This document shows, in pieces, positions 1 through 64,000 of a DNA stretch of 64,000 nt (positions are counted from its first letter, which is position 1; the number at the start of each line of letters is the position of its first letter). The translations under genes were made by a program, and so were the position numbers. Origin of the DNA: Deltaproteobacteria bacterium (GTDB lineage: Bacteria; Desulfobacterota; BSN033; WVXP01); contig JAFDHF010000002.1 in assembly GCA_019308905.1 (NCBI GenBank), positions 75,854 to 139,853 of the forward strand. Direction: 5' to 3'. A model generated the notes under the pieces. The model did no database searches. It was not told the origin of the DNA and saw only the letters and a program-made list of their open reading frames with translations.

Positions 1-132
1 AACGACCGTCAAGAACCGGCCTGTGCAGTATGGCCGTGCCAATTCCTCCCCCGGGGAAAACGCTCCAAGCTCACCAAAAGACTCAAAACGAGACTTGACC
101 CCTTCGTGGACCCCTTCGTGATGATATTTTTC

Positions 133-161
133 TTGACATGATACATTAAACAGAATACACT
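133..161 (+). promoter_or_regulatory. sigma70-like promoter (TTGACA, 17 nt spacer, TACACT) upstream of the GntR gene; a TGTACA palindrome just downstream is a possible operator
   Basis: Read directly from the sequence: TTGACA at 133-138 and TACACT at 156-161. An alternative -10 TACAAT lies at 165-170. Confidence 0.4.
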
Positions 162-245
162 CTGTACAATCATGGCTCCTGAGAGTTCTAGGTCGGGGCA
201 CATCCGAATCCTAATTCCAGAATTCTTACAGGGAGAGACATCAAG

Positions 246-950
246 GTGTACTCTTACAGACAGATCTGGGAAACCATCGCCAGGGACGTTCAGGAAGATA
301 TCCTCAATGGTCGCTACAAACCGGGAGACCGGCTGAAGGAGAACGAACTGGCCACGAAATACTCGGTAAGCAACACCCCGGTCAGAGAGGCATTGAGGTA
401 CCTGGAGCGGATCGGCTTCGTCGAGATCATCCCCCGTACCATGGCCCGTGTGAGAAACATCAGCAAGAAAGAGCTTGAGAATCTGTTTACGATTCAGAGC
501 GTCTTGGAAGAACTGGCGGTTCAGCAAGCGGTCCCGAACCTCAGGGAGAGCGACTATCGAGACCTTGAGCAGTGCTTGCGTCTCATCGCCAAGTTCTATC
601 GTGAGGGGAACTACCCTGAATATGAGAAGGCCCATGTTCGCTTTCATTCCAGCATATGGAAGGCTTCCGACAACAAGGAGCTCGTCGAGCTTCTTCAAAA
701 CATCTACGATCGGGTCCGGAGGTTCAGGGCCGTGACACGCCGCCATCCCGACAGGTCGAAGGATGTGGCTGGACCTCACCGGGAGATATTGGACGCTGTT
801 GTCCAGAGGGATAGCAAAAGGGCGGGAAAACTGGTCCGCGCCCATCTGGAGAGATTCGTCAAAGAGATCGTTGCCATCTTGGAAAAGGAAGAAGAACCAT
901 CCCGTCTTCAGACCGGGGAGAAAGACCGGGCTGCTTCCACGGGCAGATGA
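246..950 (+). CDS. GntR-family transcriptional regulator with FadR/FCD-type C-terminal domain
   Basis: N-terminal winged-HTH signature (RLKENELATKYSVSNTPVREALRYLE) followed by a helical FCD-like domain. GTG start. Confidence 0.8.
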   Translation: MYSYRQIWETIARDVQEDILNGRYKPGDRLKENELATKYSVSNTPVREALRYLERIGFVEIIPRTMARVRNISKKELENLFTIQSVLEELAVQQAVPNLRESDYRDLEQCLRLIAKFYREGNYPEYEKAHVRFHSSIWKASDNKELVELLQNIYDRVRRFRAVTRRHPDRSKDVAGPHREILDAVVQRDSKRAGKLVRAHLERFVKEIVAILEKEEEPSRLQTGEKDRAASTGR

Positions 951-1151
951 CCCAGGCATAGCTTTCTGTTGTTGTAGGGCACAGGAGGAGAGTGTTTTGG
1001 TACACGACTCGAGAGAAAAGGGACCAACGGGCTCGATCTTGAAGTTGCCTTCCATGCCGGCCTGCCTTTCGCCAACGGCAGGCCGGCAGTACTCCGGCAC
1101 GGCTTTACGCGGGGTTCAATCAAGAATATTGCGTAGAAAGGAGGACTCCAA

Positions 1152-2675
1152 ATGAACAAGAAGGGCGTTCTAATAGTCTCTGTGCTTTTTCTCGCTCTCA
1201 TGGTAGTACCGTTGAGCACTTCCGGTGCGAATCCGAGGTACGGGGGCACGCTCAGAGCCAGCGTCTACCATGAAATAGTCACCGGCGACCCTCACAGGTC
1301 GAGCAGCTACGTCGATCGCCAGCTCTTGCAAAACCTCTACAACACCCTTGTCACCTATGACAAAGACCTGAATATAGTCCCGGAGCTTGCCGAATCGTGG
1401 AAGACCCCTGATCCAAAGACCTATATATTCAAGCTCCGGAAAGGTATCAAATTCCACGATGGAACAGAGTTCAATGCGGAGGCCGTGAAGTTCAACCTGG
1501 AACGGGTGCTCGATCCCAAGACGAAGTCACGCGCCAGGGGCGAGATATCTGCAATCAAATCCGTTGAAGTACTGGATGCCTACACGGTCAAGCTTAACCT
1601 CGCGTATCCCTTCAGCCCCTTGCTTGCAGGATTGACCGACAGGGCGGGGTTCATGATCTCCCCGACCGCTTTCAAGAAGATGGGGCCCGACGAGTTCGGC
1701 CGGCATCCTGTGGGAACCGGTCCTTTTGAGTTCGCCGAATGGGTGAGGGATGACCATCTGACCCTGAAGAGGTTCGAAGGATACTGGGAGAAGGGACTCC
1801 CTTACCTGGACAGGGTCGTATTCAAGCCCATTCCGGACCAGGCAGTAAAGCTCACCAACTTGAAGAGCGGCGCTCTCGACGTAATCGACGATGTCCTACC
1901 CAAGGATGTGAAGGGGGTCAAGAGAAGCAAGGACCTGCTCTTGTATGAGGTCCCCAGCTTCGGTTTCAACGCGTTGCGCCTCAACTGCACAAAACCGCCC
2001 TTCAACAACAAGGCCCTCCGCCAGGCTGTCGCCTATGCCGTAGACAGGGAGGCGATCTGGGAGCACCTCTTCTACAAGACGGGCATCGTGGGACATGGCC
2101 CGATCGCCCCGGTTTCATGGGCCTACGACCCGAACGACTTCAGGTACACCTGCGACCTGAACAAGGCGAGGGAGAAACTGCGAGAGGGAGGGAAGCCAAA
2201 AGGGTTCAAGTTCACGATGTACACGAAGATCTCGCCTATCGATGTCCAGGTTGCTCAGGTCATGCAGGCGCAGCTCAAGAGGGTCGGGATCGAAACCAAG
2301 ATCGTCCAGCTCGAAGGTGCCCTCCATCTGAAAGTGATGCTGGAGAAGACCTACGAGGGAAACTACGGCCTCTGGTCAGGCTATCCCGAGCCCGATACGA
2401 ACCTGTACAGGCAGTTTCACCCCAAGGGTTCGGCCAATTGGACCGGCTATGCCGACCCGAGGGTGACGGAGCTTCTGGACAAGGCCAGGGAATCGCTGAA
2501 CCACGCTGAACGCAAGAGGTATTACAGCGAAGCCCTGGACATCATTATCCGAGATGCGCCCCAGATATTCGTCTACTACTATCCTCGCCGGGCAGGCGTC
2601 AGCGCGAAGGTGCAGAACTTTGTCCTCTACCCGGATGGAAAGCTGCGGTTCAAGACGGTCTGGCTCAGCAGGTAA
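1152..2675 (+). CDS. ABC transporter substrate-binding protein, family 5 (DppA/OppA-like, peptide/opine/nickel type)
   Basis: AAAGGAGG ribosome-binding site, signal peptide, and the length and motifs typical of SBP_bac_5 proteins. Confidence 0.9.
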   Translation: MNKKGVLIVSVLFLALMVVPLSTSGANPRYGGTLRASVYHEIVTGDPHRSSSYVDRQLLQNLYNTLVTYDKDLNIVPELAESWKTPDPKTYIFKLRKGIKFHDGTEFNAEAVKFNLERVLDPKTKSRARGEISAIKSVEVLDAYTVKLNLAYPFSPLLAGLTDRAGFMISPTAFKKMGPDEFGRHPVGTGPFEFAEWVRDDHLTLKRFEGYWEKGLPYLDRVVFKPIPDQAVKLTNLKSGALDVIDDVLPKDVKGVKRSKDLLLYEVPSFGFNALRLNCTKPPFNNKALRQAVAYAVDREAIWEHLFYKTGIVGHGPIAPVSWAYDPNDFRYTCDLNKAREKLREGGKPKGFKFTMYTKISPIDVQVAQVMQAQLKRVGIETKIVQLEGALHLKVMLEKTYEGNYGLWSGYPEPDTNLYRQFHPKGSANWTGYADPRVTELLDKARESLNHAERKRYYSEALDIIIRDAPQIFVYYYPRRAGVSAKVQNFVLYPDGKLRFKTVWLSR

Positions 2676-2710
2676 GGCCTGACATTCATGCACTCGGTCC
2701 AGAAAGGCGC

Positions 2711-2746
2711 AAGGGCCGTCAAGGACACCTATTGACGACGGCCCTT
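2711..2746 (+). other. perfect 10-bp GC-rich stem-loop (aagggccgtc / gacggccctt, 16-nt loop) between the substrate-binding-protein gene and the permease genes
   Basis: Inverted repeat read directly from the sequence. There is no U-tract after it. Confidence 0.4.
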
Positions 2747-2844
2747 ACCCATGTTCTCCCTTCCCCTCTCGCACCAGCCAGAAGGGGAGGGAGAACGGAT
2801 GCCCGGTCGGAGACCGGCCCAAGGAGCCTGGAGAGTTCTATGCC

Positions 2845-3789
2845 ATGCTGAATTACATCATCCGCCGCCTCTTTGTAGCAGTCCCGGTTCTGCTGCTCAT
2901 CAGCATCATCGTCTTCCTGCTCGTCCACCTCCTCCCCGGTGACCCGGCCACGGTGATGCTGGGAGAGGAGAGCACCCCTGAGATGATCCAGGCCTTGAGG
3001 GCCGAACTAGGCCTCGACCAACCTCTCCACAAGCAGTACCTCCAATGGCTGACCCGATGTCTCTCCGGAGACTTCGGCCGTTCCATTCAGACCAGACAGC
3101 CCGTGAGCGAGGCATTGGTCCAGCGGCTCCCTGTAACGATCGAGCTGACCCTGCTCGGCTTCTGCGTCTCGATCATGATAGCTCTGCCCATTGCCGTTGC
3201 CAGCGCAGTGCGCCCCAATTCCTGGATAGATGTTATGGGCAGCGCGTTTGCCACAATCGGTATCTCAATGCCTTCCTTCTGGCTGGGAATCTTGCTGATC
3301 TATGCCTTTGCCGTCAGCCTCCATCTACTACCGGCATCGGGCTATGTTCCCCTCAGGGAGAGCGTGGTCCAGAATCTCCTGCACATGGTTCTGCCGGCTT
3401 TCACCCTCGGTATGTGGCTCAGTGCGTCGGCAATGCGCATGATCAGGGCCGGAATGATCGACGTGCTCGAACGCCCTTACATCCGCACGGCTAGAGCCAA
3501 GGGCCTTTCCGAGAGAAGGGTTCTATGGCATCACGCCCTCAAGAATGCGTTTATCCCTGTTGTCACTATTCTCGGCCTCCAGTTGGGGCGCCTGATGGGT
3601 GGCGCCGTGGTGACAGAAACGATCTTTGCCCAGCCGGGCGTCGGCCAATTGGCGGTCAAATCGATCTTCATGCGCGATTTCCCCCCGGTACAGGCGATCG
3701 TTCTGGTTATGGCGATCTCTATGCTTTTGAGTAGCCTGGTCGTCGATATCCTTTACTCGTTCTTGGATCCAAGGATAAGGCTCAGATAG
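2845..3789 (+). CDS. ABC transporter permease (DppB/OppB-like)
   Basis: Multi-pass membrane protein with the binding-protein-dependent transport EAA-loop region. TAG stop. Confidence 0.85.
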   Translation: MLNYIIRRLFVAVPVLLLISIIVFLLVHLLPGDPATVMLGEESTPEMIQALRAELGLDQPLHKQYLQWLTRCLSGDFGRSIQTRQPVSEALVQRLPVTIELTLLGFCVSIMIALPIAVASAVRPNSWIDVMGSAFATIGISMPSFWLGILLIYAFAVSLHLLPASGYVPLRESVVQNLLHMVLPAFTLGMWLSASAMRMIRAGMIDVLERPYIRTARAKGLSERRVLWHHALKNAFIPVVTILGLQLGRLMGGAVVTETIFAQPGVGQLAVKSIFMRDFPPVQAIVLVMAISMLLSSLVVDILYSFLDPRIRLR

Positions 3790-3797
3790 GACCCGCG

Positions 3798-4679
3798 ATG
3801 GAAGCAGTGACCATGATCACCGAGAGAGTCGGGAAGCTGTTCGGGTGGAGGACAAACGTTCTCCCCCTTTTCAGGCGTTTTCCCCTGCTGGTTTGCGGGA
3901 TAGCGGTTCTTGTGGTGGTAACCGTCGCCGCCATCGCGGCACCCCTGCTCTCCCCTTACGATCCCCTCGGCGTCGATCTCTCTGCAATGCTGGAGCCCCC
4001 GAATACCCGCCATCTTTTGGGAACCGACGATCTCGGTCGAGACCTCCTGAGCCGGATCATCTACGGCGGGAGGATCTCGCTGAGCGTTTCGGTCGGGTCC
4101 GTATCGATCTCCCTCGGCGTGGGACTCCTGATCGGACTCATAACAGGTTACTGGGGCGGATGGATCGACACGGTACTGATGCGGCTGATGGACGCCATCC
4201 TGGCCTTTCCCTCCCTGGTACTAGCCCTCGCCATAGCCGCAGCTCTGGGGGCGAAACTCGTCAACACGGCCATCGCCATCGGAATCGTCTACATCCCTCA
4301 GTTCGCCCGATTGGCACGAGGACAGGTGCTGGCGGTCCGCGGGCTCGAGTACATCCAGGCTTCAAGGGGTCTCGGTGCTTCCAATACCAGGATCATCTTG
4401 AGTCATATTCTCCCTAACATCGCGATGCCTCTTATCGTCCAGGTAACGCTTTCTCTGGGATACGCCATCCTCGCCGAAGCCGCTCTCAGTTTCCTCGGTG
4501 TCGGGGTTCAGCCACCCCAGGCCGCATGGGGCACCATGCTCAGGATGGGCTATCCATACCTGGACACGGCACCCTGGCTCGCCATCGTGCCGGGAGCCGC
4601 GATATTCGTCGTCGTAATGGCCTTCACCTTCGTGGGAGATGGAATAGGCAATCTCCTTGGAGGCGGGTCAAGGAGATAA
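3798..4679 (+). CDS. ABC transporter permease (DppC/OppC-like)
   Basis: Membrane permease paralog immediately downstream of the first permease. Confidence 0.85.
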   Translation: MEAVTMITERVGKLFGWRTNVLPLFRRFPLLVCGIAVLVVVTVAAIAAPLLSPYDPLGVDLSAMLEPPNTRHLLGTDDLGRDLLSRIIYGGRISLSVSVGSVSISLGVGLLIGLITGYWGGWIDTVLMRLMDAILAFPSLVLALAIAAALGAKLVNTAIAIGIVYIPQFARLARGQVLAVRGLEYIQASRGLGASNTRIILSHILPNIAMPLIVQVTLSLGYAILAEAALSFLGVGVQPPQAAWGTMLRMGYPYLDTAPWLAIVPGAAIFVVVMAFTFVGDGIGNLLGGGSRR

Positions 4680-4694
4680 GGATACGAGGAGATT

Positions 4695-5597
4695 ATGATG
4701 CTGAGACTGCCGAGGTTCGATTATGAGCGGCCGACGAGGTTGGACGACGCCATCGGATTGCTGGCCGACAGGGACGGAGATTCAAGGATTCTCGCTGGAG
4801 GAACCGACCTGATTGTGCAGATGAAGAAGGGCGTCTTGAACGCGGATCTCATCGTGGACATAAAGTCGATCCCTCAACTCGCGGAGATCTCTCTGGATCC
4901 GAAGGGAAACCTGGCCATAGGAGCCAACGTGACCCTTTCGGCACTCGAGGGTTGGATCACGACGGAAAGCAAATGGGCAGGCCTGCTGATGGCTGTGCGG
5001 ACCATCGGTTCCGAGCAGGTGCGCAACCGTGCCACCGTTGCCGGGAACATCTGCAGGGCCTCTCCTTCTGGAGACATGGCTCCCATGCTGATGGTCATGG
5101 ACGCGAAGGTGAAGATCAAGGGCCCCAATGGGTATCGAGCTCTTCCCCTGGATGGGTTTTTCGCGGGCCCCGGCCAAACCGTGCTCTCCCCCGGGGAGAT
5201 CGTAACGTCCATCCTGGTCCCCAAGCCTTCAGGGCGTTTCTCGGCCGTGTATCTGAAGCATGGAACCCGCCGCGCCATGGATCTCGCCATAGTCGGCACA
5301 GCCGTGAGTATCAGCATGGATGATAGCGGGAAGAACGTCCTCCAGGCGAGGATTGCCCTGGGGGCCGTGGCTCCCACACCCATAAGGGTTCCGGACGGGG
5401 AGAGGCTCCTCGTTCAAGAGGGATTCTCGGAGAGTGTCGTCCGGGAGATTGCTTCGATGGCGGCAGACCGCTCCCGGCCGATTACCGATATGAGGTCCAC
5501 GGACAGTTATAGGTACGAGATGGTGAAGGTCAATGTCAGAAGGGCGCTCGGGCAGGCTTGGGCCGGAGCAGCAAGCAGAGGGGAGAGGACTTCATGA
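4695..5597 (+). CDS. xanthine dehydrogenase / CO dehydrogenase family, FAD-binding medium subunit
   Basis: FAD-binding PCMH-type N-terminus (ILAGGTDLIVQMKKG) and a CO-dehydrogenase flavoprotein C-terminal domain. Confidence 0.85.
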   Translation: MMLRLPRFDYERPTRLDDAIGLLADRDGDSRILAGGTDLIVQMKKGVLNADLIVDIKSIPQLAEISLDPKGNLAIGANVTLSALEGWITTESKWAGLLMAVRTIGSEQVRNRATVAGNICRASPSGDMAPMLMVMDAKVKIKGPNGYRALPLDGFFAGPGQTVLSPGEIVTSILVPKPSGRFSAVYLKHGTRRAMDLAIVGTAVSISMDDSGKNVLQARIALGAVAPTPIRVPDGERLLVQEGFSESVVREIASMAADRSRPITDMRSTDSYRYEMVKVNVRRALGQAWAGAASRGERTS

Positions 5598-6067
5598 AAC
5601 CCATCGCTTTCCACTTGAACGGAGAGAAAGTCAGCATAGCCGTGGAACCCCATTGGACCCTCTTGCAGGTTCTAAGAGACGTCCTGCATCTGACCGGTAC
5701 CCATCGGGGATGTGAAACAGGGGACTGCGGCGCATGCACGGTGATCCTGGACGGCCTGGCCGTAAACTCCTGTCTGATTCTCGCAGTCGAGGTCGAAGGT
5801 AGGTCTGTAGTGACAATCGAAGGCCTTGCGAGAGAGGGGGAGTTGGACCCGGTTCAAAAGGCATTCGTGGACAGGGGGGCCATCCAGTGTGGATTCTGCA
5901 CCCCAGGGATGGTCATGGCTTCAAAGGCATTGCTCCAGAAAAACCCCTCGCCTACCAGGGAGGAAATCTCCTTCAGACTCGCGGGGAACATCTGTCGTTG
6001 CACGGGTTATACAAAAATCATCGAAGCCGTGATTGCGGCGTCCAAGACGGGGAATAGCCAGAAATGA
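5594..6067 (+). CDS. xanthine dehydrogenase family (2Fe-2S)-binding small subunit
   Basis: Plant-type ferredoxin cysteines (CETGDCGACTV) plus a second [2Fe-2S] motif (CGFCTPG, CRCTGY). Its ATG overlaps the upstream TGA. Confidence 0.85.
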   Translation: MKPIAFHLNGEKVSIAVEPHWTLLQVLRDVLHLTGTHRGCETGDCGACTVILDGLAVNSCLILAVEVEGRSVVTIEGLAREGELDPVQKAFVDRGAIQCGFCTPGMVMASKALLQKNPSPTREEISFRLAGNICRCTGYTKIIEAVIAASKTGNSQK

Positions 6068-8391
6068 AAGAGAATGTGACAGGGTATCACGTCGTCGGGA
6101 AGAGCGTGACGAGACTCGATGCTGTGGAAAAGGTGACCGGCCATGGAGAATACATCCCTGACCTCCATCGCCCAAACATGCTGCATGGTGCGATGCTGAG
6201 GAGCCCCATTCCCCACGGCAGGATCCTCGATGTCGACACGGCCCGGGCAAAACGCCTCCCCGGCGTGAAAGCCGTCATTACCGGGAGAGACATCCCGGAC
6301 ACCTTCCTGGGGTTCCAGATCGCGCAGGCGAACAAGCGGCCCCTGTGTCTGGACAAGGTCCGTTACGTGGGAGATGAGATAGCCGCCGTTGCCGCCGAAA
6401 GCGAAGAAACAGCCAGGGAGGCCTGTTCCCTGATCAGAGTTCAGTTCGAACCCCTTCCCGCTGTCTTCGATCCAGAATCCTCATTGGAACCCGAGGCGCC
6501 GCTCGTTCATGAGGACAAGCCAAGAAACATCTCCGGAGAGGTTCACAAGGTTTTCGGAGACGTCGAAGAGGGCTTTGCAAGGGCCTTCCGTGTTTTTGAG
6601 TCGACTTTCAGGACAACAGGTGTTGCCCACTGCTGTATGGAGACACGGGGCGCCTTGGCTGAGTTCGACATGCAAGGGCGGGTCACACTCTGGTCTACGA
6701 CCCAGTTTCCCCATGTTCTCCGGGATATCATGTCTCGGGTGCTCGACATGCCTGTCGGAAAGATTCGCGTGCGCAAGGCTTTCATCGGCGGAGGATTCGG
6801 GAGCCGCCAGTCGATGGATTCGGTGGATCCGGTCTGTGTCTTGCTGGCCCAGAAAACCGGGAGACCCGTCAGGATCGTCAAGACCAGACCAGAGGAGCTG
6901 GTATCGGACCGGATCCGCTATCCAATGATAATCAAGCTCAAGACCGGCGTCAAAGAAACGGGAGAACTCCTGGCCAGAAAGGTGGAAATCCTTACGGACG
7001 GCGGCGCTTACAATGATCAGGGACTCGCCGTGACAACCAGCGCGGGCTCGAAGATCACCGGTCTCTATCGTGTCCCAAACGTGGAGATCGACGGCATGGT
7101 GGTGTTCACCAATAAGGTCTGGGGCGGGGCTTTCCGCGGTTACGGCAATCCCCAAATCACCTTTGCCATCGAATCGCAGATGGATGAAATCGCAGAAGAG
7201 CTGGGGATGGGGAAACTCGAGCTCCGGCTCCTCAACGCCAACAGGCAGGGTGATGTGACCGTTGCAGGAGCGAGATACGTGAGCTGCGGCTTTACCGAAT
7301 GCCTCGAAAAGAGCACGGCCGCGGCAGGCTGGAAGGACGGGGAAAAAACAAAGCACGAAGTCGGGAAGGGCCCGAAGCTCCGCGGGATGGGAATGGCAGG
7401 GATGATCCATACAGGGGGCGGGGGTATCAGCGCCCACGGCGGCAATTTCTCGTCGGCCTTCATCAAGGTCGAGGAAGACGGGTCCGTGGATCTGCTGACC
7501 GGCGTTCCGGATGTCGGGCAGGGCTCTGACACTGTCCTCGCACAGATCGCCGCAGAGGAAATTGGCGTCTCCATGGAGGCCATGAGAATCCACGCAGGGG
7601 ACACGGCCATCACCCCCTCGACCCAGGGCGTTCGGGGATCACGGGAGACATTCGTGGCCGGCAACGCCGTCAGAATCGCCGCGAGGAAGGCGAAAGACGA
7701 ACTCCTGAAAAGGGGTTCTTCCATGCTGGGAGTGGGAAAAGAAGAACTCGAGGTGGCAGATGGGAGAATCTACGTGAGATCGAATCCCGGCAGATACGTC
7801 ACCGTTGCCCAGGCCGCCGCGTTGCCCATGTTTGACCGGGCCTCCGCCTTTCCCATGGGGGTGCCCGTCGTAGCAAGCAGCTGCTATGTGGACCCGGTGA
7901 GCAAGCCCTCTGACCGTGAAACCGGGTACGGGAACATCTGCCCCACCTGGGTGTTCGGGGCCCAGGTAGCAGAGGTCGAAGTCGATCGTGAAACAGGACA
8001 GGTGACCGTCATACGGGTGATTGCGGCTCACGATGTGGGAAAAGCGATAAATCCCTGTGCCGTCGAGGGGCAGTTCGAAGGGGCGATCGTTCAGGGCATA
8101 GGAATGGCTCTCTCTGAGAGGATCATCTGGCAGGATGGAGCGGTGGCGAACCGGTACCTCGGGGACTACAAGCTCCCCACTACTATGGACACTCCTGGTA
8201 TAGAGACCATTCTTGTCGAGACGAATGACCCTTACGGGCCGTTCGGGGCCAAGGGTGTGGGAGAGGCGGCCATAGTTCCCACGGCCGCTGCCATAGCGAA
8301 CGCCGTTTACGACGCAACTGGTGTCAGGATCAGGGAACTGCCGATAACAGCCGAAAAAGTGCTAGCGGCTCTGAAGCAGAAAGGAGGCTGA
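6064..8391 (+). CDS. xanthine dehydrogenase / aldehyde oxidase family molybdopterin-binding large subunit
   Basis: 775 aa. Aldehyde-oxidase/xanthine-dehydrogenase a/b hammerhead domain and molybdopterin-binding domain. ATGA overlap with the FeS subunit. Confidence 0.9.
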   Translation: MKENVTGYHVVGKSVTRLDAVEKVTGHGEYIPDLHRPNMLHGAMLRSPIPHGRILDVDTARAKRLPGVKAVITGRDIPDTFLGFQIAQANKRPLCLDKVRYVGDEIAAVAAESEETAREACSLIRVQFEPLPAVFDPESSLEPEAPLVHEDKPRNISGEVHKVFGDVEEGFARAFRVFESTFRTTGVAHCCMETRGALAEFDMQGRVTLWSTTQFPHVLRDIMSRVLDMPVGKIRVRKAFIGGGFGSRQSMDSVDPVCVLLAQKTGRPVRIVKTRPEELVSDRIRYPMIIKLKTGVKETGELLARKVEILTDGGAYNDQGLAVTTSAGSKITGLYRVPNVEIDGMVVFTNKVWGGAFRGYGNPQITFAIESQMDEIAEELGMGKLELRLLNANRQGDVTVAGARYVSCGFTECLEKSTAAAGWKDGEKTKHEVGKGPKLRGMGMAGMIHTGGGGISAHGGNFSSAFIKVEEDGSVDLLTGVPDVGQGSDTVLAQIAAEEIGVSMEAMRIHAGDTAITPSTQGVRGSRETFVAGNAVRIAARKAKDELLKRGSSMLGVGKEELEVADGRIYVRSNPGRYVTVAQAAALPMFDRASAFPMGVPVVASSCYVDPVSKPSDRETGYGNICPTWVFGAQVAEVEVDRETGQVTVIRVIAAHDVGKAINPCAVEGQFEGAIVQGIGMALSERIIWQDGAVANRYLGDYKLPTTMDTPGIETILVETNDPYGPFGAKGVGEAAIVPTAAAIANAVYDATGVRIRELPITAEKVLAALKQKGG

Positions 8392-8397
8392 GAGGCT

Positions 8398-9129
8398 GTG
8401 GAAGCACGTCTTTGTCGAAAATTGCAGGATACGCTCTGCCTTGAGAAAAAACCCGTGGTCGTTGCCCTCTCCGACCGCTCTCCCGAGGGGGTGGAAAGAT
8501 TCAAAGGCGAGCAAAAGGCCTGCGAGTTTATCGATACGGTCCGTGAGGAGGATCGCCCCTTTTACACGACCCTGGAAAACCAGTCTTGCAGAAACGGCAA
8601 CTACTATCTCGGGTTGGCTCCACCCTTCGAAGGGTTGATCACCGGTGAGCACAACGCCGGTGAAAACGGCCGCGGACTGGTCGGGTCCCCCGGAGCCTTC
8701 AGACGCCTCCTTTCGGGGTATGAGATCGTACCCACCGGTACTGTTTCCGTAATCACCTATGCTCCGTTGGATAGGGTTCCATTCTCGGACCGGTTCGGCG
8801 GGCAGGTGGTGGTCGTCAGCTGCCTGCCCAGACAGGCACTGCTGTTGTTGAGGGGTGCCAACTTCAGGACCGGCCACACCGTCCCCGGCTTGACGGGCCC
8901 ATCCACGTGCTCCAGCGTCATTGCGGCCCCCTTGCTCCGCGGTCAGGTCCACTACTCCCTGGGATGCTTTGGACTCAGGCTCTTCACCAAGATTCGAGAC
9001 GAAGAACTCGTTGTCGGCATCCCCCGGGAAGAGCTGGTGGAGGTGGTGGAAGGGTTGGAGCGGTTTCTCGAGGGGAGACCGGACTTGGGTGTCCAAGAAA
9101 AACAGAATAGGGAGACGGAACACGGCTGA
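8398..9129 (+). CDS. DUF169-family protein (uncharacterised archaeal-cluster-related protein, COG2043-like)
   Basis: About 240 aa, with a C-terminal SLGCFGLR motif resembling the conserved SLGCxGCR motif of DUF169. GTG start 6 nt after the molybdo-subunit stop. Confidence 0.5.
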   Translation: MEARLCRKLQDTLCLEKKPVVVALSDRSPEGVERFKGEQKACEFIDTVREEDRPFYTTLENQSCRNGNYYLGLAPPFEGLITGEHNAGENGRGLVGSPGAFRRLLSGYEIVPTGTVSVITYAPLDRVPFSDRFGGQVVVVSCLPRQALLLLRGANFRTGHTVPGLTGPSTCSSVIAAPLLRGQVHYSLGCFGLRLFTKIRDEELVVGIPREELVEVVEGLERFLEGRPDLGVQEKQNRETEHG

Positions 9130-9278
9130 TTGGAAAACGATGCGGCAGGACCGGTGAAATTCCATCACTTGTGGTTTCATGCACGGGATTCCGGCGTCTT
9201 TCCTGCGATTCGCCCCAGGTTGCATTTCTGGCTCTGTCCCTTGCTCCGACCGGGGGCGGGGATTTCTACTCCTAAGTC

Positions 9279-10259
9279 ATGGCCGAACTGCTAAGGATCA
9301 GCGAACTGAAAACCTATTTCTTCACGGACAAGGGTGTCATAAGGGCCGTGGACGGGGCGAGTCTCTCCCTCGACAAGGGAGATACCCTAGGTATTGTAGG
9401 TGAGTCCGGATGCGGGAAATCCGTGACTGCCCTGTCGGTCTTGAGACTGATTCCAAAGCCCGGGAGGCAGGTGGGGGGCACCATTGTTTTTGAAGGTGAG
9501 GATCTGGCGAAATTGGACGAATTGGAGATGCGCAGGATCAGGGGGAACAAGATATCCATGATCTTTCAGGAGCCCATGGCATCGCTCAATCCCGTCATCA
9601 AGGTGGGAGACCAAGTTGCCGAGGTGATCCAGCTCCACCAGCACCTATCCAAGAGGGACGCCCTCGAAAAAACCGTCCAGATGTTTCGCCTCGTGGGTAT
9701 TCCGGCACCTGAAGCCCGATTGAAGAACTATCCCCACCAGATGAGCGGCGGGATGCAGCAGAGGGTCATGATCGCAATGGCCCTTTCGTGCAATCCCCAC
9801 TTGATGATCGCCGACGAGCCCACGACGGCCTTGGATGTGACCATTCAGGCGCAGATTCTGGCCCTCATCAACACCCTCAAAGAACAGATCGGCATGTCTG
9901 TCATACTGATCACTCACGACTTGGGGATCGTGGCCGAAACGGCGCAGCACGTGGCGGTCATGTATGCGGGGAACGTGGTTGAGTACTGTGACGTCGTCTC
10001 CCTTTTCGAAGACCCATTGCACCCGTATACACGCGGTCTGCTGAACTCTATTCCCATGTCCACAAAGGGGCAGGGGCGCAAACAGAAACTCAGGGCGATT
10101 CCCGGTGTTGTACCGAACCTGCTGGAATTGCCGACCGGATGCAGGTTTCAGGATCGTTGCCTCTTGCGTTCAAGGCAGTGTCTTGAAAGCGAGCCGGAAT
10201 TGGTCGAACACAAACCAGGGCATCTTGTCAGATGTTGGAGGGCATCGGCCGATCGATGA
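9279..10259 (+). CDS. ABC transporter ATP-binding protein (DppD/OppD-like)
   Basis: Walker A (GESGCGKS), ABC signature (LSGGMQQR), Walker B, and an oligopeptide-type C-terminal extension. Confidence 0.9.
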
Positions 10260-11236
10260 AGGAACGGGAAGAAACCAGCCTGGTAGTCTTGAGGGACCTG
10301 AGAAAGCATTACCCGGTCCAGCACGGCCTTTTTTCGAGGACCCGGGCCGCGGTCAAGGCCGTCGACGGGGTCTCCCTTTCAATAATGAGAGGCGAAACAC
10401 TGGGGCTCGTCGGTGAAAGCGGATGCGGCAAATCCACCCTGGGGAGACTCATTCTGAGGTTTGAAGAACCTACAACAGGGAGTATCTACTTTGAAGGCCG
10501 GAACATCCTGGAGTTCGGCAGGAAGCAGATGAGGCATCTCAGGCGGGAAATGCAGATCATCTTTCAAGACCCCTTTTCATCCCTTGATCCGAGAAAGAAA
10601 GTCTCCAGTATACTGGCGGAGCCCTTCATTGTCCACAAGCTGGTCGCCAACAAAAGGGAGAGACAAGAGAAGGTTCTGAAACTGATGGAACTGGTGGGGC
10701 TGAGACCGGACCAGTCGAACCGCTATCCCCAGGAGTTCAGCGGCGGCCAGAGGCAGAGAATCGGAATAGCAAGGGCCCTGGCCCTGAATCCCAAACTGAT
10801 AATCGCCGATGAACCCATCTCCTCACTCGATCTTTCTATCCAAGCACAAGTCGTCAATCTGCTTGTGGATCTTCAGTTGAGGCTCGGGCTGACATATCTC
10901 TTTATCTCCCATGACCTGAGAGTGGTCCACCACGTAAGCGACAGGGTTGCGGTGATGTACCTCGGCAAGATCGTTGAATTGGCCGATGGAGAGACCCTGT
11001 ACAACGATCCTGTCCATCCATATTCGGAAGCACTCGTGGGATCCGCTCCTATTCCCAACCCGAAAGTGAAAAGGAAAAAGATCCTTCTTGAAGGAGACGT
11101 TCCGAGCCCGATCAACCCGCCTTCGGGATGCCGTTTCCACACGAGATGCCCCATACGAAAGGATCTCTGCTCAAGAGAGGACCCCCCCCTCGAACCGAGG
11201 GCAAACGGATCCATTGTGGCTTGCCATTTCAGATGA
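10232..11236 (+). CDS. ABC transporter ATP-binding protein (DppF/OppF-like)
   Basis: Walker A (GESGCGKST), signature (FSGGQRQR), and a cysteine-rich C-terminal region. Confidence 0.9.
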
Positions 11237-11277
11237 CTTCACTGGGGCGTGCCTAGGGAATGTCCCCAAGAAAATTG

Positions 11278-11306
11278 TTGACAAGAGAGTCCGCCCAGTA
11301 TATGAT
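11278..11306 (+). promoter_or_regulatory. sigma70-like promoter (TTGACA, 17 nt spacer, TATGAT) driving the riboswitch-btuB transcript
   Basis: Hexamers read directly from the sequence: TTGACA 11278-11283 and TATGAT 11301-11306. Confidence 0.5.
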
Positions 11307-11319
11307 ATGGGTGTGACAA

Positions 11320-11480
11320 GGTAAGCGGATGCTTTGGGTGTAGGGAAGACGGTTGGAAGCCGTCGCGGACCCGCCGCTGTGAGTGGGGACGAAAGCCACA
11401 CAGAGTGCCACTGTTCCGCGTGAGCGGAGCGGGAAGGCGTGGTGAGTAGGACGATCCACGAGCCAGAAAACCTGCCCAAG
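11320..11480 (+). ncRNA. cobalamin (adenosylcobalamin) riboswitch aptamer
   Basis: Contains GGGAAG...GGTTGGAAGCCG...CCCGCCGCTGTGAG...GCCACTG and the B12 box AGCCAGAAAACCTGCC (11461-11476). It lies upstream of a TonB-dependent receptor gene. Confidence 0.75.
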
Positions 11481-11533
11481 GCGTTTCTCCATGAAGATTC
11501 CTCGAGGAGTGGGAAAATGGAGTGGGCCAACAG

Positions 11534-11576
11534 AGAAAGCCTGATCTTCGTCGGGGATCAGGCTTTCTTTTTCTGA
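11534..11576 (+). terminator. intrinsic terminator / riboswitch expression-platform attenuator (agaaagcctgatc ... gatcaggctttct followed by a TTTTCT tract)
   Basis: 13-bp inverted repeat followed by a T-tract, between the aptamer and the btuB-like start codon. Confidence 0.6.
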
Positions 11577-11726
11577 AATCGCCGCCAACTCTCTCCTGTT
11601 GTCAAACTCCTCTGCCCGAATCTTCGACCGGTCGTACCCAGCCGGATGGTTCATCCGCCCTCAGTGGGAGGAATCTCTCCGGCTCCGTGCAGGACAGTGT
11701 AAAACTCGAAAAAGGAGGAACAGAAC

Positions 11727-13838
11727 ATGAAGCCATCGCACAACCCCACACGTCCGCCGAAATCGACGGCCCGACCCGCCCACCCTTCACGGCACGGCAG
11801 GAGTCCGAAATCCCTTGCAAGGGGCCTCCTGGCACTCGCCTGTGCAGGGAGCCTCGCGCTGGCCCTGGATTCCACACCCTCTCCGGCCCAGGAGCCCGAT
11901 GAGAAGTCGGAGGTCCCCGTACTTCGCGAGGTTGTCGTAACGGCGACGAGACGGCAGGAAGAGATCCGGAAGGTCCCGGGCAACGTCACCGTCATCACCG
12001 AGAAGGACATAGAGAACTGGGAGACGATGACCGTGGCCGATCTGCTCCGGTCACAGGAAGGGATCGTGGTGAGAGATCTCCTGGGAAACGGAAAGGCCGC
12101 CCAGGTGGACCTCCGTGGATTCGGGGAGACAGCGCCCTTCAACACCCTCGTCCTGGTTGACGGGAGACGGGTCAACGAGATCGATCTGAGCGGTGTCGAT
12201 TGGACCCAGATCCCTCTGGATCAGGTGGAGCGCTTGGAGATCGTCCGGGGCACCGGAAGCGTCCTGTACGGGGACAACGCGGTTGGTGGAGTGATCAATA
12301 TCATCACCAAATCCCCTGAGGGAAAACCTTCGGCCATGATCGGCGGCGTCGGCGGAAGTTACGGGCGCAACGGGGCCAAAGCCTCTGTCGGCGGCGGGAC
12401 CGAGAAAATCGCGGCCTCTTTGACCGGCAGCTATGACGCAACAAGCGGATACAGGGACAACGAAGACTTCCGGAGAGGGGATGTCGGAGGAAAGGTCATC
12501 TACGATGTGACCGACGCTATCAGCCTCAACCTTACCGGATCCTATCACCGTGACGAATACGGTCTGCCGGGCCCACTCACGGAAGCAGAAGTCGAGGTGG
12601 ACAGGCGGTCCACCAGCAGGCCCCTCGACAATGCCAGAACCAGGGACGGGTACCTGAAGCTCGGCACGGATTGGGATCTGGGAGAGTACGGGCGAATCGT
12701 GGCGGACCTCTCGTACAGGGACCGGAACAACAGGGACGAGTTCGTCAGCTATTCGTCGGCTTCGGATCGGGATACCGCAACCTGGGCCTTCACCCCTCGA
12801 TACATCTGGGACGGAGAGATCACGGACCGCCCAAACACCCTCACCGCAGGAATCGATATCTATGCATCCGACCTGGACGCGGATTTTTTCTTTGGAACGC
12901 CCCTTGCTCCCTCGGGCTTTTCCAGGATCGAAAAGGATTCCTACGGGTTTTATGCGAGCGATGAATTTTCCCTGTCCGACAACCTCATCCTTTCCCTGGG
13001 TGCCCGGCACGAAGAGGTCAAGTACGATCTCGAACAGGAGGATTTCCTCTTCGGCCTCGTCCCCCTGGATGAAACAGTGAAAGACTCTGCAAATGCATAC
13101 ACCGCAGGACTCACCCTCCTCTACGGCAAAGGATCCTCCGCCTTTGTCCGAGTCAACCAGAGTTTTCGATTTCCCCTCACGGATGAACTCGTCGTCTTTG
13201 ATTTCGTGAATACGGGAAGCATTCGGATAAATTCCGACATCAAGCCTCAGATCGGCCATCACCTCGATATAGGGGTGAGACACTTCTTCACCCCCGACGT
13301 GCAAGCCAACGTCACCCTCTTCCACGCGGAGATCGAGGACGAGATCTTTTTCAATCCGCTGACCTACACCAACGAGAACTATCCGGAAACCCTGCACCAG
13401 GGCATCGAGGTCGGAGCGAGGGCGCAACTGCTCAAGAAGATTACGGTTTTCGGAAACTATACCTACGAGAAGGCGACCTTCGAGAAGGGTTCCTTCAGCG
13501 GCAACGACATACCCGCCGTACCGAGACACAAGGCAAACCTCGGACTCAAGATCAGTGATTTCGCCCCTGGACTTACCTTCGCTGCCGACTACAACTACGT
13601 GGGCTCGAGCTACCTCATCAGCGACGTCGCCAACGATTCGTCCAAGCTCGATGCTTATTTCACGGTCAATGCCAGGCTCACCTACAACTGGAAATGGCTC
13701 AGGGCCTATGCCGGCGTGAACAACGCGACAGACGAAAAGTACTCCGAATACGGCGTGGTCTCAGGTTTCTCTCAGACCTCTTACTTCTATCCCGCCCCTG
13801 GAAGGAACTGGGTGGCGGGCATCGAGGCCAGCTTTTAA
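11727..13838 (+). CDS. btuB: TonB-dependent outer-membrane receptor, BtuB-like (probable corrinoid transporter)
   Basis: Signal peptide, TonB box (EVVVTAT), plug domain, 22-strand barrel ending in a C-terminal aromatic residue (…GIEASF), and a cobalamin riboswitch upstream. Confidence 0.85.
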   Translation: MKPSHNPTRPPKSTARPAHPSRHGRSPKSLARGLLALACAGSLALALDSTPSPAQEPDEKSEVPVLREVVVTATRRQEEIRKVPGNVTVITEKDIENWETMTVADLLRSQEGIVVRDLLGNGKAAQVDLRGFGETAPFNTLVLVDGRRVNEIDLSGVDWTQIPLDQVERLEIVRGTGSVLYGDNAVGGVINIITKSPEGKPSAMIGGVGGSYGRNGAKASVGGGTEKIAASLTGSYDATSGYRDNEDFRRGDVGGKVIYDVTDAISLNLTGSYHRDEYGLPGPLTEAEVEVDRRSTSRPLDNARTRDGYLKLGTDWDLGEYGRIVADLSYRDRNNRDEFVSYSSASDRDTATWAFTPRYIWDGEITDRPNTLTAGIDIYASDLDADFFFGTPLAPSGFSRIEKDSYGFYASDEFSLSDNLILSLGARHEEVKYDLEQEDFLFGLVPLDETVKDSANAYTAGLTLLYGKGSSAFVRVNQSFRFPLTDELVVFDFVNTGSIRINSDIKPQIGHHLDIGVRHFFTPDVQANVTLFHAEIEDEIFFNPLTYTNENYPETLHQGIEVGARAQLLKKITVFGNYTYEKATFEKGSFSGNDIPAVPRHKANLGLKISDFAPGLTFAADYNYVGSSYLISDVANDSSKLDAYFTVNARLTYNWKWLRAYAGVNNATDEKYSEYGVVSGFSQTSYFYPAPGRNWVAGIEASF

Positions 13839-13866
13839 CACCTCCAGTCCATGAAAGGGAAAAAAC

Positions 13867-14190
13867 ATGCCTGACACAGATCGAGAGGGAATCGAGGAAG
13901 TATTCGTCATCAAGACCGAGGAGATCGATTTTTTCGGTGCCCTGGTCAGGGAGAAAGGAGGGAAGTCGGCTGTCAGCGGCAGGGTCTGGTTCCGTGGCGG
14001 CACCAGGTGGTACTTCGCTTCACGGGGGGGCGAGCGGGGCGATCTGAGAGAGAGGCTGGCAGGGCTGTCCGAGAACGTGGCATCCCTTTACGGCACGCAC
14101 GTCTTCTGCCTGAAGTTCAGCCGGACCATGGACTACCGGGGATTCATCCGTCGATTGCGAGAAGCCAAACAGGCAATGGCCCGCGCATAG
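13867..14190 (+). CDS. small hypothetical protein (107 aa) co-transcribed with the btuB-like gene
   Basis: Good ribosome-binding site 28 nt after the btuB-like stop. No recognisable family and no transmembrane segment. Confidence 0.4.
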   Translation: MPDTDREGIEEVFVIKTEEIDFFGALVREKGGKSAVSGRVWFRGGTRWYFASRGGERGDLRERLAGLSENVASLYGTHVFCLKFSRTMDYRGFIRRLREAKQAMARA

Positions 14191-14198
14191 AAAAGGAC

Positions 14199-14939
14199 TC
14201 ACGGGTTCAAGGCAACCACAAGGCCGAGGGAAAGGACCTCGGACAGCTCATCCGCTGCTCCCAGGACGTCGCCCGTGATGCCTCCCAGTCTGTGGTGGAA
14301 GTAGAGACGAATCCCACGGCTCAACAGTACGTTGGCTGCCAGAACCGCCACTCCCTTAAGGCCGAACAGCCCCACCGCGGCTGCCAGGGCGGAAAAGGTG
14401 GAAACCACGATCTCTCTTCTGCCCACTCCCAGGGCAAAGGGGCGGGCGAGTCCTCCTTCTGGCCGAGCATAGGAGGAACCATGGATTACCTGGACCATGG
14501 ACCACCGGCCGAGGGTGGCCATCAGGATCAAGGAGCGGTCCAGGATCGACCAGGGAGTCTCTGCAATAAGGGTGAGCTTGAGGAGGAGAATGCACACCAG
14601 GCCCACGGCTCCAAAGGCCCCTACCCGGCTGTCCCGCATGATCCTGAGTCTCTCTTGCCTGGTCCTGCCGCTTCTCAGACCGTCGATCGTGTCCGAGAGG
14701 CCGTCCAGATGCAGCGCCCCCGTGACCAGCACAAGAGCCACCACCAGGAGCACCGCCACGACCCTCTGGGGGAAGAAGAGAAGGAACAGGTGCCTGGAAG
14801 CGACCAAAATCAGCCCGATGCAAAAGCCCACAAGGGGATAGTAGGCCATGGACCGCGCCATCTCCAGGTCGGAGAAGCCGGTGCGTCCCGGAACGGGGAT
14901 AACGGTAAGGAATCGGACTGCAGCCACGAATTCTCTCAT
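14199..14939 (-). CDS. cobS: adenosylcobinamide-GDP ribazoletransferase (cobalamin 5'-phosphate synthase)
   Basis: The MREFVAAVRFLTVIPVP N-terminus is typical of CobS, and the protein is polytopic. The true start is the internal ATG at 14937-14939, not the longer ORF listed in the track. Confidence 0.8.
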   Translation of the reverse strand: MREFVAAVRFLTVIPVPGRTGFSDLEMARSMAYYPLVGFCIGLILVASRHLFLLFFPQRVVAVLLVVALVLVTGALHLDGLSDTIDGLRSGRTRQERLRIMRDSRVGAFGAVGLVCILLLKLTLIAETPWSILDRSLILMATLGRWSMVQVIHGSSYARPEGGLARPFALGVGRREIVVSTFSALAAAVGLFGLKGVAVLAANVLLSRGIRLYFHHRLGGITGDVLGAADELSEVLSLGLVVALNP

Positions 14940-15475
14940 CCCTTGTCCTTTACGACCAAGGGGATCCCTGCAACCATCAGGACAACCCTGTCGGCCGCTT
15001 GGGCGACTCTCTGATTGAGCCTCCCTGCCAAGTCCCTGAAAGAACGGGCCAGCGGATTCTCGGGTACGACTCCCCACCCCACCTCGTTGGAAACCAAAAC
15101 TACGGGGATCTTTGTGGTCTTCAAAGACCCGACCAAGCCCTCGAGCCTCTCTTCCATGCCGTCCTTGTCCTCGCGGTAGGTCATCAGCAGGTTGGAAACC
15201 CATAGGGTGAGGCAGTCGATCAGGACCACGCTGTACCTGTCCTGAGCCTCGGAGAGGACCCTTGCGATCTCCAGCGGCTCTTCCCTGGTCTCCCACAGAT
15301 CTCCACGCTCACGCCTGTGATTCTCGATTCTTTCTGCCATCTCACGGTCGAGGGCCTGGGCCGTGGCGACGAAGAGTCTCTTCCCCTGAAAGGCCTCTCC
15401 TATCTCCCGGGCATACAGGCTCTTGCCGCTCCGGGCGGCCCCCAGTACGAGAATGACCCGAGGGGTGCCTCCCAT
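14936..15475 (-). CDS. cobU: bifunctional adenosylcobinamide kinase / adenosylcobinamide-phosphate guanylyltransferase
   Basis: P-loop (GAARSGKS) and CobU/CobP length. Its stop overlaps the cobS start (ATGA). A GGAGG ribosome-binding site precedes the ATG at 15475. Confidence 0.85.
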   Translation of the reverse strand: MGGTPRVILVLGAARSGKSLYAREIGEAFQGKRLFVATAQALDREMAERIENHRRERGDLWETREEPLEIARVLSEAQDRYSVVLIDCLTLWVSNLLMTYREDKDGMEERLEGLVGSLKTTKIPVVLVSNEVGWGVVPENPLARSFRDLAGRLNQRVAQAADRVVLMVAGIPLVVKDKG

Positions 15476-15513
15476 GGGGTCGCCTCCGGCTCTCCTGTCG
15501 TCTCCCATCTCCG

Positions 15514-16218
15514 CTACCTCTTCCACCCACCGAAGCGGGCCGCTCTCCCGCGGGAATCCCGGCCTCCCGGTGATTTATCTTCGCCCAGACGCGACCGAAT
15601 CCCGCTGGTAACCGCCTGTCTTACCGCTTGACCGATCAACGAGCCTATGGGAGTATGTTTCCCCGCATATCTCTCACCCCTTCTCCTCCATGGAGAAGCC
15701 ACTGCGATGCAGTCCGTACCCGTTCCCGTGGCGGGTCTTCCACTGACTCGACTCTTGAGGAGTGAATCCATGAAAGCGGCGGTTCGCGCCTCGGCCGCGA
15801 GGGAGACGACCTCAACCATGGCCCCCCTGGAGAGAGGCACGGAGACATGACACAAGAGATTGACGGTTCCGACTACCCCTCCTGTGCCGGGGGGATCCCC
15901 CACGGCAAGAGCGTTCGAGAGGCCAACCGTGGCGATACAGCCCACCGTCAGTGACCCGTCAGACCTTCTTACGTCCTGATATCCCTTCAGGTCGGTGCCG
16001 GTCATCATGCCCACGCCACAGGAAAGACGCGCCTCCTTGAGGCGCCTCCTCAGCAGACGAACCGGATCCACGTCCGGTCCCAGTTCCCCTTCTTTCACCT
16101 GCAGCCAGGCCAAGCTCCTGCTCTTTCTAAACCCGCCGCCCACGACGGCCCAGCTCAAGATCCGCATCTCCTCTCCGAACCGGACGACCAGGAACCGACC
16201 TCTTTTCTCGACAACCAT
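15514..16218 (-). CDS. cbiZ: probable adenosylcobinamide amidohydrolase (CbiZ family)
   Basis: About 230 aa, lying between cobD and cobU in a cobinamide salvage operon. The assignment rests on size, context and weak motif similarity. Confidence 0.5.
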   Translation of the reverse strand: MVVEKRGRFLVVRFGEEMRILSWAVVGGGFRKSRSLAWLQVKEGELGPDVDPVRLLRRRLKEARLSCGVGMMTGTDLKGYQDVRRSDGSLTVGCIATVGLSNALAVGDPPGTGGVVGTVNLLCHVSVPLSRGAMVEVVSLAAEARTAAFMDSLLKSRVSGRPATGTGTDCIAVASPWRRRGERYAGKHTPIGSLIGQAVRQAVTSGIRSRLGEDKSPGGRDSRGRAARFGGWKR

Positions 16219-16302
16219 AGAGCCGACCCCCTCTCGGCTTGACGATCCTGATCGGTCTGCCCCCGGGAACCGGAACAGGCCGGCAAGACCCTGGAGGATC
16301 CG

Positions 16303-17259
16303 TCAAGACAGAGCCGAAACCAACATAAGTGTCACCGCCACGGCCGCTACCATTGCCAGCGAAACACCGAACATGATTCCGATGCTTTCCCCGGCCCTCT
16401 GAACAGAGACGGGCTCAAAGGCCTTCCCGATGTAGGGTTTCTGAAGGACCTCCCCGAAATACACGGACGGCCCCCCGAGTCGAATCCCGAGTGCCCCTGC
16501 CACGGCTGCCTCGGGAAAGCCGGCGTTGGGACTCTCATGGTTCCTTCCTTCTCTCCAGGCGGTTTCCAGTGCCTTCTTCCAGTCTCTCCCGAGAACAAAG
16601 GAGACCCACACTATCAGAAGGGCCGTGATCCTGGAAGGCAGGAAGTTGGCCGCGTCGTCCAGCCTGGCCGAGGCCCATCCGAAATCGAGGTACCTGGAGT
16701 TGCGATACCCCACCATCGAATCGAGGGTGTTCACCGCCTTGTAGGCCAGGGCCAGAGCCGGCCCGCCTATTCCGAGGTAGAAAAGGGGAGCCACGATACC
16801 GTCGGAGGTATTCTCTGCAACCGTCTCCACAACCGCACGACAGATCTCCGAATCATCGAGATGCCGCGTGTCCCGGCTCACCAGCCCTGCCAGGCGCTTC
16901 CTGGCTCCCGTCGTGTCACCGGCCCCCAGGCGCTCGACCACACTCGAAGCCTCTCTGCCCAGGCTTCGCGTGGCGAGAGTAGTGTAAGCCAAAAAGATGG
17001 AGACCGCCACTCCCAATCTCCAGTCATAGCACCGTGCGAGCCTCAATGAACCTTCTGCAAGAACCCAGGTTCCACCCACGACCAGGCCTACCAGCACACA
17101 GCCCGCCCATTTCTTGCCTCTCTCGGTCAAACCCGGGCGCAAGAGCAGTCTCTCCGACAAAGCGATCCCCTTCCCCATCATCACGACCGGGTGGGGCAAC
17201 CACCTGGGATCACCGAAGATCAGATCGGCGAGGTAGGCGATAATGATCTGGCCGGTCAT
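16303..17259 (-). CDS. cobD: adenosylcobinamide-phosphate synthase (CobD/CbiB)
   Basis: Integral membrane CobD/CbiB signature (LIFGDPRWLPHPV...). ATGA overlap with the cobT stop. Confidence 0.85.
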   Translation of the reverse strand: MTGQIIIAYLADLIFGDPRWLPHPVVMMGKGIALSERLLLRPGLTERGKKWAGCVLVGLVVGGTWVLAEGSLRLARCYDWRLGVAVSIFLAYTTLATRSLGREASSVVERLGAGDTTGARKRLAGLVSRDTRHLDDSEICRAVVETVAENTSDGIVAPLFYLGIGGPALALAYKAVNTLDSMVGYRNSRYLDFGWASARLDDAANFLPSRITALLIVWVSFVLGRDWKKALETAWREGRNHESPNAGFPEAAVAGALGIRLGGPSVYFGEVLQKPYIGKAFEPVSVQRAGESIGIMFGVSLAMVAAVAVTLMLVSALS

Positions 17260-18323
17260 CCCTTCTTCCCGCTCACGCCCGCCTCCTCGAAGGTGGCCAT
17301 CTCGTTGTAAAGCCTCAGGGCCGCATCCACCAATTGGATGCCGAGAGCAGCCCCGGTTCCCTCGCCCAGCCGCATGGAGAGATCCAGCACCGGGCGGATG
17401 CCTATCCGGTCGAGCATGACCCTGTGGCCGATCTCGGCCGAACTGTGAGAAGCGAAAATGTAAGCCTTGATCCTGGGGTTCATCTCAGTGGCGATAAGAA
17501 TCCCGGCCGTGGAGATCAGCCCGTCGGCGACGACCGGAATGCGATTGGCGGAAGCCCCGATGGCGACACCCGTGATACCCGCGATCTCGAATCCCCCCAG
17601 TTTGGCCAAGACATCCAGAGGATCCCGAGGATCAGGCCTGTTCACACTGAGAGCCCTCTCCACGACCTCGATCTTCTTCTCCAATCCTCGGTCGTCGACA
17701 CCCGTACCCCTGCCCGTCACCTCTCTCGCGGGAAGACCGGCTACGGCGGCTATGATCGCACTGCTCGGCGTCGTATTGCCGATTCCCATATCGCCCACGC
17801 CGATGATGTCCACCCCTTCCCTTTTCACCTCTTCGACGATCTCGATTCCCGCCAGTACCGCCTCGAGGGCCTGCCTGGCTGTCATGGCCGGCCCCTTGGT
17901 GATGTTCGCCGTCCCCCTTGCCACCCTTCTTATGACCAGACCCTCGACAGGCTCGAAATCATGGTCTACACCCATATCAACCACGTAGAGACGGGCCCCG
18001 ATGAATCGGGCCAGAACACTTATGGCCGCCCCCTTGTGGAGAAAATTACGAACCATCTGGGAGGTCACCTCCTTGGGATAGAGGCTCACCTCCTCCTCGG
18101 CCACCCCATGATCCCCCGCGAGGATGAGGATGGTCTTGCGGTTGATCGCAGGTCGAAGCTCCTGCTTGACGGCCACGTAGTGCCTCACGAATTCCTCCAG
18201 GCGGCCAAGGCTCCCCCGGGGTTTTGTGAGACTGTCCAGGCGCTTCTGTGCTTCTTCCAGGAATTCATCCTTCAGGGGCTCGACCCGTGCCAGATACTCT
18301 TCTATTTTTTCCCGCAGTTCCAC
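17256..18323 (-). CDS. cobT: nicotinate-nucleotide--dimethylbenzimidazole phosphoribosyltransferase
   Basis: The CobT fold shows clear homology across its length (e.g. GDMGIGNTT). GTG start with an AAGGAG ribosome-binding site. Confidence 0.85.
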   Translation of the reverse strand: MELREKIEEYLARVEPLKDEFLEEAQKRLDSLTKPRGSLGRLEEFVRHYVAVKQELRPAINRKTILILAGDHGVAEEEVSLYPKEVTSQMVRNFLHKGAAISVLARFIGARLYVVDMGVDHDFEPVEGLVIRRVARGTANITKGPAMTARQALEAVLAGIEIVEEVKREGVDIIGVGDMGIGNTTPSSAIIAAVAGLPAREVTGRGTGVDDRGLEKKIEVVERALSVNRPDPRDPLDVLAKLGGFEIAGITGVAIGASANRIPVVADGLISTAGILIATEMNPRIKAYIFASHSSAEIGHRVMLDRIGIRPVLDLSMRLGEGTGAALGIQLVDAALRLYNEMATFEEAGVSGKKG

Positions 18324-18376
18324 TTCCTGCTCCTTTCCCCCGAAGAACTCCCAGGGAAGCGTCGCCTAACAGAGTG

Positions 18377-18428
18377 GACAAAAGATAAGGGCTTCGACGG
18401 ACTATCAAGCATCCCCGTCGGAGCCCTT
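18377..18428 (-). terminator. putative attenuator hairpin in the expression platform of the second cobalamin riboswitch
   Basis: On the minus-strand RNA: GGGCTCCGACGG...CCGTCGAAGCCC (one mismatch) followed by a TTATCTTTTGT tract, lying between the aptamer and the cobT start. Confidence 0.4.
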
Positions 18429-18439
18429 TGCCATCGAGT

Positions 18440-18622
18440 CCCGATCGACATCCCTCTGCAGCAGGTCTTCTGGCTCTCGGATCTTCCTTTGGGCTGCGGC
18501 CTTCCCGTCAGGGTGAACCCTGGCAGTGACGCGAGACGGGCGATCGCCCGGCAGCCTTCAGTCCCCGATCACAGCGGCGGGACCGCCGCGGATTTCCACC
18601 GCGTTCCGGGATGCTGCAAGGG
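18440..18622 (-). ncRNA. cobalamin riboswitch aptamer (second copy, minus strand) leading the cobT-cobD-cbiZ-cobU-cobS operon
   Basis: The minus-strand RNA carries GGTGGAAATCCGCGG...CCCGCCGCTGTGA...GTCACTGCC and the B12 box AGCCAGAAGACCTGC. The core resembles riboswitch 1 (shared CCCGCCGCTGTGA...GGGGAC). Confidence 0.7.
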
Positions 18623-18630
18623 AAATTCAT

Positions 18631-18658
18631 CTTATGATGCTTTCCCGCTCCTTGTCAA
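18631..18658 (-). promoter_or_regulatory. candidate sigma70 promoter for the riboswitch-cob operon (TTGACA, 16-17 nt spacer, CATAAG/ATAAGA)
   Basis: Hexamers read on the minus strand. They overlap the 3' end of the convergent aldehyde dehydrogenase gene. Confidence 0.35.
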
Positions 18659-18659
18659 G

Positions 18660-20153
18660 TCAAAGCACCTTCTCTATGTCGATGGCGCAGGTCTTGAGAT
18701 GGGTCACGTCATCCAGGGTGTATCGGCCGCCGAGTCGCCCGTATCCGCTCTTTGTACCGCCCCCGCCGCCAAAAGGCTCATGGGCCTCCCAGTAGTCCGT
18801 GGTGTCGTTGAATACGATATTGCCCGTCCGGAGCCGCGAAGCGTAGAAGAAACACCTCTTGATCGAGGAGGTAAACACCGACATCTGCAACCCGTACCCG
18901 CTCTCATTGGCTATTTGCACGGCTTCCTCATCGTTCTGGAAGGTGATCACAGGTGCCACGGGGCCGAAGGTCTCCTCCTTGTTCAGAAGGCTGTCCCGAG
19001 AAACCCCGTCGATAACAGTGGCGGGAAAATAGAGATCAGTGCGCCATCCGCTTTGCACCCTGCCGCCGAGCAGAATCCTTGCCCCTTTTGCCACCGCGTC
19101 CTCCAGGTGCGTCTTGGTCTTTGCAACGGTAGGCTCGTTGTTGAGAGGCCCCATACAGGTCTCCTCCTCCATGGGATCCCCGAGTCTCCAGGTCTCTGCC
19201 TCCTTCACGAGCAGTCCAAGGAACTCATCGTGAACCTTCCTGTCAACCAGGATCCTCTCCGTGGCACAGCAGACCTGACCTGCATTGAAGAAGCACCCGA
19301 AGGCCGCAGCCCTTGCCGCCTCTTCTATGTTGGCGTCGGAACAGACGATCTGCGGACCGTTGCCTCCCAGTTCCATAAGGGTTCTCTTGATACCCGCCCG
19401 TGAACAGATCGAAGTTCCGGTGAGGGTTTCCCCTGTGAACCCGATCATGTCCACCCCGGGATGGCCGACCAGATAGTCTCCCACCTTTCCTCCGGGGCCT
19501 GTGATGAGATTGAAGACACCCTTCGGATATCCTAAATCGTCCAAAGCATCTTGGATGCAGCGGCCCACGAGTATCATGGAAAGAGGAGTATAGGAGGCGG
19601 GCTTCATTATGATAGTATTCCCCGCCGCAAGAGAGGGTCCGAGATACTCGGAAGGTATCACCGTGGGAAAGTTCCAGGGCGTGATCACCGCCATCGTACC
19701 GACAGCCTCACGAAAGGTGAAGACACGCTTGTTCGGGTCCTCCATGGGAATGACGGGCGTTTCCAGGCGAACGATATCCTCTGCGGCAATCTGGAAATTC
19801 CTGGCCGTCTCCCGGACCTCAGGAAGGGCTTCCCTGAAATAGGACTTCCCCTGCTCCATGGTGAGCACCCTGCCTATAATCTCCGCCCTGGCAGAAATCA
19901 GCTCCGAAATCCTTCGGACCAGAGCCGAACGCTCGAAAACCGGTGTGAGCCTGAACGGTTCCCAGGCCTTTCGGGCGGCTTCGACGGCTCTGTCCACATC
20001 ACTCGGGTCGCACAGGGGCACCCTGCCGAGCACCTCACCGGTTACCGGGCTCTTCACCTCAAAGGTCTTCCCGGATCCGGCACCGCGCCAGACCCCGGCT
20101 ACGAGATTGGTGTTCTCCTTCAGTTCTTCGGGCAGTTCGAATTTCTCAGCCAT
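18660..20153 (-). CDS. NAD(P)-dependent aldehyde dehydrogenase family protein
   Basis: ALDH catalytic motifs (ELGGNGP and a catalytic Cys in FNAGQVCCA). The start was refined to the ATG at 20151-20153, which has a GGAGG ribosome-binding site. Confidence 0.85.
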   Translation of the reverse strand: MAEKFELPEELKENTNLVAGVWRGAGSGKTFEVKSPVTGEVLGRVPLCDPSDVDRAVEAARKAWEPFRLTPVFERSALVRRISELISARAEIIGRVLTMEQGKSYFREALPEVRETARNFQIAAEDIVRLETPVIPMEDPNKRVFTFREAVGTMAVITPWNFPTVIPSEYLGPSLAAGNTIIMKPASYTPLSMILVGRCIQDALDDLGYPKGVFNLITGPGGKVGDYLVGHPGVDMIGFTGETLTGTSICSRAGIKRTLMELGGNGPQIVCSDANIEEAARAAAFGCFFNAGQVCCATERILVDRKVHDEFLGLLVKEAETWRLGDPMEEETCMGPLNNEPTVAKTKTHLEDAVAKGARILLGGRVQSGWRTDLYFPATVIDGVSRDSLLNKEETFGPVAPVITFQNDEEAVQIANESGYGLQMSVFTSSIKRCFFYASRLRTGNIVFNDTTDYWEAHEPFGGGGGTKSGYGRLGGRYTLDDVTHLKTCAIDIEKVL

Positions 20154-20164
20154 TTCATGCCTCC

Positions 20165-22162
20165 TTACCCGCATCCAAGATCTTCCATGAGGTCCTGGAG
20201 CATTTCCGCGAGTTCCCCCGCTGCTTCTCCCGTAACAAAGTCCGGGGGCCTGGGCTCGCCGTCGGTCTTCCTGTAAGCGTCTCGAAGCTGGCCGCACGCC
20301 TCTTCGATATCGCCCTCCTCTATCAGGTCGCCTGCCGACTCGATCATGTTCCTCAGGGCGCGGAGCCTCTTTTCAGCCGAATTACCCGGGCCACTTCCGA
20401 TAAGCGTACCATTTTCGACCGACTCGTCGAAGAATTCAAGGATCTCGGCTACCTGTTCTCCAGGCGGTATCTCCGTCTCTAACCCGGTTCCGCTCAAGGT
20501 TACCACCACTGTCGGCTCGCCAGAATCATCGCTCTTGATCTCAAGGTGAGCAGACGAAGTCCCGAGGCTTGACGGCGTGTACATGACCTCCACGTAAAGG
20601 GTCTCACCGGGAGGCACTTCGGTCGGAGCACCCGGACCCGAGGCAATCGAGAAATCGCTGCTGCTGCCATCCTGAAAGGCGATACTGTCCACGGACAGCC
20701 CTATGCTTCCCAGATTCGAGATGCCGACCAGAACCGTAGCCGAGGAGCCCAGTTCTACATTACCAAAATCATAGCCGAGAGGTGAAACCTCGATGTGGGG
20801 GCCACAAACGACAGAAACCTCAGCAGAGGAGCCCCCTACTGCGATGAGGGGACTGAGAGGGGCGGCAGGTGAGCTGGCCCCTGGGGCAGTGGTCACTTGA
20901 TCCACACCTGGTGTATCGAAAACCCGGGCCTCGCTCGTGCCCACAGCCTGGCAATAGGGGATCTCCCCATAGCTATCGAGTTTCATTACCAGGAGATCGC
21001 CGGCATACCCGGTACCGCCGCCCACAATGTATCCCCTGTCTGCGGTCTGTTCGACAGAACAACCCCTGCCGGAGCCGTACCCCACGTAGGCCTTCTGCCA
21101 GGATATGTTTCCGACTTTATCCAGCTTCAATATCAACCAGTGATAATCCCCGAAGGACCAAGTCTTACCTGCCACGATGTATCCGCCATCTTCGGTCTGG
21201 CAGATAGAGTGCGCCCTGTCGTCACCCTCTCCTCCACAGCTCTTCTGCCACATGATCCCCCCTGTTGGGTCGAGTTTCAGGACCCAAAAATCCGATTCCG
21301 GAGGGCCGCCTGCGCCAAAGGTGGTGGTCCCGCCGGCTACGATATACCCGCCATCCGTGGTCTGCCGTATAGACCTGGCATACTCGTAATTGTCCCCTCC
21401 GTAGCTCTTCTGCCACGCCACCGTTCCATCGGGGTTGAGCTTTATGACCCAGACCCCCTCGGCCCCCGGGCCAAAAGAGTTGGTCTCGCCGGCCACGACG
21501 TACCCGTCGGATGCTCCGGTACTGTCGAATGTCTCCCGAACACAAGAGGCATAGTCGTCCCTAGCCCCCCCAAAGGTCCTCTGCCAGACAATCTGCCCAT
21601 CGGAGTCGAGCTTCAACACCCATGAGTCTGATCTTTCTGCTCCAAAAGAGAAAGTCAGCCCGCCCACCATGTATCCGCCGTCTGTCGTCTGTTGGATGGA
21701 AAATGCTTCGTCCGTATTCTCCCCTCCATAGGTTTTCTGCCAGACAACGTTTCCATCCAGATCGAGTCTCAGCACCCAGAGGTCGACCCCCGTCCCCTCC
21801 TCCGGCGACGATCCTCTTTGACCCGCGACAACGTATCCATTGGGGCTCCCACTCTCGTCAAAGGTCTCTTCCACGGAGTAGGCCATGTCATAATAGATGT
21901 CCCCGTATGTCTTCTGCCAGACGATCTCTCCCTCCTGGTCGAGTTTCAAGACCCAGACATCGGATGATCCGCTTGCCCCAAAAGAGAGTGTCTGCCCAGC
22001 CACGATGTATCCACCATCGGTCGTCTGGTGGATCGAATAGGCCTGATCATGTTGACTCCCACCATAGGTCTTGGCCCACTGAGCATAGGAGGGCGAAGGT
22101 ACGTTGAACCCTACGGCAAGACAAACCAACACCAAAAGAACCGGAATCGACTTTTTTCCCAT
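20165..22162 (-). CDS. secreted repeat protein: seven roughly 52-aa W-x-K-T-Y-G-G ... DGGY-V-AG ... W-V-L-K-L-D blades (predicted 7-bladed beta-propeller), a choice-of-anchor-D / ASH-like Ig domain and an acidic helical C-terminal tail
   Basis: Signal peptide (MGKKSIPVLLVLVCLAVGF...AQ). Seven clear tandem protein repeats. Ig-like domain (FGNVELGSSATVLVGISNLGSIGLSVDSIAF...HLEIKSDDSGEP). The start was refined to the ATG at 22160-22162, which has a GGAGG ribosome-binding site. Confidence 0.7.
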   Translation of the reverse strand: MGKKSIPVLLVLVCLAVGFNVPSPSYAQWAKTYGGSQHDQAYSIHQTTDGGYIVAGQTLSFGASGSSDVWVLKLDQEGEIVWQKTYGDIYYDMAYSVEETFDESGSPNGYVVAGQRGSSPEEGTGVDLWVLRLDLDGNVVWQKTYGGENTDEAFSIQQTTDGGYMVGGLTFSFGAERSDSWVLKLDSDGQIVWQRTFGGARDDYASCVRETFDSTGASDGYVVAGETNSFGPGAEGVWVIKLNPDGTVAWQKSYGGDNYEYARSIRQTTDGGYIVAGGTTTFGAGGPPESDFWVLKLDPTGGIMWQKSCGGEGDDRAHSICQTEDGGYIVAGKTWSFGDYHWLILKLDKVGNISWQKAYVGYGSGRGCSVEQTADRGYIVGGGTGYAGDLLVMKLDSYGEIPYCQAVGTSEARVFDTPGVDQVTTAPGASSPAAPLSPLIAVGGSSAEVSVVCGPHIEVSPLGYDFGNVELGSSATVLVGISNLGSIGLSVDSIAFQDGSSSDFSIASGPGAPTEVPPGETLYVEVMYTPSSLGTSSAHLEIKSDDSGEPTVVVTLSGTGLETEIPPGEQVAEILEFFDESVENGTLIGSGPGNSAEKRLRALRNMIESAGDLIEEGDIEEACGQLRDAYRKTDGEPRPPDFVTGEAAGELAEMLQDLMEDLGCG
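20860..22010 (-). repeat. seven divergent tandem repeats of about 156 bp inside the propeller gene (recurring ...TCTTCTGCCAGAC... blocks on the plus strand)
   Basis: Periodic DNA and protein repeat seen directly in the sequence. Confidence 0.5.
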
Positions 22163-22318
22163 AGCCTCAATCCTCCTAAAGATGCCGAATACCTGCCGTT
22201 CAGCCTCCATTTTCCGGCAGCGACCGAATCTTCCATCTCCCTTGGATTGCCCACAGGGCGACCGTACAGAAACGGGCACGCCCCATCCCCCGAGTCTCTT
22301 TTCGAAAGGATCCGAGTC

Positions 22319-23572
22319 CTAGGGGCTCAAGCCGTCGAGGTTCAGCTCAACGCCGAGTTGGGCCAGGCCGAAGATGACCTCCTCGGGTGCAAACTCGCAA
22401 TGCCCGTACTGGTTGAAAAGACTCGGGTAGGCCCTCAAAAACCGGGATCGACCCTTGAGTGCCACCCTGGCCATGTAAATCAACTCGTGCCTGTACGGAA
22501 CGATCGGATCCTTCAGATTGTGGAGCGATACCACCGGGACCTCCAACTCGCCGGTCGGCCGGTAGAAATCCGCCACGTACCTCCTAGCCTCCGGGTCGGA
22601 CGAGACCCTTTCAACACCGGCATTCAGCTCCTTGTCGTCCCACCAGGAGCCGGTGCCCCTATACCATCTGAACCGGTTCCCATAGGGCATTCCACCGGCC
22701 TTGTCTACCAGGTCGACGGACCCGCAGATGCTGTACTTCAGAATGCCGATTGCTGCCTCCACGTCCTGGTCTGGCCACATGCCCCGTGCTGCCCTGGTGA
22801 CGTCGAAGAGATCATCGGTCTTCTCTCCGCCGCCCAGGAGAGCCGCGGTGATCCCTTCAACGAGGTAAGGGTCGAAATTGCCGCAGGCGGTGTTGTAAGC
22901 GTATTCGAATTCCCCTGGGCCGTATTTGTCGGGATCGACGTACAGGGGGGTGGCCGGATCGTCGGGATGCCGGAAAACGCCTGGGAAGAAATAGTCGAAC
23001 ACGACTCGGAAATCGGCGAGGTACCTGACCTGAAAGGGCATCCCTCCTATGGGCCCACACATGGTCAGTGCACCGCCGTTGAATACTTCCGGGTGTTTCT
23101 CCACCATCATCGTAGCGATCAGGCCTCCCTCCGAAGCCCCCACGACGAATACCTTGGAGGCGGAACCGGCCTGGTCTTCCACCTGATCCACCAAGTCGAG
23201 TATGTCTCCTTCTGCCTCTTCCACCGCGTCTCCCGCCGTGCTGTAACTAGTCGTGGCAAAGGCATAACCACTCGAGACAACGAGCTCGACCAGGTCCGGG
23301 AACCTCGAGAGTTCATCCCACGGCAGCACCGGATCCGGTGGGAACTGGTATCCGTGGGCATAGACGATCAGCTCCCCGTTCCAATCAGAGGGGACACAGA
23401 TGAGTGTGTCGGCTTGGTCCGGCAAACCGTGTGAAATCCGACACCCTAGTGGAAGGGAAAAGGCGAATGGGCCCTCGGCAAAGGCCGGCCTCCCGGAGGC
23501 GAATGCACAGACAAGGAGACCGATTCCAAGAAGCGCCAGGACTCTGTTTGTTTTCTTGTCTCTTCTCCTCAT
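22319..23572 (-). CDS. secreted alpha/beta-hydrolase (esterase/lipase-like) with a GASEG nucleophile motif
   Basis: Signal peptide, GxSxG motif (VVGASEGG), AAGGAGG ribosome-binding site, and an AT-rich promoter region upstream (23600-23720). Confidence 0.65.
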   Translation of the reverse strand: MRRRDKKTNRVLALLGIGLLVCAFASGRPAFAEGPFAFSLPLGCRISHGLPDQADTLICVPSDWNGELIVYAHGYQFPPDPVLPWDELSRFPDLVELVVSSGYAFATTSYSTAGDAVEEAEGDILDLVDQVEDQAGSASKVFVVGASEGGLIATMMVEKHPEVFNGGALTMCGPIGGMPFQVRYLADFRVVFDYFFPGVFRHPDDPATPLYVDPDKYGPGEFEYAYNTACGNFDPYLVEGITAALLGGGEKTDDLFDVTRAARGMWPDQDVEAAIGILKYSICGSVDLVDKAGGMPYGNRFRWYRGTGSWWDDKELNAGVERVSSDPEARRYVADFYRPTGELEVPVVSLHNLKDPIVPYRHELIYMARVALKGRSRFLRAYPSLFNQYGHCEFAPEEVIFGLAQLGVELNLDGLSP

Positions 23573-23919
23573 GATTTCCTCCTTTCCTGGATACCATGTG
23601 TGAAAAACAGTACCGCTATTGGGAAGAAAACTTCACACAAGATATTGAAATTACAAGAGAAATCTACGGAGAATATAGCAGATTAAGAAGATATGTCAAG
23701 AAGAAAATCCCTTGAGTCTCCTCCCTTTCGGAGAAGACCCTTATGCCTGAGCGACATCAGGGAAGCGGTGGGGCGGGCTTGCAAGGGCCGGAAAAACTCC
23801 TCCACAGAGAAAAACGGCCGTTTCCCCGTGAAAGGAGCGCGGTGCGAGTGGTGGACATGAGGTCGGGCCCTGGACATCCAACCGAGCCTGAGTTGGAACC
23901 CGGGAAAGGGCCCGGCACC

Positions 23920-25476
23920 TCAATGGACCTTTTTTTCGTAACCCTCCCAATAAGCATCTCTGATAAGCTTTTTGTGGATCTTTCCAGAACCGGTCTTGGG
24001 AAGGGAATCGACCAAATCGACGGATTTCGGGCTCTTGTAGTGGGCGAGATTCTCCTTGCAAAAGGCCACTATCTCCCCCTCGGTGGCGGTTTGTCCTTCC
24101 TTGAGCACGACGACCGCCTTGACCGCCTCGCCCCACTTCTCGTCGGGAACCCCGACAACCGCCGCCTCCAAAACCGCAGGGTGCTGGTAGAGGACATGCT
24201 CCACCTCGGTTGAGTAGACGTTCTCTCCGCCCGTGACAATCATGTCTTTCTTACGATCCACGATCGTGACGTAGCCCTCCTCGTCGATCACGGCCATGTC
24301 CCCGGTGTAGAGCCACCCGTCCCGGATAGCCTTCCGGGTCTCTTCCGGTTGTTTCCAGTACCCGCAGGTGACTATCTCCCCCCGCACGATGATCTCCCCC
24401 ACCTCTTTCTCATCGGGGTTTACCTCGGTGCCGTCCTCCCTCACCACCTTGAGCTCCACGCCGATAAATTCACGGCCGGTTTTGGACTTGTACTTCAACT
24501 GTTCCTCGTATGGGAGCCTCTTCAGGTGGTCCTTCAAGATCGAGAGGGTAAGATAGGGGCTGGTCTCCGTCATGCCGTAAGTCTGGATATAGTCGCACCC
24601 GAAGGTCTCTATGATCCTCCGAACCACATGCGGAGCGATCGGGGCGCCTCCGCTCAAAAGGACTCTCAAGCTACTGCAGTCGTACCGGCCCACGGAGGGA
24701 TCGTTTATCAGGAGGTTGAGGGTGGTGGGTATCATATTGGTGATCGTGACCCTTTCCCTTTCGATGGTCTCGAGAACCCGCCTGGCCTCAAAATGGGGGA
24801 TCATCACGTGGGTCGCCCCCACCCACGTGACCGCCCACGTGGCCCATGCATCGGCGAGATGAAACATGGGAGCCACGTGAATCCAGACATCACTGTCCGT
24901 GAGGTGAAGTTCCCCAATGGTCCCCAGGGCATGGCTCGCCACGTTCCTGTGGCTCAGCATCACCCCCTTGGGCCTGCCCGTGGTCCCGCTGGTGTAATAG
25001 ATCTGTGCCAGATCGTCTCCTTCCAGAGAAACCGGAGGAGGCGGTTCTCCTCCGGAATCGGAAAGGAATTCCTCGTACGACCCCCCCGCTCCGCTGAAAA
25101 GAACCCTCCAGCCCCCAGGCCTTCCGGCCTGGACTTGCTCCACGATCTCGCCGAATTCGGGGGACGCGATGAGAAGCTGGCTCTCGGAGTCATCGAGTAT
25201 GAACGCCACCTCCCTGGGAGAGAGACGATAGTTGACGGGGACCAGCACTGCTCCCGTAATCGCCGTGCCGAAATAGGACTCCAAGAAGACATGACAGTTG
25301 GGGTGGAGGATTGCGACCTTCCCCCCCTTGCCGATACCCAGACGGCCGAGACCGCCCGCGAAACGGTACACCCGGTCTATGAACTCGCCATAGGTAAACC
25401 GCTCTTCCCCACAGACGATCGCCTCCTTCCTGTGGAAGAGCCGCGCCGCCTTGGACAGGGGTTCTCTCAAAACCAT
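23920..25476 (-). CDS. AMP-dependent synthetase/ligase (acyl-CoA synthetase family)
   Basis: AMP-binding motif YTSGTTGRPKGV and a C-terminal GEIxxRG…K motif. 518 aa. Confidence 0.85.
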   Translation of the reverse strand: MVLREPLSKAARLFHRKEAIVCGEERFTYGEFIDRVYRFAGGLGRLGIGKGGKVAILHPNCHVFLESYFGTAITGAVLVPVNYRLSPREVAFILDDSESQLLIASPEFGEIVEQVQAGRPGGWRVLFSGAGGSYEEFLSDSGGEPPPPVSLEGDDLAQIYYTSGTTGRPKGVMLSHRNVASHALGTIGELHLTDSDVWIHVAPMFHLADAWATWAVTWVGATHVMIPHFEARRVLETIERERVTITNMIPTTLNLLINDPSVGRYDCSSLRVLLSGGAPIAPHVVRRIIETFGCDYIQTYGMTETSPYLTLSILKDHLKRLPYEEQLKYKSKTGREFIGVELKVVREDGTEVNPDEKEVGEIIVRGEIVTCGYWKQPEETRKAIRDGWLYTGDMAVIDEEGYVTIVDRKKDMIVTGGENVYSTEVEHVLYQHPAVLEAAVVGVPDEKWGEAVKAVVVLKEGQTATEGEIVAFCKENLAHYKSPKSVDLVDSLPKTGSGKIHKKLIRDAYWEGYEKKVH

Positions 25477-25568
25477 GGACCTCTCCCCTTCAGGAACTCA
25501 CTCCAGGCACGGTGCGCCTGCTCGGACTCCATGGAACACGGGAGACCGCCACAACCGCCGGGAAGCCG

Positions 25569-26867
25569 TCACCCGATCTCTCCGAGCGATTCCTCAAGGA
25601 TTGCAAGTCCACGGTCGAGCTCGTCGTCGGAGATAACCAGGGGCATAAGGGCCCGCATTATGTTCCCGTGGGTTCCCGCGGAGATGGTAATCAATCCCTT
25701 CTCGTAACATTTCTTCACCAACTGGCCCGTCTCCTCCTTTGCCGGCTCCCTGGTGACCCGGTCCCTGACCAGTTCCATGGCCACCATCGCCCCCACCCCT
25801 CGGACATCCCCGATGAGCTCGTAAGTCTCCTCCATTTCCTTGAAACGATCCATCACCTTTCGGCCGACCGTCTCGGCCCGGCCGAGGAGGTCCTCAGCTT
25901 CAAAGGTCTCTATCACCGCAAGCCCGGCACGGCAGGCCAGGGGATTCCCCCCGAAGGTCCCCCCGAGGCCTCCGACATGGGGAGCCTCCATGATCTCGGC
26001 CCTCCCGGTGACCCCGGCGATGGGAAGCCCTCCCCCCAGGGATTTTGCCGTGGTTATGATATCGGGCTCCACCCCGAAATGCTCTATGGCAAACATCCTC
26101 GCGGTCCGGCCGAACCCTGTCTGGACCTCGTCGTCGATATAGAGGATCCCGTTCTGCTCGCAGATCTCCTTGACCTTTCGGTGCCATCCCGCTGGTGGGA
26201 CCACGAACCCGCCTTCCCCGAGAACCGGCTCTGCCAGGACCGCGGCCACATTCTCGGCCGAGATATGGGTGTTGAAGACCTCTTTCAGATAGTCGGCGCA
26301 CCGGAGCTCGCAGGAGGGATACTCGAGGCCGAAAGCGCACCTGTAGCAGTAGGCATAGGGAATCCGATAGACATCAGGCGCATATGGTCCGAACCCGAAC
26401 TTGTACGGCTTGACCTTGCTCGTCAGGGTCATGGCCAGAAGGGTCCGGCCGTGGAAGGCGTCCTCAAAAACGACAATACCGGGCCGCCCGGTTGCATAAC
26501 GGGCGATCTTGACCGCATTCTCCACCGCTTCGGCCCCGCTGTTGACAAACATCGTCTTCTTCGGAAACGCGCCGGGAGTGATCTGGTTCATCTTTCTGGC
26601 AAGTTCCACGTAGGACTCGTACATCACCACATGGAAGCAGGTATGGGTGAATTTCTCGGCTTGATCCTTGACCGCCTCTACCACCCGGGGAGCACAGTGG
26701 CCCACGTTCATCACCCCGATGCCACCTGCAAAATCGATGAATTCCCGACCCTCCACGTCCCTGATGGTCGCGCCCTTTGCCCCGGCCGCAAAGTAAGGCG
26801 TCACGTTGAATGGTCCCCGGGGAACATTCTCCTCCCGCGCTTTCAAGAGATCTTCCGTCTTTGACAT
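25569..26867 (-). CDS. class III (omega-) aminotransferase, GABA / 5-aminovalerate-aminotransferase-like
   Basis: PLP fold type I class III signature (DEVQTGFGRTARMFA). The start was refined to the ATG at 26865-26867, which has a GGAGG ribosome-binding site. Confidence 0.85.
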   Translation of the reverse strand: MSKTEDLLKAREENVPRGPFNVTPYFAAGAKGATIRDVEGREFIDFAGGIGVMNVGHCAPRVVEAVKDQAEKFTHTCFHVVMYESYVELARKMNQITPGAFPKKTMFVNSGAEAVENAVKIARYATGRPGIVVFEDAFHGRTLLAMTLTSKVKPYKFGFGPYAPDVYRIPYAYCYRCAFGLEYPSCELRCADYLKEVFNTHISAENVAAVLAEPVLGEGGFVVPPAGWHRKVKEICEQNGILYIDDEVQTGFGRTARMFAIEHFGVEPDIITTAKSLGGGLPIAGVTGRAEIMEAPHVGGLGGTFGGNPLACRAGLAVIETFEAEDLLGRAETVGRKVMDRFKEMEETYELIGDVRGVGAMVAMELVRDRVTREPAKEETGQLVKKCYEKGLITISAGTHGNIMRALMPLVISDDELDRGLAILEESLGEIG

Positions 26868-26947
26868 GTCTTCCTCCTTCTGTTCATTTGTCGGGGCGGT
26901 GCTGTCTGGGGGGACAACCCCAAGAGACTCCTGATCATTCCAAAACC

Positions 26948-28696
26948 TCAAGGCGGCACTCCCTCTTCGTCCCAACCCCTCAGTTGATAGTACTCTGCCA
27001 GAAGCCGATCAAAATCCTCTCTCTTGAAAATCCTTCCCTCTTCGATGGGCTCCTCAAAGAAACGCCTCGGCAGGGTATCGTCCTCCCGGGTGAGTCCCTC
27101 CCGGATATTGAAAGCCCGCGTCGCGTCGGCGATGTTGCAGGCGATCCTGCGGAGCTCTTCCTCTTTGAGGTCGAGACCCGTGGTGGCCATGATCACCTCT
27201 CTGAGATCATCCCAAAGGTAGAGATCCCGGAAAAACCGGCAGAAGATCATGGTATCGAAGATATTGAGCCGGTCCTCGTAGTCGACAAAGATCCTTGCCT
27301 TGCCCTCCATCCGATCAGGGGGGCTGATTCCTGCCAGTTCCGGCTTGTAGAAAGTGGTGCGCAGGTGGCATGCGCCGCGGTCCGATGTTGCAAACGCAAG
27401 CCCCATACCCTTGAGAGATCGGGGATCGTATCCTGCCGGTTCCATCCCCTTTACATGAATCGCGAGATCCTCGAGTCCCCACTCTCGACTGGCAAAGCGG
27501 ATTCCTTCGGCCAGAGCCGCGCCGATTCCATCCCGGTTCACAATTCCGTCGAGAAGCCGGGCCACGCCGTCAACATCGCCGTAATCGAGTCTGTCCGGAA
27601 TCCTTCCCCTCAGCGAGGCCTCGATGGCAAAGGCCGCCAGATTTCCCGCGGTGATCGTATCCAGGCCGAGGTTGTCGCAGAGATCGTTGAGATAGGCGAT
27701 CTCTTCGATACGATCGATCATGCAGAGTCCGCCGAAGGCATAGATGGTCTCGTATTCAGGCCCCTCGATCTTGAGTCCCTTGTGGCGCCCCTCCCGGACC
27801 TCAGAGAGCTTTCCGCAGGCCATAAAGCACTTGCTGCATGCCCTGGGCCTGGTGCTGAGTCTCTCCTTCATGGTCTCGGCGGCCAGTCTCTCCCAGTGCT
27901 CGCATCTGCCCTGGCTCCAGTACCGGGACGGAAAGGACGCCACAGGTGTGAGAAGGGCCACCATCATGGGAGTCCCCAGGTTCCTGTAGGCCGCAACACC
28001 CGGGTTGTCCTTTGCCTTGGCCAGTGTCTTCCTGCGGAACTCCTCCACGAGATCTCCATGGGCCAGCTCTCTCTTTGCCTCGCCGTAGAAGACGATCCCC
28101 TTAACCTTCTTGGATCCCATGACAGCCCCCACCCCTGTCCGACCGGCACACCGCCAGTGGTCGTTACCGATGAGGGCGAACCGCACGAGGCTCTCTCCTG
28201 CGGGTCCTATGACAACGGCCTTGGCTCCTCTGGCATCGACTGCCTTCAGGAGAGCATCCTCGGTCTCGTAGGTCCCCTTTCCCCAGAGACCCGAAGCATC
28301 GTGGAACCCCACACCCCTGTCGCTGATCTCCAAGAAGACCGGTTCGGTACTCTTCCCGTAAAGGACAATCGCATCGTAGCCCGCCCTGCTCATGGGCTCC
28401 GCCGTCTTCCCCCCTGAATAGGACTCCGAGTAGAACCCCGTCAGGGGCGACTTGGTAAATACACCGTACCTGCTCGAACCATGAACAGGGGTGTCTGTCA
28501 CGGGTCCCAAGGCAAAGATCAGATTGTTCTCCTCAGAAAAGGGATCCACACCGGGCGGATTCCCCTCGAGGAGCAGGTGGGTGGCAAGCCCCTTGCCCCC
28601 CAGATAACGTGACAAGACCGAATCATCCACGGCATCAGACCTGTAGGTCCGCCGGGAGAGGTCGATATAGAGTATCCTGCCAAAAAAACCCTTCAT
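26948..28696 (-). CDS. tungsten-type aldehyde:ferredoxin oxidoreductase (AOR family)
   Basis: AOR N-terminal domain (MKGFFGRILYIDLS...) and C-terminal domains. Start refined to the ATG at 28694-28696. Confidence 0.85.
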   Translation of the reverse strand: MKGFFGRILYIDLSRRTYRSDAVDDSVLSRYLGGKGLATHLLLEGNPPGVDPFSEENNLIFALGPVTDTPVHGSSRYGVFTKSPLTGFYSESYSGGKTAEPMSRAGYDAIVLYGKSTEPVFLEISDRGVGFHDASGLWGKGTYETEDALLKAVDARGAKAVVIGPAGESLVRFALIGNDHWRCAGRTGVGAVMGSKKVKGIVFYGEAKRELAHGDLVEEFRRKTLAKAKDNPGVAAYRNLGTPMMVALLTPVASFPSRYWSQGRCEHWERLAAETMKERLSTRPRACSKCFMACGKLSEVREGRHKGLKIEGPEYETIYAFGGLCMIDRIEEIAYLNDLCDNLGLDTITAGNLAAFAIEASLRGRIPDRLDYGDVDGVARLLDGIVNRDGIGAALAEGIRFASREWGLEDLAIHVKGMEPAGYDPRSLKGMGLAFATSDRGACHLRTTFYKPELAGISPPDRMEGKARIFVDYEDRLNIFDTMIFCRFFRDLYLWDDLREVIMATTGLDLKEEELRRIACNIADATRAFNIREGLTREDDTLPRRFFEEPIEEGRIFKREDFDRLLAEYYQLRGWDEEGVPP

Positions 28697-29354
28697 CCCC
28701 GACACCTCCATCCTCGCTGCAATCGCCTCCACTTCAGAAACCGGGAACCCAGTCTATCACAGAGGCGGGTTCTTTTCCAGGTGGGGAGCGATCCAGCAGA
28801 GGTCTCTCCCCCTCCGGCTAGGCGCACGACTCCCCTCCCATGGAGCTACCGTACTTACGAACTGGACCATTCTTATCTCGCACAGGACATGAAGTCAACG
28901 GGAGAAAAGACGGATCTTCCCGGTTCCGGTCACTCCCAACGACTCCCAGTAGAATCCGCCGACTGATAGACCACCCGTTCAAATACGGGTTCAAAGCCCG
29001 ACAATACCGGATTGGAACCACCCTCATGGGACGGGCTGAACATGCCTAATGACCTTCAGCCTCCTGTTTCCAAGACCGCCCACAAGGCAAACCATGATAA
29101 AGAAAGAGACAGCCGATTGCAATGGATTTCTGCTTGCAACCGAAGCGCCGGATATGGTAATTTGCTCTTTGTGACGGCCGCCTGTTCTCCTTGCACAGCA
29201 CGTTTCGACTGTATCGTCTCCTGCACAGGGATCTTTTCCTTCAGAGACAACATGTATCGGATCCTATAAGGATACCCCAAGGCTAGGGGATTCTGCCTTC
29301 GAGGGCCGGAGAAATTGAAACGAAAACCGTGAGTGACTGTTACGAGATCCTGCC

Positions 29355-29885
29355 ATGCGAAAGAAAACAGGAAAAAGACTCGACAAGATCGATTCCAAGA
29401 TCATCGGTCTTTTACAGAAGAACGGGAGACTTCCGAATACACAGATCGCCAAGGAACTCGGCATATCCGAGACTACGGTCAGGAAGCGCCTGGACCGCCT
29501 GATCGAAGAGGAGTTCATACAGGTTGTCGCCGTAGGTAACCCTTTCAAACTGGGATTCGGAATCGTAGGAACGATCAAGATCAGCATAGACATCAAGGAA
29601 GTCGAGAACGTCATAAGAGAGTTACAAAAGCTGCACGAAGTGTGGTACATAGCTGTAACAACAGGGGCCACCGATATCGATATCGAATTCAACACCCGTT
29701 CTCTCGAGGATCTCCATGACCTGGTCTACGAAAAAATCAACAAGATTGACGGTATCATTCGGACAGAAACAATGTTGATCATAAGGTACGCCAAGAGGCG
29801 CTACGACTGGGGTACCGCCTTGGACTACCCGAGGTCTTCGCTATCGAACATGGAGGAAAAGCAAGGAGAGATCCAGATTCCTTGA
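29355..29885 (+). CDS. Lrp/AsnC-family transcriptional regulator
   Basis: HTH_AsnC N-terminus (IDSKIIGLLQKNGRLPNTQIAKELGISETTVRKRL) plus a RAM domain. Confidence 0.85.
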   Translation: MRKKTGKRLDKIDSKIIGLLQKNGRLPNTQIAKELGISETTVRKRLDRLIEEEFIQVVAVGNPFKLGFGIVGTIKISIDIKEVENVIRELQKLHEVWYIAVTTGATDIDIEFNTRSLEDLHDLVYEKINKIDGIIRTETMLIIRYAKRRYDWGTALDYPRSSLSNMEEKQGEIQIP

Positions 29886-29898
29886 CCCGTCGAACCGC

Positions 29899-31974
29899 TC
29901 ACCCGGGCTGGCCAACGGCTTCCATGACGTAGTACCCCTCTTCCTGGAGGGAAATCTCGAAGCGACCAGGAACGAGGATGGTCGTATCCGGCAGGACCAG
30001 TATCGCCGGTCCTGCAACCTTCATACCTGCCATAAGCTTATCGGCGTCATAACAGAGAGTCTCCACGAAATCCTCCTCTCCCTCAAAATAGGCCTGCTGC
30101 CTGCCGATCAAGGCGTCGGACGGAACGCCACCTCCACTGGACCGCCCCTGCAAGGCGATCCTCGGCGTGAGGCTTCTGGCCAGACTTCTCCACATGACAA
30201 ACTCCACATTGGACTGCGGATCGGCCGTCTTGTATCTTGCCAGATGGGCCCTGTGGAAATCTTCGGCCAGGCGAGCCACGACCTCAGGTGTCGCCCTGCT
30301 ACCCTCCAGGGCAACCTCGAGTTCGATGACCTGCATGGGATACCTGGCGGCCGAGTAATACTCGAAAACCCGGGTCTCAGGCGGCGCCCCGAGCCGGTCG
30401 AGGAACGCTCTTCCCTTCTCTTCGAGCTCTCCCAGGATTCTGTTAACCCCCTCGTAGTCGAAATCTCTGCTGGTGGTGTACCTGCTGGCGACGCTGCTCA
30501 AGGCTATATCCGCATTGAGTCCGCCAAAGGCACAGAGCACCGCTGTCTCCTTGGGGATGATAACCCGCTTGACCCCCATCTCCCTGGCAAGACCTGCAGC
30601 AAAAAGCCCTGTCGCGCCTCCACCTGAAACAATAACAAACTCCCTGGGATCGATACCTCGCCTTACCGTCATATCCAGAATGCCGCCCACCATCTTCTCT
30701 CTGGCCACCTGGTAGATGCCCATGGCCGCCTGCCTGACACTCAGACCGAGAGGTGAGGCTATTTTTTCTTCCACCGCCTTCTCTGCCGACTCGGGAGATA
30801 TCGCCATCCTTCCGCCCAGGAAATAACCGGGAATGATGTACCCGAGGGCGACACAGGCATCGGTGACCGTGGGCTCCGTGCCCCCCCTCATGTAGCATGC
30901 AGGACCGGGCACCGCACCGGCGCTCTGCGGACCGACATTGAGTCTGCCTGCCGGGTCCACCCATGCAATACTTCCGCCTCCGGCCCCGAGGGTCAATATT
31001 TCCGTAGCGGATACACCTGTTGGGTAGTTGAGAATCCTTCCATCTCTCGTCGTTGTTATCCGCCCTTCGATCACCGTGCTCACATCGAAGCTTGTCCCCC
31101 CCATATCGATCACGAGGCAATTCTGTTCCTTGTTTTGTTCTGCAAAGTACAGCCCTGCCACAGGCCCCATGGAGGGCCCGGAAAAAAGCATGAACACGGG
31201 TTTTTCCATGATCTCTTCGATCGGCACCAGTCCCCCGCTCGACACAACGATCAGAGGATCCCCTCTGAAGCCCTTTTCGGATAAGGTATCCCGAAGCCTC
31301 TTCAAATACTCCGTGACGACGGGTTGAACCATACAGTTGAGAACAGTGCAGGACATGCGGTGGTATTCGCGGATAATCGGCTGGACCTCGCAGCTGAGGC
31401 TGTAGGACACGCTCGGCCACTCTTCCCGGATTATCTCACCGATCCGTCGTTCGTGCCGGGGATTGACTATGGACCACAACAGGCAGACTGCTATGGTTTT
31501 CACATCCCACTTCTTGAACTGAGCTACAGCCCGTCTGACCTCATCCTCACTAAGAGGAACGAGTACCTTCCCCTCTTTGTTCATCCTTTCGGTCACTTCC
31601 AGGCAGAGATACGGCCGGACCAGAGGCTCGGGAGGGGAAACCTTGTAATCGAATATGTTCAGGCGACGGCCCTCTCCACGCCAGAGAACGTATTTGGTTC
31701 CCCTACTACAGATGACCCCGCACTTGACGCCCTTCCTCTCGAGAATGGCATTGGTCGCCGTGGTGGAGCCGTGGATGAACACATCGGTTTTGCTTAGGAG
31801 ACCTTCGAGGCCGACCCCCAACCCCTTGCCGGCCAGTGTCAAGCAGTCCAGGACTCCCCGGGTGAGATCCTCCGGAGTGGTCGGTGCCTTATGCCTTCCC
31901 AACAAGACCTCGTCATCCGCTACCGCGAGATCGGTGAAAGTCCCGCCCACATCCACACTGATTCTATATCCCAC
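29899..31974 (-). CDS. hyuA: hydantoinase/oxoprolinase family protein, A (beta) subunit
   Basis: Hydantoinase_A N-terminus (RISVDVGGTFTDLAV) and ASKHA-fold ATPase. GTG start. Confidence 0.85.
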   Translation of the reverse strand: MGYRISVDVGGTFTDLAVADDEVLLGRHKAPTTPEDLTRGVLDCLTLAGKGLGVGLEGLLSKTDVFIHGSTTATNAILERKGVKCGVICSRGTKYVLWRGEGRRLNIFDYKVSPPEPLVRPYLCLEVTERMNKEGKVLVPLSEDEVRRAVAQFKKWDVKTIAVCLLWSIVNPRHERRIGEIIREEWPSVSYSLSCEVQPIIREYHRMSCTVLNCMVQPVVTEYLKRLRDTLSEKGFRGDPLIVVSSGGLVPIEEIMEKPVFMLFSGPSMGPVAGLYFAEQNKEQNCLVIDMGGTSFDVSTVIEGRITTTRDGRILNYPTGVSATEILTLGAGGGSIAWVDPAGRLNVGPQSAGAVPGPACYMRGGTEPTVTDACVALGYIIPGYFLGGRMAISPESAEKAVEEKIASPLGLSVRQAAMGIYQVAREKMVGGILDMTVRRGIDPREFVIVSGGGATGLFAAGLAREMGVKRVIIPKETAVLCAFGGLNADIALSSVASRYTTSRDFDYEGVNRILGELEEKGRAFLDRLGAPPETRVFEYYSAARYPMQVIELEVALEGSRATPEVVARLAEDFHRAHLARYKTADPQSNVEFVMWRSLARSLTPRIALQGRSSGGGVPSDALIGRQQAYFEGEEDFVETLCYDADKLMAGMKVAGPAILVLPDTTILVPGRFEISLQEEGYYVMEAVGQPG

Positions 31975-31977
31975 CTC

Positions 31978-33861
31978 TCATTTCCCCTCGGCTTCTCTCT
32001 TGGCCTGTTCCCGGAGTTTCTCGGTGGCCGCGTAGTCGACCTCGAACAACTCTGGCTCTGTATTGATGACCACCTTGTAGATGTCCCTCGCGGCCTCAAG
32101 GGAGACGAAGCCGTCTCTCACATCGGCCCGGACCGCCTCCGGGTCCCGCTCCGCGGGATCGCCGTAACCGCCCCCCCCGCTGGTCACGGCCACCCACTCC
32201 TCATCAGGGCCGACAGTCGCGTTGCCTGCGCTGGAAAGATGCCTCAACCTTTTCCCGGTGTGATGGTCGACGATCCAATGATCATCCGAAGAACCGGCAA
32301 GGCCCCCGTAAAGCCCGAAGGGCCTGTTCGTGTACCCGGTCGCGGCATATATGAGGAGCATCTCGTGGTTCACCGGTTGAATCCTCTGGCCCACAGACAC
32401 CCCGCCCCTCCATTTGCCTGGGCCCCCGGAGTCCCTTGCGGCACTGATCTCCCAGACTATGTTCGGTACCGCCAGCTCAAAGGTCTCTATGAATTCATAC
32501 CCCATATTGCCCATAATACACGGGGCAAACATGTGGGGCAGCCCGTCGAAGCCCTCTGTTGCCCCGCCCGCGGCAGCCGCCAGATAGTACTGATGTCCAT
32601 AAGGCTCACCGGTCGACGGATCGACTCCAGAGGCATCGAGATTGGCGACGGAAAACTCGCCCATACCGGCAATGGCACGGTCCGGCAGGATCTTTGACCA
32701 CGTCTTGAACACGAGATTCGTGATGGTGTCGCAAAAACCGGTGGTGGCTATACTGGTTGCGGCCGGCCATCGCGGTATCCCTGCTATCGAACCTTCTCTC
32801 AGCAGGACCTCTATGTGATCCATGACCCCGTCATTGAGGGGGAGGCTGGGATCGAGTACGGGAAGCGTACCTTGAATGGCCGAACACCTCGCCGTCGCAT
32901 AGGTCAAGTTATAGGAACACTCAAGCTGATCGGGCATCTCTCTGTAGTCAAAAGTGATCACACCCCTGTCCGGGTCAATGGATAGTTTCATTCTAAGGTT
33001 GACCCCTTCCGGGCAGAACTCCTCGATTTTCTCACTGATCATCTCTTCTTCCACGGTCACCTTGGGAAATTTCCTGATTTCCTCCCTCATCTTCCTGTCG
33101 CCGTACCTCAGGGTCTCTTCGAAACACCCTTTCACGGTATCGTAGCCGAACCGGTCGCAGAGTTCTATGACCCTGTTCTCGGCGACCCACAGAGACCCGG
33201 TCTGGGCAAGGAAATCTCCGTACCACTGTCTTGAATACCGGAAGTTGTAACCGATAAAGCGAATCAGGTCCGGAATTATCTCATGGTTGCGGCACAGTCT
33301 CACACCAGGGAAATGCATCCCCTCTTGGTAGATCTCCTTGGCATAGACATCGCCTGTCGTGGGCAACGGGCACCCTATGTCGATCAGGTGGCACTTGTTG
33401 ACCGCCCAGACAACGAATTTTCCCTTGTAGAAGATAGGAGCAAACATCGTCCAATCGCCGACGTGTGCATTGCCGGCAAAAGAGGCGTTATTGACGAAAA
33501 CATCCCCCTCATGAATGTCGTCTCCAAAAGACCTTATGACCCATCTCAAGGCGGGACTCAGGGTTCCCACGTGCACGGGGAGGCAGTCGAACATGAACAG
33601 GACCTTTGCCCTTGCATTCAGTAAAGTGCACGTAAAATCCTTCGCGCCGTAGAGAATCGGATTCCGCGCAGTAGCGAGAATCGTCTCGGTCATCTCGCTC
33701 ATGATCCCTTCGGCTCTTGCCACGACCACCGAAAAGGTGATCGGGTCGACCTCCGCATCTCCGGTCTCCAGCGCACCGGGTATGCCTTGTATCTCCCCTT
33801 CTTCGATCTCGCTGGTTATCTTTTCGACAGCATACGGCGGAAAATCTATGGTCTGTTGCAT
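31978..33861 (-). CDS. hyuB: hydantoinase B / oxoprolinase family protein (alpha subunit)
   Basis: Hydantoinase_B homology over the full length. Its stop lies 3 nt from the hyuA start, forming an operon. Confidence 0.85.
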   Translation of the reverse strand: MQQTIDFPPYAVEKITSEIEEGEIQGIPGALETGDAEVDPITFSVVVARAEGIMSEMTETILATARNPILYGAKDFTCTLLNARAKVLFMFDCLPVHVGTLSPALRWVIRSFGDDIHEGDVFVNNASFAGNAHVGDWTMFAPIFYKGKFVVWAVNKCHLIDIGCPLPTTGDVYAKEIYQEGMHFPGVRLCRNHEIIPDLIRFIGYNFRYSRQWYGDFLAQTGSLWVAENRVIELCDRFGYDTVKGCFEETLRYGDRKMREEIRKFPKVTVEEEMISEKIEEFCPEGVNLRMKLSIDPDRGVITFDYREMPDQLECSYNLTYATARCSAIQGTLPVLDPSLPLNDGVMDHIEVLLREGSIAGIPRWPAATSIATTGFCDTITNLVFKTWSKILPDRAIAGMGEFSVANLDASGVDPSTGEPYGHQYYLAAAAGGATEGFDGLPHMFAPCIMGNMGYEFIETFELAVPNIVWEISAARDSGGPGKWRGGVSVGQRIQPVNHEMLLIYAATGYTNRPFGLYGGLAGSSDDHWIVDHHTGKRLRHLSSAGNATVGPDEEWVAVTSGGGGYGDPAERDPEAVRADVRDGFVSLEAARDIYKVVINTEPELFEVDYAATEKLREQAKREAEGK

Positions 33862-34041
33862 TCCCCCTGCCCCTATGAATCCAACGGAATCTCAGGCCTC
33901 CTCTGTCCGGTGCAAAGCTCGTCAGGATTACAGCTCTTCCTCCTGGCAAATCCTCCCGTCAGGTCGCAGAATTGAGCCACTCGATACGGAACTGCAACGG
34001 GAAAGCCGTATCGCGACGGCAATTGACCAGACTCCCGGTGA

Positions 34042-35229
34042 CTAGGTGAGATCCTCCTTCTTGGTGGCCTGGACCTTCATCTCCCTCTTTGCCAGTTCTC
34101 GGAAAAAGTACTTTGGGTCGATTGCTCCTTCCGGGCCCCACACGCCCGGTCGGACCCTTCCTTCCGATTGCATCCGGGCCGTGATGGAAGGCGGTACACC
34201 CGTTGACACTTCTCCGCAAGAAAAACCCCATCGGCTGTGGGTTCTGATGATGCAGTCGATCACGTATTCCGTCCTTTTCCCGTCCTTGTTGCCGATCACC
34301 TGGGCCCGAAGACACTCCATATCGTTGAGTGCAAGCTCCACACCCGCCATCTTCTCTTTGACATGCCTGTCGACCACGGCAGCCAGCACCTCGATGGGAG
34401 TCACCTTGGCACCGCCCACCTCGACCGGCTCCTTGCTCGCGAAACCGAGGGAGGCCAGGAACTGGGCCTTCTGTTCGAATTCAGCCGGGAGGCTCAACCG
34501 CCAGGTAACCTCCTTGATCCCTTTGTCTCCAAATGAAGCGGGGATAGTGGCCGGCTCGGAGTGAAGGGTATGGATGCAGGTCCGCCGTCCGATGGGCTCC
34601 GGGAAGTCGATCTCCATGGCCCCGGACATGGGTGGAAGTGTCCTGTACTCCCCGTCGATGAACTCCACGCAGTCATCGGAGTACTCCTCCATGATCGTCC
34701 TGATCGAGTACGGCGGTACAAAGGCTTCCACTCCTTTGGTGTCGGTCATATCGATACTCGCGTCGCTCAGGCGGACGATTTCCACCGTATCGAGCTGGTC
34801 GTAGCCGTACCGGGCCAGAACGTTGGTGATCCCCGGAGCTCCTCCGATCCCCAGAACGGCCGTGAGCCCGGCCTTCTCGAAATCGTCGAAAAGCTCCAGC
34901 TGCCGCCGTGTTGTATGGAACATCCCTCCGAGATCGTTGTAATGGCAGCCACCCTTGAGGCAGGCCTTCATGACGTTCAGGTTGACATAGTACTGGGCTG
35001 CATTGATCACGGCGTCATATCCCTTGAGCAGTTCCGCCGTTTCGTCGACTCTGTACGCATCGACGAAGGCTCCCTTGATACGGGAATCCCCCATCGAGGC
35101 CGCTGCCTCTTCCGCCTTTTGACCCTGATAATCCGCAAGGAGAATCTCCTCTACCCCGGCATTCTCGCTCAGATCCCTCACTATGGTCCGTGCCATGGCT
35201 CCTGCCCCGCCAACGACTGCGACTCTCAT
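34042..35229 (-). CDS. saccharopine dehydrogenase family NAD(P)-binding protein
   Basis: Rossmann N-terminus (MRVAVVGGAGAMARTIV) and a saccharopine-dehydrogenase C-terminal domain. Start at the ATG 35227-35229, which has a GGAGG ribosome-binding site. Confidence 0.8.
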   Translation of the reverse strand: MRVAVVGGAGAMARTIVRDLSENAGVEEILLADYQGQKAEEAAASMGDSRIKGAFVDAYRVDETAELLKGYDAVINAAQYYVNLNVMKACLKGGCHYNDLGGMFHTTRRQLELFDDFEKAGLTAVLGIGGAPGITNVLARYGYDQLDTVEIVRLSDASIDMTDTKGVEAFVPPYSIRTIMEEYSDDCVEFIDGEYRTLPPMSGAMEIDFPEPIGRRTCIHTLHSEPATIPASFGDKGIKEVTWRLSLPAEFEQKAQFLASLGFASKEPVEVGGAKVTPIEVLAAVVDRHVKEKMAGVELALNDMECLRAQVIGNKDGKRTEYVIDCIIRTHSRWGFSCGEVSTGVPPSITARMQSEGRVRPGVWGPEGAIDPKYFFRELAKREMKVQATKKEDLT

Positions 35230-35312
35230 CTTTCTCCTCCCATCGTCCATCCATCAGAACTGGGTGTTTGGAAACATACGACCCGTCCCGAGCCTCCACA
35301 ACAAGCAGGGGA

Positions 35313-37181
35313 CTATCTTACCGGCTTCCCGTGCTTCAGGTCCGGATATCCATGGATGTCCCTGACAATCTCCTCGAGCCCGAGAGATCTCAATTTATCC
35401 GGAACCGGCCTCCCTTCATCATCCCATTGCCTCAGCTCGTAGTACCGCTCGAGCATCTCTTGAAGCGGAACGACCTGGCCCCGACAGGGCCCATCGGGCA
35501 GAGGGGTTTTCAGGAATCGATCAGGGAGAGTATCGTCCTTGGACGTGATTCCCTCCCTGACATCGAAAGCCCGTTCGACGGCGACTATCCTCTCTCCGAT
35601 CCTCAAGAGCTGGGGGAAGCTCATCCTCTTCCCGGTTACTGCATTCACCAGTTTCGTAAGGAATCGATCGTAGTAACCGCCTATGTCGCTGAGAAAATGA
35701 CAGACACCAAGGCTGTCTTCGACCGCCCGCAACTCCTCCATGTATTTGACCAAATCGGCTTTGCCTTCCACCCTTGTCCTCTCTTCGATCCCGGCATAGG
35801 GTTCCATGTAGACACCCACCTTGTTATGGGCCCCTCCAACGGTTGAAACCGCCGTGCCGAGAGCCCATGCATTGAGGCCTCTCAACTCGACCATGACGAG
35901 TTCAAGACCCTTGACGTGCATTGCGAAATTCCTGGTCTCTTCGCCCCACTCCTCGGAGAGTCTCTTTGTCCCCCTTGATAGAAGATCGCCGATCCCTTGC
36001 CGGCGGGCGACTCTCCCTATCAGGGAAAGAACCGCCTCTTCGTCGCCCCAGGTCAGATCAATCTCCTCCACATCCTGCTTTTGGAGGATTCCTTTCTCGT
36101 GGCATTCCATGACAAAGGAGAGGGTGGCTCCGAGGGATATCTCATCGAGACCGTATCTGTTGCACTCCGTGTGAATCTTCAACATTGCTGCCGGGTCCGG
36201 AATGTCGAGACCGGATCCGAACTGACCGGTCACGGTGAGCTGAGGAGCCTCGCCGAAGGAGTTTCTGTACCTCCCTTTTCTGACCACGAAAGAATGGCTG
36301 CAGGCCGTCATGCAGGTGCCGCAGGCTTTGCTCTTGATCCAGTTCTGTCTTTCGAAGATCTCACCTCTCAATCTGTGGACCTTCCTGTATACTCCTGTTT
36401 GGAAATTCTTTGTCTCCAATACACCGGCCCTGCTGTAGTTCTCCGTCTCACCGATCGTCCCTTTTCTCAGGAGGCTCTCGAGGTAGTCGGTCCGTGAGAA
36501 AAGATTCTCCGCCCGCCGAACGAGGTCGAGAAGTCTGCCGTGATTCGCCACATGGACCGACCGTCCGCTTCGCACTGCAACGGCCTTCAACCCCTTGGAA
36601 CCCATGACTGCTCCAAGGCCTCCACGACCGGCCGCCCTGTTCATGTCACCTATTATGTTGGCGTAGCTCACCAGATTCTCGCCCGCTTGGCCGATCGCCG
36701 CTATTCGAACATAGGGATCCCCCAATTCCGTCCGGATGATATTGTTCGTCTCCCATACGTCCTTTCCCCAAAGATGCCCCGCCTCCCTCAATTCGATACA
36801 CCCGTCACTGATATGCAAATACACGGGTTCCTTCGAAGCGCCCTTGAGAACGAGTAGATCGACCCCGGCTCTTCGCAGCTCTATCCCAAAAAAGCCCTTT
36901 GCCGTCCCCAGGGCGATGATTCCGGTGAGGGGAGATTTCGATCCCACGTTCCAAACGCACGAACTCGGCACCAGGGTGCCGACAAGCGGGCCTACTCCGA
37001 AAGCGAGCACGTTGCCAGGCGCGAGGGGATCGATTTCGGGACCTACGAGGCGATAGAGGGTGTGGGAGATCAATCCACGACCCCCCAGGAATCTCTCCAT
37101 TGAACCCTCGGGAAGGGATGTCCTGCTGATCTGTGAGGCCCCGAGATCGACTGTGACCTGAGTTCCCGTCCATCGGGCCAT
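35313..37181 (-). CDS. tungsten-type aldehyde:ferredoxin oxidoreductase (second AOR paralog)
   Basis: AOR N-terminal and C-terminal domains. Start refined to the ATG at 37179-37181. Confidence 0.85.
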   Translation of the reverse strand: MARWTGTQVTVDLGASQISRTSLPEGSMERFLGGRGLISHTLYRLVGPEIDPLAPGNVLAFGVGPLVGTLVPSSCVWNVGSKSPLTGIIALGTAKGFFGIELRRAGVDLLVLKGASKEPVYLHISDGCIELREAGHLWGKDVWETNNIIRTELGDPYVRIAAIGQAGENLVSYANIIGDMNRAAGRGGLGAVMGSKGLKAVAVRSGRSVHVANHGRLLDLVRRAENLFSRTDYLESLLRKGTIGETENYSRAGVLETKNFQTGVYRKVHRLRGEIFERQNWIKSKACGTCMTACSHSFVVRKGRYRNSFGEAPQLTVTGQFGSGLDIPDPAAMLKIHTECNRYGLDEISLGATLSFVMECHEKGILQKQDVEEIDLTWGDEEAVLSLIGRVARRQGIGDLLSRGTKRLSEEWGEETRNFAMHVKGLELVMVELRGLNAWALGTAVSTVGGAHNKVGVYMEPYAGIEERTRVEGKADLVKYMEELRAVEDSLGVCHFLSDIGGYYDRFLTKLVNAVTGKRMSFPQLLRIGERIVAVERAFDVREGITSKDDTLPDRFLKTPLPDGPCRGQVVPLQEMLERYYELRQWDDEGRPVPDKLRSLGLEEIVRDIHGYPDLKHGKPVR

Positions 37182-37201
37182 GATTGGATGTCTCTTTCCC
37201 G

Positions 37202-37525
37202 CTAGAGTTTTGTCTTTCCACCAACGAGAGGAGCCGTGATCACACCCAGCCCCCTCTCCTTTAGACACACCCCTGCCTCACCCACGTCCATGAACTCGAT
37301 CGCACGGGCAGGACAGAGGCGAGTGCATTCGCCGCAGGCATTGCAGCCGACCTTGATCACCGGTATGTTGACGTCGAGCTTTTCGTCACTGAGAATGAGT
37401 ATGAATGCATCCTCTCTTTCGAGATTTTTCACGGCAGAGCAAACGATCTCGCAGACCCGGCACCCACTGCATCGATCCAAGTGGACCAAAAGCGTCTTGT
37501 CCTGGATGAGTACATTCCTGTTCAT
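37202..37525 (-). CDS. 2x[4Fe-4S] ferredoxin (AOR-associated electron carrier)
   Basis: Two CxxCxxCxxxCP clusters (CSGCRVCEIVC and CNACGECTRLCP). It lies directly upstream of the AOR gene. Confidence 0.8.
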   Translation of the reverse strand: MNRNVLIQDKTLLVHLDRCSGCRVCEIVCSAVKNLEREDAFILILSDEKLDVNIPVIKVGCNACGECTRLCPARAIEFMDVGEAGVCLKERGLGVITAPLVGGKTKL

Positions 37526-37986
37526 GACTTCAATTCGTACAAATAGGTAGGCTCTGTACTGATTTTCGTCATTCTAGGACGGAATTCGCCGAATGTCAAT
37601 ATTTTATATCGCGCATTTTTCACAGTCCGAAGGCCAACCGGGGAATCATGCGTCCCTGTATCTGCGGGCCTGCCCCGACCCGGTTCCGCTCCTGAAAGGG
37701 GTGAAGCCACCCTCAAGCGCACCGTATCGGAGTGCTCAACCAGCCAGATGGGAAAGCCATGCGGGCAAACCTCTCAGAACTCGGTCTTGTTGGAAGTAGA
37801 GCTTCCTAGGTTCAAGAATTTCTTATGTTTTCCTACCGATACGGAGCGGGGCACCTGAGGCTGCGAGCCCGGCGAAGCGTATCGGGGCTTTTGCCCAATT
37901 GCAGCAGTTTTTCGTCGCAATTGGCCTTAAAGTTCGTAACTTTCGTCGTATTCAGGCCCAAATATTCTGTTTGTCGAATTTCGTGC

Positions 37987-38015
37987 TTGACATCCGAGCA
38001 GGATGAATGTATCTT
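37987..38015 (+). promoter_or_regulatory. candidate sigma70 promoter (TTGACA, 17 nt spacer, TATCTT) for the liv-type operon
   Basis: TTGACA at 37987-37992. It lies in a 565-nt divergent intergenic region. Confidence 0.3.
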
Positions 38016-38090
38016 GGTCTTTTGATCATCGGGCTGGGTGGCTGCCCGTGCATTTTGCCTGGTGAAAGACCAGAAAGGAGGGGCGAGACG

Positions 38091-39314
38091 ATGAGGAAGG
38101 GAATCTGCCTTATCACAGGATTGGTTTGGTGCCTTGGGACCGTTCTCATGGGGAATGTACCTCTCGGTGCGGCAGAGGTGATCAAAGTGGGGGCTCTTGT
38201 TCCTTACACCGGCGCTTACTCGAGCGATGGTGACGATATGCTGAAGGGTATCACCATGGGGGTTGACGAGATCAACGCCAGGGGAGGGATCCTGGGAAAG
38301 AAGATCAAGATCATCATCGGCGACACAGGGGAACTCGAACCGGACAAGATCGTTACAGCGGTGGAAAAGCTCGTGAACCGCGACAAGGTGAACGCCATAT
38401 TCACGGGTTACGCGGACACCGGATCGGACGTTACGGCTGTCGGAAAGTACGATATCCCCTATTTTCATGCCGACACAACCCACATTTCCCTGGATCTCGT
38501 GAAGGAGAATATCGACAAGTACTGGAATGTCTTCATGGTGGACGATGACGAAGGCATCTACGGCCCCTGGGTCTATGAGGCGGTCACCAAGACACTGGGA
38601 ATCGAGTTCCGAAACAAGAAAGTGGCAATAATCACCAACGACTACTCGTTCACCAAGTGGATTTCAGATGACTTCAGAAAAGCCCTGAAAGGAGGCGGAT
38701 GGGAGATCGTTGTCGACGAGTTCGTCCCCTTTGGGACGAGTGAGTGGGGATCCACTCTCGGGAAGATAAGGTCCAAAGATCCGTCCTGGATTCTTTTCAT
38801 CGATATGATGCCTGCCGAAGAGGCGAGCTTTATCCGGCAATTCACAGAGAAACCAATCAACGCTCACGTCTACATGATGTACGGTCCTTCGATTCCGGAA
38901 TTCTTGGAGCTAGCCGGGGAAGCGGCAAACGGGATTTTCTGGTGTACCCAGATAGCACCTCTTGTCCACACGGAAAAGGGTAAGAACTGGGCCAAGAGGT
39001 TTGAGAAAAAGTACGGCCGCTCTCCCGGATTCAGCACCTCTGCATTCACCTACGACGAGGTCTACATCTGGGCGCAAGCAGTCCAAAAGGTCGGAAACGA
39101 GAAGGACTACAGGGCTGTATGCAAAGCCGTTCTGGACGCCCCTTACGAGGGTATATGTGGAAAATATGTCTTTGATCCCAAGGACCAGCACGCCATGATT
39201 GCCGACGACAAGATTCCGGTCCATCTCTATCAGGTCCGGAACAGGCACCATGTGTTGACCGTCCTGGGTGATAGGGTGATGTCGCCCTACGTGACACCTC
39301 CTTGGTTCAAGTGA
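38091..39314 (+). CDS. ABC transporter substrate-binding protein, LivK / branched-chain-amino-acid (periplasmic binding protein type I) family
   Basis: Signal peptide, Peripla_BP_6-like architecture, and an AAAGGAGG ribosome-binding site. Start refined to the ATG at 38091. Confidence 0.85.
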   Translation: MRKGICLITGLVWCLGTVLMGNVPLGAAEVIKVGALVPYTGAYSSDGDDMLKGITMGVDEINARGGILGKKIKIIIGDTGELEPDKIVTAVEKLVNRDKVNAIFTGYADTGSDVTAVGKYDIPYFHADTTHISLDLVKENIDKYWNVFMVDDDEGIYGPWVYEAVTKTLGIEFRNKKVAIITNDYSFTKWISDDFRKALKGGGWEIVVDEFVPFGTSEWGSTLGKIRSKDPSWILFIDMMPAEEASFIRQFTEKPINAHVYMMYGPSIPEFLELAGEAANGIFWCTQIAPLVHTEKGKNWAKRFEKKYGRSPGFSTSAFTYDEVYIWAQAVQKVGNEKDYRAVCKAVLDAPYEGICGKYVFDPKDQHAMIADDKIPVHLYQVRNRHHVLTVLGDRVMSPYVTPPWFK

Positions 39315-39368
39315 GTTTCTGCCAAGCAGCAGGAGACGAGATTCTTCTTTGGGATCGGTTGTTGGCTG

Positions 39369-39407
39369 TTTTGCCCCGCCGGCGCTTGCTGCGCCGGCGG
39401 GGCAAAA
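39369..39407. other. 17-bp perfect GC-rich hairpin (ttttgccccgccggcgc-ttgct-gcgccggcggggcaaaa) after the LivK-like gene, with a T-tract on the 5' side and an A-tract on the 3' side
   Basis: Inverted repeat read directly from the sequence. It has no 3' U-tract in either orientation, so it is likely an mRNA-stabilising or processing hairpin rather than a canonical terminator. Confidence 0.5.
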
Positions 39408-39514
39408 AAACCACCCGGAAAGGATGAAATCCTGTTCTTCGTGACAGGGGCTCCGCTTCGGAAGATCCGAAGACACGGCCCACATAACCGGACAGCGTAT
39501 TTCATTGAACGGAG

Positions 39515-40231
39515 ATGTTGCTTTCAGCCAGAAACCTGAGTATGAGATTCGGGAACCTCCTCGCCCTGAACTCGGTCAGTTTCGACGTGGCCGAGGGTGA
39601 GGTGTTCGGAATCGCAGGGCCCAACGGTGCGGGCAAGACAACCCTTTTCAACGTCATCACAGGATTCTATCGAGGGACGGGCAAGATTCTCTTCGGCGGC
39701 GGGGAAATTCAGGGCCTTCAACCTCACCAGATCTGTCACCGCGGCATAGCGAGAACCTTTCAGCTTCCCAACATCTTCGCAAGCCTTACCGTCTATCAAA
39801 ACATCAGATTCGGAGCACACTTCGGCAACCCGGGAAGCCCGACCAAGGACAAGGAGATCGAGGAGATACTCGAGCTGACCGAGCTGGAAGAGAAGAGGGA
39901 TCTGCGTACGAGAAGCATCGATCTGTTCGCCAAGAAAAAAACAATGCTTGCCAGCGCCGTTGCGACAAAGCCGAAACTCCTTCTCCTGGATGAGCCGATC
40001 GGAGGGCTCAACCCTGACGAAATCGATCATTTTCTGAATCTGATTGGAAGAGTGAGAGTCGAACTCGGTGTTACCTTCATGATCATCGAGCATCTGATGG
40101 AGTACCTCATGGAGCTCTCCGATCGTCTGATGATCTTGGATTTTGGTGAAAAAATCTGTATCGGTACCCCTTCGACGGTTGCCAGAGACAAAAGAGTCGT
40201 GGAGGTCTATCTCGGGGAAGGGTCGGCCTGA
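39515..40231 (+). CDS. ABC transporter ATP-binding protein (LivG-like)
   Basis: Walker A (GPNGAGKTT), signature and Walker B motifs. Confidence 0.85.
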   Translation: MLLSARNLSMRFGNLLALNSVSFDVAEGEVFGIAGPNGAGKTTLFNVITGFYRGTGKILFGGGEIQGLQPHQICHRGIARTFQLPNIFASLTVYQNIRFGAHFGNPGSPTKDKEIEEILELTELEEKRDLRTRSIDLFAKKKTMLASAVATKPKLLLLDEPIGGLNPDEIDHFLNLIGRVRVELGVTFMIIEHLMEYLMELSDRLMILDFGEKICIGTPSTVARDKRVVEVYLGEGSA

Positions 40232-40944
40232 TGCTGCAGGTGACAAGGATAGACACCTACTATGATGAATTCAGGGTCCTCAAAGAGATTTCTCTATCTG
40301 TTTCGGAGGGAGATCTTGTTCTTGTGTTCGGCCCCAACGGCCACGGGAAGAGTACACTGCTGAAAACCATCTCGGGACTGATAAAGCCGTCAACCGGAAC
40401 GATCGAGTTCGATGGAAGAGAAATCCACCACCTCCCTATCGACCGGATCGTCGCGATGGGATTGGTCTATATTCCGGAAGAGAGACACCTGTTCACCGAA
40501 ATGACCGTGCTGGAAAACCTCAAACTCGGGGCATACAACCCGTCGGCCTGGCCGAAGCTGCAACAGAGTCTTGAATTCGTTTTCAACCTGTTCCCGAGGC
40601 TCGAAGAGAGGAAAAAGCAGATCGTCTCGACCCTGAGTGGAGGGGAATTGAGGATGCTTGCCATAGGCCGAGGGCTCATGGCGGGAGCCAAGTTTCTGGC
40701 GATAGACGAGCCGTCTCTGGGATTATCGCCGATCCTCACAAGAGAGGTCTTCCGCAAAATCGAAGAAATCAACAGGAACAACATCACCATCCTCCTGGTA
40801 GAGCAAAACATAAAGGAGACCGCTTACATGGCCCGCCGTGTCTATCTCATGGAGGACGGCCGCATTACTTTTGGCGGCACCAAGGAGGAGGCTCTTCTGA
40901 ATTCTAGAGTCAGGCAGGCGTTTTTGGGGAGAAAGAAGGCATAA
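40231..40944 (+). CDS. ABC transporter ATP-binding protein (LivF-like)
   Basis: Walker A (GPNGHGKST), LSGGE signature, and a 1-nt overlap with the upstream gene. Confidence 0.85.
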   Translation: MLQVTRIDTYYDEFRVLKEISLSVSEGDLVLVFGPNGHGKSTLLKTISGLIKPSTGTIEFDGREIHHLPIDRIVAMGLVYIPEERHLFTEMTVLENLKLGAYNPSAWPKLQQSLEFVFNLFPRLEERKKQIVSTLSGGELRMLAIGRGLMAGAKFLAIDEPSLGLSPILTREVFRKIEEINRNNITILLVEQNIKETAYMARRVYLMEDGRITFGGTKEEALLNSRVRQAFLGRKKA

Positions 40945-40946
40945 AA

Positions 40947-41816
40947 GTGACCAGTCTCTTCGTTGAATCTCTCATAAGCGGCATTACCCTCGGAGCCGTC
41001 TATGCCGTAATTGCCATGGGGCTTTGCCTCGTCTACGGAGTGTCGAAAATCTTCAATTTCTGCCACGGAACGATGTTCACCCTGGGCGCCTATTTCGCGT
41101 GGCTCTGCATCAACAGGTTCCATCTCAACTATGGACTGACCTTCCTCATCGTCCTTCCCGTGATGTTCGGAATCGGTCTGGCCCTTGAGCGAATCGTGAT
41201 CCATCCTCTCCGATGGAAATCCGACTGGCAATTCACGACCATTGTGGCGACCCTAGGAGTGGCCATTCTCTTGGAAAACATGATCCAGATAGTCTTTAAC
41301 CCGAGAACCAAGATGCTCCCCCCGATTCTCGAAGGGACGGCTGGAATCGGCGGGTATGTGATCAGCAGGCACGAAGTGATCATCTTTTTCGTGGCCATTT
41401 TGACCATCGTCCTGACACAGTTCTATCTCACCAAGGCCAAGACGGGAATGGCGGTTCGAGCTGTCTCGCAGGACACCGAAGGGGCACAGATCGTCGGAAT
41501 AAGGGTGGACCGTCTCTTCTCTTACACATTCGGCATTTCTGTGGTCATGGCGGCCATCGGCGGCATCCTGATGGCCCCAAAATTCTATATCACCCCCTCG
41601 GGAGGATGGGTACCACTGATCAAGGGATTCATCATCGTGTGTTTCGGAGGGCTTGGAAGCATCCCGGGAACCCTATACGCCGCATTCATATTGGGGATCT
41701 TCGAGGCCATGGTTTCGCTCTACATTGGACCTCTCTGGGTCTTTCCCTTTTGGACCCTTCTTTTCATTCTGATCCTCTCCTTCAAGCCGCGAGGGCTTTT
41801 GGGTGCATGGGGCTGA
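40947..41816 (+). CDS. branched-chain-amino-acid-type ABC permease (LivH-like)
   Basis: BPD_transp_2 membrane protein. GTG start. Confidence 0.85.
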   Translation: MTSLFVESLISGITLGAVYAVIAMGLCLVYGVSKIFNFCHGTMFTLGAYFAWLCINRFHLNYGLTFLIVLPVMFGIGLALERIVIHPLRWKSDWQFTTIVATLGVAILLENMIQIVFNPRTKMLPPILEGTAGIGGYVISRHEVIIFFVAILTIVLTQFYLTKAKTGMAVRAVSQDTEGAQIVGIRVDRLFSYTFGISVVMAAIGGILMAPKFYITPSGGWVPLIKGFIIVCFGGLGSIPGTLYAAFILGIFEAMVSLYIGPLWVFPFWTLLFILILSFKPRGLLGAWG

Positions 41817-42810
41817 GTTCATGACCGACCGCAAGAAGTACATCGCACCACTCTTTTTGCTGTTCTTCCTGCTGTTCCCCCTCTTCGTCCGGGACCGCTA
41901 TATCATTCATATCGTCATTCTGTGTTTCATATGGGGTGCGGTAGCCGAGTCATGGAATCTGATCATGGGATACGCGGGCATCTTTTCCCTCGGCCAAATC
42001 GGTTTTTTCGTGATCGGGGGCTATACCTCGGCCATGCTCTCCAAAGCCCTCGGCTTGTCCCCATGGCTGGGAATGCCGTCCGGCGGACTGCTGGCTGTCG
42101 CCGCAGGCCTGATAATCGGCCTCCCATGCCTCAGGCTCAAGGGTGTCTATATCGCCTTGCTCACACTGGCCTTTGCGGACTCTATTCCATACCTCATCAT
42201 TCTGACGGAGGGAATCGGGAGTGGAGGGTCGAGCGGTTTGCCGGGCATCCCTTCCCTGTCTCTCGGGGGCTTCGATTACGGGTTCGAAAAAATACCTTAC
42301 TACTACACGGCCCTCGTTCTATCCGGAATCTGTCTCTTGGTCATATACAAGGTGATCCGCTCGAACATCGGGCTGGGCTTCATGGGGCTCCGGGACTCGG
42401 AGGATTTTGCCAAGAGCCTGGGAATCAACGAGTATAAGTACAAGCTCCTCGTATTCGGAATCTCTGCTTTTCTAACGGGCATAATGGGGGCGTTCTACGG
42501 TCATTACGTTTCGTCCCTGGGTCCCAAGCTCCTTGGGCTAGATCTGTTTCTAACCGTTATCATGATGGTCGAGTTCGGTGGAACCGGACGCTTTCCAGGG
42601 GCCCTCCTCGGGGCGTTCATCATCACTCTGCTCAATGAATTCTTGAGGGCGTTCGGACTATACCGGCTCGTCATCTTGGGGGTCGTGGTTGTTTCATCCA
42701 TTATCTTCATGCCCGAAGGAGTGATCGGGTACGTCGACTACATCGGTCGAATCCGTGTTCTGGCCGGAGCAGGCAGAGCAAGACAGAAGGGCGACACGGA
42801 TAAGCTTTGA
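41803..42810 (+). CDS. branched-chain-amino-acid-type ABC permease (LivM-like)
   Basis: BPD_transp_2 membrane protein. An alternative start lies at 41821. Confidence 0.8.
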   Translation: MHGAEFMTDRKKYIAPLFLLFFLLFPLFVRDRYIIHIVILCFIWGAVAESWNLIMGYAGIFSLGQIGFFVIGGYTSAMLSKALGLSPWLGMPSGGLLAVAAGLIIGLPCLRLKGVYIALLTLAFADSIPYLIILTEGIGSGGSSGLPGIPSLSLGGFDYGFEKIPYYYTALVLSGICLLVIYKVIRSNIGLGFMGLRDSEDFAKSLGINEYKYKLLVFGISAFLTGIMGAFYGHYVSSLGPKLLGLDLFLTVIMMVEFGGTGRFPGALLGAFIITLLNEFLRAFGLYRLVILGVVVVSSIIFMPEGVIGYVDYIGRIRVLAGAGRARQKGDTDKL

Positions 42811-42859
42811 AGTGCCTCGTTTCCAGGCACCTGAAAGAGTATCGAACTCCGGGAGCCCT

Positions 42860-43714
42860 ATGGATACTTTCAAGTGGCCACAAGGTTACAATAGCGCCGC
42901 CACTTTCAGCTTCGATGTGGACGCCTCTGCCGAGGAGATGCTCCATCACGGAACCGTTTCCGGGGCCTACTCGGCCGGAAACTACGGCCCCAGGGCCGGT
43001 CTCCCCCGCATTCTCGACTTACTCGACGGGCTCGGTGTAAAGGCAACTTTCCATGTACCCGGCTGGGTCGCGGAAGTCTTCCCGAGGGAAATCAAGGAGG
43101 CCCACCAGAGGGGACATGAAATTGCAGCACACGGATACCTTCACGAGAATATCAGCCTTCTTGATTCCGACACAGAGAGGGAAATCCACAGGAAATCCCA
43201 CGGAATACTCGGCGATTTGACCGGTACCCCCCCTAGAGGCTTCAGAACACCCGGAGGTCCTTTGACTCCGAGGACCATCGAGATGCTCCTCGAGTTGGGT
43301 TATGATTATGACAGCAGCTCGTGCAGCGACTATTTCCCGTCATTGCTCACGGTGGGAGAGCACAGAGTCCGAATGGCTGAACTCCCCTGGTCATGGCTCC
43401 TCGACGATTTTCCCTTTTTCTGGGGAGGGGTGGACAGCGGCAATTTCGCTCCTATCAGCCTTCCAGACGATGCTCTGGAATACTGGATCGCCGAGTTCGA
43501 CAGTATCCACGAAATCGGCGGTCTCTGCGTGCTTGTCAATCATCCCCGCTGTATCGGCAGACCTTCGAGAATCCGTATCCTGAAGGAGTTCATCAATCAC
43601 GTCAAGGACACCCCCGGTGTCTGGCTCACCACCCAGGAAAGGGTCGCGGACTGGGTTTTGGGAAAGCATGAAACCGGTGACAAGCCCCTTGGAAGTCCGG
43701 GGAGTCGGCAATGA
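42860..43714 (+). CDS. polysaccharide deacetylase (NodB-homology / PuuE-allantoinase-like) family protein
   Basis: NodB motifs (TFSFDVD...HVPGW...HGYLHE). Start refined to the ATG at 42860. Confidence 0.75.
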   Translation: MDTFKWPQGYNSAATFSFDVDASAEEMLHHGTVSGAYSAGNYGPRAGLPRILDLLDGLGVKATFHVPGWVAEVFPREIKEAHQRGHEIAAHGYLHENISLLDSDTEREIHRKSHGILGDLTGTPPRGFRTPGGPLTPRTIEMLLELGYDYDSSSCSDYFPSLLTVGEHRVRMAELPWSWLLDDFPFFWGGVDSGNFAPISLPDDALEYWIAEFDSIHEIGGLCVLVNHPRCIGRPSRIRILKEFINHVKDTPGVWLTTQERVADWVLGKHETGDKPLGSPGSRQ

Positions 43715-44535
43715 GGTTTTCATGGCCAAAAGGGGAAACCTGTGCCGTTTTGCTGAGCTTCGAGTTTGATGCTGAAAGCGTGGAATGGGGATATAAGAGG
43801 ACCATTTCAGGGGCGGACGACATCGGCGGGTTTTCTCCGAAGTTCGGCATACCCCGAATCCTGGAAGTCCTCAACAAATACCGGATCAAGGCGACCTTCT
43901 TTGTTCCCGGGTGGGATGCCGAACGGTATCCCCGAAGTGTCCGAGAAATCGTAGAGGAAGGCCACGAGGTGGCGGCGCACGGCTACGTCCACGAGGACCT
44001 CTCCCGACTCGACGCGGGTGAAGAAACAGAAGTCTTTCGAAAAACCCATGACCTTCTGAGAGAAATAGCCGGAACCCCGCCTTGCGGGTTCAGGGCCGGA
44101 GCATACAACACGCCTCTGTCCCCCCATACACTTGCTATTCTGCAGAACCTCGATTATCTCTACGATAGCAGCTTCCTCGACCATGACCTGCCGTACCGTA
44201 TCTCTCTGGATGGCAAGACCACGAAACTGATTGAAATTCCTTGGAGTTGGCCCCTCAACGACATCGTTTTCGCCTCTCCCCCTATCTCCTGTGGCCTCGG
44301 GTATGTGCTTCCGCCCAGGACTCCCGGATGGATTCTCGAGTACTGGAAAGAAGAATTCGAAAGCCTTTTCACAGAAGTAGGGTTTTTCCACCTGGTAATG
44401 CATCCAAGAGACATGGGGAGAGGTTCTCGTATCCCTATTCTGGACGGGCTCCTTGATTTCATGAGGGGCCGGAGTATCTGGTTCGCCACCTGCAGGGAGC
44501 TTGCCGAGTGGTGCTCAGGGCAGTTGGAGACGTGA
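43711..44535 (+). CDS. polysaccharide deacetylase family protein, tandem paralog of the upstream gene
   Basis: Same motif set (LSFEFDAE...FFVPGW...HGYVHE). ATGA overlap with the upstream paralog. Confidence 0.75.
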   Translation: MRFSWPKGETCAVLLSFEFDAESVEWGYKRTISGADDIGGFSPKFGIPRILEVLNKYRIKATFFVPGWDAERYPRSVREIVEEGHEVAAHGYVHEDLSRLDAGEETEVFRKTHDLLREIAGTPPCGFRAGAYNTPLSPHTLAILQNLDYLYDSSFLDHDLPYRISLDGKTTKLIEIPWSWPLNDIVFASPPISCGLGYVLPPRTPGWILEYWKEEFESLFTEVGFFHLVMHPRDMGRGSRIPILDGLLDFMRGRSIWFATCRELAEWCSGQLET

Positions 44536-44684
44536 CAGCTAACCCTGGATGCGGCCCTGTGGCCTGTATCCCATGGGAGGCGGTGCCTCAGCGATTCAGA
44601 GAGACCCTCTCTCTTCACATTTCCCTTTTCCGGTGCTATACTGCACCCTGTTCCTGCCTGACGGAGTCACCGAAGGGGGAGGCC

Positions 44685-45977
44685 ATGCTTTCCGAAAAAG
44701 AGAAGAGTCTCCTGGGCCTCATCGACGAGAACAGGGACGGGATTGTTCGATATCTTAGAAAGCTCCTCGCCTTCAGGACAGTGACACCAGCACAGGGTCA
44801 AAGAGCCGAAACCGGCGACTTTCTGGAACATCAGCGGGTCGTCTCCGAGACACTGGAAGAAAGCGGATTCCGAGTCGAGACGTGGGAAATCGAACCCTCG
44901 AAACTCGAGCCGTTTCCGGGGGTATACATCGATCCAGAGAGAGATCTCAGCAACATGCCCGTTCTGGTGGGAAGGCTCCGTGGACAGGGAGGGGGCAGAT
45001 CCCTGATACTGAACGGCCATTACGACGTGGTACCCCCCGGTATCGTCGAAAACTGGAAGCATGACCCCTTTGGAGCGGAGATAGAAGACAACAGGATCTT
45101 CGGCCGCGGGTCCAGCGACATGAAAGGCGGCATCGCCGCCATGGTCCAGGCCCTGCGAATTATCCACACGTCGGGGATAAGACTAAATGGGGATGTCACC
45201 GTGGAGATCGTCCCGGACGAAGAGGCGACCAGCATGGGGACCCTGGCATGCTGCCAGAAGGGTTACAATGCCGACGGAGCCGTGATCCCCGAGCCTACGG
45301 ACATGAACGTGCTCATTGCCGTGCGCGGCAACCTGAGCGGTACCATCACGGTCTTCGGCAGGGCCGGCCATGCCGATATCAACCAGCCCCACTGGAAGGA
45401 AGGAGGGGCCGTCAACGCCATTTCAAAAGCCGCCAAGATCGTCCTCGCCCTCGAGGACCTCACGCGGGAGTGGAGAGACAGACCCGACAAGAGGCATCCC
45501 TACCTCGACCCGGATATCATCGTCCCCACGACAATCAGCGGCGGCAAGTGGGTTGTCTCTTATCCTGAGGAGGTCAAGATAGGATTCACCGCAGACTTCA
45601 ACTCGCCGGCCGCCAACCTCAGAGAAGAAATAGAGGCACAACTCAAGAGGGTGGCAGCAGCCGATTCCTGGATGAGGGAGCATCCGCCCCTCCTTGAGGC
45701 AGATCTCATGTACGGAGCGGAGATCGACAGAAACGAACCGATCGCAATGGCGGCCTTCACGACCCTCGAGGAACTCGGTTTCCAACCGCGGTTCTGCGGT
45801 TGGGGCACACTGACCGATGCCATCCACCTTGTGAACTATTCCAAGATCCCCACCGTCTCCATCGGGCCTGATGGAAGGACGGCCCATGAGACCGATGAAT
45901 ACCTCGACATAGAACAACTCACGGCTACGGCCAAGGCGCTGGCTCTTCTCATTCTGAGGTGGTGCGGATCGGAGTAA
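44685..45977 (+). CDS. M20-family metallo-amidohydrolase (ArgE/DapE/succinyl-diaminopimelate-desuccinylase-like)
   Basis: M20 metal-binding motifs (LNGHYDVVP, GRGSSDMKGG). Start refined to the ATG at 44685. Confidence 0.8.
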   Translation: MLSEKEKSLLGLIDENRDGIVRYLRKLLAFRTVTPAQGQRAETGDFLEHQRVVSETLEESGFRVETWEIEPSKLEPFPGVYIDPERDLSNMPVLVGRLRGQGGGRSLILNGHYDVVPPGIVENWKHDPFGAEIEDNRIFGRGSSDMKGGIAAMVQALRIIHTSGIRLNGDVTVEIVPDEEATSMGTLACCQKGYNADGAVIPEPTDMNVLIAVRGNLSGTITVFGRAGHADINQPHWKEGGAVNAISKAAKIVLALEDLTREWRDRPDKRHPYLDPDIIVPTTISGGKWVVSYPEEVKIGFTADFNSPAANLREEIEAQLKRVAAADSWMREHPPLLEADLMYGAEIDRNEPIAMAAFTTLEELGFQPRFCGWGTLTDAIHLVNYSKIPTVSIGPDGRTAHETDEYLDIEQLTATAKALALLILRWCGSE

Positions 45978-46002
45978 ACAGAGCCCGTGCGGGAGAAGGA
46001 CG

Positions 46003-47247
46003 ATGAAAAAGGGCTTACGATATCGAACCAGGGAACTCTACCACCCGGAAAGGATCTCCATCTTCCCCATCGAAGAGTACACAAGCAGGATGACCAAGGT
46101 GAGGGAGGCCATGGCACGAGACAGGATAGATCTGTTGTACTGCTCCGCCCCCGAAAGCCTCTTCTACCTCACAGGTTACGAGAGCAGTTGGTATAGATCC
46201 GGAAGCCCCCGGGAGTGGCCGCCCCTGAGCGGGCTGGTCATCAAGCAGGATGTCGACGACCCGATCTTCTTCGAAATGGCGGAAGAGGAGGTTCTCGTGC
46301 GGACCACCTCCATAGTTGCCGATGTACGTATGCTGGATTTTGAATCCGCGGAGTACATAATCGACTTCGTGCTCAAGAGCCTCGACCACCAAGGGTGGCT
46401 CAGGGGAACGGTCGGTTTTGAGAAGTTGAGCTATCGCCCCCACCCTTACGCGAGCGGGCTCTTTCAGTCTGCCCTGGAAGAGCGGGGCCTGAGAGTCGTT
46501 GACGCCTCCCATATCGTCAGAGAGATACGGGCCGTCAAGTCCCCTCTCGAGATGGCCTACGTGCGGGTGGCCTCGAGAATCGCCGACATAGGCCTGAAGG
46601 CCGCTCTTGACCACGTATGCCCGGGCATGACCGAGATCGAGCTCCGCGCCGAGATCGACTATGCCTGTGCCAACGCGGGAGGAGAGAACCCCGGGCTTGC
46701 TACTTACGTCCACGGGGGACCAAAGAGCGCCGCCAACCACATGCTCGCCTCCCGGCGGATCATCAAGCCGGGCGACGTGGTGTACATCGATCTTTGCGGG
46801 GTCTATCACCGCTACCATGCGGACGTGGCACGGACCCTATGCCTGGGGGAACCAGACTCCGCAGTGGCCAGACAGGTCGAACTCTCTGCAAAGGCCTGGC
46901 CTCTCCTATTGGAAACCATAAGGCCGAACCTGCCATTTGCCGAGCTGACCAAGACCATGCGGGCCTATTATGAAGAGGCCGGAATCTGGGAAGACCGATG
47001 GTGGGTCGGCGGCTATGACCTCGGCATTGCCTTTCCACCGGACTGGGTGGGCGTCTTTTCATACGATCCGGAAACAGATCCCGGTGAGTGGGCCATGGTC
47101 CCGGGCACCGTGGTCAACTACGAGTCGGACTTCTACCTGCCCAAAGGTGCGGGCATGTCGGCCATCATGGATACCATAGCCGTCGGAGAGGACAAGGCGG
47201 AGATACTGAGCACGATCCCCCAGGAGCTCATCGTCGTGGAAGAATGA
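46003..47247 (+). CDS. M24-family metallopeptidase with creatinase/prolidase N-terminal domain (Xaa-Pro aminopeptidase / creatinase-like)
   Basis: Creatinase_N-like N-terminus followed by the M24 pita-bread fold (HGGPKSAANH...). Confidence 0.8.
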   Translation: MKKGLRYRTRELYHPERISIFPIEEYTSRMTKVREAMARDRIDLLYCSAPESLFYLTGYESSWYRSGSPREWPPLSGLVIKQDVDDPIFFEMAEEEVLVRTTSIVADVRMLDFESAEYIIDFVLKSLDHQGWLRGTVGFEKLSYRPHPYASGLFQSALEERGLRVVDASHIVREIRAVKSPLEMAYVRVASRIADIGLKAALDHVCPGMTEIELRAEIDYACANAGGENPGLATYVHGGPKSAANHMLASRRIIKPGDVVYIDLCGVYHRYHADVARTLCLGEPDSAVARQVELSAKAWPLLLETIRPNLPFAELTKTMRAYYEEAGIWEDRWWVGGYDLGIAFPPDWVGVFSYDPETDPGEWAMVPGTVVNYESDFYLPKGAGMSAIMDTIAVGEDKAEILSTIPQELIVVEE

Positions 47248-47262
47248 AAGGAATCCCAGGTC

Positions 47263-48567
47263 ATGGCAAAGGCAGCCTGGAGCAGTGGTTTCTATCCTTT
47301 CCCTTTTTGGGCCATGGACCAGAAGATCTGGTACAGGTACGTCCAGGCCCTGCGGGGAGATGACCGCAGGAATCTGTCGAGTTATCCTTTCAAGTGGGCC
47401 TATGTGCCACCTGACAGTCCGGAAGAGGCGGTGGAATTCCTCAACGATACGGGAACGGAAATAGATCTGGTGAGTGCAGACTCGGTCCTCGGCAAGCTGG
47501 AGAACATGCTCGATTTCGAAGGGATGAGGCGCCAGGGGCTGGTGGAATGGAGAGATGCGAGGACCGGCGAGGAGCCGGCAGACGGTTTTCGAATGATCGC
47601 GGAATGGGAACCCATGGCCGGTGTGCTTCTCAACTGGCCGATCTTCTACCCCCCTCTCTGGGATACTTTCCATCAGATTATCGCCGCCCTGGACCACACA
47701 ACAACCTTCCTCAGGATCCCCGAGGGTTACCTGGGAGCGGCCGTGCTGGCCTGGCTCGAAGCAAAAGGAATCGACCTCGACCGTGTCCGTCCCATCCCCG
47801 GTCCGGTGGGCGACATCTGGGCGAGGGACTACTCGCCGATATACGGGGTGAGCGGTTACAGCGGCAGGGGGGTCGCCCACAAGTTCTCCTTTGCCGCATT
47901 CTATCCGGACTACAGGATCACCTGCCGCCCGATCGTGGAGATAGATGACAGATTCGCCTGGACAGGGGGATTCACCCTCCGTCGCTCGACGATCCTGCTC
48001 GATGGGGGGAGCCTCATCACGAACGGACAGGGAACTTACGTGGTCACCCGAAGGGTACTGAAGGACAACTCGGCACTCCCGAATCTCCTGGCCCAGCTCG
48101 AGCACTGGCTGGGTGCGCGGCGGATGATCGTCATCGATGAAGAGCCCGGGGACCAGATCGGGCACATAAACTCTCTCAAGTTCATCGGTCCGAGCACGAT
48201 CCTCGTGGGAAGGCCCGACAGGGAGAACTCTCCGATTTCAAAATACTACGCCGCTGTTGCCGGCCTCCTCGAACGGGAAGGTTTTGAAATCGTAGACATC
48301 CCCTATCCGGCCGGTCTGTCCCGTCCCCTGCCCGATGGGGAAAAGAGCGCCCACGGCCTTTACGCGAACTGTCTCATGATAAACCGCCGCCTCCTGGTGG
48401 CCCGGTTCGGAAGCGACGACTATGACGCCCGGGCTCTCGAGGTGTACCGCAAGGCCCTGCCCGACTACGAGATATTCGACATCGACTGCTCGGTTCTCGC
48501 AAATGGCGGTGGCGCCATAAACTGCAGTACCAAAGAGATCCCCGATGCATCGAAGGCGAGTCGATAG
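47263..48567 (+). CDS. agmatine deiminase / Porphyromonas-type peptidyl-arginine deiminase family protein with an N-terminal extension of about 110 aa
   Basis: Guanidino-group-modifying motifs (AEWEP...WP, GDIWARDYSP, LDGGS...GQGT, GHINSL, C-terminal GGGAINCSTKEIP with the catalytic Cys). Confidence 0.7.
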   Translation: MAKAAWSSGFYPFPFWAMDQKIWYRYVQALRGDDRRNLSSYPFKWAYVPPDSPEEAVEFLNDTGTEIDLVSADSVLGKLENMLDFEGMRRQGLVEWRDARTGEEPADGFRMIAEWEPMAGVLLNWPIFYPPLWDTFHQIIAALDHTTTFLRIPEGYLGAAVLAWLEAKGIDLDRVRPIPGPVGDIWARDYSPIYGVSGYSGRGVAHKFSFAAFYPDYRITCRPIVEIDDRFAWTGGFTLRRSTILLDGGSLITNGQGTYVVTRRVLKDNSALPNLLAQLEHWLGARRMIVIDEEPGDQIGHINSLKFIGPSTILVGRPDRENSPISKYYAAVAGLLEREGFEIVDIPYPAGLSRPLPDGEKSAHGLYANCLMINRRLLVARFGSDDYDARALEVYRKALPDYEIFDIDCSVLANGGGAINCSTKEIPDASKASR

Positions 48568-48679
48568 GAGATGCAGCTGAGGCCGATGAGTGTTCTTCTG
48601 CGAGAAAGACGCGGCCGTAAGGTCGACAAGTTCCGGGAATCCTTGACCGAGAACCTGGAAAACCAGGGTCTCTTTTGTC

Positions 48680-48708
48680 TTGACAAAAGACATCCCCTAT
48701 CTTATAAG
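48680..48708 (+). promoter_or_regulatory. strong sigma70-like promoter (TTGACA, 17 nt spacer, TATAAG) followed by a leader of about 190 nt before the APC permease gene
   Basis: Hexamers read directly from the sequence: TTGACA 48680-48685 and TATAAG 48703-48708. Confidence 0.5.
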
Positions 48709-48896
48709 CTTTACTCTGTCTCATGTGGTATTTTGAAAGAATGCATGGGTTTCAAAAGAGGGTATCTGCTGGAACCCAACAAGGGGTTGTGAGGGCAGTC
48801 AAATCACAAAAGGGAAAGGAGGTGGAATCTCTAGGGATCTGACCCTTGTCGGTAGAGATATCCAAAAAGGGAAAAACAGAGGAAGGAGGGAAAGAA

Positions 48897-50504
48897 ATGG
48901 CGAAAGAAGGAGTGGTATTTGCAAGAAAGGCCAGTGGGTTGACAAGAGAAGCGGGGCTTCTCGATACCACCTACTTCGGCATAATGAACAATGCCGTTCC
49001 TATCAGCATATGGTTTGTCCTGATGGCGTTCTACTGGCTTCCCGGGGCGAGTCTCACCCTTGCATGCCTGCTCGCCCTCGCAATGGTCGTCTTCGGTTTC
49101 GCCTCGGTCTGGGGTATCCTCGGGGGTTCCATGCCGCGAAGCGGAGGCAGCTACGTCTACAACTCGCGGATCATCCATCCGGTCATCGGCCTCGGCGTCA
49201 GTTTTGCCAATGCCGGCTTCGTCATGCTCTCCTGGATATGGGTGCTCGCTCCATGGGTGGGGGAGGTCGGCTTCCCCATCATGGCGGGCTGCCTGGGGAT
49301 CCCCCTCGAGTCCGTTGAACCCTTTACCTCCGGGTGGGGTCTCTACGCGGTGGCGACTATTGTCAATGTCACAGCCTTTGTTGTGGTCATGTCCGGGATG
49401 AGGACCTACTTCAGAATCCAGAAGATCTTTGTCACCTGGTCTCTCATCGGGGCTGCCATTGCAGGTATCATAATTACGGCTACCTCCAACAAGGAGTTCG
49501 TGCAGGTCTGGAATAACCTTGCGGCCAAGATGGGATCGCTGGATTGGAATACCACCGTGGCTGCCGCCACAAAGGAGATCGGGGAGATACCGGATACCTG
49601 GAATTGGAAATCGACGATCGGGATGATGCTGCCGGTGAGCTGGGTAGCCATATACGGCTATATCATCACCTTCATCGGCGGCGAGATCAAAAGCCCCAGG
49701 AAGAACATCTTCACGGCCCAGATCCTCAATGCCGTCATCTGTATCGGTTTTCTCCTCTGGGTTGGGCTGGCTTTCAAGAGCATGACCGGCTGGAAGGGAC
49801 TCCATGCGATCTCGTTCCTGAGCGACACGGAGAACACATTGAACGGGTACACGTTCCCGTTTCACACGACCTATATCAACGTGGCCTCCATGCTTGTGAA
49901 CTTCAATGTCGTGCTTGGGATCATCATGGCCGGCGCCTTCATGGTGGCTGACTGGCTCTGGATCGCTTTCTCCTACATCGCCTGGAGCCGGGCGGCCTTT
50001 GCGTGGGGCATGGACGGGCTCGGACCTAAATGGTTCACCGACATCTCTCCCAAGTACGGCCAGCCGGTGAAGCTGCTGCTCGCCATGTTCATCGCGGCCC
50101 AGATAGCCCTGACAGAGTACGCCTTCAACCCCGAGGTTCTCGCCTCCATCTCAGTGGAGGTAGTCCAGCTCGGATCGGTCTTCGGCGTGACCTGTCTCGC
50201 CTGTCTGATATTCCCCTATGTGGGGAAGACTTCCCACATCTGGAACGCATCGCCTTACAAGAACTGGCGCATTGCAGGTATCCCCTATGCAACCATCGCC
50301 GGCATCATCGGGTTGGCTCTGGTGGTGATGATGGTGTACGCTTACTATATCACCGAGGAGTTCGCCTTCATGCACAACATCTGGACACTGATCTACGGGA
50401 TCGTGTGGGCCATAGGGATCACATGGTATTTCGTCTGGAAGAACAAGAGGGCTAAAGAGGGCATCGACGTGACCCTCGCCTTCACCGAGATACCGCCTGA
50501 GTAA
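48897..50504 (+). CDS. APC-superfamily amino acid/polyamine/organocation permease
   Basis: About 12 transmembrane segments and an APC-type N-terminal region. Start refined to the ATG at 48897, which has a GGAAGGAGGG ribosome-binding site. Confidence 0.85.
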   Translation: MAKEGVVFARKASGLTREAGLLDTTYFGIMNNAVPISIWFVLMAFYWLPGASLTLACLLALAMVVFGFASVWGILGGSMPRSGGSYVYNSRIIHPVIGLGVSFANAGFVMLSWIWVLAPWVGEVGFPIMAGCLGIPLESVEPFTSGWGLYAVATIVNVTAFVVVMSGMRTYFRIQKIFVTWSLIGAAIAGIIITATSNKEFVQVWNNLAAKMGSLDWNTTVAAATKEIGEIPDTWNWKSTIGMMLPVSWVAIYGYIITFIGGEIKSPRKNIFTAQILNAVICIGFLLWVGLAFKSMTGWKGLHAISFLSDTENTLNGYTFPFHTTYINVASMLVNFNVVLGIIMAGAFMVADWLWIAFSYIAWSRAAFAWGMDGLGPKWFTDISPKYGQPVKLLLAMFIAAQIALTEYAFNPEVLASISVEVVQLGSVFGVTCLACLIFPYVGKTSHIWNASPYKNWRIAGIPYATIAGIIGLALVVMMVYAYYITEEFAFMHNIWTLIYGIVWAIGITWYFVWKNKRAKEGIDVTLAFTEIPPE

Positions 50505-50527
50505 AGCAAGCCCTCAGGGTCTTTCGG

Positions 50528-50566
50528 CTTTTCCAGCGGACTTGAAATCCGGTCCGCTGGAAAAGC
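50528..50566 (+). terminator. putative terminator hairpin after the APC permease (cttttccagcggac ... gtccgctggaaaag), lacking a clear 3' U-tract
   Basis: 14-bp inverted repeat read directly from the sequence. Confidence 0.4.
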
Positions 50567-50598
50567 AAAACCTAAACGAGACAGGAAGGAGCCGGTTT

Positions 50599-51582
50599 GT
50601 GAAGATACTCTTTTCCACTGACGTTCATGGATCCGATGTCTGCTTCAGGAAATTCCTCAACGCCCTCAAGATCTACAAGGTCGACGTGGGTATACTCCTG
50701 GGCGACCTCTGCGGCAAGATGATAAACCCCATCATCAAACAGCCGGATGGAACGTATATCGTCCATCTCCTCGGAGAAAGGCGGCAGCTCAAGACCGAAG
50801 AGGAGCTCCAAACCGCACAGAAAGAACTCGCTGCCATGGGCAACTACTACATCCTGACCGATCCCGAAGAGGTGGAGGTTCTCAAGGCCGAGGGAAAGAC
50901 CGTTGCCGGAAGGATCGATGAGCGGGCCACTCAGATCTCACTTAGTGCGGGAAAGGTCGAGACCCTGTTCAAGAAACTCGCCCTGGAAAGGCTCGAGAGC
51001 TGGATGAGACTCGCCGAGGAGAGACTGGAAGGCAGCAACATCGAGATGTTCATGGCCCCTGGAAACGACGATATCTTCGAGATGGACGAGGTCCTGGACC
51101 GGTCGACGTACGTAGTGAATGCGGATAATCGAAAAGTGGACGTCAAGGGCCACGAGATGATCACCCTTTCCTGGTCGAATCCCACGCCCTGGGACACACC
51201 GAGGGAGTGCTCAGAGGAGGAACTGGAAGAGAAGATCGAGAAGCTCGTCTCCCAGGTGCAGGACATGGAGACCGCCATCTTCAACTTCCATGCCCCTCCT
51301 CATGGAACCATGCTCGATGAATGCGCCAAGCTGTCCGAGGACCTCGTCCCATCCACGGAGGAGAGTATTTCAGCCGGGAGCGTGGCGGTCCTGAATGCCA
51401 TAAAGAAGTACCAGCCTCTCCTGGGACTCCATGGACACATCCACGAATCCCGGGCCGTGCAAAAAATCGGAAGGACCACCTGTATAAACCCTGGCAGTGA
51501 ATATACAGAAGCAATCTTGAGGGCCGTACTGATCACCCTCGAGAAGAACAAGGTGAAAAACTACATGTTTGTGGGTGGATGA
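50599..51582 (+). CDS. calcineurin-like metallophosphoesterase
   Basis: Metallophosphoesterase motifs (STDVHG, GDL, GNDD, GHIHE). GTG start placed after the hairpin. Confidence 0.7.
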   Translation: MKILFSTDVHGSDVCFRKFLNALKIYKVDVGILLGDLCGKMINPIIKQPDGTYIVHLLGERRQLKTEEELQTAQKELAAMGNYYILTDPEEVEVLKAEGKTVAGRIDERATQISLSAGKVETLFKKLALERLESWMRLAEERLEGSNIEMFMAPGNDDIFEMDEVLDRSTYVVNADNRKVDVKGHEMITLSWSNPTPWDTPRECSEEELEEKIEKLVSQVQDMETAIFNFHAPPHGTMLDECAKLSEDLVPSTEESISAGSVAVLNAIKKYQPLLGLHGHIHESRAVQKIGRTTCINPGSEYTEAILRAVLITLEKNKVKNYMFVGG

Positions 51583-51600
51583 GCGGGGAGAGGACAAGAA

Positions 51601-52443
51601 ATGGAGACATTCAGACTCCCTTCCGAGATTCCGGAAGAAGAGTGGCCTGACCCATCTGTCTTCATCGAGGAGGCAAAGGCCTGCGTCCAGGAGGCCCAGG
51701 AAAAAGGAATAGTCATCAGGATCATGGGCGGTATGGCGATATACCTCCATTCCCAGGAGCATGAAGAACTCTGGAAAAGGCTCGGAAGACTCGGAAAGAA
51801 GGTGTTCACCGACATCGACTACGTCAGTTACGGCAAGTACCGAGCCAAGCTGCTCAAGTTTTTCGAGACCAGAGGATTCACCATAAACCAGAGAATGCTC
51901 TACCTCTACGGGAAGGCCCGGCATATCTACTATGGAAGCAGGATCCCCATGGTGGAGGTCTTCTATGACAAGCTGGAGATGAATCACACCATCCTCTATG
52001 CGGGAAGGCTTGAGGCCGATTCCCCTACCCTGCCCCTTGCCGAGTTGCTGCTCCAGAAGATTCAGATGGTGCACATGAACGAAAAGGACGTCAAGGATAC
52101 CATCGTGCTCCTCCGGGCCCACGAGGTCGGGGATGACGACGATGACAGGATAAACCGCAAGGCGGTGGGTGAGAGGCTTCTCTCCGATTGGGGGTTTTAC
52201 TACACCGCAACAAGCAATCTCAAGAAGGTGAGAGAATCTCTCACCGGCTACGACGCCTTGGATGAACAGGACGTTTCAGTGGTCGACAAGAGACTGGGCG
52301 AGCTCCTCAAGTACCTGGAAGAGGGCCCCAAGAGCGTAAGATGGAAGTTGAGAGCGAAGCTGGGAACAAAGGTGAAATGGTACAACGTCATCGACGACTG
52401 GGATGTCATCAGCAAGGAATCCTCTGAAACCGAGAAAGAGTGA
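51601..52443 (+). CDS. hypothetical protein (280 aa, acidic, no recognisable family)
   Basis: Good ribosome-binding site and codon usage. It contains an acidic DDDDD tract. Confidence 0.5.
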   Translation: METFRLPSEIPEEEWPDPSVFIEEAKACVQEAQEKGIVIRIMGGMAIYLHSQEHEELWKRLGRLGKKVFTDIDYVSYGKYRAKLLKFFETRGFTINQRMLYLYGKARHIYYGSRIPMVEVFYDKLEMNHTILYAGRLEADSPTLPLAELLLQKIQMVHMNEKDVKDTIVLLRAHEVGDDDDDRINRKAVGERLLSDWGFYYTATSNLKKVRESLTGYDALDEQDVSVVDKRLGELLKYLEEGPKSVRWKLRAKLGTKVKWYNVIDDWDVISKESSETEKE

Positions 52444-52483
52444 TAGAGGGGCTTGAATCCGGGTACAAGAGGTCCAGGCCGTT

Positions 52484-53155
52484 ATGTTTCGATCAAAGAG
52501 GGCCCGACAAGACAGGACACCATCGAAACTGGAGCACCTCTGCTATCTGGTTGTACAGCTCGACTCGATCAGGGCCTTCAAGAGGATCGCACTAACGGAG
52601 ATCGAACGATCCTTCCAGGAGATCCACCAGAGCAAGCTCTGGGAGGAGATCCGGCCCGACGTGGAGAAAATCGTCTATTTCCCTTCCACAATCCCTCGCG
52701 CCCTGAAACTCATGCAGGTCTCCGCCCTGCTCAGGCGGCTGTTCCCGATCTGCCTCTTCTCGGTGATTCTCTTTGTGCTCGATCAGGCTGGAATCGTATC
52801 GTTGCCCACTTCACCTGCGGCTTCTTTTGTCTTCATCATTCTCCCCATCGCCATCTTGATCGCTTTCGTCTACGCCGACCTCCTCACGAGGCGCACGATA
52901 ATCCAATACGAACGCAGGCACCCGAATATGCAGACCAAGCAGAAGGAACACATCAAGACCGCCATTGAAAGGCTCATCCAGGAACTGAACAGAGAGATTC
53001 AGGCCGTGGGGAGGAAGCCCGGCAACTACAAGATGGAAGTCTTCTTTACAGATTACAGAGGAATAAACATCGTGAGGGAGAACAGGGCAAGGCTGTCGAG
53101 AAGGAAGTATCCCGTCTATCTCGCCATACCCGCCCCGACGGGGGCGGCCGAATAG
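52484..53155 (+). CDS. hypothetical membrane protein (2 predicted transmembrane helices)
   Basis: Two hydrophobic helices (LFPICLFSVILFVL and FVFIILPIAILIAFVY). No recognisable homology. Confidence 0.45.
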   Translation: MFRSKRARQDRTPSKLEHLCYLVVQLDSIRAFKRIALTEIERSFQEIHQSKLWEEIRPDVEKIVYFPSTIPRALKLMQVSALLRRLFPICLFSVILFVLDQAGIVSLPTSPAASFVFIILPIAILIAFVYADLLTRRTIIQYERRHPNMQTKQKEHIKTAIERLIQELNREIQAVGRKPGNYKMEVFFTDYRGINIVRENRARLSRRKYPVYLAIPAPTGAAE

Positions 53156-53416
53156 TCGAGACCCGGCCCTTTAGACCAGAGTCCAACCATGACCCAACTC
53201 AAAGCCATACGGATGGAGACTCAAGGCGTTGCCGGGGCCGTCTCCACGGCTCTTTGTGTCTCCTCCCTTACCGAATCTCTCTTTCACCGAGTCCCACCGC
53301 ACGCCCAACAGACTGGAAGGCCCAGAGGGTACCAGAGAAAGTCCCGAGGAAACCCTGTGCCCATCTTTCTGTTGTGTCGTCATAACACCAAACCCAAGAA
53401 GGAGGTATGAAAGGTT

Positions 53417-54718
53417 ATGGAGAGTGGCAAGAAAAGCCGGGAAATGCTGAACAGAGCCCAACAGGTCATCCCCTTGGGGGTTAACTCGAACTTCAGGTAC
53501 TGGGGTGACGACAAGACCCTGATCATCAAAAGGGGCCAGGGAGCCTATATCTGGGACCAGGATGACAGGAGGTACATCGACTACCGCCTCGGTTTCGGCC
53601 CCACCATCCTAGGGCATGGGTATCCCTCGGTCGTCGAGCGGGTAAAGGAGGCCCTGGAGATGGGGAACGTCTTTGCCATGACGAACGAATACGAGATCTC
53701 AGCCGCGGAGAAGATCAAGAAGCTCACAGGAGTAGACCTGGTGAGATACGCGAACTCGGGGACAGAGGCCACCATGCACGCCATCCGGATCGCCCGGGCG
53801 TATACGGGCAGGGACAAGGTGCTCAAATTCGAGGGATGCTACCACGGCTTCCACGACTACACGCTCTGGAACTGCCAACCTCCCATTCCCGGCGCCGGCT
53901 ATAGAAGATCACCGGTGCTCGTGGCACAGGGCTCGGGAATCCCACAGGTCATCGCCCAATTGGTCTATTCCATTCCCTTCAACGACGAGGAACTCCTTGA
54001 GAAAAAGGTGAGAGAGAGCTGGGGAGATATCGCCTGCATCATCATCGAGCCTCTCATGGGAAACACGGCTTCCATCATGCCCAAGAAAGGCTTTCTCGAA
54101 CTCGTCCGAAGCCTCTGCGATCAGTACGGAATCGTCATGATCATGGACGAAGTCAAGACGGGTTTCAGGATCGCAAAAGGCGGGGCCCAGGAATACTTCA
54201 ACATCAAGGCCGACCTCGTGACCTATGCCAAGGCCCTGGGAAACGGCTTCCCCATAGCGGCCATCGGCGGCAAGAAGGAGATCATGGGCGAGATCGGCTG
54301 GCAGAAGATTCCCCACGGCGGAACCTATTGTGCCAATGCCGTGGCCGTCGCTGCCGCCGATGCGACCCTCGACGCCATCGCAGGAGGGGCTCTTGAAAAG
54401 GTCGATGCCCACGGCAGGATCCTGGCCGAGGGGCTCAAGAACGTCTTGAAAGAGAGAGGCGTTCCCGGAATAGTCCAAGGCCCTCCATCCATGCCGGGGG
54501 TGGTCTTCACGGAAAAGGAGGAGGTCCGCGAGTATCGGGACTGGGCCGATTCCGACCACGACACATACGAGGAGGTCATCCTGAAGCTCTTCGAGAAGGG
54601 CGTGATGCCGGACAAGGACTCCAGAGAGCCATGGTTCATCTCGGCCTCCCACAGCGACAGCGATGCGGACCAGGCAATCGGGGCCTTTGACGAAGCCGTG
54701 AAGGAAGTGTTCGGCTGA
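53417..54718 (+). CDS. class III aminotransferase, glutamate-1-semialdehyde-aminomutase-like
   Basis: PLP class III features (GTEATMHAIRIARAYTG and DEVKTGFR with the catalytic Lys). Confidence 0.85.
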   Translation: MESGKKSREMLNRAQQVIPLGVNSNFRYWGDDKTLIIKRGQGAYIWDQDDRRYIDYRLGFGPTILGHGYPSVVERVKEALEMGNVFAMTNEYEISAAEKIKKLTGVDLVRYANSGTEATMHAIRIARAYTGRDKVLKFEGCYHGFHDYTLWNCQPPIPGAGYRRSPVLVAQGSGIPQVIAQLVYSIPFNDEELLEKKVRESWGDIACIIIEPLMGNTASIMPKKGFLELVRSLCDQYGIVMIMDEVKTGFRIAKGGAQEYFNIKADLVTYAKALGNGFPIAAIGGKKEIMGEIGWQKIPHGGTYCANAVAVAAADATLDAIAGGALEKVDAHGRILAEGLKNVLKERGVPGIVQGPPSMPGVVFTEKEEVREYRDWADSDHDTYEEVILKLFEKGVMPDKDSREPWFISASHSDSDADQAIGAFDEAVKEVFG

Positions 54719-54742
54719 AATCCGGAGAAAGGAGGTGAACTC

Positions 54743-56197
54743 ATGCGGAAAGGTCCAGTAGCAGGCACCGAGATGTCGACAGGCTGGGGCCTGAAGACCC
54801 TCACACAGGACGGCCTCGAGAAGATCCATGCGGCCACGCTCGATGTCATGCAGACCACGGGGATCTCGGTGGGGAGCGATGAGGCCCTCGACATCCTGGA
54901 CAAAGGCGGGTGCTGGGTCAACAGGAAAACCCAGGTGGTGAGATTCCCCCCCCACATAGTGAAGGAAGCCCTTTCCACCTGTCCTGGCCGCATCCTGCTT
55001 GCCGGCCGTGATCCGGCCGACGATTTCATGATGGGCGGGCGGGAAGTCGGGTTTACGACCTTTGGAACAGGCGTCCTTGTGGTAGATCCCGAGACAGGAG
55101 AGGTCAGGCCTTCGACAAAACACGACATGGGGATGACAGCCCTTCTGGCAGACGCCATGGAGAACGTGGACGTACTCACAACTCCTGTAGCAGCCAGGGA
55201 CAAGCCCGATTCATCCTACGATCTCCACATGGCCGAGGCGAGTTTTGTCAACTGCTCCAAGCACCTTCACAGCGATGCCGAGGACGGCCAGAGGGCGATA
55301 AAGATCATAGAAATGGCCTCGGCCATCGTGGGAGGCGAGGAACAACTCAAGGCGAGACCGATCGTCTCCTTGGCCATCTGCCCCACGAGCCCTTTACAGC
55401 TCATCGAGCCCATGGCGGAGGTGATCATCGAGGCTGCCAGACACTGGATTCCCATCGACGTCCTCAGCATGGCCATGGCCGGCGCTTCAAGCCCCATCTC
55501 GCTCTCGGGGGCCATGGTCACCCACAACGCAGAGGTCCTTTCGGGTATCGTCCTGGCTCAACTGACCAGCCCCGGCGCCCCGGTGATCTATGGCAGTTCC
55601 ACCACGACCTTTGATATGAAAAGGGGAACCGCGGTCGTGGGGGCGCCGGAACTCGGGATGATAAGCGCCCTGGTGGCGGAGCTTGCCAACTACTACAACC
55701 TTCCGAGCTATGTCGCCGGCGGGTAGGCTGATTCGAAGATATCCGATGCCCAGGCAGGCCACGAGAAGACCGTTACGGCTCTGCTGCCGGCCCTGGCAGG
55801 GGCCAATCTCATCTACGGTCTGGGCATGCTCGAGATGGGCATGACCTTCAGCTTCGGCCAACTGGTCATCGACGATGAGATCGCGGCGATGGTCAAGAGA
55901 GTGGTTGCAGGGGTTTCTGTCGAGGACGAGCCGATGGGTGTGGATCTGATCAAGCAGGTGGGCATAGGGGGTAACTTCCTGACCCAGAGGCACAGCCTCA
56001 GGCACGTGGCCACGGAGCAATCTCAGGTGAGGATCTTCGATCGTCGCATGCGAGGAGCATGGGAGAAGAGAGGATCCAAGGATCTGCTTCAAGTGGCAAA
56101 CGAGAGAGCCCTGGAGTTGCTGAAAACCCACAAGCCCCTTCCGCTACCCGACGGAGTCGAGGAACAGCTAGAAAGGATCGTGGCCAGTGCGGAATAA
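54743..56197 (+). CDS. mttB: trimethylamine:corrinoid methyltransferase (MttB) homolog with an in-frame amber codon (TAG at 55724-55726) at the conserved pyrrolysine position. The predicted full product is 484 aa with Pyl near residue 328.
   Basis: The ORFs 54743..55726 and 55826..56197 are in the same frame and separated by a single TAG with no other stop. Both halves are MttB-family sequence. The TAG position corresponds to Pyl334 of methanogen MttB. Confidence 0.75.
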
Positions 56198-56254
56198 ATC
56201 GCATGAAGGAATCTGTGGTCCGAAGAGAAAGGATTCTCCATCGAGGAGGGAGAA

Positions 56255-57664
56255 ATGACGACCAATATCTTGACCAGGATGGGCGACGGGGAGAGGGTCT
56301 CCATGTTGCCCGACCAAGTCAAAGAGGACCTCTGGGCAGGGACCAGGGATGCGGCCCAGAGGGGTGGAATTCCGGAACTTTCCCAGGAGGAGGTGGAGCA
56401 GCTCTTCGATATTTTTGCCGACACCAACCGCATCGTCAGTGTCCGTCCAGGCCACGAGGTTGTCATGACGGACGATGGCGGTGCCATGTTGCTTGTCTGC
56501 GAGCAGAGCGATGGAGGGGTGGGGATTCCCATGAGCCGGCTCCAGTCGATTCTAACCTATGAGCGGGGTTGCGCGGCCGACACTGCATCGCTCGGACACC
56601 ACGATTACAGCTACAAGGCCGTGAAGCCCCTGGTCTTCTATGAGATGCAGGAGTATTACGCCGCATCTCAGGTAACCACTATCCCCCTCTTTTACGGTTC
56701 GCAGCCCAATCTGGGCCTGTATTACCAGCCTGACGGCCCCTTTCCCAATCCAGCGGATCTTCTCCCCCAGGGCAAGATCAGGGAAGCCAGAGAGACCCAG
56801 GAAAAGGCGGCCGACCGCCTCAGGAAGGACATGGTCTATATCGGCACCAAACTCTACGAGGTCGGCTGCGAGGGCATCAACTTCGATACCGCGGCCTCAG
56901 CCGGGGACGCGGATTTTTGGGCGACCCTGGAGGCCGTGGCCGAACTCAAGGGTGCGGCCCCACACATGGCCGTGGAAGTGGGGATGTCCAGTGAGTTCGT
57001 CCTGGGCATGCACGGCGAGATCAAGTTCGACGGCAAGCGGCTCGCAGGTATGTATCCCCACGAACAGGTAAAGGTCGCGGAGGCTGCAGGGGCGGATATC
57101 TTCGGTCCAGCCGTGAACGTAAACACCACGAAATCGATGCCGTGGAACCTCGCCAGGGCTGTGACCTTTGTCAAGGAGACCGTTCGAGCTGCCAGAATTC
57201 CCGTCCACGTCAACGCAGGCATGGGGGTGGGAGGAGTCCCCATGTTTGAGATCCCTCCTATTGACTGTGTGACCAGGGCATCCAAGGCATTGGTCGAAAT
57301 CGGGAAGGCAGACGGGTTGTAGGTGGGCACGGGGGATCCTTTCGGCATGCCTATGGCCCACATAATGGCTGCGGGTATGGGTGGCATGAGGACCGCCGGA
57401 GATCTGGTGGCCTGGATGCAGATGACCCGGAAGATGAAAATAGGCGAAGCCAAACATTATGTGGCAGAGAGATTGGGCCTGAGACCGGTGGACCTGTCAG
57501 ACGAGGAGGTCATGCGCCGGGTTAGGGAGGAGCTCGGCATAGGCGTGATCACGGCGGTGGCAGGGGATGCTAAAGGAATAGCGGCCAAACTCAAGATCGC
57601 CGAACTGCTCGATATTCGGATCAATTCGGTCGATCTGTTCAAATCCAGGATCGGCTACCCGTGA
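56255..57664 (+). CDS. mtbB: dimethylamine:corrinoid methyltransferase (MtbB, Dimeth_PyL family) homolog with an in-frame amber codon (TAG at 57320-57322) at the conserved pyrrolysine position. The predicted product is 469 aa with Pyl at residue 356.
   Basis: ORFs 56255..57322 and 57323..57664 are contiguous and in the same frame. Strong MtbB-like motifs lie on both sides of the TAG ([29 protein letters not shown]...TAG...[29 protein letters not shown]). Confidence 0.75.
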
Positions 57665-57746
57665 ATTGAGTCCAGAGCGGCGAGATCACTTTTCGTGATT
57701 CAAGGTCACCCGGTGAGAAGAGCTGTTCCAGGGAGGGATTCGCAAC

Positions 57747-58427
57747 ATGAACGAAGAACTCATGGCTGAGGCCAGAAAGTCCATTACGGAAGGCGATAAG
57801 AACAAGGCCGGAGAAATTGCAAGGAAAGGTCTTTCACAAGGACTCGACCCCATGGCGCTTCTTGAGGATGGCTTTATTCCGGCGATAACAGAGGTGGGAA
57901 GACTCTTTGAGCAGGAGGAGATCTTCCTGCCAGAGCTGATGTTGGCCGCCGAGGCGATGAAGACTGCCGCCGCGATCTGTAACGGGGCCCTGCCCAAGGA
58001 AAGGGTGAAGCAGATAGGTCGAGTGGTCATAGGAACAGTCGAGGGCGATATCCACGACATCGGGAAGAGCATCGTTGAATCCTTTCTCTCTGCCCACGGC
58101 TTCGAGGTCCACGATCTTGGCAGGGAGGTACCCACCGATGAGTTCATCAAGAGGGCCGTTGAGCTGAAAGCCGACGTCATCGCCACCAGCGCCATGCTGA
58201 CAACCACCATGGGGGCACAGCAGGACCTGGAGGATGAGCTGAGGAAGAGGTTTCTCCGCGACAGGTTCAAGACGATCATCGGAGGAGCACCTGTGGACCA
58301 GCAGTGGGCGGATACAATCGGTGCTGACGCCTATGCAGAGGATGCCTCTGAGGCCGTGCAGAAGATCAGGGAACTCCTCGGATCCCAGGCCTCCGCGGCC
58401 CCTGAGAAAGGTCGAAAGAATCGGTAA
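57747..58427 (+). CDS. cobalamin-binding corrinoid protein (MtbC/MttC/MtgC-like)
   Basis: N-terminal helical cap plus a B12-binding Rossmann domain with the DxHxxG motif (GDIHDIGK). Confidence 0.85.
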   Translation: MNEELMAEARKSITEGDKNKAGEIARKGLSQGLDPMALLEDGFIPAITEVGRLFEQEEIFLPELMLAAEAMKTAAAICNGALPKERVKQIGRVVIGTVEGDIHDIGKSIVESFLSAHGFEVHDLGREVPTDEFIKRAVELKADVIATSAMLTTTMGAQQDLEDELRKRFLRDRFKTIIGGAPVDQQWADTIGADAYAEDASEAVQKIRELLGSQASAAPEKGRKNR

Positions 58428-58468
58428 AAGGGGTTCAGGCGGCCAAGACCGGAGGGGGGAACTAATTC

Positions 58469-59953
58469 ATGGACACATGGCGAGAGAGGGCCAGAAGCGG
58501 CATAACCCCCATTGTGGTCAGACCTGGGATGAGAATTGAGCTTCTCAGTGGCAGAGAGCTCGAAAGGGTTCACCAGGCTACGCTGACGGTTCTCGGGCAA
58601 AGTGGCGTGAGATTTCCCTATGAAAGGGGTCTCAAGATCTTTGCGGAAGCAGGCGCAAAGGTCGATTTCGAAAGTAAGATCGTCCGGATCCCGGCTGATC
58701 TGCTGATGAGAAGCCTCGCCAACGCGCCGAGAACCATCGCCATGGCTTCCAGAGGCCCCGAGGATCTCGATCTCTATCTGGATGGAACCAGGAGTTACTG
58801 CGGGACCGAGGGGACTGGGCTGGCCGTAGTCGATCTGGAGACTCGCAAGCGAAGGCCTTCTACAAAAAGAGACGTGGCCATGATGGCCCAGATCTGCGAC
58901 TATCTTCCTTCCATCGGCTTTTACTGGCCCATGGTGAGTGCCCGTGACGTCCCTCCGGGGGTGATCTCACTCCACGAACTCGAGGCATCCTTTACCCACA
59001 CGGAAAAACACGTCCATATCATCAGCTGCACAGAGGCGAAGACCGCAGGTTATGCCGTTGAGATGGCCAGAGCCGTTGCAGGCGACAGCGAATCGCTGAG
59101 AAAACGCCCTCCCCTTTCCCTGCTGGTCTGTGCAACTTCTCCACTGACACAGGACAAAGGCTCACTGGAGGCGGCCCTGAGATTCGCCGAGGCGGGACTC
59201 CCTGTATGCTTCTGCACCATGCCGGTCGTGGGCTCCACCGGCCCGGGTTCCATGGCAGGGACCATGATCATGGGAAATGCGGAGATCCTGAGCGCCCTCT
59301 GCCTCATTCAACTGGTCTATCCCGGAGCGCCGGTCTGTTACGCTTTTTTCCACGACATGATAAACCCCTTCACCGGTCAATGCTGGGCCTCGGCGCCCCA
59401 GAAGGCGGGATTTCATACGGCGGTCGTACAACTCGGGCACTACTACAATCTCCCGGTAATGAGCGGCTATGGAGGCACCGACGCTCGCAAGCCGGAAAGT
59501 TGGCAGACAGGGAAAGACAACGCCATCGATGCCCTGTTCTCCTTTCTCACAGGCCCTGACCTTATGCCTTCTCTGGGGCTTCTCGAGGCCTACACTCTTC
59601 TGTACCCGGAGAAGATCCTCTTGGACACCGAGATTTTCAACTCCGTCAAGACCATGACAGAGGGAGTCAGAATCGATGAGGGGGCACTTGCCCTGGATGA
59701 GATCATGGCTGTTGGTCCTGGTGGCCACTTCCTCGACAGGGATTATACCTGCGAGAATCTCCGCAAGCTCTGGCAGCCCGGTGTCGCCAACCAGTGGTCT
59801 CCCCAAGCTGGAGGCTTTCTCGATCCACAGGAGGCTGCAATAGAAAAGATCAGGTGGATTCTTGCCAACCATCACCCGAACCCCCTTGAGGAGAAGGTGG
59901 AGAAAGAGCTCGCGAGGATCATCAGGACAGCCGAGAGAGAACTGCTGGGCTAG
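58469..59953 (+). CDS. MttB-superfamily methyltransferase without an amber codon (non-pyrrolysine paralog, quaternary-amine/glycine-betaine-type MtgB-like)
   Basis: Full-length uninterrupted 494-aa MttB-family protein. It has G at the position aligned to Pyl of the upstream paralog. TAG stop. Confidence 0.85.
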   Translation: MDTWRERARSGITPIVVRPGMRIELLSGRELERVHQATLTVLGQSGVRFPYERGLKIFAEAGAKVDFESKIVRIPADLLMRSLANAPRTIAMASRGPEDLDLYLDGTRSYCGTEGTGLAVVDLETRKRRPSTKRDVAMMAQICDYLPSIGFYWPMVSARDVPPGVISLHELEASFTHTEKHVHIISCTEAKTAGYAVEMARAVAGDSESLRKRPPLSLLVCATSPLTQDKGSLEAALRFAEAGLPVCFCTMPVVGSTGPGSMAGTMIMGNAEILSALCLIQLVYPGAPVCYAFFHDMINPFTGQCWASAPQKAGFHTAVVQLGHYYNLPVMSGYGGTDARKPESWQTGKDNAIDALFSFLTGPDLMPSLGLLEAYTLLYPEKILLDTEIFNSVKTMTEGVRIDEGALALDEIMAVGPGGHFLDRDYTCENLRKLWQPGVANQWSPQAGGFLDPQEAAIEKIRWILANHHPNPLEEKVEKELARIIRTAERELLG

Positions 59954-60047
59954 TCTCGATGGGCGAAGAAGAACCTCCAAAGGGAAGACAAGACATGAAA
60001 AAAGAGGCAGGATTTTCCGGCCTGAGACCCGAGCAAGGAGAATCCAC

Positions 60048-60956
60048 GTGGAGGCGATCGAGATCAGCCGGGAGGCGGAAGCGGGTCTGAAGAAAAGACC
60101 CAAAAGCCTTTTTCCCTGGGAAATACCCTTCTACATGGGGCCGATCACGGTCCTGGTAGTGGTCTTTGTCTTTGCTCCCCTGGTGATCATCCTGTTTTTC
60201 AGCTTCCTGAAAGCAGGCCCTCTGGGCGAGATAGTGTACCGGTTCAACCTCGATAATTTCCGGGCCATCCTTGGAGGCGGCTATGGAAAGGTCTTTCTTT
60301 ACTCCTTTTATCTTGCTGCACAGACAAATCTGGCATGCATCGTCTTGGCCTATCCGCTGGCCTACTTTATCGCGAGGTACGGAGGCAGATGGAAGATCTT
60401 TCTCATCTTCATGGTCATCATCCCCTCCTGGGTGGCCTATCTTATCAGACTTTACGCCTTCAAGACCATAGTGGGAAAACAGGGCCTCATCAACAGCCTC
60501 CTCATCCACCTCGGGCTCATCTCAGCCCCCATCGAGATGCTCTACACACCCTTTATCGTCATGGTCGGCCTGGTTTACACGTGGTTGCCCTTTATGGTTC
60601 TCCCTCTCCATGCCTCCCTGGAAGGGCTCGATCCGGCCCTACTCGAGGCTGCCACGGATCTGGGGGCCACACCCATCCGCCGCTTCTTCAGGGTCACCCT
60701 CCCCCTCACCCGGGGGGGGCTCATCGCAGGATCGATACTCGTGTTCATCCCCACTCTGGGAGACTGGCTCGTTCCCTATCTGCTGGGTGGGTCGAAGGTT
60801 ATGATGGTTGGAAACCTGGTCGCCGAAAAGTTCATCATGCTGGGCAATATCCCGGAGGGCTCCAGCCTAGCCGTCATGCTGGCAGCCACGCTGGTCCTGA
60901 TTCTATACCTTTCCATCAAATGGGGGGGGAAGGAAGCGATGGAGAGAATTCTGTGA
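60048..60956 (+). CDS. ABC transporter permease (PotB/PotH-like)
   Basis: BPD_transp_1 membrane protein. The GTG start at 60048 has an AAGGAG ribosome-binding site. Confidence 0.75.
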   Translation: MEAIEISREAEAGLKKRPKSLFPWEIPFYMGPITVLVVVFVFAPLVIILFFSFLKAGPLGEIVYRFNLDNFRAILGGGYGKVFLYSFYLAAQTNLACIVLAYPLAYFIARYGGRWKIFLIFMVIIPSWVAYLIRLYAFKTIVGKQGLINSLLIHLGLISAPIEMLYTPFIVMVGLVYTWLPFMVLPLHASLEGLDPALLEAATDLGATPIRRFFRVTLPLTRGGLIAGSILVFIPTLGDWLVPYLLGGSKVMMVGNLVAEKFIMLGNIPEGSSLAVMLAATLVLILYLSIKWGGKEAMERIL

Positions 60957-61744
60957 ACCGAAGAAATGTCGCCTCGAAACTCCTCGGCCTGATGTCTTTC
61001 TGCATCTATTTCTTCCTATGGGCTCCGGCTCTTGTCATCATCGTCTTTTCTTTCAGCAGCAATAAGTACGGCGTAAAATGGGAAGATTTCACCACCCGCT
61101 GGTATGTTTTCCTCTTTCACAACATGGATGTGAGAGATGCCCTCTTCCGGAGCCTTGTGGTCGCATCCGTCACGGTCATCGTCTCCACAGTGATAGGAAC
61201 CATCACGGCATACGGCCTCTACAAGTTCCGTTTCAGGGGCAAACAGCTCCTGCGGACATCCATCCTTATTCCAATTGTCTTGCCCAGTGTCGTGACAGGA
61301 GCTTCGTTGCTCGTGTTTTTTACTAGGCTGATACACATCCCCCTGGGATACCCGAGTATCATCCTGGCCCACATAACCTTCAGTACGCCCCTGGCCGTAT
61401 TTGTCATCCTCGGGAGAATGCAGAGAATAGACTGGGCCTGGGAAGAGGCCGCACTCGACCTGGGAGCAAACCGGGTCCGCACTTTCCTGAGAGTGACCGG
61501 GCCCCTCTTGCTACCGGCCATCATAGCCTCGGCGGTTCTGATCTTTCCATGGTCCTTTGACGATTTCGTTATCACTTATTTTGTGGCGGGAATCGGTACC
61601 ACGACTCTACCGATCTATGTGTTCTCCCAGATTCGGTTCGGCGCCACCCCTGTCATCAATACCATCGGGACGCTCTTTGTGGCCGTGACCATAGGAGCGC
61701 TCATCGTTTTTCGGCTGGTAGAGAAGAAGGGGGAATCCATTTAG
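60953..61744 (+). CDS. ABC transporter permease (PotC/PotI-like)
   Basis: BPD_transp_1 membrane protein. Its GTG start overlaps the upstream stop. TAG stop. Confidence 0.75.
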   Translation: MNRRNVASKLLGLMSFCIYFFLWAPALVIIVFSFSSNKYGVKWEDFTTRWYVFLFHNMDVRDALFRSLVVASVTVIVSTVIGTITAYGLYKFRFRGKQLLRTSILIPIVLPSVVTGASLLVFFTRLIHIPLGYPSIILAHITFSTPLAVFVILGRMQRIDWAWEEAALDLGANRVRTFLRVTGPLLLPAIIASAVLIFPWSFDDFVITYFVAGIGTTTLPIYVFSQIRFGATPVINTIGTLFVAVTIGALIVFRLVEKKGESI

Positions 61745-61922
61745 GGAAGGCGGATCTGGGGGAGAGAGACCAGGCCTCTTAGTCCACCTTCACGAAAGGG
61801 GGTGAGAGAAGAGCTTTCGGTATGGAGACCACATGGATCAGGAGAAGATTGATTCTTGAACAAAGGCTCTGTTCCATGAAGCCCTTGCAGAAGTAAGAAC
61901 CTGCAGGAAGGAGGTCACTCAA

Positions 61923-63056
61923 ATGAAGATGAAGAATCTCGGCAAGGTTGGCATGGCTTTTTTCTTCTCGATTGTTTTCACCATGGGTGTGCTGTCCGGC
62001 GCCCTGGCCGAAGGCAAATACAAGGATTACCCGGTACCAAAGGCCTGCATGGATCAGGTCCGCAAGGAGGGGAGCAGGCTTTTCATCTACGACTGGGCCG
62101 AGTGGTGGCCCGAGGATCTGTTTGCCAATTTCACAAAGGAATTTGGCGTAAAGATCACGAGGGATCATTTTGCGGACTCAGAGGAGATGGTGACAAAGAT
62201 CAAGCTCAATCCCAAGGCCCCCTACGACCTTGTCACAGGCATAGGGCCTGAACATGTGATGCGGCTGAAGGGGTTGGGCCTGGTCCGGCAGCTCAACCAT
62301 GACTGGCTTCCCAATGTGGATGCCTATCTGGAAGACCAATACAAGAAGCTACCCTATGATCCGGGCAACCATTTTCAGATCGGCGATTCTGTCTACTTTA
62401 CGACCTACACGTACAACTCGAAATACGTGGACCCCAACGACCCCTTGATCCCCTCGTGGAAGCTGCTTTTCGAGGGCAAGAAGTACGCAGGCAAGATTAC
62501 CATGATCGACAACATGTTCGAGACTGTCGGCACGGCCTTGAAGTATCTCGGATACTCGTACAACTCTGTGAACGAGAAAGAGCTGGAAGAGGCAAGAAAG
62601 GTTCTGCTCAAGCAGAAACCAATGGTGATGGCTTACGATTCCTGGCCGAGGCGACTCCTGGTGGAAGAGGAGGCCTGGATCTCGCACCTGTGGGTCGGAG
62701 ACAGTTGGCTCCTCCATCAGGATATGCCCACTATACTGGGGGCCCTGCCGACAGAGGGGACTTTTATGGCCCTGAACACGGACTTTCTTCCCATAGGCGG
62801 TAAACATCCGGCGGCGGCACACCTGTTTCTCAATTATCTTTTCCGGACGGATGTGAACGCAAAGCTGATCCAATGGATCGGCTATCCTCCTGTCCACAAA
62901 CACGTCATGGAGCTGATGTCCGATGAGATGAAGAAATGGCCCGGCTTCATCATCAAACCGGAATATGCCAAGAAGTGTGACATCTTCGATATCAAGGCTG
63001 TTACCGGAAGGGGAAGAGAGCTGAGAGCTAAGATATGGGAGGAGCTGAAAAAATAG
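61923..63056 (+). CDS. ABC transporter substrate-binding protein, PotD/PotF (spermidine/putrescine) family
   Basis: Signal peptide, SBP_bac_1/8-like fold, and an AGGAAGGAGG ribosome-binding site. Confidence 0.8.
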   Translation: MKMKNLGKVGMAFFFSIVFTMGVLSGALAEGKYKDYPVPKACMDQVRKEGSRLFIYDWAEWWPEDLFANFTKEFGVKITRDHFADSEEMVTKIKLNPKAPYDLVTGIGPEHVMRLKGLGLVRQLNHDWLPNVDAYLEDQYKKLPYDPGNHFQIGDSVYFTTYTYNSKYVDPNDPLIPSWKLLFEGKKYAGKITMIDNMFETVGTALKYLGYSYNSVNEKELEEARKVLLKQKPMVMAYDSWPRRLLVEEEAWISHLWVGDSWLLHQDMPTILGALPTEGTFMALNTDFLPIGGKHPAAAHLFLNYLFRTDVNAKLIQWIGYPPVHKHVMELMSDEMKKWPGFIIKPEYAKKCDIFDIKAVTGRGRELRAKIWEELKK

Positions 63057-63080
63057 CTCCTCTGCCGTCTCTGATACAGT

Positions 63081-63111
63081 GGGGAGGGGGGATTTCTTTG
63101 TTCCCCCCTCC
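63081..63111 (+). other. GC hairpin (gggagggggg ... cccccctccc) between the potD-like and potA-like genes
   Basis: Inverted repeat read directly from the sequence. Confidence 0.4.
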
Positions 63112-63202
63112 CTGCTGGGGGGGCTTTGTAGTGCCTTGGGCGAGCAAGAGGAAAGCGCCGGAATCCTCTTGTTCTACTTTGCAGGACGAAGGGTCATAAG
63201 GG

Positions 63203-64000
63203 ATGAAAATTGGGAACGGCAAACCGCCAGGCGCTGGCCAAACAGGACTCGCCCTGGAGGTAAGAGACGCGGTAAAACGGTTTGGAGAAATCACGGCGGT
63301 CGACCATGTAAGCCTGGCCATCAGGGAAGGGGAGATATTCTCGCTTCTCGGCCCCAGCGGTTGCGGAAAGACCACTCTCCTCCGGATTGTGGCAGGCCTG
63401 GAAACGCCGGACGAGGGTGATGTCCTGATCGCCGGGAGGGTGGTCAACAACGTGCCTCCTTACAAGAGAGACTGCAGCATCGTATTCCAGCAGCTGGCCC
63501 TTTTCCCCCACATGTCGATCTTCGACAACATCGCCTTTGGTCTGGTCGAAAGGAGGGTGGCCAGGGAGGAAATCAGGCAGAGGGTTTTGGAGGTGCTTGC
63601 CTTTGTCAACCTGGAAGGAATGGAAACCAGGAGGCCGAGCCAGCTCAGTGGCGGCCAGCAACAGCGGGTCGCTCTGGCACGTTCTCTGGTTCTGAAGCCC
63701 AAGGTGCTGCTCCTTGACGAACCTCTCGCATCCTTGGACCGGAAGTTGAGAAAGGAGATGCAGGTCGAACTGAAGAGAATCCAGCGGGAGGTGGGAACAA
63801 CCTTTCTCTATGTTACCCATGACCAGAAGGTGGCACTCAGCCTTTCCGATAGGATCGGTGTGATGAAAGACGGAAGGGTCGTTCAGATAGGGACATCGAG
63901 CGAGATATACGAGACCCCTAAGACCACCTTTGTAGCTTCTTTCATGGGAGCAACCAACATTTTCCTGGGAGAGATGATCTCCAGGGGGAATGGAAAGATC
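63203..64000 (+). CDS. ABC transporter ATP-binding protein (PotA-like), 3'-truncated by the window end
   Basis: Walker A (GPSGCGKTT), Q-loop, signature (LSGGQQQR) and Walker B (LLLDEP). The reading frame is open to the end of the window. Confidence 0.8.

Follow-up and report, generated by a model that had tools for sequence, protein, structure and literature searches.

A Molybdenum Hydroxylase and a DUF169 Protein Encoded Within a Dpp/Opp-Type Importer Operon of a Deltaproteobacterium

A three-subunit molybdenum hydroxylase of the xanthine dehydrogenase (XDH) family and a DUF169 protein are encoded inside the operon of a Dpp/Opp-type ABC importer in a 64,000-nt stretch of deltaproteobacterial DNA (the window). 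In itself, the operon is an uptake-and-oxidation cassette of an ordinary kind. We give a probability of roughly 0.55 to its being substrate-inducible, importing and hydroxylating one compound with DUF169 as a dedicated partner of the hydroxylase. Gene content, cofactor motifs, tight coupling of the genes and conserved synteny are direct observations.

Gene Organization

Ten genes were identified on the + strand of the region 246–11236 from the list of open reading frames and from Pfam and NCBIfam matches (Table 1). They code, in this order, for a GntR/FCD regulator, a family-5 binding protein, two permeases, the FAD, 2Fe-2S (FeS) and molybdenum (Mo) subunits of the hydroxylase, the DUF169 protein and two ATPases. 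This confirms the gene order and the upstream GntR(FCD) regulator reported in a preliminary description of the locus, as well as its statement that the hydroxylase and DUF169 genes physically split those of the importer. Given the domain E-values, and because the same order is found again elsewhere, the arrangement is far beyond chance. The ATG at 5594, which overlaps the FAD stop codon (ATGA) and is preceded by GGGGAGAGGA, was preferred over a TTG at 5558 and is most likely the initiation codon of the 2Fe-2S gene. The second ATPase gene probably starts at the ATG at 10256, which overlaps the stop codon of the first (ATGA); an alternative start at 10232 is also possible.

Table 1. Genes, spacers and putative signals of the importer–hydroxylase region.
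Feature	Position	Strand	Details
Candidate sigma-70-like promoter upstream of regulator	133–161	+	TTGACA-17-TACACT; 10/12 consensus matches
GntR + FCD regulator	246–950	+	Pfam GntR 9.5e-18, FCD 4.5e-26
Spacer regulator/binding protein	951–1151		201 nt
Strong hairpin between regulator and binding-protein genes	1055–1088	+	15-nt arms, 93% complementary
SBP_bac_5 binding protein	1152–2675	+	Pfam 5.7e-97
Spacer binding protein/first permease	2676–2844		169 nt
Two stable hairpins 3′ of binding-protein gene	2711–2796	+	Both stems in centroid fold
DppB/OppB-type permease	2845–3789	+	BPD_transp_1_N + BPD_transp_1
DppC/OppC-type permease	3798–4679	+	OppC_N + BPD_transp_1
FAD-binding medium subunit, XDH-family hydroxylase	4695–5597	+	FAD_binding_5 + CO_deh_flav_C
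Small subunit, two [2Fe-2S] clusters	5594–6067	+	Fer2 + Fer2_2
Molybdopterin-binding large (Mo) subunit	6064–8391	+	Ald_Xan_dh_C + MoCoBD_1 + MoCoBD_2
DUF169 (PF02596) protein	8398–9129	+	243 aa; GTG start; Pfam 4.8e-37
Spacer DUF169/first ATPase	9130–9278	+	149 nt; one weak terminator-like hairpin, 9239–9261
DppD/OppD-type ATPase	9279–10259	+	ABC_tran + oligo_HPY
DppF/OppF-type ATPase	10256–11236	+	ABC_tran + oligo_HPY

Gene Junctions and Transcription Signals

A ribosome-binding site is found at each junction from the second permease through DUF169. The permease genes are spaced by 8 nt, the second permease and FAD genes by 15 nt (ribosome-binding site GAGGAG) and the Mo and DUF169 genes by 6 nt (AAAGGAGG lies upstream of the DUF169 start), while the FAD/FeS and FeS/Mo junctions are ATGA overlaps. 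The tight spacing noted in the preliminary description thus holds for most junctions, which overlap or have at most 15 nt, but not for DUF169 and the first ATPase gene, separated by 149 nt in the window versus ~55 nt in related loci.

None of the three spacers of 149–201 nt carries a convincing terminator. The structure of the last one (9130–9278) is not unusual (folding z = +0.23), and terminator-like sites across the region number 11 versus 10.9 expected from shuffling. The candidate promoter upstream of the regulator is a consensus match only, in a region with six sigma-70-like sites versus 3.6 expected. Neither promoter nor terminator was found on the permease–hydroxylase side, where separate transcription signals had been named beforehand as evidence against a common unit. 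The hairpin upstream of the binding-protein gene, which the MFE and the centroid fold of 951–1100 both contain and which no T-tract follows, may act as an operator or as an RNA structure. The two hairpins downstream of that gene also lack a T-tract; their segment (2676–2825) folds with z = −3.56, equalled by 1 of 200 shuffles. They likely stabilise or attenuate the mRNA, which would raise the output of binding protein over that of the downstream genes. The layout suggests that importer and hydroxylase genes are co-transcribed. Given the 149-nt spacer and its weak hairpin, transcription might partly terminate, or start anew, ahead of the ATPase genes.

Regulator and Importer

The regulator, whose FCD part is an effector domain, scores under the cut-off of every named NCBIfam equivalog (best phnR_burk, 113 bits versus 271). 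The importer resembles the Dpp/Opp/Gsi/Nik systems in its full five-component set, family-5 binding protein, and OppC_N and oligo_HPY domains; it differs from them in that four non-transporter genes interrupt its operon and its binding protein is not the equivalog of any characterised member. This periplasmic protein has an N-terminal signal peptide (MNKKGVLIVSVLFLALMVVPLSTSGA). Its best NCBIfam model is GsiB (243 bits versus a cut-off of 594), it does not reach the cut-off of any peptide, nickel or glutathione equivalog, and its closest solved relative, 5u4o_A (265 bits), has no named ligand. The first permease is just over the cut-off of Opp2B (357 versus 350 bits), with similar scores from related families; the second ATPase passes that of PRK11308 (430 versus 408 bits).

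The Molybdenum Hydroxylase

The Mo subunit features the motifs TTQ (212), GGGFG (242), FRGYG (357) and GVGE (731); inspection of its motifs revealed no CODH Cys loop. Both Cys motifs, C-x4-C-x2-C-x11-C and C-x2-C-x31-C-x-C, are present in the small subunit. The FAD subunit aligns colinearly with the 287-amino-acid CutM; it contains AGGTDL and only one Cys. No twin-arginine N-terminus was found on the FeS or Mo subunits. The enzyme therefore looks intact and cytoplasmic, with every cofactor motif and without an export signal.

The hydroxylase scores below the curated NCBIfam cut-off of every named family. It is thus not a canonical xanthine dehydrogenase, in line with the earlier proposal that its substrate is probably not a simple purine. 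The enterobacterial/clostridial-type XdhABC (NF043082–NF043084, PRK09970) shares its subunit split and similar subunit sizes and provides the second-best family models, but the XdhA, XdhB and XdhC scores (632, 222 and 194 bits) are under the cut-offs of 780, 310 and 217. The residue after GGGFGxx in the Mo subunit is Gln (GGGFGSRQ); in purine-oxidising XDHs, this position is generally a Glu. A further relative is HpdA1A2A3A4, the 3-hydroxypyridine dehydrogenase of Ensifer adhaerens, an XDH-family N-heterocycle hydroxylase whose cluster holds a GntR regulator and ABC-transporter genes and whose activity requires a separately encoded fourth small protein (10.1101/2020.01.08.898148). That fourth component is of the SRPBCC/CoxG type rather than DUF169, and the hydroxylase genes there are not interleaved with those of the transporter (10.1101/2020.01.08.898148).

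Conservation of the Gene Neighbourhood

The neighbourhood of the hydroxylase genes was compared in 13 orthologous loci. A Dpp/Opp importer is linked in four of them, in one with identical gene order; an independent JGI contig, of P0026 (Mo subunit 68% identical), reads permease-FAD-FeS-Mo-DUF169-ATPase-ATPase, as in the window. The order is shuffled in L001 (69%; permC-FAD-FeS-Mo-ATPD-ATPF-SBP5-DUF169) and L015 (70%; FAD-FeS-Mo-permB-permC-ATPD-ATPF-UbiD-SBP5). The nine others have SBP_bac_1-type, Liv-type or TctABC transporters, or none visible. The preliminary description had taken unlinked orthologous loci as an argument against its reading, which is therefore weakened by these nine loci and upheld by the four linked ones. 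Since, in addition, the L015 binding protein is just 31% identical to that of the window, the pairing of transporter and enzyme is loose: the conserved unit is the hydroxylase with DUF169, and the importer an interchangeable add-on.

DUF169 lies immediately 3′ of the Mo gene in 10 of the 13 loci; it was not seen on the available contig of two (L015 and L039). When genomes and metagenomes of Delta-, Beta- and Gammaproteobacteria were searched through DUF169 alone, 26 informative loci resulted; 20 of these have an XDH-family Mo gene no more than 2 kb away, and 21 have one within 4 kb. The neighbourhood conservation proposed as a check in the preliminary description is thus found in both sets. 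DUF169 forms two clades, ~30% identical to each other, and members of each adjoin a Mo subunit. The DUF169 of the window belongs to clade 1, and its Mo subunit is of a kind found elsewhere with clade 2. DUF169 relatives also adjoin a DMSO-reductase-family enzyme (L017) or a peptidase M20 gene (L026), or lie between isochorismatase-family and hydantoinase A genes (L018), in all three cases with no XDH gene nearby; likewise away from XDH genes, others adjoin TauE in Desulfovibrio (PMC4001038) and SepRS in archaea (PMC8762117). Hydroxylase factor can therefore not be the only role of the family.

Features of the DUF169 Protein

PF02596 is the sole Pfam match of this cysteine-rich protein. As stated in the preliminary description, the family is uncharacterised: the searched literature describes no function for it. 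The predicted fold is confident, and no solved relative of it was found. Cys42, Cys64 and Cys171 are invariant across the family (conserved in 97%, 98% and 97% of 133 diverse representatives), and the partly conserved position 190 is occupied by Cys in 60% and by Asp in 19%. Together with this fourth position, the three cysteines probably bind an Fe-S cluster or provide reactive thiols. XdhC and PaoD insert or sulfurate the Mo cofactor in other systems. DUF169 may be a functional analogue of the XdhC/PaoD/CoxF-CoxI chaperones (XdhC_CoxI), products of small accessory genes that are co-transcribed with XDH-family structural genes; it differs from them by the lack of any sequence relationship. 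The Pfam annotations of the related loci listed no XdhC_CoxI gene.

Proposed Function and Alternative Readings

The GntR/FCD regulator probably controls the cassette. A small organic solute would enter the cytoplasm through the five-component importer, and the heterotrimeric enzyme would hydroxylate it there with water as oxygen donor, electrons passing from Mo via the Fe-S clusters to FAD. Translation of the hydroxylase genes is coupled to that of the second permease gene, and enzyme and importer would accordingly be made together. DUF169 would not belong to the transporter but serve hydroxylases of this kind as a dedicated partner, its Fe-S cluster or thiols acting in Mo-cofactor maturation (insertion or sulfuration) or electron transfer; the preliminary description likewise suggested a maturation or accessory role. 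Like that description, we infer that the imported compound is the substrate of the enzyme. Because the neighbours of the orthologous hydroxylases include amidohydrolase, CN-hydrolase, Asp/Glu/hydantoin-racemase family, OTCase with carbamate kinase, UbiD/UbiX, and TctABC and TRAP carboxylate transporters, it is probably a carboxylated N-heterocycle or a cyclic amide/ureide.

DUF169 could itself be a pathway enzyme whose substrate is the hydroxylated heterocycle or its precursor: a [4Fe-4S]- or thiol-dependent reductase, (de)hydratase or isomerase, encoded next to the hydroxylase because their reactions are consecutive. Three invariant Cys with a variable fourth ligand is the pattern of catalytic Fe-S enzymes that leave one iron site open, such as aconitase, IspH and NadA. 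The ring-opening or ureide enzymes encoded immediately 3′ of DUF169 also agree with such a role (Amidohydro_1 in L040 and L041, the Asp/Glu-racemase family in L001 and L014, peptidase M20 in L026, hydantoinase A in L018), as does its presence away from XDH genes (PMC4001038; PMC8762117). This is nevertheless the less likely assignment: in single clusters (L020, L041) two divergent DUF169 paralogues each lie beside their own, different XDH enzyme, DUF169 accompanies Mo subunits only 30–41% identical to that of the window, whose substrates probably differ and which an enzyme specific for one substrate would hardly all follow, and the Mo clade of the window occurs with either DUF169 clade, which a generic partner fits better than a substrate-specific enzyme.

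It is improbable that a hydroxylase-DUF169 module landed without functional consequence in a peptide, nickel or glutathione importer operon of unrelated substrate. The variety of transporter types beside orthologous hydroxylases, permease scores near nickel or peptide models, and the gap between DUF169 and ATPase genes would suit this, but the interrupted arrangement is kept in two other contigs at 68–69% protein identity; a neutral split of an essential transporter operon is unlikely to last over such divergence. The even GC content across the junctions (0.57–0.60), the short permease–FAD gap with its ribosome-binding site and the scores of the binding protein below all those equivalogs also argue against it. 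Far less probable still is a 4-hydroxybenzoyl-CoA reductase, reducing an aromatic CoA thioester. HcrABC of Thauera aromatica (PDB 1rm6/1sb3) shares the three-subunit Mo/2x[2Fe-2S]/FAD architecture, no solved relative matches the Mo subunit better than the HcrABC alpha subunit (1rm6_A, 504 bits, end-to-end over residues 8–771), 4hydrxCoA_A is the best NCBIfam model (701 bits) and JGI automatic annotation gives this label to many homologues. However, 701 bits compares with a cut-off of 994.55, and the beta and gamma models reach 154 versus 405 and 187 versus 258. The defining feature contradicts this identity, as the FAD subunit lacks the [4Fe-4S] loop of ~35 residues and aligns to 1rm6_B only over 115–290 versus 150–322. 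Moreover, the enzyme is encoded in an importer operon rather than a CoA-thioester pathway, with no CoA-ligase or benzoyl-CoA-pathway gene in the operon; CoA esters are not imported.

 DUF169 consistently follows hydroxylases of this type in other bacteria, a link much stronger than one locus could show, and is probably an unrecognised partner of the XDH-family hydroxylases.

Operon Organization and Transcription

All ten genes of the + strand operon described preliminarily were found in the order given there by the ORF list and by Pfam and NCBIfam scans. The large (Mo), small (FeS) and flavoprotein (FAD) subunit genes of a xanthine dehydrogenase (XDH)-family hydroxylase and a DUF169 gene are thus lodged between the permease and ATPase genes of an importer. 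Several junctions are as tight as had been claimed, ranging from ATGA overlaps (FAD/FeS, FeS/Mo and ATPase/ATPase) to 15 nt, while three spacers are longer. The two permease genes are 8 nt apart, the 15 nt between permease and FAD genes contain GAGGAG, and the Mo gene is separated by 6 nt from DUF169, whose start is preceded by AAAGGAGG. The start of the FeS gene was corrected to ATG 5594 by reading of its junction; the second ATPase gene probably starts at ATG 10256, its annotation being corrected likewise.

Coordinates of the operon genes and of other features in the window
Feature	Position	Strand	Basis or remark
GACCCCTTCGTG, perfectly duplicated in tandem	97-120		Just 5′ of the promoter candidate of the regulator gene
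GntR/FCD regulator	246-950	+	ORF list, Pfam, NCBIfam
Family-5 binding protein	1152-2675	+	ORF list, Pfam, NCBIfam
DppB-type permease	2845-3789	+	ORF list, Pfam, NCBIfam
DppC-type permease	3798-4679	+	ORF list, Pfam, NCBIfam
FAD subunit	4695-5597	+	ORF list, Pfam, NCBIfam
2x[2Fe-2S] subunit	5594-6067	+	ORF list, Pfam, NCBIfam; start set from junction
Mo subunit	6064-8391	+	ORF list, Pfam, NCBIfam
DUF169	8398-9129	+	ORF list, Pfam, NCBIfam
Two ATPases with oligo_HPY tails	9279-10259, 10256-11236	+	ORF list, Pfam, NCBIfam
Strong sigma-70-like promoter	11278-11306		TTGACA-17-TATGAT, right after the operon
Cobalamin riboswitch	11319-11493		99 bits
Terminator-like hairpin	near 11540-11575
TonB-dependent receptor gene	11727-13838
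Cobamide salvage/remodeling operon	14199-18633	-
Second cobalamin riboswitch	18443-18633	-
Region rich in nitrogen-compound catabolism genes	18660-48567
Aldehyde:ferredoxin oxidoreductases	26948-28732, 35313-37268	-
ATP-dependent hydantoinase A/B	29899-33861	-
Creatinase/prolidase-type M24 enzyme	46003-47247
Agmatine-deiminase-like protein	47263-48567
Two methylamine methyltransferase genes	54743-57700		In-frame UAG in each
UAG of mttB	55724-55726		'AGG*ADSK'; PYLIS_3, 82 bits
UAG of mtbB	57320-57322		'DGL*VGTGDP'; PYLIS_2, 83 bits
Corrinoid protein	57747-58427
Non-Pyl MttB-family gene	58469-59953

The segment 1152-11236 is putatively transcribed as a single unit, an assignment supported indirectly by the junctions, the kept gene order and the terminator-like sites, which are not in excess (11 against 10.9 expected from shuffles). 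Promoter and terminator counts within the operon likewise match the shuffle expectation. The GC content is even across the junctions. The spacer 951-1151 carries a strong hairpin with 15-nt arms. Two very stable hairpins devoid of a T-tract (z = -3.56) are found in the spacer 2676-2844, the usual position of structures raising binding-protein expression. The structure of the spacer 9130-9278 is unexceptional (z = +0.23) and its sole terminator-like match is weak. A repeat scan of 60-1200 for the GntR operator revealed no convincing palindrome by the promoter candidate of the regulator gene.

The Hydroxylase

The Mo subunit features the a/b-hammerhead and two Mo-cofactor-binding domains (PF01315, PF02738 and PF20256 at E 1e-31 to 1e-82) and the motifs GGGFG (242), TTQ (212-214, in which Q belongs to the Mo=O motif), FRGYG (357) and the catalytic-Glu GVGE (731-734). 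Both [2Fe-2S] Cys motifs are present in the small subunit, and the flavoprotein has FAD_binding_5/CO_deh_flav_C domains and an AGGTDL motif. On both counts tested, these sequence features assign the enzyme to the XDH/aldehyde oxidase family. No twin-arginine signal is present at the N-termini of the small and large subunits, so that the hydroxylase would be cytoplasmic, a location that suits an enzyme whose substrate is imported.

Among solved proteins, the Mo subunit is closest to the 4-hydroxybenzoyl-CoA reductase alpha subunit (504 bits, end-to-end alignment), which also provides its best NCBIfam model. The score of 701 bits nevertheless stays well below the cut-off (994.55), and the beta and gamma models reach 154 against 404.55 and 187 against 257.8, respectively. 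What defines the reductase is a [4Fe-4S] cluster carried by a Cys-rich insertion loop in its FAD subunit (beta), which the window flavoprotein lacks: alignment of the latter to 1rm6_B is limited to 115-290 against 150-322, offset by 35 residues, and the protein is colinear with the 287-residue CutM and has one Cys in its entire length. Assignment as 4-hydroxybenzoyl-CoA reductase was therefore rejected on the three subunit scores and the missing loop, and this label, carried by many homologues, is not justified for the window enzyme. Canonical xanthine dehydrogenase was discarded on the scores of XdhA (632 bits against 780), PRK09970 (611 against 916), pucD (502 against 784) and xanthine_xdhB (322 against 850), and aerobic CO dehydrogenase (form I) on 374 bits against 991. 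In the latter enzyme the active-site loop is AYxCSFR, whose Cys bridges Mo and Cu, while the window loop reads GGAFRGYGNPQ; neither an RC.FR nor a Y.C.FR motif was found in the Mo subunit. Scores below cut-off and the missing CO dehydrogenase Cys loop therefore indicate a genuine XDH-family hydroxylase with no assigned specificity, whose clade is mislabeled as 4-hydroxybenzoyl-CoA reductase by automatic pipelines.

The Importer and Its Linkage to the Hydroxylase

The importer is of the Dpp/Opp type (PepT family), with a family-5 binding protein, two BPD_transp_1 permeases (BPD_transp_1_N, OppC_N) and the oligo_HPY C-terminal extension in both ATPases. All NCBIfam equivalogs for binding protein specificity (dipeptide, oligopeptide, glutathione, nickel, opine) score below cut-off. 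The best solved relative is the unnamed 5u4o_A, and GsiB/YliB and AgaA give 222 and 197 bits. Deduction of the substrate from these relatives was rejected, as the ligands of the closest solved proteins are unrelated or unnamed.

Neighborhoods were compared for the Mo ortholog group at 60-74% identity (12 loci, named here by L numbers or by the P contigs carrying them, plus the window; percentages in brackets give Mo-subunit identity to the window protein). The contig of P0026 (68%) has the window order permease-FAD-FeS-Mo-DUF169-ATPase-ATPase, no gap exceeding 55 nt. In L001 (69%) the arrangement is permC-FAD-FeS-Mo-ATPD-ATPF-SBP5-DUF169-Asp/Glu-racemase family: the hydroxylase still lies between permease and ATPases, while the family-5 binding protein (SBP5; 68% identical to that of the window) and DUF169 are relocated behind. 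L015 (70%) shows a UbiX-like gene, FAD-FeS-Mo and permB-permC-ATPD-ATPF-UbiD-SBP5, with no DUF169 seen; its Dpp/Opp system is less closely related, the binding protein sharing 31% identity with that of the window, and TctABC is present as well. Elsewhere, an SBP_bac_1-type ABC system is close by (L004/5, L040, L041), a Liv-type system (L039) or TctABC (L013) is found, or no transporter lies within the available sequence (L014, L016, L020, contig of P0020). The preliminary description had considered that orthologous loci with the two units unlinked would count against joining importer and hydroxylase. Such loci exist, so this objection holds in part: the Dpp/Opp system is linked in 4 of the 13 loci, forming one sub-lineage, and the others show another type of transporter or none on the available sequence. 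The linkage is real and kept within that sub-lineage, and the transporter is interchangeable.

DUF169 and Its Association with XDH-Family Genes

The window protein belongs to PF02596/COG2043 (128 bits against a gathering score of 27, with all 209 model positions covered). Its profile retrieved 1,088 members at E <= 0.001, 22 of them at E <= 1e-30, from 1.84 billion cluster representatives; no relative was found in the plasmids searched. Among 133 diverse full-length representatives Cys42, Cys64 and Cys171 are kept in 97%, 98% and 97%, and position 190 is Cys in 60% and Asp in 19%; all four cysteines are invariant in the XDH-linked clade. In a confident AlphaFold model (mean pLDDT 83, pTM 0.83), each of the three invariant cysteines lies at the N-terminus of a helix (41-51, 65-70 and 170-181) or adjacent to it. 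By analogy with known metalloproteins, three Cys and a variable fourth ligand suggest a site for an Fe-S cluster or for reactive thiols. No solved relative was identified by sequence search, nor by Foldseek at E <= 0.001, and the protein is not a member of the XdhC_CoxI family by sequence or fold. DUF169 had been called uncharacterised and the searchable literature indeed offers no function under this string, which also catches longer names such as DUF1691. A DUF169 gene adjoins a TauE-type permease gene in a Desulfovibrio nitrate-fitness cluster (PMC4001038), and archaeal members are occasionally linked to SepRS (PMC8762117). In a STRING table, one member is connected with the selenium-related YedE (rank 7; PMC5322559), a weak lead only. 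The window DUF169 protein corresponds to the NCBI entries MBW2120620.1/MBW2056132.1 and the Mo protein to MBW2120621.1/MBW2056131.1, at full or at least 90% identity; all bear generic names only.

Conservation of the DUF169-XDH neighborhood, proposed as a check, was borne out. In 10 of the 13 orthologous loci DUF169 is the next gene 3′ of Mo, and one further locus has it at another place in the cluster. An independent reverse test used loci found via DUF169 alone in a protein database, 185,579 species genomes and JGI metagenomes, in which XDH-family genes were located by tblastn. A Mo-subunit gene is found within 2 kb of DUF169, mostly 150-180 nt away, in 20 of the 26 distinct loci with enough flanking sequence; in L001 the distance is 3.8 kb. 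The exceptions have an XDH-type FeS-CoxG fusion just 5′ of DUF169 (L034), a DMSO-reductase-family molybdoenzyme after it (L017), isochorismatase-family and hydantoinase A genes (L018) or DctM and peptidase M20 (L026) on its flanks, or a tungsten/molybdenum AFOR gene immediately upstream (L002). Annotated hosts are Deltaproteobacteria, Burkholderiales and other Betaproteobacteria, Woeseiaceae and Rariloculaceae. The association is established for two DUF169 clades only, not for the whole family. They are ~30% identical to each other, and both occur in clusters such as L020 and L041, each next to a different XDH enzyme. Window-type Mo subunits are accompanied by clade 1 in the window, L001 and the P0026 contig, and by clade 2 in L013, L014, L016, L004, L040 and L041. 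Such swapping of DUF169 between hydroxylases speaks for a role directed at the enzyme in general and less for a substrate-specific step.

Gene Neighbors and the Substrate

Orthologous hydroxylases have as neighbors an amidohydrolase, a CN-hydrolase, the Asp/Glu/hydantoin-racemase family, OTCase with carbamate kinase, UbiD/UbiX, a second XDH trio, and carboxylate transporters of the TctABC and TRAP types. This set of genes suggests that the substrate is a carboxylated N-heterocycle or a cyclic amide/ureide, in agreement with the earlier guess of an N-heterocycle, and speaks against a plain purine.

Two different XDH-family trios often share one cluster (L013 8627-20373, L016 1-13226, L020, L040, L041) together with an amidohydrolase, a CN-hydrolase or OTCase and carbamate kinase, which suggests a ureide or heterocycle pathway with two hydroxylations. 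In L040 and L041 a URO-D/MtaA-like gene and a cupin-HTH regulator adjoin the hydroxylase. The Mo gene of L040 (5769-8077, a Desulfobacterales MAG) was called in two pieces of 668 and 115 aa, likely a frameshift or assembly error and not a real truncation. On a marine-sediment contig (L004 7753-10163/L005 9439-9921), FAD-FeS-Mo-DUF169 (Mo 64% identical) is followed by a GrdA gene, called as two pieces as expected from an in-frame UGA selenocysteine codon, and by a glycine-reductase-family gene. This arrangement links the hydroxylase to glycine/sarcosine/betaine reductase.

Other Features of the Window

The promoter, cobalamin riboswitch and terminator-like hairpin behind the operon precede the TonB-dependent receptor gene, together a BtuB-type B12 uptake unit. 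The second cobalamin riboswitch lies ahead of CobT (DBI_PRT), CobD, CbiZ and CobS; presence of CbiZ implies lower-ligand removal and replacement. The nitrogen-compound region also contains saccharopine dehydrogenase, class-III aminotransferases, peptidase M20 and a Liv-type ABC system; no connection between this region and the hydroxylase operon was found. Each UAG of the methylamine methyltransferase genes is followed exactly by an Rfam PYLIS element, and the corrinoid protein and non-Pyl MttB-family genes come after mtbB. Together they indicate pyrrolysine use in this deltaproteobacterial MAG. No tRNA, tRNA-Pyl included, was found within the window.

Proposed Mechanism and Implications

We favor, with a probability of roughly 0.55 for the overall picture, a pathway in which the binding protein would take up a periplasmic solute and the DppBCDF-type core would carry it inward. 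The cytoplasmic hydroxylase would then oxidize it at a carbon beside a ring nitrogen, or an equivalent activated position, with electrons passing from Mo via the 2Fe-2S clusters on to FAD. Derepression of the operon by the GntR/FCD protein would probably occur in response to the solute or its product.

DUF169 would most likely serve the hydroxylase itself, in cofactor maturation or as an electron module. For maturation speaks that no XdhC-type gene occurs among the Pfam-annotated related loci; for an electron module speaks the closest relative, 4-hydroxybenzoyl-CoA reductase, which carries in cis an extra [4Fe-4S] cluster missing in the window enzyme. That DUF169 is an obligate partner of the hydroxylase is a tentative proposal. 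Equally speculative is its role as an unrecognised fourth component of a widespread XDH-family clade, Cys-ligated Fe-S or persulfide-carrying and with a fold unseen in solved structures, that might replace XdhC in inserting or sulfurating (or selenating) the Mo cofactor, or act as an electron entry/exit module. A precedent for an XDH-family enzyme requiring a fourth small protein is the 3-hydroxypyridine dehydrogenase HpdA1A2A3A4 of Ensifer adhaerens (bioRxiv 10.1101/2020.01.08.898148), where that protein is an SRPBCC member unrelated to DUF169.

An operon combining importer, first oxidizing enzyme and GntR regulator follows ordinary logic, and its hydroxylase is a typical representative of a familiar enzyme family. 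The novelty lies in the tight, repeated DUF169-XDH pairing, of which no description was found in the searched literature, and not in the interrupted transporter operon. With a single binding protein, enzyme and regulator, the operon is a compact test system in which the substrate of an unassigned hydroxylase clade could be sought. A fourth-component role would give a first function to a family of ~1,000 50%-identity clusters, archaea included. If DUF169 is a maturation or electron-transfer partner, it would be a new component in Mo-hydroxylase biogenesis or the electron path of anaerobes, many of which lack an XdhC gene linked to the operon; failed heterologous expression of such enzymes would find an explanation, and work on a protein family conserved in bacteria and archaea would have its first point of entry.

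What the first reader, a model, noticed from the sequence alone, without database searches (positions are those of the whole stretch)
11278..14190. Cobalamin riboswitch with promoter and intrinsic attenuator controlling a BtuB-like TonB receptor plus an uncharacterised 107-aa co-transcribed ORF
A complete regulatory unit can be read directly from the sequence. It has -35/-10 hexamers at 11278-11306 and an aptamer with the B12 box AGCCAGAAAACCTGCC at 11461-11476. A canonical terminator hairpin with T-tract lies at 11534-11576. These precede a TonB-dependent receptor with a TonB box. The small ORF that follows 28 nt downstream has a good ribosome-binding site and no known family. It could be an accessory corrinoid-binding or delivery factor.
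Basis: partly seen in the sequence, partly recalled or inferred. Interest (0 to 1): 0.5.

Follow-up and report, generated by a model that had tools for sequence, protein, structure and literature searches.

The report
B12 riboswitch operon with unknown protein
A vitamin-B12-sensing RNA switch with a terminator controls an outer-membrane uptake receptor and a 107-residue protein, and that protein belongs to an unannotated family that sits behind a B12 riboswitch in every related locus that could be checked.

Summary

- **Aptamer:** RF00174 matches 11319-11493 at 99.3 bits (gathering score 31.5) and includes the B12 box.
- **Promoter:** TTGACA-17-TATGAT ends 13 nt upstream of the aptamer.
- **Terminator:** an 18-bp hairpin with a U-tract (-25.9 kcal/mol) follows at 11532-11576.
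- **Receptor:** the 703-aa ORF has Plug and barrel domains and a TonB box, but falls well below the BtuB equivalog cutoffs. Corrinoid specificity therefore rests on context.

The riboswitch-receptor unit is ordinary. The 107-aa ORF is the interesting part.

- **Real gene:** dN/dS is 0.10-0.26.
- **Unannotated family:** about 80 representatives among 1.84 billion proteins. Named sources are all Desulfobacterota. Pfam, NCBIfam, PHROGs and PDB give no match.
- **Riboswitch link:** all 16 loci with enough upstream DNA (at least 11 lineages, six operon layouts) carry a same-strand cobalamin aptamer plus terminator. In four lineages the small ORF is the only gene controlled.
- **Fold:** confident prediction (pLDDT 85-88) with only a weak WGR-like resemblance.
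- **C-terminus:** about 70% of members end in Asn, His or Gln.

The protein's function is unknown. I favour a cytoplasmic, B12-starvation-induced binding protein.

The parts
11278..11306 (+). Sigma-70-type promoter, TTGACA (11278-11283), 17-nt spacer, TATGAT (11301-11306). The predicted transcription start is near 11313.
   Evidence: 11 of 12 positions match, but 1.1 such sites are expected by chance in the region. TTGACA-17-TATATA aligns with it in L007.
11319..11493 (+). Cobalamin riboswitch aptamer (RF00174), full length.
   Evidence: 99.3 bits against a gathering score of 31.5, E = 1.3e-23, model positions 1-189; the aptamer core is nearly invariant in L001 and L007.
11461..11476 (+). B12 box, AGCCAGAAAACCTGCC.
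   Evidence: it aligns with the Rfam consensus AGCCAGGAGACCuGCC.
11479..11488 (+). Candidate antiterminator strand GGCGUUUCUC. It overlaps the 3' strand of P1 and can pair with GAGAAAGCC at 11533-11541 in the 5' arm of the terminator. This is inferred.
   Evidence: (RNAduplex, about -13.7 kcal/mol) plus inspection. The pairing is not clearly conserved in L001 or L007.
11483..11527 (+). Conserved hairpin between aptamer and terminator. It may be a P13-type element; its role was not established.
   Evidence: consensus structure of four orthologous leaders; the hairpin appears in the minimum-free-energy folds.
11532..11576 (+). Intrinsic terminator: stem-loop 11532-11570 followed by a U-tract. 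This is the expression platform.
   Evidence: -25.9 kcal/mol, z = -4.6; all stem differences in the orthologues keep pairing, mostly through G-U; an equivalent hairpin plus U-tract follows the aptamer in all 16 loci analysed.
11714..11718 (+). Shine-Dalgarno GGAGG, 8 nt upstream of the receptor ATG.
   Evidence: conserved in L001, with a GAAGGAGG variant in L007.
11727..13838 (+). TonB-dependent outer-membrane receptor, 703 aa. It is a presumed corrinoid transporter. The TonB box REVVVTA lies at about 11925-11945.
   Evidence: Plug and barrel domains; the best solved relative is E. coli BtuB, E = 4e-22, over the plug only; below the BtuB equivalog cutoffs.
13855..13860 (+). Ribosome-binding site AAGGGA for the small ORF.
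   Evidence: AGGAG-like sites sit at the same position in all homologous loci.
13867..14190 (+). 107-aa cytoplasmic protein (NCBI MBW2056136.1, 'hypothetical protein JRH07_02065'). It belongs to an unannotated protein family linked to the B12 riboswitch.
   Evidence: the family; dN/dS 0.10-0.26; a riboswitch lies upstream in every informative locus; structure models with pLDDT 85 and 88; the accession.

Best explanation
This is a corrinoid-repressed, transcription-attenuating operon. Transcription starts about 6 nt upstream of a full-length cobalamin aptamer. When a corrinoid such as adenosylcobalamin binds, the aptamer with its P1 helix is stabilised. The downstream 18-bp hairpin and U-tract then form and stop RNA polymerase before the genes. 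When corrinoid is scarce, the 3' strand of P1 is free to compete with the 5' arm of the terminator, and transcription reads through.

Read-through expresses two genes. The first is a TonB-dependent outer-membrane receptor that most likely imports corrinoids. The second, 28 nt further on and on the same mRNA, is a 107-residue cytoplasmic protein.

The small protein is a genuine, selected gene and a core member of the B12-riboswitch regulon in Desulfobacterota. It keeps the riboswitch even where the receptor is absent. It has no conserved catalytic-type or metal-ligand residues. I therefore read it as a binding protein made only under B12 shortage. My estimates are:

- an intracellular corrinoid escort or trafficking factor, about 0.35
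- a short-lived regulatory or adaptor protein that reports B12 starvation to other partners, about 0.3
- something else, the remainder

The conserved C-terminal residue probably serves as a docking or turnover signal.

Shown: the aptamer, hairpin, domains, conservation, selection and riboswitch linkage. Inferred: ligand response, the antiterminator pairing, co-transcription, the receptor's substrate and the protein's activity.
For: - Aptamer: 99.3 bits, full-length match.
- Terminator: -25.9 kcal/mol, z = -4.6. It is kept in the orthologous leaders through pair-preserving changes.
- All 16 leaders analysed have a hairpin plus U-tract 40-60 nt after the aptamer.
- Receptor: Plug and barrel domains, and the best solved relative is BtuB.
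- The locus converges on a second riboswitch-controlled corrinoid salvage operon, cobT-cbiB-cbiZ-cobU-cobS.
- Small ORF: seven non-self homologues at 53-74% identity, six of them of near-equal length; 84 representatives at E <= 0.001; dN/dS 0.10-0.26.
- A same-strand upstream RF00174 heads the gene string in the window, L001, L007, L019 (riboswitch, TBDR, ORF); L002, L004, L005, L018, L006, L021 (riboswitch, ORF); L009, L013 (riboswitch, 86-aa gene, ORF); L010 (riboswitch, CobN, ORF, TBDR); L012; and L014, L015 (riboswitch, glycine/sarcosine methyltransferase, ORF).
- In L008 the ORF lies between a TBDR and a BtuF-type binding protein.
- Delta-proteobacterial genomes carry only 1-4 B12 elements each (PMC545781), so this linkage is far beyond chance.
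- There is no signal peptide by inspection. The only invariant residue among 64 members is G38, and the conserved polar positions are E11 and R61.
Against:
- The antiterminator pairing is 9 bp with a bulge and is not clearly conserved in L001 or L007.
- The receptor fails the BtuB equivalog cutoffs, and its similarity to BtuB is confined to the plug, so its substrate could be another metabolite.
- Co-transcription of the small ORF is inferred from the 28-nt gap alone. An internal promoter in the 3' end of the receptor gene is not excluded.
- Its partner genes vary widely. One is a glycine/sarcosine methyltransferase, which argues against a role tied narrowly to transport.
Confidence: 0.85

Rival explanations
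1. The small protein is a short-lived regulator or adaptor that signals B12 starvation. The riboswitch sets its synthesis, a C-terminal degron sets its removal, and it acts on another protein or nucleic acid without binding corrinoid itself.
For: - In four lineages it is the only gene under the riboswitch, which fits an autonomous factor.
- Its partners are functionally unrelated: TBDR, CobN, a glycine/sarcosine methyltransferase, an 86-aa protein and a PF04071 protein.
- The weak but repeated fold resemblance is to WGR and Pur-alpha nucleic-acid-binding modules.
- The last residue is strongly non-random: 35 N, 9 H and 4 Q among 68 members. The window clade ends A-x-A, which resembles an ssrA tag.
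- From my own knowledge, not tested here: SulA's Lon degron ends in ...LYH, and ClpXP recognises ...LAA.
Against: - No known DNA- or RNA-binding motif was found.
- The degron reading is analogy only.
- No target can be named.
Confidence: 0.3
2. The small ORF is a chance ORF or annotation artefact in the 3' region of the receptor transcript, with no protein product.
For: - It is short, has no family match, and comes from a GC-rich genome where long spurious ORFs are common. Many such ORFs appear.
Against: - dN/dS is 0.10-0.26 over 14 pairs with saturated synonymous sites.
- Length and reading frame are conserved down to about 25% identity.
- A ribosome-binding site is conserved.
- The structure prediction is confident and reproducible.
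Confidence: 0.02
3. The receptor is not a corrinoid transporter but a siderophore or other metal-chelate receptor that happens to lie behind a cobalamin riboswitch. The small ORF would then be an accessory for that other substrate.
For: - The best NCBIfam hit by score is the generic siderophore-receptor model TIGR01783, at 180 bits.
- The BtuB equivalogs are missed by a wide margin.
- The barrel resembles FhuA and FecA as much as BtuB.
Against: - All NCBIfam models are below their cutoffs, including the siderophore ones.
- The gene is directly controlled by a B12 aptamer in four lineages.
- It is flanked by corrinoid salvage genes and, in L008, by a BtuF-type binding protein.
- The small ORF keeps its B12 riboswitch without any receptor.
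Confidence: 0.08
4. Control is mainly translational (ribosome-binding-site sequestration) rather than transcriptional.
For: - Many cobalamin riboswitches in Gram-negative bacteria, including E. coli btuB, act on translation (general knowledge).
- The 150-nt spacer after the terminator is structured in the minimum-free-energy fold.
Against: - The ribosome-binding site lies about 140 nt beyond the terminator and 220 nt beyond the aptamer.
- A canonical terminator is present in all 16 leaders.
- The spacer is poorly conserved.
Confidence: 0.1

Closest known systems
E. coli / Salmonella btuB leader (cobalamin riboswitch, RF00174) and the riboswitch-controlled B12 transport loci of delta-proteobacteria (Rodionov et al. 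2004, PMC545781)
   Same: An adenosylcobalamin-type aptamer with a B12 box lies upstream of a TonB-dependent receptor gene. The logic is OFF-switch, with repression when corrinoid is plentiful.
   Different: The expression platform here is a clear intrinsic terminator, with the ribosome-binding site far downstream. The receptor is not a BtuB equivalog by NCBIfam score. The operon carries an extra cytoplasmic 107-aa protein that is absent from the classical system.
Accessory B12-uptake proteins encoded next to btuB in Bacteroidetes (BtuG, BtuH; PMC8941943, PMC12751083)
   Same: These are extra genes of initially unknown function embedded in riboswitch-controlled corrinoid-uptake operons.
   Different: Those proteins are surface-exposed lipoproteins with signal peptides. 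The protein here has no signal peptide, is much smaller and shares no detectable sequence family with them, since Pfam returns nothing. It also occurs alone behind a riboswitch.
WGR domain (PARP1-3; bacterial WGR_MMR_like / MolR)
Small cytoplasmic accessory genes of TonB-dependent uptake loci, such as HemP/HmuP of haem-uptake operons (recalled from general knowledge, not tested)
   Same: A small, soluble protein with no enzymatic signature is co-regulated with an outer-membrane receptor for a tetrapyrrole.
   Different: There is no sequence relationship. The substrate and the regulator differ (Fur/Irr there, a riboswitch here).

Membership tests
Cobalamin riboswitch (Rfam RF00174) | Covariance-model score at or above the curated gathering score, over the whole model | tested here: met
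   99.3 bits against 31.5, E = 1.3e-23, model positions 1-189, not truncated.
Cobalamin riboswitch (Rfam RF00174) | Conserved B12 box (rAGYCMGgAgaCCkGCc) | tested here: met
   AGCCAGAAAACCTGCC at 11461-11476 aligns with the consensus and is invariant in L001 and L007.
Cobalamin riboswitch (Rfam RF00174) | An expression platform that couples the aptamer to gene expression | tested here: met
   A terminator hairpin plus U-tract begins 39 nt after the aptamer. The same layout occurs in 16 of 16 related leaders. The alternative antiterminator pairing is only a candidate.
Cobalamin riboswitch (Rfam RF00174) | Direct corrinoid binding and ligand-dependent repression | not testable with these tools
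   Needs in-line probing, ITC, or transcription-termination and reporter assays.
TonB-dependent receptor superfamily | N-terminal Plug domain, 22-strand barrel domain and a TonB box | tested here: met
   PF07715 at E = 9e-25 and PF00593 at E = 4e-45; residues 69-73 (VVVTA of REVVVTA, 67-73) align with the BtuB TonB box.
BtuB vitamin B12 receptor (NCBIfam equivalogs TIGR01779, NF007926) | Score at or above the equivalog cutoff | tested here: not met
   147.9 bits against 599.7, and 107 against 836. The match covers the plug region only. The receptor is not filed as BtuB; it is read as working like BtuB from its context.
BtuB vitamin B12 receptor (NCBIfam equivalogs TIGR01779, NF007926) | Corrinoid transport | not testable with these tools
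   Inferred from the riboswitch upstream and from neighbouring corrinoid salvage and BtuF-type genes.
Any curated protein family, for the 107-aa ORF (Pfam-A, NCBIfam, PHROGs, PDB sequences) | A significant profile match | tested here: not met
   no match; 0 of 64 members match any Pfam family above noise; no PHROGs match; best PDB profile hit has E = 1.3.
WGR domain | Fold match at a convincing level, plus the W-G-R sequence signature | tested here: inconclusive
Periplasmic or surface B12-binding accessory proteins (BtuF, BtuG, BtuH type) | A signal peptide or lipobox and the corresponding domain | tested here: not met
   The N-terminus MPDTDREGIEEVFVIK is acidic and has no hydrophobic h-region. 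No Peripla_BP_2 or other domain is found.

The most novel reading that the evidence does not exclude
The 107-aa protein defines a previously undescribed protein family that, among named sources, is found only in Desulfobacterota. The family is an obligate part of the adenosylcobalamin-riboswitch regulon. It has its own alpha/beta fold and a conserved C-terminal hydrophobic-Asn/His/Gln signature. It would act as a new kind of intracellular B12-starvation factor: either a bacterial corrinoid escort or a riboswitch-driven, protease-timed regulator that extends B12 control to genes lacking a riboswitch.
Probability: 0.45. Interest if true: 0.65.

Novelty: new variant of a known kind. Interest (0 to 1): 0.5.

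Why it matters
The riboswitch-receptor unit adds only one more instance of a well-understood control circuit.

The small protein matters more. A conserved protein with no annotation stays behind a B12 riboswitch through six different operon layouts, and is sometimes the only regulated gene. That makes it a well-defined candidate for a missing step in bacterial corrinoid handling after uptake, or for a protein relay of riboswitch signals. Little is known about how anaerobes allocate scarce corrinoids inside the cell. This organism also encodes pyrrolysine-containing, corrinoid-dependent methylamine methyltransferases, so its demand for B12 is probably high. The family is small and easy to express, which makes the question directly testable.

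Tried and rejected
- **Terminator scan:** the simple scan did not report the leader hairpin. Direct folding shows it clearly, so the scan was a false negative.
- **Distant loci:** The search for related loci failed with the broader alignments A2 and A3 because no stretch was conserved enough. The narrow A1 alignment returned only 2 genome loci and 5 metagenome loci. Distant contexts therefore came from the look-up of encoding contigs instead.
- **AlphaFold database:** afdb50 was unavailable, so no AlphaFold-database neighbours were checked.
- **Other libraries:** the PDB profile search, Foldseek against PDB, Foldseek against BFVD and PHROGs all gave nothing significant.
- **Long repeat proteins:** a few long repeat proteins in the representative search (P0052, P0073 and others) match only a beta-hairpin segment. 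I set them aside as repeat noise.
- **Paralogues:** tblastn of the whole family against the window finds only the one copy.
- **Literature:** three searches and one paper turned up no description of this family. Absence from the held library is not proof of absence.
- **Secreted-protein idea:** I rejected a periplasmic or surface B12-binding role for the small ORF because it has no signal peptide.
- **RNA-element idea:** I rejected a non-coding RNA role for the ORF region because dN/dS shows protein-level selection.
Full report
**Source.** The window comes from a metagenome-assembled Deltaproteobacteria (Desulfobacterota) genome. The small ORF is identical to NCBI MBW2056136.1, 'hypothetical protein JRH07_02065'.

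Yes. A scan of the whole window with Rfam at gathering thresholds finds RF00174 (Cobalamin) at 11319-11493 on the + strand. It scores 99.3 bits against a threshold of 31.5, with E = 1.3e-23, and matches the full model from position 1 to 189. The B12 box AGCCAGAAAACCTGCC lies at exactly 11461-11476.

One site is what shuffled sequence yields (mean 1.1), so the match alone proves nothing. Two things make it credible. It ends 13 nt upstream of the aptamer, and in the orthologous leader L007 a TTGACA-17-TATATA aligns with it.

The hairpin at 11532-11570 folds with an 18-bp stem at -25.9 kcal/mol, against a shuffle mean of -13.4. That gives z = -4.6, and 0 of 200 shuffles fold as well. It is followed by UUUUUCU. 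The simple terminator scan missed it, which I treat as a false negative.

**2. The leader as a mechanism**

The leaders of the window, L001, L007 and L019 align well through the aptamer, a conserved intervening hairpin (window 11483-11527) and the terminator. Similarity falls off in the roughly 150 nt between the terminator and the start codon. All differences in the terminator stem keep pairing, mostly through G-U. With only four sequences, two of them nearly identical, the covariation support is modest.

A candidate antiterminator exists in the window. GGCGUUUCUC (11479-11488) overlaps the 3' strand of P1 and can pair with GAGAAAGCC (11533-11541) in the 5' arm of the terminator (and inspection). 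That would make P1 formation and terminator formation mutually reinforcing, as in classical OFF switches. The pairing is not clearly conserved in L001 or L007, so I mark it as inferred.

In every one of the 16 related leaders I analysed, a strong hairpin (-13.5 to -31 kcal/mol) with a U-tract lies 40-60 nt after the aptamer. Transcription attenuation is therefore the shared design.

**3. The receptor**

ORF 11727-13838 (703 aa) has a Plug domain and a TonB-dependent barrel. Its residues 69-73 (VVVTA, within REVVVTA 67-73) align with the TonB-box region of E. coli BtuB, which is its best solved relative at E = 4e-22. That alignment covers only the plug, and CirA follows closely at 6e-20.

Against NCBIfam it reaches no curated cutoff. 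It scores 147.9 against 599.7 for TIGR01779 and 107 against 836 for NF007926, and the siderophore models are also below threshold. Membership of the TBDR superfamily is met; membership of the BtuB equivalog is not.

That the receptor works like BtuB follows from its context:
- the aptamer directly upstream, in four lineages
- the convergent corrinoid salvage and remodelling operon cobT-cbiB-cbiZ-cobU-cobS, which is itself headed by a second RF00174 at 18443-18633 on the minus strand
- a BtuF-type binding protein downstream in L008

**4. The small ORF is a real gene and follows the riboswitch**

ORF 13867-14190 starts 28 nt after the receptor stop codon, behind an AAGGGA ribosome-binding site. 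It has seven non-self homologues at 53-74% identity. Six of them are 105-114 aa long, and the seventh is a 59-aa fragment. A profile search of 1.84 billion representative proteins finds 84 hits at E <= 0.001, nearly all single-domain proteins of 100-130 aa. Pairwise dN/dS among six orthologues is 0.10-0.26 with synonymous sites near saturation. This is a protein under purifying selection.

The named sources are all Desulfobacterota: Deltaproteobacteria bacterium, Thermodesulfobacteriota, Desulfosalsimonadaceae and Desulfobacterales.

I collected genomic context for every homologue on a usable contig and scanned each locus with Rfam.

| Loci | Layout |
|---|---|
| window, L001, L007, L019 | riboswitch, TBDR, ORF |
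| L008 | TBDR, ORF, BtuF-like gene (upstream end cut off) |
| L002/L004/L005, L018, L006, L021 | riboswitch plus terminator directly upstream of the ORF, with no receptor. In L021 the ORF is convergent with btuD and btuC. |
| L009, L013 | riboswitch, conserved 86-aa gene, ORF. L009 continues with a PF04071 cysteine-rich protein. |
| L010 | riboswitch, CobN, ORF, TBDR |
| L012 | riboswitch, secreted RHS/MORN-like repeat protein, ORF |
| L014/L015 | riboswitch, glycine/sarcosine N-methyltransferase (NF051855, 412 bits against a 350 cutoff), ORF, 67-aa gene |

All 16 loci with enough upstream sequence have a same-strand aptamer heading the gene string. At 90% identity they represent at least 11 lineages and six architectures.

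The loci without a same-strand upstream aptamer are all cut short upstream: L003, L008, L016, L017, L020 and L011. In L011 the contig ends inside the upstream methyltransferase, and an aptamer sits just downstream of the ORF, in front of a TBDR.

Delta-proteobacterial genomes carry only one to four B12 elements each (PMC545781). This association cannot be chance. The conserved partner of the small ORF is the riboswitch, not the receptor.

**5. What the protein looks like**

- **Known families.** No Pfam, NCBIfam or PHROGs family matches it or any of 64 relatives. A family profile finds nothing in PDB sequences.
- **Predicted fold.** AlphaFold2 gives a confident model that is reproducible with 8 and with 64 aligned sequences (pLDDT 85.3 and 88.3, pTM 0.74 and 0.76). 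It is a four-stranded antiparallel meander, a long helix, a fifth strand and a C-terminal helix.
- **Conserved residues.** Across 64 members only G38 is invariant. The conserved polar positions are E11 (88%) and R61 (70%), and the rest are core hydrophobics. There is no His or Cys motif and no signal peptide.
- **C-terminus.** Of 68 members of 95-160 aa, 35 end in Asn (19 in Leu-Asn), 9 in His and 4 in Gln. The 10-15 residues before that are variable. The window's own clade instead ends A-x-A (MARA, MAYA, MAHA, TAYA, VAYA, MTCA). I cannot explain this from the data. It suggests a docking or turnover signal. From my own knowledge, Lon recognises the ...LYH end of SulA and ClpXP recognises ...LAA ends, but that analogy was not tested.

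**6. How it most likely works**

When corrinoid is sufficient, the aptamer binds it, the terminator forms, and neither the receptor nor the small protein is made. When corrinoid is scarce, read-through produces both: the receptor, which brings corrinoids across the outer membrane, and the small cytoplasmic protein.

For the small protein I commit to a non-enzymatic binding role specific to B12 shortage. Two concrete versions are nearly equally likely:
- **Intracellular corrinoid escort (about 0.35).** This fits the TBDR, BtuF, BtuCD and CobN neighbours.
- **Short-lived regulator or adaptor (about 0.3).** This fits its stand-alone riboswitch units, its unrelated partners such as the glycine/sarcosine methyltransferase, the WGR-like fold and the C-terminal signature.

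A spurious ORF is excluded. A secreted B12-binding protein is very unlikely.

**7. Comparison with known systems, and novelty**

The riboswitch is a member of RF00174 on every testable criterion. The terminator is canonical. The receptor is a TBDR that probably does BtuB's job but is not a BtuB equivalog. All of that is ordinary.

The small protein belongs to no described family that I could find. Three literature searches and the delta-proteobacterial regulon paper do not mention it. I rate the finding as a new variant of a known kind: a standard B12 regulon with a conserved, uncharacterised, lineage-specific component.

**8. Limits**

- All functional statements about ligand response, co-transcription, receptor substrate and protein activity are inferences.
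- The AlphaFold database could not be searched.
- The survey of contexts is complete only for homologues on contigs that the tools could retrieve.

Noticed in passing
window 18443-18633 (-) and 14199-18323 (-): A second RF00174 cobalamin aptamer (67.2 bits) heads a minus-strand corrinoid salvage and remodelling operon, cobT-cbiB-cbiZ-cobU-cobS. That operon converges on the small ORF: the two stop codons are only 8 nt apart (14190 and 14199), with no canonical terminator between them. Only a weak hairpin lies at 14224-14242, so the two riboswitch-controlled transcripts may overlap antisense.
   Followed up: partly
window 54743-56197 (+) and 56255-57664 (+): Trimethylamine (MttB) and dimethylamine (MtbB) methyltransferase genes each carry an in-frame UAG, at 55724 and 57320. 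Both coincide with Rfam PYLIS_3 and PYLIS_2 hits (81.7 and 82.6 bits). A corrinoid protein (57747-58427, B12-binding domains) and a further uninterrupted MttB-family gene (58469-59953) follow. This Desulfobacterota MAG appears to use pyrrolysine and to have a high corrinoid demand.
   Followed up: partly
L014 116-2106 and L015 592-2582: In Desulfosalsimonadaceae/Desulfobacterales MAGs, a cobalamin riboswitch with a terminator precedes a glycine/sarcosine N-methyltransferase (NF051855, 412 bits, above its cutoff). The small-ORF homologue and a 67-aa gene follow. A betaine-synthesis enzyme is an unexpected gene to find under B12 control.
   Followed up: no
L009 7701-7961, L013 2132-2392, L016 1-213: A conserved 86-aa gene with no family match always lies immediately upstream of one subfamily of the small ORF, inside the same riboswitch-controlled unit. 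In L009 a PF04071 cysteine-rich 'zf-like' protein follows.
   Followed up: partly
Small-ORF family, C-terminus (window 14182-14187 for the window protein): The last residue is Asn in 35, His in 9 and Gln in 4 of 68 family members, usually after a hydrophobic residue, although the preceding tail is variable. The window clade ends A-x-A instead. This is unexplained.
   Followed up: partly
L021 122-322 (-) and 421-634 (+): Two divergent cobalamin aptamers lie back to back, 98 nt apart. One drives the small ORF, which is convergent with btuD and btuC.
   Followed up: no
L013 5473-5658 (-) and 5847-6053 (+); L009 14964-15153 (+): Further cobalamin aptamers cluster within a few kb of the small-ORF units. 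This suggests dense B12-regulated neighbourhoods in these genomes.
   Followed up: no
window 1152-11236 (+): Upstream of the riboswitch lies an Opp/Dpp/Nik-type ABC transporter: a family 5 solute-binding protein, 300-aa-class ORFs not scanned (possibly permeases), and two ATPases with oligo_HPY domains. A xanthine-dehydrogenase-family molybdoenzyme (6064-8391) and a DUF169 protein (8398-9129) are interleaved with it. No riboswitch precedes the transporter, and its substrate was not examined.
   Followed up: no
L010 7817-7960: A 47-aa ORF lies between CobN and the small-ORF homologue. By eye it resembles the C-terminal end of electron-transfer flavoprotein alpha. It may be a gene fragment or an error in a long-read assembly.
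   Followed up: no

What the first reader, a model, noticed from the sequence alone, without database searches (positions are those of the whole stretch)
14199..18658. Second cobalamin riboswitch (opposite strand) leading a cobT-cobD-cbiZ-cobU-cobS corrinoid salvage/remodelling operon, 35 kb from corrinoid-dependent methyltransferases
The minus-strand leader at 18440-18622 carries a B12 box (AGCCAGAAGACCTGC). It shares the core CCCGCCGCTGTGA...GGGGAC with riboswitch 1. A terminator-like hairpin with a T-tract follows at 18377-18428. The operon encodes only the late nucleotide-loop assembly steps (CobT, CobS, CobU, CobD) plus a CbiZ-like amidohydrolase. That is the gene set for salvaging and remodelling imported corrinoids, not for de novo synthesis. 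It matches the adjacent BtuB-like importer and the cobamide demand of the MttB, MtbB and corrinoid-protein module in the same window.
Basis: partly seen in the sequence, partly recalled or inferred. Interest (0 to 1): 0.5.

Follow-up and report, generated by a model that had tools for sequence, protein, structure and literature searches.

The report
B12 riboswitch controlling corrinoid salvage operon
A vitamin-B12-sensing RNA switch sits in front of five genes that rebuild the lower half of imported B12-type cofactors; the feature is real and well supported, but it is an ordinary example of a well-known arrangement.

Summary
A cobalamin riboswitch (Rfam RF00174, 67.2 bits, E = 2e-14) lies at 18443-18633 on the minus strand. 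It has its own sigma-70-like promoter and a conserved hairpin with a U-tract. All five pass curated family thresholds, and the 15514-16218 ORF matches the whole CbiZ profile (174.9 bits, cut-off 27).

The window matches an NCBI MAG labelled "Deltaproteobacteria bacterium" (GCA_019309355.1) at 99.87% identity. Relatives keep the same module, facing a riboswitch-controlled TonB-dependent receptor. The slot between cobT and cobU varies among them (nothing, cobC, cbiB-cobC, cbiB-cbiZ, cbiB-cbiZ-cobC).

The best reading is feedback-repressed nucleotide-loop assembly plus CbiZ-dependent salvage or remodelling of imported corrinoids. This kind of system is already described in Rhodobacter, Dehalococcoides and Dehalobacter.

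Whether the organism also makes corrinoids de novo could not be decided. One relative with 76% CobT identity carries these genes inside a de novo cbi cluster.

Two side observations are more unusual. A relative has lost exactly the aptamer but kept the promoter and hairpin. A small uncharacterised protein next to the operon (13867-14190) is riboswitch-controlled in three different gene contexts.

The parts
18629..18658 (-). Sigma-70-like promoter TTGACA-18 nt-TAAGAT. It overlaps the stop codon of the upstream aldehyde dehydrogenase gene.
   Evidence: One search gives 10 of 12 matches. The TTGACA and TA..AT hexamers are conserved in the L008 and L002/L003 leaders.
18443..18633 (-). Cobalamin riboswitch aptamer (RF00174). 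It includes the B12 box at 18475-18461 and loop L5 (UCCCG) at 18582-18578.
   Evidence: 67.2 bits, E = 2e-14, full-length model match; 13 of 43 pairs compensatory across 7 related riboswitches; homologous aptamer upstream of cobT in L008 (66.2 bits).
18433..18449 (-). Small hairpin GUCGA-UCGGGAC-UCGAU, a P13/L13 candidate. Its loop CGGGA (18443-18439) is complementary to L5. The stretch 18448-18436 can instead pair with the 5' arm of the terminator and so act as an antiterminator.
   Evidence: Folding and duplex calculations. The L5-L13 duplex is -11.6 kcal/mol. The antiterminator is about -17 to -18 kcal/mol when the 3' arm is absent or blocked. This is an inferred model, not a demonstrated one.
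18378..18428 (-). Terminator-like hairpin (arms 18428-18415 and 18400-18387, one C/A mismatch, loop about 12 nt) followed by the U-rich tract UUAUCUUUUGU.
   Evidence: Present in both the MFE and centroid structures. -24 kcal/mol when folded alone. Both arms are conserved in L008 and L002/L003.
17256..18323 (-). cobT, nicotinate-nucleotide--dimethylbenzimidazole phosphoribosyltransferase (lower-ligand activation). GTG start, with AGGAG 6 nt upstream.
   Evidence: PF02277 461.6 bits; TIGR03160 454.1, above its cut-off of 319.3. Homologue N-termini align from residue 3. The public gene call is 6 codons shorter.
16303..17259 (-). cbiB (CobD in P. denitrificans naming), adenosylcobinamide-phosphate synthase. 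It overlaps the cobT stop codon.
   Evidence: PF03186 344.2 bits; TIGR00380 240.7, above its cut-off of 165.9.
15514..16218 (-). cbiZ, adenosylcobinamide/cobamide amidohydrolase. It is a stand-alone enzyme, not the archaeal CbiS fusion.
   Evidence: PF01955 174.9 bits, profile 1-191 of 191. CbiS equivalog reaches only 108.6 bits against a cut-off of 250, covering only the first 195 of 335 profile positions.
14936..15475 (-). cobU, bifunctional adenosylcobinamide kinase / cobinamide-phosphate guanylyltransferase.
   Evidence: PF02283 209.9 bits; NF004469 203.6, above its cut-off of 161. The 179-aa ATG start follows the public gene call on L007.
14199..14939 (-). cobS, adenosylcobinamide-GDP ribazoletransferase (cobalamin-5'-phosphate synthase). 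Its ATG overlaps the cobU stop codon (ATGA).
   Evidence: PF02654 183.8 bits; TIGR00317 141, above its cut-off of 110.
11319..14190 (+). Convergent partner module: riboswitch 1 (11319-11493), a TonB-dependent receptor (11727-13838) and an uncharacterised 107-aa protein (13867-14190).
   Evidence: The same head-to-tail partner is found in L003, L008, L011 and L014.

Best explanation
This is a cobalamin-repressed operon for the late steps of cobamide assembly, with a CbiZ entry point for imported corrinoids.

Transcription starts at a sigma-70-type promoter that overlaps the end of the upstream aldehyde dehydrogenase gene. The first roughly 190 nt of the transcript fold into a cobalamin aptamer.

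When a corrinoid is bound, loop L5 (UCCCG) is proposed to pair with the CGGGA loop of a small hairpin just downstream. That holds the antiterminator strand in place, so the GGGCUCCGACGG/CCGUCGAAGCCC hairpin with its U-tract forms and stops transcription before cobT. When corrinoid is scarce, the same strand pairs with the 5' arm of the terminator and the operon is read through.

The proposed roles of the products are as follows. CbiZ cuts cobinamide or an unsuitable complete cobamide back to adenosylcobyric acid. CbiB re-attaches the aminopropanol-phosphate linker. CobU makes AdoCbi-GDP and can also phosphorylate cobinamide directly. CobT activates the preferred lower base. CobS joins the two halves. 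The convergent riboswitch-controlled TonB-dependent receptor would supply the corrinoids, and the Pyl-type methylamine methyltransferases with their corrinoid protein 36 kb away are consumers.

Shown here: the aptamer, the promoter-like and terminator-like elements, the gene families, and conservation of the module. Inferred: the switching mechanism, the enzyme substrates, and the physiological link to the importer and the methyltransferases.
For: - Aptamer: RF00174 at 67.2 bits over the full model, with the B12 box present.
- Structure support: 13 of 43 pairs compensatory among 7 related riboswitches.
- Conservation of the leader: a homologous aptamer, promoter and hairpin sit upstream of cobT in L008/L009, at 81% nucleotide identity.
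- Promoter: 10 of 12 matches.
- Terminator: present in MFE and centroid structures, -24 kcal/mol alone.
- Switching model: L5/L13 complementarity and an alternative antiterminator pairing.
- Gene families: all five genes exceed curated thresholds.
- Operon structure: overlapping or closely spaced genes, namely the cobT/cbiB overlap, the cobU/cobS ATGA overlap, and gaps of 38 and 84 nt.
- Recurrence: the same gene order with a convergent receptor occurs in L014 and, with cobC added, in L002-L004.
- cbiZ-cbiB adjacency also occurs in the distant loci L001 and L006. This fits the CbiZ product being the CbiB substrate.
- Literature: CbiZ-initiated remodelling in R. sphaeroides and D. mccartyi, completed by the salvage genes (PMC7733943); riboswitch-linked cbiZ salvage operons induced by corrinoid starvation in Dehalobacter (PMC4285132).
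Against: - No experiment supports any step.
- The antiterminator and kissing-loop model comes from energy calculations on one sequence. In L008 the L5-L13 duplex is weaker (-4.7 kcal/mol).
- The whole-leader fold is not more stable than shuffled sequence (z = -0.75).
- L002/L003 keep the hairpin without any aptamer, so the hairpin is not exclusively a riboswitch part.
- cobC, the aminopropanol-phosphate supply (Thr-P decarboxylase, PduX), an adenosyltransferase and btuFCD are not in the window.
- The receptor does not reach BtuB equivalog thresholds.
- CbiZ substrate range cannot be read from sequence, and no solved homologue was found.
Confidence: 0.8

Rival explanations
1. The operon is simply the terminal (nucleotide-loop) section of a complete de novo anaerobic cobamide pathway encoded elsewhere in the genome. 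On this view the organism is a producer and cbiZ is an accessory. The locus is therefore not a sign of dependence on imported corrinoids.
For: CobT, CbiB, CobU and CobS are needed by producers as well. Relative L010 (CobT 76% identical) carries cobT-cbiB-cobC-cobU-cobS between cbiP and cysG/cobD-cbiA-cbiC-cbiD, with a riboswitch inside the cluster. Corrinoid producers with cbiZ are known, for example Acetobacterium woodii (PMC4285132).
Against: No de novo cbi homologue was found in the 64 kb window. The locus has cbiZ and faces a riboswitch-controlled outer-membrane receptor. Syntenic relatives L008 and L011 pair the operon with btuF or btuFCD-tonB-exbBD rather than with cbi genes. The search for CbiD in the source MAG did not reach that MAG, so the test is inconclusive.
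Confidence: 0.35
2. CbiZ here serves only cobinamide salvage, as in archaea. It does not remodel complete cobamides, so the operon does not change lower ligands.
For: CbiZ was first defined as adenosylcobinamide amidohydrolase (Pfam name). Remodelling activity has been shown for few enzymes, and cbiZ homologues elsewhere remain untested (PMC7733943).
Against: CobU is encoded two genes away and already gives the bacterial kinase route for cobinamide. A second cobinamide route would therefore be redundant. In R. sphaeroides, which likewise has both, CbiZ acts on pseudocobalamin and not on cobalamin (PMC7733943).
Confidence: 0.3
3. The riboswitch acts mainly on translation or mRNA stability. On this view the conserved hairpin is an independent attenuator or stabiliser and not the riboswitch's terminator.
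For: L002/L003 retain the promoter and hairpin with no aptamer. A second predicted stem (CUUCCC...GGGGGAA) lies just upstream of the AGGAG ribosome-binding site. The U-tract is interrupted (UUAUCUUUUGU).
Against: The hairpin with its U-rich tail starts 14 nt after the aptamer, and an alternative pairing links it to the L13-like loop. The ribosome-binding site itself is not paired in the centroid structure. In L002 an upstream antiterminator-like pairing is also predicted, which would make the aptamer-less leader constitutively on.
Confidence: 0.2

Closest known systems
Riboswitch-controlled corrinoid salvage operons with cbiZ in organohalide respirers (Dehalococcoides mccartyi; Dehalobacter restrictus operons 2 and 4; PMC4285132)
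   Same: Cobalamin riboswitch control, cbiZ grouped with corrinoid transport or nucleotide-loop genes, and induction when corrinoid is scarce.
   Different: Those loci pair cbiZ with btuFCD-type ABC transporters and often carry several cbiZ copies. Here a single cbiZ sits between cbiB and cobU, and the transporter is a convergent, separately riboswitched outer-membrane receptor. The host is a Deltaproteobacteria-labelled MAG with Pyl-type methylamine methyltransferases.
CbiZ-dependent cobamide remodelling system of Rhodobacter sphaeroides (Gray and Escalante-Semerena 2009, as summarised in PMC7733943)
   Same: CbiZ occurs in a bacterium that also has CobU. The remodelling logic is CbiZ, then CbiB, then CobU, CobT and CobS.
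   Different: Activity and substrate selectivity are unknown here. cobC and the aminopropanol-phosphate genes are not in the locus. Sequence relatedness to the Rhodobacter enzyme was not measured.
Sporomusa ovata cobT cobalamin riboswitch (PMC9600662)
   Same: A cobalamin riboswitch lies directly upstream of cobT, in a genome that has other cobalamin riboswitches on transport genes.
   Different: The S. ovata element was shown experimentally to be semiselective (it discriminates against cobinamide). Selectivity of the present element is untested. Its aptamer differs from the neighbouring importer riboswitch (67 against 99 bits, CCGGAAC in place of AGGGAAG, a larger P6 insert).
Salmonella enterica cobUST nucleotide-loop genes (established knowledge)
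   Same: The CobU, CobS and CobT enzyme families and their chemistry.
   Different: In Salmonella these genes are the tail of the large cob operon, whose riboswitch sits at cbiA. Here they form a separate unit with its own riboswitch, together with cbiB and cbiZ.

Membership tests
Cobalamin riboswitch (Rfam RF00174) | Covariance-model score at or above the curated gathering score, over the full model | tested here: met
   67.2 bits against 31.5, model positions 1-189 of 189, E = 2e-14.
Cobalamin riboswitch (Rfam RF00174) | B12 box and conserved core (GCCACUG, GGGAAGG, AGCCAGAAGACCUGC) | tested here: met
   GUCACUG, GGGAAGG and AGCCAGAAGACCUGC are present. The J3/4 motif reads CCGGAAC instead of AGGGAAG.
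Cobalamin riboswitch (Rfam RF00174) | Helices supported by compensatory changes in relatives | tested here: met
   13 of 43 predicted pairs have changes on both sides that keep the pair, in 7 riboswitches from this clade. This includes window against L008.
Cobalamin riboswitch (Rfam RF00174) | Corrinoid binding and ligand-dependent control of the downstream genes | not testable with these tools
   Only a structural model of terminator, antiterminator and L5-L13 pairing is available.
CbiZ (Pfam PF01955, adenosylcobinamide amidohydrolase) | Profile match above the gathering score, covering the whole domain | tested here: met
   174.9 bits against 27; residues 13-203 match profile positions 1-191 of 191.
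CbiZ (Pfam PF01955, adenosylcobinamide amidohydrolase) | Amidohydrolase activity on AdoCbi or on complete cobamides | not testable with these tools
   No solved homologue was found by sequence. No catalytic-residue test was available.
CbiS (NCBIfam NF038002, archaeal CbiZ plus alpha-ribazole phosphatase fusion) | Equivalog score of at least 250, with both halves present | tested here: not met
   108.6 bits, with only profile positions 2-195 of 335 matched. This is a stand-alone CbiZ.
CobT (TIGR03160), CbiB (TIGR00380), CobU (NF004469), CobS (TIGR00317) | Equivalog scores above the curated cut-offs | tested here: met
   454.1 against 319.3; 240.7 against 165.9; 203.6 against 161; 141 against 110.
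BtuB vitamin B12 outer-membrane receptor (TIGR01779 / NF007926) | Equivalog score above the cut-off | tested here: not met
   147.9 against 599.7 and 107 against 836. Plug and TonB-dependent barrel domains are present. The B12 link rests on riboswitch 1 only.
Complete CbiZ-type remodelling or salvage pathway | CbiZ, CbiB, CobU, CobT, CobS plus CobC, an aminopropanol-phosphate supply (Thr-P decarboxylase), an adenosyltransferase and an inner-membrane transporter | tested here: inconclusive
   The first five are in the operon. The others are absent from the 64 kb window and the rest of the genome could not be searched. Relatives carry cobC in the operon.

The most novel reading that the evidence does not exclude
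The locus may be a compact import-and-remodel module whose two riboswitches are tuned differently. The canonical riboswitch 1 on the receptor would respond to any corrinoid. The divergent riboswitch 2 on cobT-cbiB-cbiZ-cobU-cobS would respond only to the finished, preferred cobamide, so that unsuitable cobamides or cobinamide do not shut off their own remodelling. The neighbouring 107-aa protein (13867-14190) may be a new corrinoid-handling or regulatory factor. It has no known family, it is riboswitch-controlled in three different gene contexts, and its predicted fold is only weakly similar to a WGR domain.
Probability: 0.25. Interest if true: 0.5.

Novelty: new member of a known kind. Interest (0 to 1): 0.2.

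Why it matters
The feature adds one more well-annotated example of riboswitch-controlled cobamide salvage and remodelling. This one is in an uncultured Deltaproteobacteria-labelled lineage that also encodes pyrrolysine-type methylamine methyltransferases, so it helps predict that organism's cofactor ecology: import, trim and rebuild.

Beyond that, the comparison set gives two small leads. One is a natural presence/absence pair for a riboswitch aptamer with an otherwise conserved leader. The other is an uncharacterised small protein family that belongs to the cobalamin regulon. Neither changes current understanding of B12 regulation.

Tried and rejected
- **Exact look-ups.** Look-ups of the window's CobT and CbiZ found no record. 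The CobT look-up used the longer GTG-start ORF, and the public CobT record (P0001) is six codons shorter. The CbiZ miss is unexplained, because a 234-aa CbiZ is called on L007. The source was identified later through P0001 and L007.
- **Genome and metagenome scans with CbiZ.** These returned only relatives at or below 65% identity and not the source.
- **De novo pathway test.** I searched with CbiD from relative L010 and looked up two candidates. They belong to other assemblies (GCA_016220005.1 and a JGI sample). Hits were flat at 58-64% identity across many phyla, so nothing could be assigned to the source MAG. The result is inconclusive.
- **Whole-leader stability.** The z-score of -0.75 is uninformative for a 351-nt GC-rich segment.
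- **Lower-ligand prediction from CobT.** Rejected. The best solved relatives are ArsA (1.3e-85), Thermus CobT (1.1e-81) and Salmonella CobT (5e-75), which are too close to discriminate. There is also only one cobT gene, not an arsAB pair.
- **Shared core of riboswitch 1 and riboswitch 2 as a sign of duplication.** Rejected. The shared string is invariant across all seven riboswitches aligned.
- **tRNA-Pyl.** No tRNA gene was found in the window.

Full report
**1. Observation**

A scan of the whole window against Rfam gives four matches above gathering score:
- a cobalamin riboswitch at 11319-11493 (+), 99.3 bits;
- a second cobalamin riboswitch at 18443-18633 (-), 67.2 bits, E = 2e-14, model positions 1-189 of 189;
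- two pyrrolysine insertion elements, at 55724 (mttB type) and 57320 (mtbB type).

The B12 box AGCCAGAAGACCTGC lies at 18475-18461. The string CCCGCCGCUGUGA...GGGGAC is in both riboswitches. It is also invariant in all seven related riboswitches I aligned, so it is family core and not a special link between the two.

Its arms are AAGGGCUCCGACGG (18428-18415) and CCGUCGAAGCCCUU (18400-18387), with one C/A mismatch, followed by UUAUCUUUUGU. It appears in both the MFE and centroid folds of the leader and folds at -24 kcal/mol alone. The simple terminator scan misses it only because its loop is longer than 8 nt.

**2. Genes**

All five minus-strand ORFs downstream match the expected families above curated thresholds.

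| Gene | Coordinates | Pfam | NCBIfam (score / cut-off) |
|---|---|---|---|
| cobT | 17256-18323 | PF02277, 461.6 bits | TIGR03160, 454.1 / 319.3 |
| cbiB | 16303-17259 | PF03186, 344.2 bits | TIGR00380, 240.7 / 165.9 |
| cbiZ | 15514-16218 | PF01955, 174.9 bits (GA 27), profile 1-191 of 191 | CbiS NF038002, 108.6 / 250 (not met) |
| cobU | 14936-15475 | PF02283, 209.9 bits | NF004469, 203.6 / 161 |
| cobS | 14199-14939 | PF02654, 183.8 bits | TIGR00317, 141 / 110 |

- The cbiZ product matches only the first half of the archaeal CbiS fusion model, so it is a stand-alone CbiZ.
- The long ORF 14199-15296 is an artefact of ORF listing. The Pfam match starts at residue 126 of that ORF. An ATG at 14939 overlaps the cobU stop codon as ATGA.
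- cobT overlaps cbiB by 4 nt. The other gaps are 84 nt and 38 nt. The arrangement is that of one transcription unit.
- The GTG at 18323 has AGGAG 6 nt upstream, and homologue N-termini align from residue 3. The public gene call is 6 codons shorter.

**3. Promoter and upstream context**

The aldehyde dehydrogenase gene (PF00171) ends at 18660. A TTGACA-18 nt-TAAGAT site at 18658-18629 (10 of 12 matches) overlaps its stop codon. The -35 and -10 hexamers are conserved in the leaders of relatives. The operon therefore has its own promoter directly in front of the aptamer.

**4. Source and relatives**

Contig JAFDGJ010000186.1 of NCBI MAG GCA_019309355.1 ("Deltaproteobacteria bacterium") is 99.87% identical to window 14257-20384 and carries the same genes. 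Related loci show a conserved module with a variable middle.

| Locus | Arrangement |
|---|---|
| L014 | receptor-orf107, convergent with cobS-cobU-cbiZ-cbiB-cobT; identical to the window |
| L002/L003/L004 (65-73% aa identity) | the same, with a cobC-like gene (TIGR03162, 148.5 bits) between cbiZ and cobU |
| L008/L009 (CobT 76%) | riboswitch-cobT-cobU-cobS, convergent with a riboswitch-controlled receptor; a divergent btuF-like gene |
| L011 | cobT-cobC-cobU-cobS, convergent with orf112-receptor, riboswitch, btuFCD, tonB-exbBD |
| L010 (CobT 76%) | cbiP-cobT-cbiB-cobC-cobU-cobS-riboswitch-cysG/cobD-cbiA-cbiC-cbiD: a de novo cluster without cbiZ |

- In the distant loci L001 and L006, cbiZ again sits next to cbiB.
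- The window lacks cobC, which its nearest relatives have.
- tblastn with cobC, cbiP, cbiA, cbiC, cbiD, btuF, btuC, tonB and exbBD from relatives finds none of these in the 64 kb window. Only btuD gave hits, and those are generic ABC-ATPase matches.

**5. Is the riboswitch real and functional-looking?**

The L008 element upstream of cobT scores 66.2 bits. It is 81% identical in nucleotides to the window leader, against about 72% for the adjacent cobT coding sequence. Across seven riboswitches of this clade, 13 of 43 consensus pairs show compensatory changes. One example is CGCGG/CCGCG in the window against CACGG/CCGUG in L008.

Riboswitch 2 differs from the receptor-type riboswitches in three ways: a lower score, CCGGAAC in place of AGGGAAG, and a 13-nt larger P6 insert.

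**6. Mechanism (inferred)**

Folding calculations suggest a standard OFF switch.
- Just after the aptamer lies a small hairpin, GUCGA-UCGGGAC-UCGAU (18449-18433).
- Its loop CGGGA is complementary to L5 UCCCG (18582-18578). The duplex energy is -11.6 kcal/mol. This is the L5-L13 kissing loop known from solved cobalamin riboswitches and discussed in PMC9600662.
- The same stretch (18448-18436) can instead pair with the 5' arm of the terminator. That pairing is -17 to -18 kcal/mol when the 3' arm is not yet made or is blocked.
- Ligand binding would therefore hold the antiterminator strand in the kissing loop and let the terminator form.

This is a model only. In L008 the L5-L13 duplex is weaker (-4.7 kcal/mol).

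**7. Function of the gene set**

CbiZ hydrolyses the amide next to the aminopropanol linker. In R. sphaeroides it acts on pseudocobalamin and not on cobalamin, and rebuilding then uses the salvage enzymes (PMC7733943). cbiZ copies lie in corrinoid salvage and transport operons in Dehalobacter, where their products are strongly induced by corrinoid starvation, and cbiZ is implicated in remodelling in D. mccartyi (PMC4285132).

CobU already provides the bacterial route for cobinamide, so a CbiZ in the same operon fits remodelling of complete cobamides. Cobinamide salvage alone cannot be excluded.

The lower base cannot be predicted. CobT is about equally similar to ArsA, Thermus CobT and Salmonella CobT.

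**8. What remains open**

Salvage-only versus producer could not be settled. My attempt to find CbiD in the source MAG reached only other assemblies. Relative L010 shows that this lineage can carry the same late genes within a de novo cluster. The receptor is a TonB-dependent receptor but falls below the BtuB equivalog thresholds.

**9. Comparison with known systems and novelty**

Every element is of a described kind: a riboswitch on cobT (the S. ovata cobT riboswitch, PMC9600662), cbiZ with salvage genes, and a riboswitch-controlled outer-membrane receptor. The proteins are already named in the public MAG record. I rate it a new member of a known kind, of low interest.

**10. Side observations**

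(a) L002/L003 lack the aptamer precisely. Their promoter runs into ...AAUUUUGAUCG..., which aligns with the window sequence on either side of the aptamer. The hairpin and U-tract are kept, and no Rfam hit appears even at E up to 1.

(b) The 107-aa ORF at 13867-14190 is a conserved protein with no Pfam hit at E up to 10 and no NCBIfam hit at E up to 0.01.
- It is found in only 84 representative clusters out of 1.84 billion.
- Its predicted fold is confident: pLDDT 85.3, topology four strands, helix, strand, helix.
- It is under cobalamin-riboswitch control in three architectures: riboswitch-receptor-orf (window, L011, L014); receptor-riboswitch-orf (L003, 107 bits); and riboswitch-terminator-orf with no receptor (L017, L019, L020).

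Noticed in passing
[not shown]
   Followed up: partly
L002 6040-6258 and L003 about 590-810, compared with window 18378-18660 (-): Relatives with the same operon keep the promoter (TTGACA-17 nt-TACCAT) and the GGGCUCCGACGG/CCGUCGAAGCC hairpin with its U-tract, but lack the roughly 190-nt aptamer precisely. There is no RF00174 match even at E up to 1. This is a natural presence/absence pair for a riboswitch aptamer on an otherwise homologous leader.
   Followed up: partly
window 15475-15514; L004 1071-1733; L010 12324-13013; L011 11146-11814: The slot between cobT and cobU varies among relatives: nothing (L008), cobC (L011), cbiB-cobC (L010), cbiB-cbiZ (window, L014), cbiB-cbiZ-cobC (L002-L004). 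The window has no cobC-like gene anywhere in its 64 kb.
   Followed up: yes
window 54743-59953 (+): MttB and MtbB genes with in-frame UAG codons, each followed by a PYLIS element (RF02510 81.7 bits, RF02509 82.6 bits). They are followed by a B12-binding corrinoid protein and a second, uninterrupted MttB-family gene. The host is a Deltaproteobacteria-labelled MAG that has a TonB-dependent receptor. No tRNA gene, and so no tRNA-Pyl, is in the window.
   Followed up: partly
window 18305-18323 (-): The public gene call for cobT (349 aa) starts 6 codons downstream of the GTG at 18323, at an ATA codon. The GTG has AGGAG 6 nt upstream, and homologues align from residue 3, so the longer form seems more likely.
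   Followed up: partly
window 1152-11236: An Opp/Dpp-type ABC transporter is split by other genes. The binding protein and two permeases lie at 1152-4679, and the two ATPases at 9279-11236. Between them are a three-subunit xanthine-dehydrogenase-family enzyme (FAD, 2Fe-2S and molybdopterin subunits, 4695-8391) and an unassigned 287-aa minus-strand ORF (8362-9225). All of this lies directly upstream of riboswitch 1.
   Followed up: no
L010 14357-14545 (+): In the relative that has a de novo cbi cluster, the cobalamin riboswitch (110.5 bits) sits inside the cluster. It lies between cobS and the cysG/aminotransferase fusion gene, and not in front of cobT.
   Followed up: no
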